Below, piece after piece: positions 1-64,000 of a stretch of DNA of 64,000 bases. Under the pieces are notes generated by a model, which ran no database searches, had not been told where the DNA came from, and saw only the letters and a program-made list of their open reading frames with translations. Source of the DNA: Euglena gracilis (Eukaryota); NCBI GenBank assembly GCA_039621445.1, contig CP154954.1, positions 39,983,572-40,047,571 on the forward strand. Direction: 5' to 3'. The stretch's first letter is position 1; the number at the start of each line of letters is the position of its first letter. Both the position numbers and the translations under genes were made by a program.

Positions 1-2292
1 GGTGCGTGTGTGCGTGGGGCCCATTTTGTCAAAACCTCAGACCAGGGTTTGCTGTAGGGTGTCATGGCTTCGGTTTTGCCGCTACCACCCCTGACTGCAG
101 GGAGGATGCCCATCACCCCACCCACCTGCCAAGGGAAGGTGTCCAGACCGACCCCAGAGGGGCCCCCAGAGCGTCGTAATTTTCTTTTTCGGCGCTCTGC
201 ACGGAAACTTTTTTTTGGCATTTTCGGCAAAATTTGTCCCAAAACGTGCCTGAAATAATGTTTTGGGTAGATTTGGGGTGACATTCCCCCATCCCTTCTC
301 GCCTGGCCAAAGTCAGTCTGTTTGGCCGCCCTGTTGTTCAGGTTGGGGATTGACCATTTTGCCCCGGGTGCTTGCGAATGGGGAGAAAACGGTGGAAATC
401 CTGTGAAAGAGTTGGTGTCCGTCTCCAAACGGTTTTAAACGTTGTAGGGGGCTCTCCCCACCCACCCACTCGCTGGGGCCCGGGGGACGGGGAACCCACT
501 CACTTTTCCCCGAAAATGGCCAAAAATCGCGAAAAATGCTAAAAATAGCACCTTTTTCAAAAACTTTCAGCGCCGAAACGTATAGCCAACCCCCCCCTGC
601 CAAGGGGGTCCAGCCAATGTGCCTGCATTTTTTCCAGCCAGGAGCTCCCAACCAGGCTGTGGACCCACCCTCAGGGTCCGCTGGGGAACACCCCGCTGTG
701 GACCAGCCCGGCAAAGACCGAGAAAAAAAGCCCTTGCGTTTTCTCCCTCATCCGTCCCCCCATTCTCAGGTGATAGGACATTTGCCTGCAAGGAGCTGTG
801 CCTGGCCCTGGGTGGCCGCAGTTGCATTTCTTCAAGCCCCCTGGGAATTGGGAAGGTCTTCCAGGTGTTCCCCAACAAGAAGGCGCAGTGTTTGCAGCCG
901 AAGGACGGTTGTCTTGAAGGTGTGGCAATGCTGCCGTCTTTGGAGTGGTTGTGTTCTAAAATGAGTCTTTTTTTAAAAAAAAGTGATGTAACCCCCCCTT
1001 TCCCCCCCCCCGTTTTTTGCCCCCACCCGGGGTTTTTTTTTACCCTTGGACCCTGGGGGGGGGTGGGGGGGGTGGGTCCCCCCCCCTCACCCGGGGGTGG
1101 GATATACTTTTTGGTGCCGAAAGTTTTTGAAAAGGTGCCATTCTTAGCATTTTTCGCGATTTTTTGGCCATTTTGGGGGGAAAGTGAGTGGGATCCCCCC
1201 TCCCCCACTCCTGGTCTTTTTTAAAAAAACCCCTGCCCCCAACCACCAAATTGTGATTTATGACTCCCCCGAAGGAAAAAAAAAAGGCAAAAAATGCTGA
1301 GGAATCAAAAGGCAAAAATGTGCCAAAATTGCTGTGCCGAGAAAAAACAGGTGTGGGGTAGCCTGGCACTGAGGGGTTTTGGCAAAATCCCGTGAAATTG
1401 CCCAAAATATTTTGTTTTTTACCCCTCTGGTGCACAAGTCAGGGGTATTTTTGGGACGGCTTTTTTGGCCACACACCAAACCTCGACTTATAACCCCCCC
1501 TCCCCGCTTTGGACCGACGAAGAAAGTTAGTGGGGGATTCAGATTTCCTAAAATGTCCAAAACAGCGGTTGTAGTATTTTTTTTTATTTTGTTTGTATAC
1601 TGTTTGTTTTCCCCCCTCCCCCATCCGGCATTCTTGTGTTTCCGGAGGCGCTGATTTTGGGCCAAGCTTTTGTTTTGGCGCGGACGGAATTTTTCTTGTC
1701 CGCGGTCCCAACTCACTCACTTTTCCCCGAAAATGGTCAAAAATCAGGAAAAATGCTTAAAATAGCACCTTTTTCAAAAAATTTCGGCGCCGAAAAGTAT
1801 ATCCACCCCCCCCCTGCCAAGGGACCAGCCGGCAAAGGCCGAGAAAAGAAACCTCATACCCTTGCATTCTCTCCCTCATCCATCCCCCCATTCTCAGGTG
1901 ACAGCCGAGAGGACAGCCATGTGTGGGTGTGGCACCCAGATCTGCTGGCCATGGGGAGATGGATGGAATTACGTTGTTTTTTTAAATGACGGCGGCAGCG
2001 GCACCATGCAATGCCCAGATGGCCTGGCCATGTGGTGGGTGGTGAGGGTGCGGTGTGGTGCGGTATGGGTGTGGGGTGGGTGTTGTTGCCGAGTGCCAAT
2101 GTGCGAGCAGAGCAGAGTTTAATAACCATTTTTGGGATTCAATCCCCCCAACCCCAAGCCCTCCGATTGAGTGACCCCCATGATCATCTTGTTGTGGTCA
2201 ATATGGCCCCCTCTGACGTTGCCTTTGGTTTTGGCTTTGATGACCAGAGCTGCTGACAGCCACCTGGGCCAGGGCTGGGCTTTTGGATTGCC

Positions 2293-2486
2293 TGTGTGTG
2301 TGTGTGTGTGTGTTGTGTTGTGTGCGTGCGTGCGTGCGTGCGTGTGTGTGCGTGCGTGCGTGTGTGTGTGTGTGTGCGTGCGTGTGTGTGTGTGCGTGTG
2401 TGTGTGCGTGTGTGCGTGTGTGTGCGTGTGTGTGTGTGTGTGCGTGTGTGTGTGTGTGTGTGCGTGTGTGTGCGTGTGTGCGTGTG
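2293..2486. repeat. (TG)n/(TGCG)n microsatellite
   Basis: Direct reading. Similar tracts at 26585-26839, 32784-32846, 39010-39090, 49690-49780 and 53070-53280. Confidence 0.95.
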
Positions 2487-2923
2487 CCCCTGTGTGGGTT
2501 ATGTGTGTGGGTGAGTGGGTGGGTGGGTGGGGGGTTTGGCTGGGTGGTTGTTGTGTGGTTGTGTGTGCACCAACAGCCCGCATGGCCTTGTGGCAAGCGA
2601 GGCGATCCGCATCCACAACGCAACACCACCAGGGCTTTTGGGGCGTTGGGTTGTTGGTTTGGGTCGTTGGGTTTTTGGTTCCCTGTTCCCCCCCATTGGC
2701 CAACAATGAGCAAGCCATTGAGTGGTTTTGTGGTGTTGCCAATGGGCCGAATTTTGTGCTTGTAGTAGGTGTAGTAGGTGCTTGGGCATTCGGCCAAAGC
2801 ATTTCCGGAACCAAAATCCCCGCAACCCCCTGGATGGGGGTCGACCCCATTTCCGGTGGCGCCAGTTTTTTTTGGGTCAAAATTTTCCTTTGTCGCCCTC
2901 GGAAGGAATTTCCTTTGGGCGGT

Positions 2924-3427
2924 GCCAAGGTGGGTGGGGGGGGATCCAGGGGGGGGGGAATGCAACTTGCATTTGCGTTTTTTTTTTTGCATAATCAGGT
3001 TTTCCCGAAATTTTCATTTTTTTTATTTTTTTTCATAATTTATTTTGCCACGGAAAATTTTTTTGTAGTTGGTTGCCGTATGTTGGGATTTTTTTGCATT
3101 TTTTTGCATTTTTTACATAAAAAAATATTTTGCCCTTGAAAAAAAGTTTGTAGTTGGTTGGCATATGTTTGGATTTTTTGCATTTTTTTTGTGTTTTTTT
3201 TTGCATAAAATATTTTGCCCTGGAAATTTTTTTTGATTTTAGGCAGCAAAGCTCTGTTCCAGCTTTTCATATTCCAGCTTTTTCTCAAGGTTTGCATGCA
3301 AGTTGCATTTTTTTGCATTTTTTTTTGCATTTTTTTTGCATTTTTTTGCATTTTTTTGACTTGCATAATTTGAAGGGCCAAGTTGCATCCCCCCCCCACC
3401 CCCCGGTTGATCCCCCCCCATCTTGCC
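2924..3427. mobile_element. MITE-like element with internal TTTTTGCA repeats
   Basis: Inverted ends GGGGAATGCAACTTG (about 2955-2969) and CAAGTTGCATCCCC (3380-3393), extended outwards by G/C runs with GATC. Confidence 0.6.
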
Positions 3428-6400
3428 TTCCAGCACAGCCCTGCCAAAGTCCAGAAAAGCCCATTTTTTGGCTTTTTTGGCCCATCATTGTGGACCCCCC
3501 CTCCCCAGGTAGGGCAGAACGGTAATCGGCCGAACAGCCAGGGTGGTGGGGTGGGGGGGGGGTCGTCCCCCCCCCACCCCCTGTTCCCGTATTTCCAGCA
3601 GCACCAATTTTTGGACCCGAAAAAAATTTTCCGGCGCCGGGTGTTTTTTTTTTACCCATTTGGGACCCATATGGGGGGTCCCCCCAAAAACCACCCAAAA
3701 CCCCATTTTTTCACACCTTCCAAAAATTCACCATTTTCTCAAAATGTTGATTTTGAGAGGTTTTTGAAGCAAAAAAATGCCGTTGAAAGTCCAAAAAATT
3801 TCAAAGAGAAAAAATGTCAGTAAAATTTGATTGTGCCAAAATTTGGTCCACTTTTTTTGACCTTTGCTTTTCTCACCCCCCTCCTAAAAACTACCAATTT
3901 TCAACCCTGAAATTTTTGAGATTTTTTTTGTGAAAAAGTGTGGTTTTCCATCAAAAATCATGTGTTTTGGGTTCATTTTTCAAAAAAAATTCAAAATTTT
4001 TTCTGGCCAAAATCCCCATTTCCCCGAAATCAGTGAAAATGCTGTGGAGGTGAGGGGGGGTCGACCCCCCCCACCAGGCCTTCCCGTTCTGCCCAGGGCA
4101 CCCCAAGCCCCCCCCCCCCCCCCCGGTTGGTTGAATTCATCCTGATTGCCAATGCTTTATGCCCCAAAGGTCCAAAAAAAACGTTGCTGTTGTCGTTGTC
4201 GTTGTTGTTGTTGCTGTTGCTGCTGTATCATAACGCCGCACGCATTTTTGTTAAAAAATGATAATACAAATGAAATAAAAGTGAAAGTTGATATAATCAA
4301 CAAATGATGAAAGGTATCTTCAATGTGAAATATTGTCTATTGCCCCAAACTTTGATCAGGGCAAGTGCTGAATTGAACCTTGTGTAATAAAGCAAGTGCA
4401 TGGAAGAAGTATAATGTATTTTTGGAGGGTTCCAGGTTCTCAGGAAAGGTGTTGGCTCGATGCTTGAAAGTTTTGGGGAACCGCCAACAACTTTTGCAAA
4501 TTTTTCCAGCTGGACACCAGGGTTTTTTTGTCTTGGACTCCTCGGCGGGGGGTTGGTCCAGCCGAGCCCCCCCCCCCCTTCAGGGGGAGGAGTGGGGTAT
4601 ATTTTTCGGTGCCAGGGGTGGGTGGGTGCCCCCGGGCTTAAAAAAAACCCTGCTGGACACCTACCGGAAGTTGCCCCAACGGAAAGCCGTTCGCACTGCA
4701 ATTTTGTCGCCACAGTTGCACACTGGCACAATTTTCTCTGTCCAAACAGAGGCGGAGCTTTTAGATCCATATTTTATCCCAAATGAGAGTTGGATCACCC
4801 CCCTGATTTTTTGATTTTTTTTCTGCGGGTGTTCGCATTCAAAAGTTGGCATTCAAGAAGGATTCAAGTAGGGGGCCCTTGCTTTTTAAAGAAAAGAATT
4901 CATTTAAATTTCTATTTCACAGAATCCGGAGAAAGGGTTAGCATTACCTCGAGTGAAAACGGCGGAATCGTGGCCACCAGTGACCCTGCGAATTTTGACC
5001 AGACCATGGCTGGGGGGGGGGGGGGAGGTTCGTCGGCCGACTAGGCTTGGTCGGCGAGACGGGCATGGCGTGGGGGGGGGAATCGGCCGACCAACGGGCC
5101 AAGTTCGGAAACTTTTTAAACCCTCCTCTTTGAACAATTCCTGAGCAGAATTCCTGACCAAAATCAAAATTGGGCCAAATGGTCACCCTGCGCAAGTGTG
5201 GTCACCCATAGATGAGAAATGCACGGCCAATTTTGGCAAAGCACCTCGGGTAGTTACCAATGGCAGTGCTTTGTTTCTCAGGGGTAAGAAAACCAGTAGC
5301 CCAACCGAACCCACCCGGGCCTCAGCTCGGGTTTCCCAAAGAAACAAACGATGCTAACCCCCCCAAAAAAATTACACCATCCCTACCTGTGGCAAAAAAA
5401 AATCGGGCAAAATTTCGCCCCCCCACCTTTAATTCATCAAAGGCGCGCTTAGTCGACCCGCGGCCTCCTCCAGGGGGGTGGCCACCGCCCCCCCCCCCCG
5501 CACCCCCTCAAATAACAAAATCCTTTTATGCTGGCAAACTTCTTTGGAGAGGGGCTGCTTTTTTTTCAGCGGGGTCATTTTGATGGGGTTTTCCGAAAAG
5601 GTAATTTTTTGACCCAACCAGGCTTTTTTTTTGGTTTTGGACCCCTGGGGGGGTAGGGTCGATCCACACCCATCCAGAACCCCCCTGTCTCATCCCCCCC
5701 CAAAGGTCTGCCCACGCCAATGCTGAATCCCCCGTTGGAGCCCGGGGGCGGGGCAGGGACCCCCTGTTCACTTGCGAAGTGCATTGCGGGGTCCCGAAGT
5801 GTACTCCTAGCCTCCATTGCCCCCCCACAGTCGGGAAATTAAAATCGTGGGATGGTCTAGGGAAACAAAATAAACCCCCCCCCCAAATAATAAACCCCCC
5901 CGGTTTATTATTTGGACACCCGAAGTCGGGGTCCAGGGGGGGGTTTATTATTTGGGGGGTTTTATTATTTGGGCAAAATTTTCGAAGTCAAAAATTGACC
6001 CGAAAACCCCTCCACAGGCTCCAATGGTCACTTTTTTGGCATTTTTGGGCTTTTTTGAAAATTGGTTGCTTTTTTTTGGCATATTTTCTGCACCAATTTG
6101 ATCCATTTTTGTGTTTTTTTTTGCAGCATTTCTGCTAATTTTTTACTCTTTTTTCCTTTGCCCTCACACCTGCCAGAGGGGGGGGTTTATTATTTGGGCG
6201 GCCGAAGTCGGTCCTCAGGGGGGGGTTTATTATTTGGGGGGGGGGTTAGTGGGACACCCCCAAAAAATTCCATCACCCGGAGTTGGTTGGTCCGGCCGAG
6301 CCCCCCACCCGGGGGGGGGGGGGGGGGGGATATACGTTTCGGCACCGAAAGTTTTTGAAAAAGGTTCCATCCAGCATTTTTCACGATTTTTTTTGGCCAT

Positions 6401-7419
6401 TTTGGGGGGAAAGTGAGTGGGACCTCTTCTCCCCCGCTCCCGGTCTTTTAAAAAGAAAACACTGCCCCCAACCACCAAATTGTGATTCATGACCCCCCGG
6501 CAAAAAATGGCAAAAAATGCTGAGGAATCAAAAGGCAAAAATGTGCCAAAATTGCTGTGCCGAAAAAACAGGTGTGGCACTGAGGGGTTTTGGCAAAGTC
6601 CCGTGAAATTGCCCAAAATATTTTGGTTTTCCCCTCTGCTGCACAAGTCTGGGGTATTTTTGTGACGGCTTTTTTGGCCACGCACCAAACCTCGACTTAT
6701 AACCCCCCCTCCCCGCTTTGGATCGACGAAGAAAGTTAGTGGGGGATTTAGCATTCCAAAAATGTCCTTTTGTTTCTCAAGGGGGCAGAAAATCATTAAC
6801 CCAACTGACCCCACCCGTGCCTCAACTCGGGTTTACCCTGAAACAAAGGATGCTAAGTCCCCCAAAAATGACAAAATCCCTTCCTGTTGCCAAAAAAATT
6901 TGGGCAAAATTTCGCCCCCCCCCACCCCCTGTACCCCCCAACTTTCAATTCAGCAAAGGCGAGCTTAGTCGACCTGCGGCCCCTTCGGTGGTGGGTGGCC
7001 ATCGCCCCCCCCCCCCCCCGCACCCCCTCAAAATCCTTTTGTGTTGGCAAAATTGTTTGGAGGGGCTGCTTTTTTCTCAGGGGTCACCTTGGCGGGGTTT
7101 TCCTGGCCACTGCAAAGGTAAGAATTTGCCGGAACATGGCTGAAAACGGGAATTTTTTCTTCCGAATTTTTGTTTCTTCACCCCCGAGTCGGCGAACGTG
7201 ACCGGCTAGTAAACCCTCCGAAATATAAAGCCCCCATGGCTTTGCATTTGGACGGGATTTCAAGATCCCCAAGGGGGGCTTTTTATTGGGTGGGTAATCA
7301 AACTTTTTTGGCTGCCCCAGTGGCCTTAGGCGGCCATCATTTGCGGCCAAATACCAAATTTTATGCCAAATTTTCGTTGTGTGCTTTCAATGTCGACTGT
7401 CAAAGTTTGAAGGTGGCCG

Positions 7420-8300
7420 GTGGGCTCCAGATCAAGAGGGCCAGTTGGGCCAGAACTGATATCTAGGCCACTGGGGCCTGCATTATTACATCCCCCCTCA
7501 AAACTCTTCTCCAATGCCCATGGCAGGAGCAAGCTAAATCAAGGGGAGACCCTCTATGGGAAACATATGTCACTTGACAACACCAATGGCAAAGTGGAGG
7601 ATCAGAGAGCCTGTGAGCAGAGCACACCCCCCACCCAGCATCCAGAATTACAGAATGCTCTATCCCCCAGGGCATTAAGGCCAACACTCCCAACCCAGCC
7701 CACAGAAAATCAGGTCATTGGGGAAAAAAACTTCATGGAGGAAAAATGGGGAAACACCACCCTACACCAGAGACCAAAAGAGTCTAATATGGTGGCAGAA
7801 AAATCACCCCCCCCTTCAAACTGCAAGCTAAGCAAAAATGGAATCCAAACCCCTGGGAACGGTCCCCAAAATTTTCCACGAATCCAAAAACCGGAGCCAA
7901 TTTGGCCCTGAAACAGGCAGAAAAAATTGTGCTGGATTACGAGAAACCCGGTTCAGCCAATAAGGTGGTGGATTCAGACACCACACATAATTCCATGGTT
8001 TCTGATTTCCAAACCAGAAGAGGGACCAACAAAGTGGAGAATGATCTGCAGCTGCAGAGAACTGAACCAACATTTTACTGTGCAAACCTTCAAGCTTGAT
8101 CACATCCAGCAAATATTTCCTGTCCTGGCAAAAGACCACTGGTCACCCAAAATATGTTCAGTTTAGAATGGAAAAGGATGCCGACTTTCACATCCCCGTC
8201 GACCAGCCCCTAAGAACTTTTTAAGACATCAACTGGGGGGGGGGCAGGCCTTGTAATTCCAGGAAGGCTGTTTTCGCCTAAACACCATGCCCCAGATTTC
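7420..8300 (+). pseudogene. DIRS fragment (end of gag region and start of RT)
   Basis: MEEKWG motif shared with 12300-12440 (minus). AEKIVLDYEK, KWRMICSCRELN...FKLDHIQQIFPVL is paralogous to 9160-9400. Confidence 0.8.
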
Positions 8301-8669
8301 TGCATTTGTCATTTCTGCCGTCCAAGGTGTCCAGAAGGAGTTTGATTTCCTTGAACTGATTTTTTCGGTGAACTGGCTTGCCGAAATGATTTCAGCTTGG
8401 GTGCAGCCAAGGGCAGTCGTCCCCGGTTCTTGGACCCCGCTGGGGTCCGGTGGTATCCGGTGGTATCCGGGCCCAGCCAGGCGCTCGGGATCTTTTTCCC
8501 CGTCGCCATGTGGGTTCACGACATGATGTGATGTACTCATTGCTCACTCTGCGGTCGTTGGCTTCATCTATGCAAATGGCCACCAAATATTTGCCATTGC
8601 GAATCACATCCTGTAACTTTTTTTGACCTGATGGAACGCACATTTTTTGAAAAAAATCGCAAACCTTTC

Positions 8670-8940
8670 GCACTGCCTCGAGGCAAACCGAAAAAAGATG
8701 AAGGGACACCGAGGGCAAAGCACAAAGACCTTGTGAGGCCATGCTTTGCTCGCCGGCTGTTTGTTTTTGGATTGTGCTCCGCTGGGATAGGAGTCCTTGC
8801 TTAGTGCCGCCTTGCCGGAGTTGGCGGATGATGCTGCTCCGACGTGGCGACGTGGCTTCTTGCCCCTTGCCCCCCACCCTGCGCTGCCCCCCCTGGCCCC
8901 CATTTTCTTCCGACCGCTTTTGAAAACAAAATTTTCTGTC
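8670..8940 (-). mobile_element. Isolated DIRS right end (right ITR plus terminal extension), second subfamily
   Basis: Diverged reverse complement of 11870-12130, e.g. GGGACACCGAGGGCAAAGCACAAAGACCTTGTGAGGCCATGC and GCCGCCTTGCCGGAGTTGGC. Confidence 0.8.
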
Positions 8941-8959
8941 GAGGGCTTTTGAACACAAA

Positions 8960-11900
8960 ATTTAATTTACGGGTGGCGCGGTCGGGCTCACAAGGTCATT
9001 TTGCTCAAAGGTTGCAAAAAAGCTTGAAATGGTGGACAAAAAGTGCCTCCCCCCCCCCAACAAGATGTCAACTCATAAGGGGTGGCATTCAACCCCCCTG
9101 GGTCAGCCCACCAAAATTGTCCACCCACCCCAAAAACAGAGCAAATTTGAACCTACCCCAAGCAGAAAAAATACTGCTGGAATACGAAAAATCTGGATCC
9201 GTAAAAGAGGGTGAGGGATTCAACCACCCAGCACCTGATCCCCTGGTTTCTGATTTCAAAACCAGAGGGGGGGGGCAGACAAAATGGAGATTAATAAGCG
9301 ATTGCAGGGAAATAAATAAAAGGTTCCAAGTGAAACCCTTCAAGCTGGATCACATCCAACACATTTTTCCAGTTTTGGAAAAGGCCACTGGGCAGCAAAA
9401 ATAGACATGAAGGATGCCTATTTTCATATTCCAGTAAGTCCATACCTAAGGCCATTTTTAAGGCATCAGGTGGGGGGGGGCAGACCTGGGAATTCCAGGC
9501 AGGCTGTTTTGGCCTGAATGTAATGCCCCAAATTTTTATGTCAGTAATGAAGACATTCGAAAAACTGTGGAGGAAAAGGGGCATCGAGGTATTTATTTGC
9601 CTGGACGACATTTTACTGGTGGCCCCGACGCAAAACATCTTACAAAATCACCTGAACACAGTGGTCAGGGATTTAATCAAATCAGGGTTCAAAAAATATG
9701 TGAAAAAGTCCACCCTGCAGCCCACCAAAATCGTAAATCATCTTGGATTTCAGCTAAACTTCCAAGAGGGAAAATTACATGTGCCCCCCCAGAAAATAAA
9801 AACAGTAAAAAAGCAGCTGGGAAAAATGGTGAAAAAAGCTTGCATGTCAAAAAAGCAACTGGCTGCCATTTTGAGCCAAATCAGATGCAATCTAATCGCC
9901 TTGCCCTTTCTAAGGGCCTTTACGGGTGCCCTGGCAGTTTTTTTGGTGGAAAATTCCACTGACCCCTGGGACTCAAAAGACCCCATTTCCCAAAGAATAA
10001 AGGACCAATTAAGAGAAATAAAAATTCTGCTGGACACCTGGGGGTGCAGACCCTTCCCCCAAAGTGCAACCAGGGAGTTGCACTCAGACAGCAGTACCCA
10101 TGCCCGCGGGGGGGGGGGGGGCTGGACTTTGGAACAGGCAAAATTGTGCAAGAATGTTGGAGGGAAAACTCCATTTTGCACATAAATGCAAATAATTAAG
10201 TGCAGCAATAAGCACAGTTCAAAGCCTCAGCCAGCCAGGGGAAACTGTGTCCCTATCCGTGGACAATCAAGTAATTTTACTATTACTTAACAAAGGGGGG
10301 GGGGCAGAAAAGGCCCTTTCAATTCCACGCTAAGACCTTTCTTCAAATGGTGCATGGAGCACAACATAAACCTGCAGGTAAAGTGGGTCCCCTCCAAGGA
10401 ATGCCTGGCAGACCCCATAAGCAGGTGGGAAATGGACAGAGGGGATCATTCCGTGGACCCCAACTTTTTCAATGGCTAAGGCGGCAGTTCAAAAATTGCA
10501 TCAACCAAAAAACAGACCTCTTTGCCTCACCAGGCAACAAAAAACTGCCACAATTTGTGGCCAGGTGGCCACACTGGGGAGCCACAGCAGTAGATGCATT
10601 ACAATGTCCACTGGACAACATGGGTGATCTTTATGCAAACCCCCCTGGTCTGTAATCCAAAAATTTCTCCCCAGATTAAAAACGTTTCCACGGGCCAAAG
10701 TTTTGACGGTCACCCCCTACTTGGTTTCAGCCACATGGTGGTCCCAGTTAATAAAAATGAAAGTTCCAGGGACCCCCTGCCTGAAAATCACCCCCTACAT
10801 GGGTATGTTCACCAATTGCAGGGGAGAAAAAATGCCACCCCCAGGTGGCCCCTGCTTTGCATGATTTGCTCAGGCAAATTCTGGAGGGGAAACAAACACA
10901 AAATACAACCAATAATTATTTCTGGGAAGAAACTCCAGCTTAAAGCCTTATCAAAGCGCTTTTACGCTTTTATGGGTGATTTTGGACAAAATGGGGGTAC
11001 CCCCCCCCCGCCACCACTCCCCAGTGGTTGACGCTTTAATTCAAATGTTCCAGTTTTCAAAGGCTCAAGCACGCAATGCATACAGTGCTATGCTTTTGAT
11101 CCCTGGCTTTGGTGGCCTAAGGTTCCGTGCCACGTTGGCACCTTATAAAAGGCTTTGGAACCAAAACCTGGTGAAATATGGTGCATTCTGCGATCCCCTC
11201 CCAATCCTCCTGGGGCTGGCACAGTCCCCCCTGCCCTCTGATATATACATTGTGTACACAACTCATTTTCTGTTCACGAATCCTCTGTTTATACAGAAGC
11301 TCATATTTGGCACAGGTCAAAAGGACCACCAGTGTGTTTGGGGGGGGGGCACCCTATATCAAAATTCAACTTAAAGGTCAAAAACTCCATAAGTGGGAGC
11401 GAGTTGTATCCATTCCCGAATGCCCCCAAATCAGTCCCTTTCATTTAATGATGTCTTATGGGGAGCAACACGTTCCTTTATGATACCTGAGGGCCCCCTG
11501 TTAATTACGTTAAAATCCCCCTACAAAGCCATTAAGGCAGATACCATTGCTTCTATCACCAAGAATTTTTGACCAACAGGGGGTACCCCCCCAGATTTAG
11601 GGATCCCACTCCACCAGAGGAGCAGGGGTTGGTTTATTCAAAAAATTGGGCCTTTCTGCCCAAGAAGTTTGTGAAATTGGTCGATGGAAGGGGTGGAGGC
11701 TTTCACAGCCAAATATCAAAGAGGGTGCTTTGGAAGGTGCCCTGGCCCCCCCTTTTTCAGTGCACAATCTGACCTCACAATGGCAAAGTGCGGAGCCCGA
11801 GGTGTCACCAAGGGCGAAGCACAAAGACATTGTGAGCCCGACCCCCCCCCACCCATATGCAAAAATTTGTCTTCAAACGCCCTCGGTCAGAAGAGGGGGC

Positions 11901-12134
11901 CAGGGGGGGGGGGAGGTGGGGGGGAACCCCCCAGGGAAAAAGAAAGCGCCATGGTCGCCACGTCGGAGACAATGCAGCCAACTCCGGCGAGGCGGCACTA
12001 ACCGGGACCTCCTAACCCAGCGCAGCGAACAATCACACAACAAAGCGCCGGAGAGCAAGGCATGGCATCACAATGTCTTTGTACTTCGCCCTCGGTGTCC
12101 CTTCCTCCCCTTTCGGCTTGCCTCGAGGGAGTAC
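8960..12134 (+). pseudogene. Degenerate, 5'-truncated DIRS copy of a second subfamily (RT-RNase H-MTase-YR, ICR, right ITR)
   Basis: WRLISDCREIN, FKLDHIQHIF, FICLDDILL, HSDSST, TDLFASPGNKK...LYANPP, ARNAYSAMLLIPGFGGLRF, PHSTRGAG (about 11605), EIGRWK. Many frameshifts and stops. ICR at 11773-11836; right ITR and end at about 11978-12134. Confidence 0.9.
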
Positions 12135-12210
12135 AAAGGCTTGTGCTTTGTCGGGCAGGCACCCCATAGCACCCGATCCGACCCCCCCCCCCCCCGGGGG
12201 GTGTGGTCAT

Positions 12211-12297
12211 CATCACAAGGGTAAAGTGCGGAACCGAGGTGTCTGGTACGCGCTCGAGGCAAACCGACAAGGCAGGAAGGTGCACCGAGGGCGAAGT
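12211..12297 (+). repeat. Orphan DIRS ICR (or circle-junction-like sequence)
   Basis: First half matches the left end at 13618-13652. Second half is complementary to the right end at 12083-12134. Confidence 0.75.
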
Positions 12298-13652
12298 GTC
12301 ACCCCATTTTTCTTCCATGGAATTTATTTCCTGGAGAAGCTGATTTTGGGAGAGCTGGGCTGGGGGTGATGGACATTTTTGGATTTTTTGCAACCTTTGA
12401 TGGAGGTGGGTGTCTCCCTTTATTTCCTCCATTGAATTTATTTTCTGGATAAGGTGATTTATGGGGTGGGCTGGGCTGGGGGTGTTGGACATTGCACCCC
12501 TAGGTCCCCTAGGGCTTGGGCCCTTGGGAAAATATTTTTTTTTTCTGTGGGGATGTGCATGCATTCTCTCCCTCTCTGCTCACCTCTCTGGAGGATCTGG
12601 TTTTTGGAAGACATACCATAGGGCTTAATGCCCCTGTTTGGCCTATCTGGTCTTCTCCATGTTAATGTGGTTGGTTGACATACCATAGGCGGGCCTCTGT
12701 GGGTTCCCCCCTTGATTGAATAATTGGGAATTGAGAAATAATTGTTGGAGGGGTTCCTGCCCCTCCCTCCATAAGGGCCACTGTTGGTCCCTTTTCCTCC
12801 TGGGGCTGGGTCATTGAAAGGGCCACTGTTGGTCCCTTTTTCCCCCATTTTTGGCAGACGGACTCTGTGGGTCCCTCGGGAGATTTTACCAGCAGCTTCC
12901 TTAGCTCCTTTGTGGCCACTGTGGGTCCACCCTGCTGGTCTCCAAGGTTTTCATGTATATTTTTTTCCCCCATAATCCATCTGTTTGTCTTTGTGGTGTT
13001 GACCTCCTTGGCCTTGATTCCATCTCCCCCTCTTCTGGCCAATTTGTGCGACAGGCGACTGGATATGCCCCTGATGTGTGGGCTTTGATTGTCCAAATGT
13101 GTAGTAATTTGGGCCTCCATGGCCCATCCTTTGCCCACCAAGGGCTGGGGCTGACCTCTGTCTTCTGGACCTTCTTGCCACAGTGGTCCAAGGACCGTGG
13201 CCGTCACTGGGGGCGGGGTTGGGCTGGGAAATTTTTGGGGTGGGGGTCTGGGGGGGAAAACGGCCACGGTTTGCCACGTGTCGACCGCGTCTCCAAGCTC
13301 TCCAGCTTCTGCGGACACTGCTCCAGGACGTCCGTGGCCATGCAACTCAAATTTCTTTTCCACTTCATTGCTCATTGAAGTCAACATTGAAAATTGAGTT
13401 CTCAATTGATATTCGTCTGGTTCGTGTCCTTCTGGATATTTTATTGAAAGCGACTTCTTTTCTCGGGTCTTCTTCGTTCGTGAACTCTCTCCTTTCTTCT
13501 GGGTGTCGAAGGGCAAGTTAGGAGTCAGCCAGCTCCGGCGAAAAAAGGCACCAAGCGGGACCTCCTAACCCAGGGCAGCTAACAATAACACAACAAAGCG
13601 CCGGCGAGCAAGGCGTGGCCTCACAATGGCAAAGTGCGGAGCCCGAGGTGTC
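12298..13652 (-). mobile_element. 5' part (left end, left ITR, gag-like region) of a second-subfamily DIRS
   Basis: 13618-13652 equals the first half of ICR 11773-11806. ITR 13528-13627 matches 11978-12075. Gag peptide DGHGPWTTVARR matches DGHGPWTTVVRK of the full-length element. Confidence 0.85.
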
Positions 13653-13776
13653 GGGTGGGATCCGGTGGCTGTTCTTGCCTGCTTGTGTGGAAAATTCATG
13701 AATAAGCCAAGCATGGGGCTCGGACTCCCACGACAGAGGAAGGGGGAGGAAGGGACCAAGAGGGCGAAACACAAGA

Positions 13777-13876
13777 AGATGGTGAGGTCCTGCTTTCCTT
13801 GCCGGCTGTTCTGTTCTGGTGTGTTTGTGCGTGCGCGGGGGGTGCTTCTTACTGCGCCTTTGTTGCCGGAGTTGGC
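13777..13876. repeat. DIRS right inverted terminal repeat
   Basis: AGATGGTGAGGTCCTGCTTTCC...GCCGGAGTTGGC is the reverse complement of 18296-18394, with a few differences near GCGCCTTTG. Confidence 0.93.
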
Positions 13877-15195
13877 GATGATGAGGCCTCCTCCGACACC
13901 TTGGCGAAGCTGAACCGTCGTGGCCCCGCCCCCCCCCCCCCCTCCCATGGTCGCTTGGTGGGGGGCCCCCCCCTCGATGGGGATGGTTGTCTCTTTTTTG
14001 TGTGTTTCTGGGTGGGTGGTTGGGGCTGCTTGGTCGGGGGTCCCCTTTCTGGTTGGGATGTCTTTCTTTTTCTGCTGATTTTTTGGGTGGGAGGGTTGGG
14101 CTCACCATCTTCTTGTGCTTCGCCCTCTTGGTCCCTTCCTCCCCCTTCCTCTGTCGTGGGAGTCCGAGACCATTCGGGCTCCGCACTGCGAGATGGTGAG
14201 GTACTGTGCACCCCTTTTTGGGCCATAATATTTTGAATTTTTGATACGACCCCAAGTCGCAAATAATGGGCTTGGAAGGCCCCAAAATTTTTCCACTGAC
14301 CCAGCTGCTGGACTTCTTCCACTTGCAAACCAGCATTTTTCCACCATAAGACCCCAGCCCCTCTGGTGCTGTGGGGTTTCCAATGGGTGGTGTCCACCCC
14401 CCCCTCTTGCAGAATTTCTTTGGTAAGGGAATTCACCCTTTCTGATGTCAAAGGTCTTTTACCATCCAAAGACCATAACAAATTATTTTTGTGTCCAACC
14501 ATGTGGGCTGTCCTTTCCACATATTCTTTCAATAAATGCCAGGGGCTGATGAGGGGGGTGTGTGGCAAATTCAAAATCTCCTCCCATCTTGGGAATTGCC
14601 ACCCTTTCCTTTGTACTAAAATGAAAATTTTTTCTCCCACGAAACTGATTTTTCGCTGTGTTCTGGCTAAATCAACCCCCCTGTGGAGGGCTAACAGCCT
14701 CCAACAGATGATGAGTCTGTTTCTGAGCTCTTTCACAGACAGGTCGGAGAGGGGTTTGGATTTCCTGATGATGTTTTCTAAGAAATCAGTGGGGTCCCAG
14801 AAATGGGCATACTTGCAGACATTGGAATTCCACTTCCTTTTCAATGGAGACAAAAGAGGGGAAAACCTCAATGACCCAAACCCTGGGAGTAATAACACTG
14901 CTGCATATGCATTTCGTGCAGTGTTGAGGCTGTGGGCAGCCAAATCAAGGATGGCCTCGGCCATCTTGTGGACTGTGCAGTCCTGCAGGGGCACCCCTTT
15001 GTGCAACAATTGGCCCACCAATGTCCTGAAGGCTGAATCATATCTCTTGACATTTCCCAGATTTTTTATGTAAGTGTCGATACTGGACATCGAAACTTCC
15101 TGGGATTGTAATATTTGCCTGACACAATCAAACAGGCCAATTTCCACCTTGGGGGGGGCATCTCCTCCCCCCAGCAGTTGGTGAATAGACCCCAT
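13849..15195 (-). CDS. DIRS tyrosine recombinase (integrase); ORF runs through the ICR into the right ITR
   Basis: LALHRGVDL (R), QRKG (K), PHSTRGAG (HxxR), LGQWK (W), AHYLR (Y): the R-K-HxxR-W-Y catalytic set. Confidence 0.93.
   Translation of the reverse strand: MGSIHQLLGGGDAPPKVEIGLFDCVRQILQSQEVSMSSIDTYIKNLGNVKRYDSAFRTLVGQLLHKGVPLQDCTVHKMAEAILDLAAHSLNTARNAYAAVLLLPGFGSLRFSPLLSPLKRKWNSNVCKYAHFWDPTDFLENIIRKSKPLSDLSVKELRNRLIICWRLLALHRGVDLARTQRKISFVGEKIFILVQRKGWQFPRWEEILNLPHTPLISPWHLLKEYVERTAHMVGHKNNLLWSLDGKRPLTSERVNSLTKEILQEGGVDTTHWKPHSTRGAGVLWWKNAGLQVEEVQQLGQWKNFGAFQAHYLRLGVVSKIQNIMAQKGVHSTSPSRSAEPEWSRTPTTEEGGGRDQEGEAQEDGEPNPPTQKISRKRKTSQPERGPPTKQPQPPTQKHTKKRQPSPSRGGPPTKRPWEGGGGAGPRRFSFAKVSEEASSSPTPATKAQ
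14101..14202. repeat. DIRS internal complementary region (ICR)
   Basis: 14101-14169 is the reverse complement of 13719-13786 (right end, 1 mismatch). 14168-14202 is the reverse complement of 18383-18417 (left end). Confidence 0.93.
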
Positions 15196-15530
15196 TGGGG
15201 GGGGGTACCAACAAAACTTTGCTGCCTGGCTTTCTGATTGCCATTAATTGGCGCCACCATGATGTTGAAGCCCAGTGGGGTACGATCAACAGACAAGTCA
15301 GGTCTGGGTTTACCATTAATCTCTGAACCCATTGGGGAATGATGCTCCAGGGGGGGTTTGCATAAACTGGGGGGAGGCCCCTCAAATCTGCCTTCAAGGC
15401 ATCCACCAGCCAAGCCCCGTTGTGGGGGTATCGACAAACAAACTTGGGGAATTTTTTGTTGCTGGGTGTGCAAAACATGTCCACCTCTGGGTGAATGTCC
15501 TGTCTGAAAAATTTCAGTATTTGGTCAAAG
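15066..15530 (-). CDS. DIRS DNA N6-adenine methyltransferase-like domain (pol frame, part 3, frameshift at G-run 15197-15205)
   Basis: EVDMFCTPSNKK...VDAL...VYANPPW...LIVPHWASTSWW, then GLFTNC...PPRWKLACLIVSG in the next frame. NPPW is the amino-MTase motif IV. A methyltransferase domain is known from DIRS1-group elements. Confidence 0.85.
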
Positions 15531-15965
15531 ATGTAGGTTTATTGTATAATCCCCTGGGTCCTTTTGCTCCCTGGTCAGGGAGTCTGCCAATTGCTCTTTT
15601 GTGGGAACCCAAACCACCTGCAAATTGATTTGCTTTTCTTGGCAATGATACAGCAGGGGTTTTAAAATGGAATTTAGGTAGGGCTTTTTGCCTCCCCATT
15701 TTGTTAGATAACTTACAGCCACTTGGCTGTCCACATGAAGCATTATGGTTTGTTTTGGTTTTGCCAGACTTTTTACTGTCTCCACTGCTGACATCAATTC
15801 TTTTTGGTTGATGTGAAGGATGTGCAGGTCCCTCCAAAAATCCTGCACTTTTTGGCCTGAGTTTTTGTCCAGCCCCCCCCACTGCCAGGTGCTGCTGTCT
15901 GAAAACAGATCCTGAGAGGCCTGGGATTGAAAGGCTCTGCCCACACCTGGCTGCAAAAACGCTTT
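15530..15965 (-). CDS. DIRS RNase H domain (pol frame, part 2, frameshifted)
   Basis: C-terminal part of ORF 15525..17849: LFSDSSTWQWG, HINQKELMSA, HVDSQVAVSYL, WVPTKEQLADSLTR (D-E-D-D catalytic pattern). Confidence 0.9.
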
Positions 15966-18064
15966 TTTAACTCCACAATTTGATCTTTGACCCCCTGGGG
16001 AATGGTTAGGGTGTGGTCCCAACCCCACTTTGTGTGCAAATCCACCATTTTGCAAAGTTGATCTGTCAGAATTCTGAGAAATGGCATGGAGACTAAATAG
16101 CTTCTGACCTGCCCCACAATAGAGCTGAGTTTTCTGCAGCTCATTTTTTGTGCTGTGAGCACTTTTCCCAGCTCCTTTCTTAAGGATTTTAGTTTTTTCT
16201 GTGGGATTTCCAGCTGGCCCTTTTTCAAATTGACCCACTGGCCCAAATGTTTTATCTCCTGTGTGGGTTCCAGACAGGATTTGGGGAGGTTTAATCTGAA
16301 ACCTGCCAATAAAAGGTCCTGCTTTATTTCTGCCAAATGTTGGGCTGCAGTCTTTTTGCTGGGGGCTAACAGCAAAATGTCGTCTAGGTAGATGAAAACT
16401 ACCTTTCCCTCCTTTCTCCACTTCCTTTCCCAGACTCTCATGAGAGTCATAAACTTTTGTGGCAGGCTGCTGATGCCAAAACATGCAGCTTGAAACTGCC
16501 AAGTTTCCCCCCCCACTTGCATGCAGACATGTTTTTCCAGGCTGCTGTGCAGTTTTAGGTGAAAATAAGCATCTTTCAGATCTATTTTTCCACAGAACCA
16601 TCCTTTTCTTAGGTATGGGAAAATGTTTCCCATGTGTTCCAGTCTGAACTTCTGGGGGGTGAAGTGGAGATTTAACTGTCGACAATCTGAGATTAATCTT
16701 TCTTTTGTCTTTTCCCCCTCTTTTTTGGAAAGGATGAAATAAGGGACAAAATGTTTTGCCTCCTCTGGGTGGATTTGCCTGGTTGCCCCTGCACATTCGT
16801 ATTCCCTCAGAATTTTTTGGGCAGTCATTATTTCTTGGGGTGTCTTGAAGGGAACTTTTAATGACATCTGAGGGGGGAGGGGGAGATCTGCCATAACCCC
16901 TTCCCTTATCAGGTTTAATACCTCTCTGCTGGCTCCTGCCTTGACCCAATGGGGGATACTGGCCTGCAGGGCCTTGTAGGGGGGCACCCCTGGGTGTAAT
17001 GTATCTGGGGATTCCACAGGCCCCATCACAGGGGTCCTTCCCCTGGGCTGCCCCATCACTGGGGGCCCCTCTGGGTGCCCCATCACTGGGGCTGCAGCTG
17101 GCCCTGCCATAGGGCTTTTCAAAGACAGGCTTTCCCCCTGTTTTGGAATGATGGGGGAAGGTCTGTGGTGGGGTGGTACATATAATGCTGGGCTGATTAT
17201 CTTCTGGGGGGGGCCTGCCTGAGCCAATCTTGGGCCTCCCCCCCAAGGGCTGATGTGGTCTTGATGGTTTTGGCCACCACTTGCCTTCAGGGCCCTTTGG
17301 CCTCCAGAGGCACTCAGGCCTGCTTGGCCCCCATTGGCCTTTTCTCCAGGACTTCTCTGTCCATTTGCCTCCATCTGGCTGCCAGTGGCACACAGGCCTG
17401 CTTGGCCTCCATTGGCCTTCTTTCCAGGACTTTCTCTTCTCTGTCCTTCTGGGTTCCCAGTATAGGCCACCATGGCCTGTATTTGGCATTGGCTTGCTGC
17501 TCCTGGGAGGTTTGTGTCTGAAATTGCTGGGGGGAAAGTTGGACATACCTTTCCCCAATGGGATCTCTCCAGGCTGGGGTACTGGCTGCCATAGCCTTGC
17601 CCCTGGGCCCACTGCCCTCTTGAATAATGGCTGCCATAGCCTTGATTCTGGGCCCCAGGCCCTGTTGAATGATGGCTGCCATAGCCTTGATTTTGATTTG
17701 ATTCCTTTGGATTTCTGATCTCCCTTGAGAGGCTGCCATAGCCTTTGCTTCCTCCCCTGGAAGGGGAGGAACTGAGAAAAAGGGGTGGAGTCTGTTGGAC
17801 CTGTGATGGTAGTCTCCCTGTGTCTCTCTTCCTGACCACAGTTGTCCATGGTCCATGGCCATCATTTTGAATGGGGGAGTTTGAAATCTTTGATTTGCTG
17901 GGGGGTGGGGGGGTTGCGATGGCCACGGACTGACGTGCTGCTGCCGCCTCATCTCCTTCTGCAGCTGCTGCTGTGACTTCACCTTCCCCAGCTTCAGTTG
18001 ACTTCTTGGAAGTTCTTTGCAGTTCTTCTTGAAATTCAGAGTTTCTTTGAAATTCATTCTTCAT
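15960..18064 (-). CDS. DIRS gag-like N-terminal region plus reverse transcriptase (pol frame, part 1)
   Basis: ORF 15794..18064 contains RLISDCRQLN, KIDLKDAYFH, FGISSLPQKF, IYLDDILL and IKHLG. It shifts frame near the A/T run at about 15965. The gag start is uncertain. Confidence 0.93.
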
Positions 18065-18295
18065 GGAAGTCCTTTGTTGATTTTTTTGTTTATGTTCTTT
18101 GAATTTCTTGTTCCAGTTGAACTTGAGGCGTTGAATACTTCCTTTAGGAAGTTGAAGTTCCGAAGAAAGTTTGGTCCACCAGTTGGTTAAAAGTATTGGT
18201 TCTCGGGAAGGTAGTACTCCTCGAAAAGCAATTCCACTTGAACTCGTGGTAGTAAAACTCTTTCTCCTTGAGGTCGAAGGGCAGAATTAGGATCA

Positions 18296-18394
18296 GCCAA
18301 CTCCGGCAACAAAAAGCAGTAAGAAGCACCCCCCGCGCACGCACAAACACACCAGAACAGAACAGCCGGCAAGGAAAGCAGGACCTCACCATCT
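18296..18394. repeat. DIRS left inverted terminal repeat
   Basis: GCCAACTCCGGCAACAAA...GGACCTCACCATCT is the near-perfect reverse complement of 13777-13876. Confidence 0.93.
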
Positions 18395-20179
18395 CGCAGT
18401 GCGGAGCCCGAATGGTCCTCCTATCCCTCTCCACCGGAGGGGCAGGGTTGGGTAGGTCCCTTTTTTTCTTCCCATGGGTAGGAAATAATGATTTTCCTTG
18501 TCTCCCATAAAAAAAAAGACTGTTGAAGGTTTGGAAAAGAACGTGCAGGAATTGGAACTGAGAATGTTGGGTTCTGAAAACAGTGGGTTGAAAACCCTGA
18601 TCCTTTAATAGTTTGCAGGTTTTATGATATCCGCATGTTTTTCAAACCCGAAGGCACTAATCCGGCTGCCACACTGGAATGCCCATCCACACATGAGGGC
18701 CATCTGACTGTTTCAAATGGGCCCAGGTCAGCAGGTGCAGGGGTACCCTCATTTCGGTTTTTGAAGACACAAACTCCTTCATCAGTCACCAAATCGTAGT
18801 GATAGTAGGCTGTAAAAAAGCCTCCACCCCCTCCAAATAGTTCTCTGAATCAGTGCCTAAACACTCCAAAGCTGAGACGGCATTGAAAACACGTTTTGCG
18901 CAGGCACGGAGCAAAGACCCGGGTCAAATCCTCTAAAGCGTTCGCGTCGCCGTCCGTTTTCAAAAACAGAGTCCAAACCCTGCTTGGGGTGAGTTGCGCC
19001 GGCAAATCGGTGGCCTCAGCGCATCGACGGCAGGGCGGCCACACAAACCGACACACAACAGAGAACGCAAAAGACTTTTCCACCAAACCTCCACGCAACG
19101 TTTTGTTGTGCGTTGCGGTGCACGACGGGCCGGATCCGATCCGCACCGCCGTTCGGAAAAAAAATAAATCCCCCGGTGATTCAGGACTGTCCACCGGTTC
19201 GCGGTTTGGGCCGCCCGAGCACGACGGGCGCGGGGCCCCCTGGGTAGGGAACCGGCGCCGGGGGCGCGGCTGTCGCTGCCGGGGGCGGAGGTCGGCCGGG
19301 CGGGCCCCGGCCGGCGCCCGACCTCCGCCGTCCGCCCGACACCGGCGCCGGCCCGCCGCGGCGGCCCGGGGGGGAAGGGAAGGGGAGGGGCGGTGGCCGC
19401 CGTTGCGGTCAGAGCCGGGGGAGGGGGGGGGGTGGGTGGGTCATTGCCAGAGAAGCCAGGAAGGGAAATATGGTGGTGGGGGGGGGACAAACGATGACAA
19501 ACAGAAATAAACCGAAAAAATCGCCATGTGTCAAAACAAATACACAACCGACAAAAGATGGAGGAAATGCAAGAGAGTGAAATGATCCAAAAAGTCACTG
19601 AGGGAGGCAAATGTGGTAAAGTTATATCATACTCCCACTCAGAAAGAAAATGCAAACTTTAAAATTCACTGTGGTACACGATGCCAGGGGGGTTTCTGGC
19701 GGTTTGACGGCTCAAGATGCGGCAAGGGTTTTCTGGAACACCTCTGAGGGGTGAGGCCTTCTGGACAAGGATGAACAGGAAACAAACCCTAAAAAAAACA
19801 CTGAAGTTGGTCGTCTTCATTCCAAAAGTTTCATCCACTCCGCCCCAAGCTTGTCCAATAAGGGGGAACAGCGCAGGGGGGGGGGGGAGTTGTTGCATTT
19901 TTCACTGGAAGGCGGGAAATGGGAGCTGCCCCTCCCCACAGCAGACCTGGGAGGACGCATCGGTCCGCGGTCCCAAGCGCGGCGTCCCGTCCCGCGGTGT
20001 GCCGCTCGACTGGCGAAAGGAAGGCATGCGTGACGGCGACCAACGAACACGGGCTTGGGGTCTGCGTTGCCACATCAAAAATGTAGCTCCACCCGTCCCC
20101 CCTCCCGACAGAATCCAAACGGCGGTTGCGGGAAACAATCTGACCTTCAAAACCACACAAACGATCCTGCCTCCCCTCC

Positions 20180-43130
<22,951 letters not shown>

Positions 43131-43159
43131 TTGCAGGCGCTTTTTTCTTCAACGACCTC

Positions 43160-43551
43160 CCACCCCTGGGGGGTCCAGCTCAGAGGCTGGAAATTATAGG
43201 CTGGCTGGAAAAAGGTTGCTGGTGGACCCCCCCCCCCCAGGTGTCTGGGCTGGAACTGAGCCCGACCTGGGGTCGAACCAGGTGCCAAAAAAATTGAAAT
43301 TGAAACTGCAAAAATGTCCAACTATACATAAAATCTTTTTTTTTTGACACTAAGTTTGCCCTGGCCAGCCCTTTTCCTACCCATTTTTGCCCATTTTTGG
43401 CCCATTTTTGTTCCTTTGAAAGCAAAAAAGCTGGAAAACGTCCAGCCGCCCGAAGGGTGGGTTGGAAATAAATGAAACATGTTGATGGGGGGAGGGGGGT
43501 ACCGCGCTGGAAAAGGCTGCTGGCTGGCTGGACCCCCGGGGGGAGGGTTAA
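43160..43551. mobile_element. MITE family with GGGGTCCAGC/GCTGGACCCC ends
   Basis: CTCAGAGGCTGGAAA...GGCTGGCTGGAAAA is shared with about 23055-23435 and 62395-62740; related motifs at 27965-28200. Some ends abut TTAA. Confidence 0.65.
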
Positions 43552-44090
43552 TGCTTCAGCTGCGCACTGGCGGCTTGCCGGGATTGAAATTTCCGGCCAG
43601 ATCCATGTCAGCCACGTCCGGAGCGCTCCCACTCGGCGCACAATCGGCCATGACGGCCCGAAACAGGAACCGGTGGTGAAATTTCAGTCAATCTCGGCCT
43701 TGTGTTCCATCAGCTGTGGTCCCCCGTTTTGGAGGCCCAACCCAGTCAGACCCCCACACCCACCCCACCCACCCCCACCCACCCACCCACCCACACCAAC
43801 CCACCCACCCACCCACCCACCCACCACCCACGCACCGACCCACCCACCCACCCACCCACCCACCCACCCACCCACACACACACACTGAGGGGGGGAGGGG
43901 GACTGCAAGCCACGGTGTGGTCCCGGACCTCCCTTGCCGGGGGGGCCGCCCTTGCCGGGGGCCCCCTTGCCCGGCCCGCCCTTGCCCAGCAGGGGCGCGG
44001 GGAGGCCGGGGCCGGGGCCGGGGCCATGGATTCACGTAGCGACACCCCTGGGGGGGATGTCGTGGATCTAAACACACACACACACACAGG

Positions 44091-44477
44091 TATACATACA
44101 TACATACATACATACATACATACATACATACATACATACATACATACATACATACATACATACATACATACATACATACATACATACATACATACATACA
44201 TACATACATACATACATACATGCATACATGCATACATACATGCATGCATGCATACATACATACATACATACATACATACATACATACATACATACATACA
44301 TACATACATACATGCATGCATACATACATACATACATACATACATACATACATACATACATACATACATACATACATACATACATACATACATGCATACA
44401 TACATACATACATACATACATACATACATACATACATACATACATACATACATACATACATACATACATACATACAT

Positions 44478-44508
<31 letters not shown>

Positions 44509-44779
44509 TACATACAGACAGACAACATACATACATACATACAGACAGACAGACATACATACATACATACAGACAGACAGACATACATACATACATACAC
44601 ACATACATACATACATACATACATACAGACGGACAGACAGACATACATACATACATACAGACAGACAGACATACATACATACACACATGCATACATACAT
44701 ACATACATACATACATACATACATACATACATACATACATACTTACATACATGCATACATACATACATACATACATACA

Positions 44780-44813
<34 letters not shown>

Positions 44814-45613
44814 CATGCATACATACATACATACATGCATACATACATACATACATACATGCATACATACATACATACATACATACATACATACATACAT
44901 ACATACATACATACATACATACATACATACATACATGCATGCATACATACATACATACATACATACATACATACATACATACATACATACATACATACAT
45001 ACATACATACATACATGCATACATACATACACACATACATACATACGTACATACATACATACATACATACATACATACATACATGCATGCATGCATGCAT
45101 ACATACATACATACATACATACATACATACATACATACATACATGCATACATACATACATACATGCATACATACATACATACATACATACATACATACAT
45201 ACATACATACATACATACATACATACATACATACATACATACATACATACATACATACATACATGCATACATACATACATACATACATACATACATACAT
45301 GCATACATGCATACATACATACATACATACATACATACAGACAGACAGACAGACAGACAGACATACATACATACAGACAGACAGACAACATACATACATA
45401 CAGACAGACAGACATACATACATACACACATACATACATACATACATACATACATACATACATACATACATACATACATACATACATACATACATACATA
45501 CATGCATACATACATACATACATACATACATACATACATACATGCATACATACATACATACATACATACATACATACATACATACATACATACATACATA
45601 CATACATACATTC

Positions 45614-45644
<31 letters not shown>

Positions 45645-47803
45645 CATGCATACGTACATACATACATACATACATACGTACATACATACATACATGCATG
45701 CATGCATACATACATACATACATACATGCATGCATGCATGCATGCATACATACATACACACATACATACATACATACATACATACATACATACATACATA
45801 CATACATACATACATACATACATACATGCATACATACATACATACATACATACATACATACATACATACATACATACATACATGCATACATACATACATA
45901 CATACATACATACATACATACATACATACATACATACATACATGCATACATACATACATACATACATACATACATACATACATACATACATACATGCATA
46001 CATACATACATACATGCATACATACATACATACATACATACATACGTACATACATACATACATGCATGCATGCATACATACATACATACATACATGCATG
46101 CATGCATGCATCATACATACATACATACATACATACATACATACATACATACATACATACATACATACATACATACATACATACATACATGCATACATAC
46201 ATACATACATACATACATACATACATACATACATACATACATACATACATGCATACATACAGACATACATACATACATACATACATACATACATACATAC
46301 ATACATGCATGCATACATACATACATACATACATACATACATACATACATACATACATACATACATACATACATACATACATACATACATACATACATAC
46401 ATACATGCATACATACATGCATACATACATACATACATGCATACATACATACATACAGACAGACAGACAGACATACATACATACATACAGACAGACATAC
46501 ATACATACATACATACATACATACATACATACATGCATACATACATACATACAGACAGACAGACATACATACATACATACAGACAGACAACATACATACA
46601 TACATACATACATACATACATACATACATGCATACATACAGACATACATACATACATACATACATACATACATACATACATACATACATACATGCATGCA
46701 TACATACATACATACATACATACATACATACATACATACATACATACATACATACATACATACATACATACATACATACATGCATGCATGCATACATACA
46801 TACATACATACATACATACATACATACATACATACACATACATACATACATACATACATACATACATACATACATACATACATACATACATACATACATG
46901 CATACATACATGCATACATACATACATACATGCATACATACATACATACAGACAGACAGACAGACATACATACATACATACAGACAGACAACATACATAC
47001 ATACATACATACATACATACATGCATACATACATACATACATACATACATACATACATACATACATACAGACATACATACATACATACATACATACGTAC
47101 ATACATACATACATACATACATACATTCAGGCATACATACATACATACATACATACATACATACATACATACATACATACATACATACATACATACATAC
47201 ATACATACATACATACATGCATACATACATACACACATACATACATACGTACATACATACATACATACATACATACATACATACATGCATGCATGCATGC
47301 ATACATACATACATACATACATACATACATACATACATACATACATACATGCATACATACATACATACATGCATACATACATACATACATACATACATAC
47401 ATACATACATACATACATACATACATACATACATACATACATACATACATACATACATACATGCATACATACATACATACATACATACATACATACATGC
47501 ATACATGCATACATACATACATACATACATACATACAGACAGACAGACAGACAGACATACATACATACAGACAGACAGACAACATACATACATACAGACA
47601 GACAGACATACATACATACACACATACATACATACATACATACATACATACATACATACATACATACATACATACATACATACATACATACATACATACA
47701 TGCATACATACATACATACATACATACATACATACATACATGCATACATACATACATACATACATACATACATACATACATACATACATACATACATACA
47801 TTC

Positions 47804-47834
<31 letters not shown>

Positions 47835-49500
47835 CATGCATACGTACATACATACATACATACATACGTACATACATACATACATGCATGCATGCATACA
47901 TACATACATACATACATGCATGCATGCATGCATGCATACATACATACACACATACATACATACATACATACATACATACATACATACATACATACATACA
48001 TACATACATACATACATACATACATACATACATACATACATACATACATACATACATACATACATACATGCATACATACATACATACATACATACATACA
48101 TACATACATACATACATACATACATACATACATACATACATACATACATACATACATACATACATACATACATACATGCATACATACATACATACATGCA
48201 TACATACATACATACATACATACATACGTACATACATACATACATGCATGCATGCATACATACATACATACATACATGCATGCATGCATGCATGCATACA
48301 TACATACATACATACATACATACATACATACATACATACATACATACATACATACATACATACATACATACATACATACATACATACATGCATACATACA
48401 TACATACATACATACATACATACATACATACATACATACATACATACATACATACATGCATACATACAGACATACATACATACATACATACATACATACA
48501 TACATACATACATGCATGCATACATACATACATACATACATACATACATACATACATACATACATACATACATACATACATACATACATACATACATACA
48601 TACATACATACATACATACATGCATACATACATGCATACATACATACATACATGCATACATACATACATACAGACAGACAGACAGACATACATACATACA
48701 TACAGACAGACAACATACATACATACATACATACATACATACATACATGCATACATACATACATACAGACAGACAGACATACATACATACATACAGACAG
48801 ACAACATACATACATACATACATACATACATACATACATACATGCATACATACAGACATACATACATACATACATACATACATACATACATACATACATA
48901 CATACATACATGCATGCATACATACATACATACATACATACATACATACATACATACATACATACATACATACATACATACATACATACATACATACATA
49001 CATACATACATGCATGCATGCATACATACATACATACATACATACATACATACATACATACATACATACATACATACATACATACATACATACATACATA
49101 CATACATACATACATACATACATACATACATACATACATACATACATGCATACATACATGCATACATACATACATACATGCATACATACATACATACAGA
49201 CAGACAGACAGACATACATACATACATACAGACAGACAACATACATACATACATACATACATACATACATGCATACATACATACATACATACATACATAC
49301 ATACATACATACATACATACAGACATACATACATACATACATACATACGTACATACATACATACATACATACATACATTCAGGCATACATACATACATAC
49401 ATACATACATACATACATACATACATACATACATACATACATACATACATACATACATACATACATACATACATACATACATACAGACAGACAGACATAC
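44091..49500. repeat. 5.4-kb (TACA)n microsatellite with TGCA/GACA variants
   Basis: Direct reading. Confidence 0.98.
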
Positions 49501-49687
49501 ATATATATGGAAATATGTGTCCACGACAAATTGGGGTTTCATTCGAATGACTTTCAAGGGGGTCACGCCGGGGGAAGTGGATGCATGGCCAGGGCCGGGG
49601 CCCGAGGCAGGGGAGCCGGGGGGCAGCCCAGGGGGACCGAAAGGCGGGCCGCGGGGCCCGGGCAAGGGCAGGGCCCCGCCTTTGGCG

Positions 49688-49718
<31 letters not shown>

Positions 49719-51409
49719 TGTGTGTGTATTGTGGGTGTGTGCGTTGTGTGTGTGTATTGTGGGTGTGTGCGTTGTGTGTGCGTCGTAAGAGAGAGAGGGA
49801 ACTCTCCTGTGTGTTTTAGTGTTTGTGTCAGGGATTTTTTTTAAGACCGGTGGGAGGGGGGTCCCCAACCCACCCACCCCTTGTCCTGGGGGACCCACCT
49901 AATTTCCCCCGAAAATGGCCAAAAAAGTGCGGAAATGCTAAAAAATAGCACCTTTTCAAAAATTTTCGGTGCCTTCGGCGCCAAGAAGTAAATCCCCCCT
50001 GGGGGGACCCGGGGGGGGGGGGGGGGGGGGCTCGGCCGGACCCTCCCCCCCTACCACCCCTTCCCCCCAGGGGTTCAAGACTAAAAAAAAAACCCTGGTT
50101 TGTTTATGTGATGTGTGCGTCTGTTGTGTGAGGGAGAGGGAACATTTATGTGTGCATGTTTGAATGTTTGTGTGTTTGTGTGTGCATGTTGTGTGTGTTG
50201 TGTGCGAGAGGAAGAGTTTGTGTGCGTATTTAAATACGCCCACTCTGTGGTTTGTCTTCTTGCAGTTGTTTGCTTGAACATTTGTGGACGTTTGTGTGCA
50301 GATGTGCGTGCATGGATGTGCCCCAGGCACCACCGCCCATACCCCACACCCCCAACGACAGCCTGGAGGGGTGGGCCCGGGCGTCACCCTGGGCTCACCA
50401 CGCCCCATGCCCATCCCTTTGCCGCCGGGTGGCGGGGGCCGCCCGGGGAGGGCCGAGGTCGGCCGACATCGGGTCACGGGCGGCGGGGCATGCGCGGGGC
50501 GGGGCGGCAGCCGGGCTGCGTCACATATGCGGCCGGGGAGGGCGGCGCGGCCTGAGGGGGGGGAACCGGAACTGTATGAATTCCCCCATCTGCCCCCTTT
50601 TTTTGCAACCCGGAAGCACCAGGGAGGAACAACACCCGTGTTGTCTGAAAAAAATGCTCACCGAAAAAAATGCTCACTATTGGACTTTCTTTTGGCCGAA
50701 AGATCAGGCTGACGGTGGGCTCCACCCGTCTGAAACTCCTTCCCCTCCCAGAGTGTCAGGGGGAGGGAGAGGCAAGGCATATTTCTTTATTAGGTGTTGA
50801 AAACCATAAAAAGCCTTCAAGATGCCTGAAAATGCCTTGAATTGTCTTAAAATGCCTAACAATTTGGAAGGTGCCCTCGTCCTTGGCCGCAGGGGGGGGG
50901 TCCAACAACAAAGAACCAAAACATGCAAAATTATCTTGTAACGAGGGAGGACTCTGACAGAAGGGAAAGGGGATTCTGGGGCGTGTCGCGGGCTGCGTCG
51001 TGCGGTGGAGGAGGACCGGCACAGCGTCCGATGGGCGTGTGAAGGGGGCCGTCGGCCTGACCACGCCGGCCGCGGGACTTACGGCTGTGGCGGATGGGCC
51101 TGCCGGGGTGGCTGAGTGCTGGGCCACCAGTGGAGGAGGCTGGGGCAGGGGGGGAGGGCCGGTGGACCGCCGGGGGCTAGTCGGTGGCAGGGGGGGATGA
51201 GCCAGCCCCCAGGAATCCCGGTGGTGTCTCCGACAACGCCCCCAAATCCCGCCAGGGAGGGAATGCAACTTCATGGGTCGAAGTTCGATGGCCGATGCTC
51301 TGGGGCGGCAAAGCAGCCTGTTCATTTTTGCACTGCACGTGAAGGAGAATGCTGCCATGCAGCTGCTGATTGGCAGACCCCCCTCCCCTGTCCGCCCCGC
51401 GTCCCATCC

Positions 51410-53106
51410 CCCGCTGGCGGCGGGCGCCGAGCAGGCGCTGGCTGAAGTCGAAGCTGGCGAACTGGATGGCGTTGGCAAGCACCTTGGACGTCAGCCGGGG
51501 CCCCATCCCGGACAGCAGCACTGGCCACCCGTCGGCCCGCAGGGCCCCCTGGCTTGGCGGTTGGCCCGTGGGACAGGTGGGCCAAGGTGCTGCCTGGAGA
51601 CTGGACCTGCGACCCCTGGGGAGTTGGGATCCGGGGGGGGGGGGTTCCGGCTGGCTGGCAGCTGGACCCGGCTGGTTGCCAAAAACATGCAAAAAAAGAC
51701 CAAATCCAGCAGGTTGGGATTTTTTTTGGCAAAAAATACAAATGTGAAAACAAAAAAAGCTCAATTGTTGGCCATTTGACCATCCTCTCGCAAAATTCTT
51801 AGCTTTGCGCTTTGTATATTTTTTTTTTCATTTCAGCCCAGCGCGACTGCCCCCAACTTTGCATCAGCGGCCCTGGGAGCTGCTGCCTGGAAAACGTTGT
51901 CGACTGGCGACCACCCACGCAACGCCCTGCAGCCGGCCCTGGCCCTCGCGGACCGTCTTGACGGCGCAGTCCAGGGCGGAGCTGTACCGCCGCTGGTCGG
52001 CCTCCGCCATCAGGCGGGTCCCGGCAGGGCCGGCCCCCTCGGGCTCGGGGACACACACTACGGGGGACGGCTGCTGGTCCAGCCCGGGGGAGAGGGGGAT
52101 GCCCGGGGTTGGGGGGTGGAACTGGCAGTCCAGACAAAATGGACAGGGAGGAAAATGGACAAACAGGGTCATCCGGGGGCTTCCGCCGGGTGTTGTTGGC
52201 GGCTTCGCATCTCAAAAAGGACAAAAAAAAACTCCTCCAAAAGGGCGTTGGAAATGCAGGGGGGGATGTGACCATTCGGACAAATGGCTGGTCCCCCATT
52301 GTTTTTACTTTCTGTGTTTGCCCAACCACGAAAGTTCCGCCAGCTGCGGCCGAGGCAGCCAAATGGGCTCGTTGATCCCGCGCTTTTCTCAATTCCAGTG
52401 GAGCGCGGGCGTGGATGCAGCAAGTCCAGGTTTTGGCTACCAGAATACTGATTGGAATGTTTGTGTGGATTAAAATGGGGTCGATCCACCGGACTGCAGC
52501 CAATCATTGCTCCTTGGCCGGGGGGGGGGGGGGGGAGGGTTGCTTTCTGCTATCCAAAAAAAAAGGCCAGTCAGTCACTTTCAAAAACCAGCCACCCACT
52601 CCCCCCATTGTGGTCGTGGGGTGGTCATCAATCGGGTCAAAAATGGCCTAAAATAAATGGATATTGGCCAAAAAGCCCCCATTTTTTTCCAGGTCCTTAA
52701 GCGTCGGGTAGCCACTTCGGATTTCTGGCCAACCCCACCCAATTGGGGGTCCGGGCCACCAGTCAGTCACAAAACAAAACCGGTCAGTCAGGTCGGACGC
52801 ACCTTAAACAATGGCATGGTTCCGACACTGATAACCCAGACCACAACACCACAGCCCCAACAAGAGATTTCTTAAAGACCAGAGGAGGGGCCCACCCACC
52901 AACCCAGGGGGCACCCTCACCCCCCTCTGAGGGGAAGCGGGATCCGGATGCTCTCTTTTTTTGGGGGGGGGTCAATTTTGGGGTAAAAAAAAAGAAGAAA
53001 AAAGGGCCAAAAAACGGCTGCAGGTCCAAAGTTGAAAAAAAATCCCTGACCCCAACCTAGCCACGCTGTGCGTGATGTGTGATGTGTGACGTGTGTGATG
53101 TGTGTG

Positions 53107-53149
<43 letters not shown>

Positions 53150-56100
53150 TGTGTGTTGCATGCGCGCGTGTGTGTGTTGTGTGTTGTGTGTGTGTGTGTT
53201 TGTGTGTGTGTTGTGTGTGTGTGTTGTGTGTGTTGTGTGTGTTGTGTGTGTTGTGTGTGTTGTGTGTGCACGTGTGTTGTGGGGGCAGAAAATGCCACGG
53301 AGGTGGGCCCTGGGCCGGATCACGTCCAGCGGGGTGGTCACGAGCGCCGCGGTCATCCCCGCCACGCCTCCGAACACAGCCGACTCCACCGGGGAGAGGG
53401 GCCCCCGCGGCACTGCCCTGTCACCCCAGGCGGGATCTGGGTTGGGTTTGCCCCACCGTCTTCCAACACACGGGCACAATTCTCTCCGTCCCAAACAAAG
53501 GCGGGTTCCACAATTTCCCGATGGAGAGTTGGATCGTTCAACCTGATTTAGGCGTCGTCCATGTGCGAAGCCATTCAACGGGTGGGGTTCTGGCGGGCCG
53601 CGCACTGGGACCCACCAACCAACTTGTCAGAGGGGACCCAAAGGTCCCGTTCCATATTCCGCATGCTTTCCGCTGAGAGCATGGGCCTCCAGCCCGAGCA
53701 CCAGCAGACCTGCCCGGAGGGAGCAACCCCGTTTGTAAGATAATATAATAATGTAAGATACCGCAAGATAATAATAAGATGGCAGCTCCCATAAAGTTGG
53801 GAGCTGCCATCTGTTGGGGGGGGGCATATAGTGGATCAGGGGGGAGGGGTCGTATGGTGGGCCAAATCCGACTTTTCGACGTTCGGTCCCGCGGCGTCGG
53901 GGAACCACGCGGTGCCGGATTCGGGGAGGGTGGGCATTCAATTTTAGGGATAGGGTTAGGGGGTAGGACCGTCGCGCCGAAAATTGGCAGGGTAGGGACC
54001 AAGTTAGGCCAGAAGTTAGGACTTGCTTTGGGAAGAAGAAGAAGATTTCGTTTTGGGAAGAAGATTTTTGAATCACCTGTTTGCCCCAGAAATGCCCGAA
54101 ACCGACCTGAATTCCCCCAAAATCCGTCCGCAATGCGGCCTAACTTCTCCCCAACTTTCGAAAAAGGGGAGCCCAACGGGAAACCAGTCGTAACCCCCAC
54201 CCTATCCCAATCCATAACCCCGACTTTCCCCGAAAGGTCGGACCTGGGTCCCACCATACGACCCCCCCCCTGATTCGACTATATGGTCCTCCCGGGGGGG
54301 GGGGGGCATGTAGCTGGGAGCAGCCAGTCAGATAATGAGGTAATAAGAAACATAAAACACAGAAAAAACATGCAGATATTTAACAGAATATAAATATGTT
54401 TAAAAGAATAAATGTGACCAAAATAAGATAGAAATTGCCCAAAGACTAATGACGAAGAAGAGATTCCTCATGGATCAATGAACACTCCAACCGGATCTCC
54501 CTTCAGGCAACTTCCCCAGTTGTTGGGCTCTGTTTTGGATAAAATCTGATCCCCACCCAAAGTTTGAATTACCCGATTGCACAAAGCGACTTTGATCTTC
54601 ACATTTTCTCCGTAAGTTTTGCTTCTGGATGTGTGTAATAATTGCCAAAAAAACCAGTTCCACCGCACCAACAGTTTCCTTACGCCCTCACACGCTGGGC
54701 GATCCTGGATTGCGAAAAGGATTGAAAACGAGGCAGCGCCGCGGTTGGATGCCCGGGTGCAGGGAGGCTTTGATGGTGTCGAGGGCAGGCGGGCTGCTTG
54801 TGACGGGGAGGGAAGACAGGCTGGGAAGCGGAGGACCCCGGCGGTGGGCCCCAAATGGTGCAACAGGCAATCCTTTGGGAATGTTTCTCCCGGCAAAACC
54901 AAGCACTGCCTCTAGCCTCAAATTTGCCTTCTTTAAGTTATTTACCTCCCAGCGTTGGCCTGGAAAGTGGACCCTCATTTTTCTCACTTCTTTTTTTTCC
55001 CGAACAATGGCCCTCAGGGGATTTGTATCTGCTCCATGCAGCCTTCACACGACCGTGGTTGGAGGGGTTCCCACAGCAACGGGCCCGGCCATAGACCAGG
55101 AACTTGACGACGTCGGCGGGGAAGGCGTAGAGGAGGTTCGCCCCGTACCCGACGTACAGCGCGCCGACGCCGCCCTCCCGGACCACACGGCCGATCTCTG
55201 CCACGGAGTCCTCCGCTGTACCGGCCTGAGGGGAGGAGTGGGCCAGGCCCTGCCATTGCCATCTGGCCATGGGTGGGTGGGTGTGGGGGAGGGCGGGAGC
55301 AGGGTTTTTTTTTTAAGTCCAGGGGAGAGGGGGGGCGTCCCCCCTACCCACCCACCCCCTGGGGCCCCCAGGGGGGGGGGGACCCACTCAATTTCCCCCC
55401 CAAAATGGCCAAAAATCGCGAAAATGCTAAAAAATGGCACCTTTTTCAAAAATTTTGGTGCCTTCGGCACCGAAAAGTATATCCCCCTGGGGGGACCTGG
55501 GGGGCGGGAGAAATACAACTGCCCAGTAAGCCATGAAGACCTCCGCTCGAGATTGGAAAGCCATCAATATCCAAAAAATAAAATATCCAAAAAAAAGCTA
55601 ATGTGGATCTGCTCGCAGCGTCCTCACAGGGGAACACTGTGCTGCCCCCAATAGACAGCGGATCCTTTTCTCTGAGTTGCTGAAGATCCTAAAACAGGGT
55701 CTATTTTCTGGGGGGGTTCTGCGGAATTTTTTTTGCTTAAAGTTTTGAGAAAGGTCTTCCTGCAGGAAGATCCAAAAATAGGCACAAATACACAGAATTT
55801 TCACAATGAACAATAAATTCACAATGTCACAAAAATTGTCAATTTCAACACAACTTCCACTTCGATTTTGTTTTAGAATTCAGTTTTTCTTTAAAAATAC
55901 CCTCTTGGTTGGTGCATTTACAAAACCTCAAGGTGGACGAGGATTTTGCGATTTTTTTTTGAGATTTTGCGGCGGATTCCTGTGCCGATTATTGGCAAAA
56001 ATCCAAAAGACGATCCTCAAAGTTACTGACAAGTGACACCTCCCTCCGAATTGTTGGGAAAGAATCCAAAAAAGGGGCGCCGGTTCATTTCTTAAGCCCC

Positions 56101-59100
56101 CCAGCCAGAAGAGAGAAAGAGAGGGCAGACACCTGGCGGCGGGTCTTCAACACCTCCGATGGGGTCTTGACCAGCCACGTCGGGATGAGGGCGCCTCCCA
56201 CCGCGAGGACCGTCACCAGCTGCTTGTTGTCCAGCCCGACGTCGGACCGCAACACGTCACTCGCCAGGGTGCCCGCAGCAGCCTCTGGTATTCCCATTGC
56301 CGGCCGGGTTCGCGTGCCTGCTCTGGCCTGCGATCGCACAAACGTTTATGGAGAGACACTGAGGTAGGCAACTTTTTGGGACCGGAGTTCCACAGGAAGC
56401 TGCTGGCCCTTTGAACCAAAGAACACTGACGACGCGGGGGTGCCAGCGAGGAGGTTGCGGTGGGGCCCGCTCAACTGGCTTAGGGGGCGGTTGGGCAGGG
56501 GAACAAAGTGCCACACATATGTGACGAGTCGGCGAGGAACGTTTGTCATTGGTCTGACTTGTCTTCGCCGAATTGGCCCCAACGGTATATGGACCCCCAC
56601 CCCCAAGAAGGAGGGACCGTTTGGCTTCAGAAAACCCCTGCGTGGGGAAGTCTTAGGAGGCATAAACTGCCCATGATAAAATTGACCAGGCGCATTGGAA
56701 ATCGACCCAAAAATAGCAACAAAAAACCCCCAAATTTTTTAGGTGCCAGAGTTGACTTGAAAGTTTTGGAGGTTTTTTGACGGTGTAGGAGGGGAAGCGG
56801 GAATCCGCTTCCTTTTTGGGGGGGAAGCGAAAAAACGCTTCACCCTGAACTTTTTGAAATAGCTAAAAGTGCACATATTTTTTGAATTTTGACATCGGCG
56901 GAAGCGGATTACCGCTTCCTGTGAAACTTTTTATGGGGAAGCGGTTATCCGCTTCCTCCACTTCACATCACAACAAGTAGGCACCTTTAGAACTGGCATC
57001 AACCTCATCAACATAAGACATCATCCAACGTCTTTACTACATTAAAACAATTGTCACCAAAAGAAGCCTTATGACAGCAATCATCTGCTGGAAAGCACAA
57101 AGCAGGGGAAGCGTGTTTCCGCTTCCTATGGGTGGGCCAGATAAAGTAGTTGCATGTGGGGAGCAGGTTCGGCGATGGCCGTTCTCGCCCTATGCCACTG
57201 GGGGACTTATATTGGCGACGACTTCAGTGCCCATCTACTGTTGTCTAACCCCTGGGTCAGTTATGGCTTCACGAGAGGTCTCCGGCGGCTGAATGGTGAC
57301 TGCCTGAACTGTGCTTGAAATGTGCCTGGACTCGGTCTGATTGTTGTGGTGCCATCTCGGATGGTTCTGGGAGCGGATGGGTGGTGGGTTTACATGGCTT
57401 ACAAGCAGCGTGTTTAGAATTGATTGGGGAACGGAGGCAAAAAGGCCTCTGTCCAGGGATTTTGGTGATGACTTTGAGTGGGCTGTTTTGCTGTGGGTTG
57501 CTGGACACCGTGTTTTGAGGCTCCTTTGAGGACGAAAGTTGCCGGGTATGGATTAGTTTGCATGAGGCTGACACTCTGTCTGCAGCACAACGTGTTTCCA
57601 CCAGGCTGAAAGCCAACGGAGTTGTCTTGTTCAAGAAGGGAGGCAGCATAGAGCTGGACAATGGGTCAGGCACAATTGAGGGGGCTGAGGATCACTAAAG
57701 ATTGGAACCAATCTCCTTAAACCCTGTGAAACCGTTTTCCAGGTCCATTCAGTGCTTAAACACAGCGTCCTGGAATAGGTTCTGTCATTGGGATGTGAAG
57801 GTGTCCCCAAATACCTGGTGTGCGCGGGGGGTGGGAGTGATGTGCCAGAATCAAATTGTTGAATGCACCTGGAATTATGCCAGCAGTGGAATCCGATGAA
57901 CACTTCACACAAAAGTTGGAATGAAGCGGAAACCAGCTTCGTCAGGGAGGAAGCGTAATCCCGCTTCCTCCCTATGCGGGAAGCGGTTTTGCGCTTTCTC
58001 TTTGGAATGTGGCCCCCTCCTACCCACAGGTGGTTGAGGCAGCATAAACAGGACGTGCAGAGACTGATAAGGCTGGCTGTGTGTCTCTGTGAGCCTTCTG
58101 GGAGTATGGTGAGTGTGCAGTTCACCAAGTCATGTGCTGCCGAGAGCCATCGGTAGGCCTTGAGGACAAAGACAGCCCTCCGGAGCCCCTCTCCTGACCA
58201 GTAACTGCCGGGGGTGGGCCATAAACATGGCCTGGGAGGAACAAATGGACGAAACCTCACAGATAAGACCCACCTGCCTGCGCTTTGGCCGGGGAAGAAA
58301 GAACTTGAGGGGGGGTTTGAGACGCAATTCCACATAGCTGGATATTTTTGGGGGGCTTTGCATTGTATCTCAAGTTGAAAGGGGGCCTGTTTAAAGGGGA
58401 AATGGCCCAGATTTTTTGATTTTCAGCAAAATGTCTGGTACTCCACTTCCAGCCTTCACTGTGCCTTGTTTTCTTTCCCTGGCACCAGAAATCAACCCAC
58501 CGAAGAAACAGATACACAGTTGACAATGGAAAAGGGAGGACACTTGCCTCCATTCACTTGAAACCACCGTCTTCCTTCACCTTCTGGGTCCCCATCCCAC
58601 GTCTCCTTTCTCCTTGACCCCTTCTGGGCTGTCATTTGCTTGCGAACACCAAAGATGTCCTCTGGAATGGACTGCCACAGGTAAAGCCCAACACCACCTT
58701 CAAGCTGCGTACACTGATCTCCTCTCATTCTCATTTCTAGGTGCGTCATCTCATGTGCGCTGCTCCTCTCAACGACCTTGCTCAAAACCAACCATCACCA
58801 CACCCCTCTGCAATGCGCACCAAGCCACTTCTGCCCTTGTCTCCTCCTGCTGCAGGAACTGCTCTGCAACCTCTGCAGGATTCCCAGGGATGAAGAAGCC
58901 CCAAAGAAACCAACGGAAACACGTTTCAGGTTATTCTGGAAAACACAAATGAAGCGGATTTGCGCTTCCTCGTTCAACCCTGGGGCAAGTCCTCCAACCG
59001 GCTGTTGCTGTTGCTGTCCCTGTGTGCGGCAGGCAATCACCTCCTCATCGTACACCCTGAATCCTCCATCAGTTCACGGAAGCGGCTTTCCGCTTCCTTG

Positions 59101-61408
59101 AATCAAACCTTGACGTCTAAGGCCACTCCCCATGTTTGTCTCAGGAAAGAGGAGGCACTCTCCGAACCACATGGTAAGCCGTGTCACAATGCTGCATCCC
59201 AGCTCGTTATTGAACCCACAAAGTACTTCAGACCTATCACGTTTGGCTGAAAACCGTCCCAGACGGCCCTCCCCCCCGATTCAGTTCCGGTGCCGTTAAT
59301 CAATTGTCACAATGCCCCACACCGTGCACAATGACTGCACTCGTTGGGAGGGTAAAATGCATCCCCTGTGAAAGTGCACAGCTGCGGGTCTTCCAGGGAC
59401 CAAACAAGATGGCTGCTGTGGGAACACTAACGCATGCAGGTGGCTTTCCATGTCCCGCAATACAATTGGGCCAAATCAAAGCATGTCGTTGACAACCAGG
59501 TTTCCCATATAACGGCTTTATACCTCCTGCCCCCCTCCCCATGCATTTGTACATCATTTTGCAAGGTCCTATCCGGACCAGTTGGGCATGTTCTACGACT
59601 CGAGAAGATGAAGGTTCCATCACAGCACAAGCTAAGCCTTTGTCCACTCACCAACACCCGAAACTCCATCACATACGGCCTAGGTTGAATTGTGTATGTG
59701 CCAGATGTGGGCTGCGGGTTCCGACTTCATCTCCCCCTTGTTTTCATGCTCCTTCAGACCACTCAGGCCTTCGAAGTCATGGCCTTGAAAAATTCAAATC
59801 GTCAGGAGGAAGCGTGATTCCGCTTCCTCCTGGCCACTATGAAAATTTCAGGGGGTTTCTGCTGTATGCATCCTCAGAACCTGCGCCTGCCCCTCATTTC
59901 CGCTGATTGGCGTCAATTAAGGAAGCGGTTTTTGGTAATCACCGCTTCCTCTTCTCCTCTCTGTCCTCGTGAGGCCCCATTTTGGGTCATTTTGCGTTTC
60001 GGCGCCTCGGAGTGCAGTAGAACTGGGCAGTGACGAAGCGGTTTTTCGCTTCATCTGAAAATTTTGTGCACTTTTCGCCGATTTCGGCTTGCACTCAAAA
60101 ATTTATACCCCTTTTCGCTCATTTCAGCCTCCTATAGAGGTTCGTTACTCCAAGCCAAAACACCGGCAGAAACGGCCCAAATACGGCCTCTTCCAAGAAA
60201 AGCTAAAAATTTTGGGGGTTCAGACGAAGCGTTTTTCCGCTTCCTCCTCTTCCACTTTCCGCTTCAAACCGTCCAAAATTGTTGGGCAGTTTATGCCTCC
60301 TAAGGAAGTGGGCCTGGGTGTCAGAGCAGGCCCCAAACCGGCACGATGCCGGCATACAGGTCGCGGTAGAGCTCCGGGTCGGTCAGGACCATGCCACTGC
60401 TCACCGACCCCCCCTCCCCGCCACAGGGGGGGGGAGGGGTCACTCCCTGGCCACTTGGGCCAAAATGGCTCAAATCGAAGCTGCCGAGAACTTTTGTGAT
60501 TGACTAGTTTTGGAAGAATGTGAATGACCCCCATCCCCCCCAGGCCCTGGGGAACAATGGATTTTGGCCAAAGCCCCCCTCCAAAAATTTCCTGCGCCTT
60601 CGACGATGGGGGGGGGGCAGGGGTGGCTGGAGCCAAAATCAGTCAGTCACCTCCAGGGCGGGGGGGGGGGGGGGTCGGACACACCGAAAGCAACGGTATG
60701 GTCAGGACGCGGGGGGTGCGGGCCACCTCCAGCCGGCAGCGGATCGTGTCCAGCGGGAAGAGGATGACCTTCTTCGCGATGGACACCGTGGCGCCGCCCG
60801 CCATGCCCAGGGCCGCACGGGAAGGCCGGGTGGGCTGGGGGTGAGTGGTCAACTACGCCCCCCCCCCCCCGCCTGGGAGGGGGGGAGTGGGACCCCCAAG
60901 GAAAAAATTATTAGGGGCCTGAGGAATTTATTATATAAATTGGCATTCCAGAAATACGAGAAGACTTAATTGGGGGGACCCCTCCTTCCAGTCCAGCACG
61001 TAGGAAAATTCTGACTTTGGGGGGGGGTTGGGTCCCCCGGGGTCAGTCTGGACCCTCCTTGGCAGACGAGGGGGTGGTCTGGACCCCCCTCCCCCTGTGG
61101 TGCAGGAGGGGGGGGTGGGGGACACCCCCCTTCTCGACCCCGCACACCCTCCTTATGTCAAGCCATGGGGTCCCCCCCACCCCCCCACCCCCCACCCCGT
61201 AGGGCTTCGGGCAGTCCCGCACAGCCCTGGCCATGCCCCTCGCCGCACTCTGCAGCTGGGCGTTGAGGCCCGGGCTGCGGAGAGGGGCCCGGTGGGGGGG
61301 GCGGGGCGAGGCCCGGCGATGCTTCGCGACACGCCAAACGACTTCCGGACACTTGCACCGGCGTTGCTTGGCGTCCGGCCTGTCCCCGGGCCAAGACACG
61401 GATTCCAT
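51410..61408 (-). CDS. Multi-exon mitochondrial carrier family (SLC25) gene, most like S-adenosylmethionine carriers; ends uncertain
   Basis: Three carrier repeats with Px[DE]xx[KR]xR: FPLDTIRCR (60685-60802), TPSEVLKTR (56133-56284), TPLDVIR|TRL (53316-about 53416 joined to 51945-52020). Other exons: LYRDLYAGIVP (about 60339-60380), LLAGTPASSVFFG (about 56408-56456), REGGVGALYVGYG...KFLVY (about 55090-55225), DGWPVLLSGMGPRL...QFASFD (about 51410-51533). N-terminal exon 61233-about 61408; possible small exon about 53670-53711. Subfamily call is by motif resemblance only. Confidence 0.88.
51534..51944 (-). other. Non-conventional intron
   Basis: Splits KTVRE/DGWPVLLSG. CAGGGCC/GGCCCTG stem. 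The 3' junction could be 3 nt further in. Confidence 0.72.
52021..53315 (-). other. Non-conventional intron
   Basis: Splits PLDVIR/TRLM. No GT-AG available. CAGGGCC/GGCCCTG stem at the ends; the exact junction can slide 1-2 nt. Confidence 0.8.
53831..54279. mobile_element. Second, satellite-free member of the 24725-26102 TIR family
   Basis: TATA|GTGGATCAGG..GGGTCGTATGGTGGG and CCCACCATACGACCC..TGATTCGAC|TATA. Internal motifs shared with the first copy (AAGTTAGGCC, AACTTTCGAAAAA.GGGAGCCC.ACGGGA, CCCAATCCA). Confidence 0.75.
55226..56132 (-). other. Canonical GT-AG intron (carrier gene)
   Basis: CAG|GTGTCT...CTCCCCTCAG|GCC, phase 0, joins KTRRQ/AGTAED. Confidence 0.85.
56652..60304. mobile_element. 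3.65-kb TIR DNA transposon with degenerate coding region, inside a carrier-gene intron; superfamily unassigned
   Basis: Perfect 22-bp TIR CTTAGGAGGCATAAACTGCCCA (56652-56673 and 60283-60304). Flanking direct repeat GAAGT (56647-56651, 60305-60309). Broken minus-strand ORFs including ETWDGD. Confidence 0.85.
60803..61232 (-). other. Non-conventional (euglenid-type) intron with TIR-like stem and perfect 8-bp direct repeat
   Basis: Minus strand: GGCAT|GGC-CAGGGCTGTGCGGGA...TCCCGTGCGGCCCTG-GGCAT|GGC. CAG at +4, CTG at -8. Removal gives in-frame ARGMAGGATV. Confidence 0.85.
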
Positions 61409-64000
61409 CACGAACCCCAACACTCAACCCCCCCCCCCCAAACTTTAGCAACCCGTTCCTTAAATCCAGGTTTCAGCCAATCCGCCCCAATGGGTTGCTT
61501 AAATTTTGGGGTTTGCTCTAATTTGGGCTTCAGTCTCCGCGCCGAGGCACAGCTTAAACTCAGACCAAAACTTGTTCAAAGGAAGGGAGGAGGAGGTAGT
61601 TTCTTCAGAGTATGCAAACTGTATACAACAACATAACAGCGTCCCAAAAAAAACAACGGTGCAGACTCAACAAGTTTGATTAATTTCCCAAAAATTCGGC
61701 TATTGTTGTGAGCTTGCGTCGCTTTCATATATTCCTTCATTTCCCCTTCTTTTTACCTCAAGCTTGCTCAAATTTGGAATTTTCACTGATCCCGGGGGGG
61801 GGGGGGGTTGCTTAAATTATGTTGCTAAATTTGGGGGGGTTAAAGGGACTGGGGGCGAGCTCCCACAGGCAAGCACAAAATGTGTGCGCATTGAAATGAA
61901 ACTATGCAACACACACAAATGGTGTGCTATTTCAGGCGTTCATGACACACAATAGAAAGGGCCAGAACCTGTGCATCCTTGGGTTGCTGTGATATTTTCA
62001 ACCAGGGGGGGGGGTTGAGCTCTTGTATTTTTTCATATTTTTATATTTTATTCTTTGGCAACTTTGGCAATAACTTGGACATTTTTGTTCGCCAAAAAAA
62101 ATGTTCCTACTTGAAATTTTATTGAAAAGCGGTGGGACTTGAAAAAATGACTTGAAAATGCATTGGAAACATGAAAGAAATTGGCCCCAGGCACACTTGG
62201 GGAGGGGGCTTCATATTGGGGGAGTGGGAAAATAAAAAAAATTGTTCCCTCGACGTTACTTGTAAAAAATCTCAGACACAGTCGCATTAAACTCAGATTG
62301 AATGCTGCCAAAATGAAAGCAGGCCAACCCTGACACCCAGGGTTGTATGAGAAAGCCTGGGGGGGGGGTTCGGACAACCCCAACCAGAGAGTTTTTTAAC
62401 CCCGGGGGGGAGGGGTCCAGCTCAGAGGCTGGAAAATTTGGGCTGGCTGGAAAAAGGTTGTTGGCTCCGACCTGGGGTCCAACATCTCAAAAATGCCCCA
62501 AAAATGCCAATCATGCAAAAATCGATTTTTGACCCCAAATTTGTCCTGGCCAGCCCTTTTCCGACCTTTTCTTCCTCTGCTACGCCCTGGCCCCAACCCC
62601 ATCCTGGTGGGTTGGGGCCAGGGCGTAGCTAGCTTAGGAAGATTTGACCCCCCCCAGGGGGTCCAGCCAGCCAGCAGCCTTTTCCATCCCGGGACCCCCC
62701 TCCCCCCCTCAACGAAGTGTATTTAATTCCAACCGCCCGAACAATAACGGATTTTTCGCCTTAAGGGTGCAAAACCGGCCAAAAATATAGGGTTTTCAGG
62801 CTTCCCGTACAGTCTTAGGCGGCGCGAATTGCCCAACCGATTTTTGCGTTTTTTGGCGTTTTTTGGCTGTTTTGAAAACACCTAAAAGGGCCAAAGATTT
62901 GAGCTGAGAGGGGTGTGTGGCGGCTTTGGGCCAAAATTTAACAGAAGTGGTTTTGCGCGGTATTCCGCTTAGTCGATTTCCGATTGCGTGTGAGTTGTGT
63001 GATTTGGGAGTGTACTAGAACTGTTTGAAATGGCTCGAAAAACACCGACTTTGAACAGGTGTGACATGGGGCTGTGTGTCCATGGTTTATGTTAATAACA
63101 GTATTTGAGAGACGAGTGAACAATACAAGTGTGTGCGGATAACCGCGTAAAACGAAACAAGAGGTGACAAACAGCGGAGTTAAACGGTTGGGCGGTAATC
63201 CGCGCACAATGCACTTGTACGCGGATTACCACGTACAAGTGCAAACAAAGCATGGTGCGCGGATTACCGCGTACCATAACACAACCAGTTGATGACTGGT
63301 GGGAGGGAATCCGCCTGGTATGTGTGCATAGGTGTTGAGTGTAAGGCGACTGGGTGTAAGCGGGAATCCGTGTGGCCGGGTTAAGGGTGAGCAGAAAAAG
63401 CACAGCATTTGTGGACGATGGGATGGGGGGGGGAGATGGAAACCACCCTAGAAATGAAGTCTGCTGGTTTGTTGGCAAAGTTTTGCAACCCTACTTGTGA
63501 CACCAGTCACAGGCGTGAATCTTTGCAAAGGACACGGACGACAGACTTTGTTGCCAGGTCGCCAGGCAGTTTGCAACTGAATGGCGTCTGGCGTGTTGTG
63601 GTGAGTTTGAGGGGTGAAGGTTTATGGAAACCAGGGAGAGGAGATTGAATCAGCAGGGGTTGACCAACCGAGGAGAGACGGCCAGCCCTTAAACTTGGGC
63701 ACTCAGAGCAGGGGTGGTTTCCAAAAGGACCGGACACGCCTGTGCTGAGGGTGGTTACATGGATGGAAGCCAGATGTACCGGGCCAAACATCGACCCGGC
63801 GTTGGTTGAGAACGACCGCCTTCTCGTTTACCCCCCCTCCCACACGGCTTCTGACGGTGGAGACCACCGTTGCCTCCTCCGGAGGCATGTTGCCGACCCC
63901 AAAGGAAGAAGAGCCAGAAAAAAAGAGGTGGTTTGGGCATTTTGCCTGAAATTCAGCAAAAACTGCAGCTTTTCAAAGGAAAAATGCTGTAACACTGTTT

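Follow-up and report, generated by a model that had tools for sequence, protein, structure and literature searches.

An intron of a Euglena gracilis carrier gene with the build of an inserted DNA element and its 8-bp target duplication

The nonconventional introns of euglenids are removed under a splicing code that reads N3-CAG...CTG-N5|purine, given also as CDG / CH'G with spacers N3 and N5-6 (Nomura et al. 2025). They make up 71.8% of all introns of E. agilis, in which 649,158 junctions are annotated, and their origin and removal are posed as questions by the field. An origin from MITEs has been proposed since 2013 and, along with 'TSD-like' repeats, is already in print; an earlier note on the present DNA had mentioned the proposed transposon origin. 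Intron 4 of gapC in E. agilis ACOI 323 carries eight-nucleotide direct repeats at its junctions and is absent in other strains, hence recent; its authors attribute it to double-strand-break repair and not to transposition (Milanowski et al. 2016). The introner elements of Micromonas, Aureococcus and dinoflagellates and the noncanonical, transposon-derived introns of Fritillaria and Amoebophrya start out as short DNA transposons, non-autonomous and with inverted ends, that duplicate 3-5 nt of their target and turn into introns on insertion. The duplication supplies part of the splice geometry, and removal is by the spliceosome, in some cases a modified one.

MITEs of the hAT superfamily combine an 8-bp target duplication with short inverted ends (10-25 bp). 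These ends follow the consensus YARNG, and CAGGG is the start of the inverted end of maize Ac/Ds; 8-bp duplications are also made by the P, Merlin and some Mutator superfamilies. A Ds element has reportedly created an intron in maize (Giroux et al. 1994). The spliceosome removes Ds through cryptic sites, and a scar stays behind. In the searches made, we found no link in the literature between nonconventional introns and hAT, a transposase or an 8-bp TSD rule, and looking for the Ac end motif in article text brought up nothing but unrelated primer lists.

We analysed 64 kb of Euglena gracilis DNA (the window), which holds an SLC25A26-like mitochondrial-carrier gene whose sense strand is the minus strand. 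Intron 1 of this gene is probably a euglenid-type nonconventional intron born of the insertion of a short, non-coding, inverted-end DNA element into a coding exon, with 8 bp of the target duplicated, and we predict that it is spliced without a scar (Table 1). Compared with euglenid nonconventional introns as described (Milanowski et al. 2014, 2016; Nomura et al. 2025), it shares non-GT-AG borders in the predicted functional register, CAG/CTG, the terminal helix and the 3- and 5-nt spacers, and shows no structural difference; it is unusual only in its cleanness (a perfect 8-/9-bp repeat and a 15-bp helix), and its splicing is predicted. It resembles gapC intron 4 in the eight-nucleotide repeats, but that intron is proven recent, whereas the youth that the earlier note saw in intron 1 is conjectural. 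With the introners and the Fritillaria and Amoebophrya introns it would share the derivation from an inverted-end element and the contribution of the duplication to splice geometry, whereas here the duplication is 8 bp and the code is the Euglena nonconventional one. In contrast to the maize Ds introns, we propose scarless removal.

Table 1. Positions of the features of the carrier gene, of intron 1 and of CAGGG-ended and MITE-like elements in the window.
Feature	Position	Strand	Details
Exon 1, coding part, ATG 61408 to junction	61233..61408	-	arginine-rich N-terminal extension; inferred start codon
Intron 1, nonconventional, published register	60803..61232	-	430 nt; frame restored on removal, published code, fold
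Inserted element of intron 1, CAGGG to CCCTG	60808..61229	-	422 bp
Upstream repeat copy, sense GGCATGGC	61230..61237	-	coding, end of exon 1; extends one base to 61238
Downstream repeat copy of intron 1	60800..60807	-	published register: 5 bases intronic, 3 exonic
5' arm of transcript terminal helix, inverted end TCCCGCACAGCCCTG	61215..61229	-	sequence, script, fold
3' arm of transcript terminal helix, inverted end CAGGGCCGCACGGGA	60808..60822	-	sequence, script, fold
Exon 2, first carrier helix and P-x-D-x-x-R-x-R-type signature	60704..60802	-	68% identity to P0001, PF00153
Intron 2	60385..60703	-	319 nt; junction from gapless alignment to P0001
Intron 4, stem-to-stem span (CAGCAGC...GCTGCTG)	56276..56405	-	P0001-based junction; N3 + N5; flank identity 2/8
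Intron 7, stem-to-stem span (CAGGGCC...GGCCCTG)	52025..53312	-	RNA; repeat 2 nt, spacer total 7, flank identity 3/8
Intron 8, stem-to-stem span (CAGGGCC...GGGCCCTG)	51540..51941	-	P0001-based junction; N3 + N6 fits best; flank identity 2/8
MITE-like element A, ends CAGGGTTTTTTT / AAAAAAACCCTG (12/12)	4518..4652		135 bp; flanked by the perfect 8-bp repeat CTGGACAC
MITE family G, reference copy, CAGGG/CCCTG ends	49829..50097		269 bp; flanks 7/8
MITE family G, copy	38463..38768		306 bp; flanks 6/8
MITE family G, copy with CGGGG as mutated end	1028..1235		flanks 7/8
MITE family G, copy within conventional intron 5 of carrier gene, one end truncated	55300..55502		G-rich 8-mer GGCGGGAG on both sides, ambiguous
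Element with perfect 11-bp inverted end CAGGGCGTGGT	40494..42867		2374 bp; flanks 6/8

A script check of the sequence found the direct repeat GCCATGCC and the inverted ends next to it exactly where the earlier note had placed them, and extended the repeat: bases 60808 and 61238 are both C, which makes it 9 bp exact. Since what is duplicated is coding sequence of the target, the repeat is an insertion scar. At the DNA level the ends are complementary at 12/15 positions, and the three mismatches are all transitions. Full pairing on the transcript with G-U allowed, another claim of that note, holds for the minus strand (12 Watson-Crick and 3 G-U pairs), where the plus strand would give A-C. When the minus-strand RNA is folded, the terminal 15-bp helix appears in the MFE structure as well as in the centroid (z = -2.27), and one of 100 shuffles folds equally well. 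In size (422 bp), lack of coding content, 15-nt ends (12/15) and 8/8 flanks, the element has the structure by which MITEs are defined; the 8-bp flanking repeat and the length of the ends are as in hAT MITEs, and the ends start CAGGG as in maize Ac/Ds and conform to the YARNG-type consensus.

The published code also fits. On the sense strand the intron borders read N3 = GGC followed by CAG (+4 to +6), and CTG (-8 to -6), complementary to that CAG, followed by N5 = GGCAT, with the downstream exon beginning in G. Both junctions fall on a pyrimidine|purine step (T|G), and the next exon starts GGC, with a purine first and C at position 3. Spacers of N3 and N5 take out the element plus exactly 8 nt, and the mRNA is identical whichever register within the repeat is used. 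Removal of these 430 nt (422 + 8) brings ATG 61408 into frame with the carrier motif, as the earlier note had proposed for excision with one repeat copy. Its proposal of a euglenid-type intron is supported by the CAG and CTG positions and the helix in the fold.

We propose that a short non-coding element with inverted ends would have entered a coding exon of the carrier gene, with 8 bp of the target duplicated. In the transcript the inverted ends would pair in the 15-bp helix and draw the exon ends together, and the nonconventional splicing machinery of Euglena would then cut three nucleotides before CAG and five after CTG. As 3 + 5 = 8, the element and exactly one copy of the duplication would be removed, and the frame from before the insertion would be regained without a scar. 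Three parts of this account, namely RNA cutting at intron 1, a duplication made by a transposase and a transposase of the hAT kind, are what we infer. The locus offers an unusually clean case for viewing an insertion scar and inverted ends side by side with the cut positions that experiments have defined for the code.

The stretch might instead leave the RNA through a cryptic GT/GC-AG pair inside it, or stay there as a transposon that simply disrupts the gene's 5' region, with translation starting at the ATG in the downstream repeat copy. The assertion that no GT-AG pair fits proved too strong: 28 donors and 5 acceptors give 24 in-frame GT/GC...AG combinations, which use the acceptors 60852 and 60834, and before the latter lies a C-rich tract with CAG at its end, a type reported for conventional Euglena introns. 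Yet every alternative adds residues that P0001 is without (for example, 14 extra residues with GT 61222 / AG 60834). Directly ahead of the first carrier helix, an ATG lies within the downstream repeat copy and could give a shorter protein from unspliced RNA. Against this, the exon 1 residues before the repeat (LQSAAR) match P0001 (LDALAR) at 3/6 positions, and the read-through residues (PSRAAL) at 1/6, and intron 1 agrees with all published rules for nonconventional introns.

RNA coverage of the region is thin. Mapping on 53290-63999 (two RNA read runs, one DNA contig run and one run of uncertain kind) gave an RNA depth of 1-7x in the carrier-gene exons and about 1-3 reads over exons 1-2. The very low depth over exon 1 would suit a stretch that is not removed, but the RNA bin over intron 1 contains little besides low-complexity reads. 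The intron 1 junction is absent among the 15 joints listed of 180, those all from DNA contigs. DNA-contig depth reaches 5299 over 60787-61143, compared with about 55-95 for single copy, a value inseparable from poly-G/C matches. A protein search with exon 2 yielded P0001 as the single match among 21 candidates of the 'longer' lengths (Pfam PF00153; source name S-adenosylmethionine transporter), and found no transcript-derived protein proving the exon 1-2 join. Taken together, we regard retention or cryptic splicing of the stretch as unlikely. The leaf-litter metatranscriptome run X20 contains 0.17 of the sampled words, which is no evidence of habitat.

The next intron of the gene has the same build as intron 1, and this supports an insertion origin. 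Intron 2 contains an element (60390-60700) with inverted ends CAT.../...ATG (11 pairs with one mismatch), flanked on both sides by GTCAGGAC (60382-60389 and 60701-60708), a perfect 8-bp repeat that one further G extends to 9 bp, and the intron's fold has z = -4.43. It starts CATGC, which does not match a YARNG-type end. Nonconventional splicing is active in the carrier gene: in eight RNA reads of X23 the alignment stops at 53315 (agreement 1), and their loose end maps to 51990-52019. This places the junction of intron 7, the one nonconventional junction in the gene that RNA shows.

The remaining introns temper the idea that the 3- and 5-nt spacers together are one target duplication. Among the six nonconventional-looking introns of the carrier gene, flank identity is 8/8 in two and 1-3/8 in four, and the spacer totals that could be placed among the latter are 8, 7 and 9; the 8-bp rule is therefore visible in only two of the six. 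The idea put forward in the earlier note fits intron 1, where the code removes the element plus 8 nt, but four of the six introns show no repeat.

CAGGG-ended elements flanked by 8-bp repeats, which the note had expected elsewhere in the genome, are present within the window as well, so that the same 64 kb holds free elements with an 8-bp scar. Across its non-coding CAGGG-ended elements, 8-bp flank identity is 8/8, 7/8, 7/8, 6/8 and 6/8. No coding context was seen for the perfectly flanked 135-bp element. One family G copy (1028..1235) shares flanking DNA with a copy near 6289-6464, and the two are therefore not independent insertions.

We asked how often such repeats arise by chance in the window. 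Pairs of CAGGG...CCCTG 40-3000 bp apart with arms of at least 10/15 numbered 138, and their flanking 8-mers were at least 7/8 identical in three (permutation mean 0.093; 0/2000 permutations reach 3) and at least 6/8 identical in five (mean 1.1, P = 0.004). Controls with flanks displaced by 8-32 nt or with the motif order reversed never had more than one pair that reached 7/8. Outside masked simple repeats, the abutting register showed a repeat exact at 8/8 for 3 of 4265 CA...TG pairs (intron 1, intron 2 and a MITE), compared with 0-2 in each of 16 shifted registers (mean 0.4). The repeat could in principle say nothing about origin, if intron 1 were an old nonconventional intron of the ordinary sort with a junction 'slidable' by chance, given that short direct repeats are reported at the junctions of 84.4% of E. 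agilis introns and that the case was picked by a reader out of 64 kb. These permutation and register results, and the second 8/8 case in the adjoining intron, speak against chance, which we consider very improbable.

An unbiased scan for exact 8-bp repeats with adjacent inverted 12-mers gave 67 matches, mostly within simple repeats (block-shuffle mean 3.0). We rejected those at 14075 and 15891, which lie inside retroelement ORFs, those at 21559 and 21657, which are parts of one long palindrome, and that at 36979, which was without support.

The search for further copies, suggested as a check in the earlier note, produced no second copy of the 422-bp element within the window: BLAST returned the element itself, homopolymers and one internal match (94 nt, 76.6%, at 29740-29831), which tiled alignment widened to 61001-61185 versus 29739-29908 at about 72%, with ends not in common. 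Membership of introns 1 and 2 in a local MITE family was rejected, with scores barely above those of mononucleotide shuffles and alignments made of poly-C/G runs. In public metagenome contigs, a 23-nt core of that family was matched exactly at three loci, all of them unrelated chance matches. A Pfam search of 20 ORFs, picked from the 229 window ORFs of at least 110 aa, found no DNA transposase domain (BED and hATC included) and matched RVT_1 twice and, weakly, Phage_integrase, as in a DIRS-like retroelement. An Rfam search of the window gave no match. The label of a hAT-like insertion thus keeps its 8-bp duplication and insertion scar but gains no transposase domain, and no autonomous partner, from these 20 ORFs.

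The absence of another copy in the window and of a transposase in the 20 ORFs would also suit an intron gained without transposase, through staggered double-strand-break repair with filler DNA, its inverted ends kept since only insertions that fit the code survive in an exon. Milanowski et al. (2016) explain in this way the 8-nt repeats of the recent gapC intron, which we also count as support for an insertion origin. Filler of random sequence would, however, seldom include a 15-nt inverted repeat with its start right at the duplication; the equal 8-bp spacing at non-coding CAGGG-ended repeated elements arose without selection for splicing; and the adjacent introns 1 and 2 are both of one build. 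We therefore see break repair as a rather improbable source of intron 1, and favour insertion of an inverted-end element.

More speculatively, the Euglena nonconventional code as a whole may be the image of one transposon superfamily. CAG and CTG would be hAT-like tips and the 3- and 5-nt spacers the halves of an 8-bp duplication, so that the same pyrimidine|purine step stands at both junctions and any such insertion is erased from the mRNA without a scar; old introns would have lost the intronic halves of the duplication. We hold this reading only tentatively and think it doubtful as it stands, but if true it would account for the large share of nonconventional introns in E. agilis. MITE origin and TSD-like repeats were already in print; the equation of 3 + 5 with one hAT-like 8-bp duplication, which our searches did not find in the literature, is offered as a testable hypothesis. 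Means for such a test already exist in the junction annotation of E. agilis and in the knock-in assay that Nomura et al. describe. Should it hold genome-wide, the splicing code would be tied to one class of DNA transposon; should it fail, intron 1 would merely be a well-preserved example of the origin proposed since 2013.

Two minor observations concern conventional introns. A GT-AG intron has its 3' end after a C-rich run, which, along with the RNA-supported CAG/CTG junction of intron 7, points to a euglenid host. Intron 5 of the carrier gene holds a family G copy, at which DNA-contig depth is about 700 times that of single copy.

The stretch at 60808–61229 is most probably a nonconventional intron, the first in a minus-strand gene. 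On the minus strand, 60697–60816 translates into a mitochondrial carrier's first helix and signature, and the only relative found in a database search (P0001, 343 amino acids, 68% identity, Pfam PF00153) is annotated at source as an S-adenosylmethionine transporter of solute carrier family 25. With this protein, tblastn placed nine exon pieces between about 61420 and 51420. Cutting out 430 nt (the 422-bp element plus one 8-mer), the removal that the earlier note had proposed, makes the ATG at 61408 and the carrier motif share one frame. The repeat encodes G-M-A, so only the residues preceding it can discriminate: exon 1 ends in LQSAAR there, against LDALAR in P0001 (3/6 identical), and the read-through alternative gives PSRAAL (1/6). 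The claim that no GT–AG pair fits was too strong, as 28 donors and 5 acceptors allow 24 in-frame GT/GC…AG combinations; every one of them inserts residues that P0001 does not have.

Mapped RNA reads cover the exons at a depth of 1–7×, and the target junction is not among the 15 of 180 joints listed, all 15 from DNA contigs. Nonconventional splicing in this gene is proven at intron 7, where eight reads of the RNA run X23 stop at 53315 and 30 further letters map to 51990–52019. Introns 5 and 6 look conventional (GT–AG and probably GC–AG, respectively). At exonic positions 55199, 55220, 56160 and 56166, roughly half of the RNA reads show a different letter, the only one present in the DNA contigs of run X1, which points to two alleles or strains.

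Knock-in mutagenesis defined the signature 5'-N3-CDG…CH'G-N5–6|purine, with a 5' spacer of strictly 3 nt and a 3' spacer of 5 nt for which one more is tolerated and one fewer is weak (Nomura et al. 2025). Both junctions are described as pyrimidine|purine, with C at the third exon position (Milanowski et al. 2016). At 61232..60803, the target intron agrees with all published rules for nonconventional introns. The 3 + 5 spacer nucleotides amount to one 8-bp repeat, so excision takes out the element with a single repeat copy and is scarless in any register.

The 8-bp repeat GCCATGCC (60800–60807 and 61230–61237) was correctly described in letters and coordinates; the exact direct repeat is 9 bp, the following base being C in either copy. 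Directly inside the copies lie the inverted ends CAGGGCCGCACGGGA (60808–60822) and TCCCGCACAGCCCTG (61215–61229), complementary at 12 of 15 positions. Their three mismatches are transitions, reading as G-U on the minus strand (the sense strand here) and A-C on the plus strand. Full pairing with G-U allowed thus stands, as a 15-bp helix on minus-strand RNA, and this terminal helix is present in the minimum-energy and centroid structures (z = −2.27; a fold this good arises in 1 of 100 shuffles).

The repeat probably arose as the target duplication when a TIR element inserted. It copies codons of the host gene (G-M-A, opposite G-V-A in P0001) and therefore was not brought along by the intron. Intron 2 has the same build, with a perfect 8-bp repeat at 60382–60389 and 60701–60708, a fold that contains the helix (z = −4.43) and a junction gapless against P0001 by tblastn. 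The window also holds non-coding CAGGG-ended elements with 8-bp flanking repeats, as the earlier note's reading anticipated. Three of 138 CAGGG…CCCTG pairs have flanks at least 7/8 identical (permutation mean 0.093; 0 of 2,000 reach three), and among 4,265 CA…TG pairs there are three abutting exact 8/8 repeats, against 0–2 in sixteen shifted registers. The build of intron 2, the free elements and the flank statistics all point toward an insertion scar. The description of this copy as young goes beyond the data: at 3 differences per 30 nt of ends, zero changes across 8 unconstrained repeat bases are unremarkable.

Carrier introns and CAGGG-ended elements in the window
Feature	Position	Strand	Flank identity	Spacer total (nt)	G before left and C after right 8-mer	Remarks
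Intron 1 (target; element 60808–61229), published register	61232..60803	−			one side only	GGC-CAG…CTG-GGCAT; next exon starts GGC
Intron 2 element	60390–60700				one side only	Inverted ends CAT…/…ATG; 11 pairs, one mismatch, two G-U
Intron 3			1/8			Nonconventional-looking
Intron 4			2/8	8		Nonconventional-looking; junction from P0001
Intron 7	skipped between 53315 and 52019		3/8	7		Nonconventional-looking; starts CC-CAGGGCC, ends GGCCCTG-CCGGG; only RNA-defined junction (X23 reads)
Intron 8			2/8	9		Nonconventional-looking; junction from P0001
CAGGG…CCCTG element	4518–4652		8/8		both	Short; ends common to MITE family
MITE family copy	49829–50097		7/8
MITE family copy	1028–1235		7/8		both
MITE family copy	38463–38768		6/8		both
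CAGGG…CCCTG element	40494–42867		6/8		both	11-bp perfect end

The three MITE copies form one family with an incomplete copy at 55300–55502 and more fragments; at the incomplete copy, summed DNA-contig depth is about 65,000, versus about 55–95 for single-copy stretches. Four of six CAGGG-ended elements examined have the pattern g-N8-element-N8-c, a small count that suggests a palindromic target preference immediately outside the duplication.

An origin of nonconventional introns from MITEs was proposed in 2013, and a 2024 review draws CAG/CTG as inverted ends together with 'TSD-like' repeats. Short repeats are reported at 84.4% of E. agilis introns (Nomura et al. 2025). A strain-specific, hence recent, E. 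agilis gapC intron has eight-nucleotide repeats like those of the target, ascribed to double-strand-break repair (Milanowski et al. 2016). A full-text search over the main text of open-access papers returned no paper that names hAT or reads the 3 + 5 spacers as a single 8-bp duplication.

Membership of the element in hAT is doubtful. Ac/Ds ends begin with the same five bases as the element, CAGGG, and YARNG is the hAT end consensus. Papers describe hAT elements by an 8-bp duplication, ends of 10–25 bp and a BED + hATC transposase. None of 20 ORFs tested in the window has a DNA-transposase domain, the only matches being to a DIRS-like retroelement, and the 422-bp element occurs only once in the window. 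Introns 1 and 2 were considered as MITE family members; neither is recognisable as such. The 8-bp scar is seen in two of six nonconventional-looking carrier introns; decay of the intronic repeat halves could explain its absence from the others. That the 3 + 5 spacers generally represent one 8-bp duplication is an attractive, testable hypothesis of rather low probability.

Three carrier introns (51540–51941, 52025–53312 and 60808–61229) have the longer end CAGGGCC/GGCCCTG in common, and introns 4 and 8 the boundary strings GGGC-CAG and CTG-CGGGC, reflecting either a wider preferred code context in the species or related introns. The target's interior (61001–61185) is about 72% like 29739–29908, 31 kb off, and DNA contigs join 61089–61100-like to 62400–62426-like sequence; the intron thus contains a piece of a dispersed repeat.

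Elsewhere, a 5.4-kb (ATAC)n microsatellite at 44092–49507 (1,357 copies, 94% matches) accounts for a low-GC, strongly skewed stretch in the composition profile. The DIRS-like retroelement (13852–18286, minus strand) has a reverse transcriptase (RVT_1, E = 1e-13) and, after it, a weakly matched tyrosine recombinase (Phage_integrase, E = 4e-5, short of the Pfam cut-off); a further reverse-transcriptase fragment is on the opposite strand at 9334–10182 (plus). The long inverted repeat of about 1 kb at 21380–22415, with inner arms including CAGGGCCTATTCACA and TGTGAATAGGCCCTG (15/15), has outer flanks that are inverted too, making it a palindrome rather than an element with a direct duplication. 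Summed DNA-contig depths of 6e4–3e5, versus about 55–95 for single-copy sequence, mark 56503–60429 (in carrier intron 3) and 62215–63999 as dispersed repeats of very high copy number; the 11 ORFs tested within them gave no Pfam match, and many DNA contigs break at 62412 and 62455–62457.
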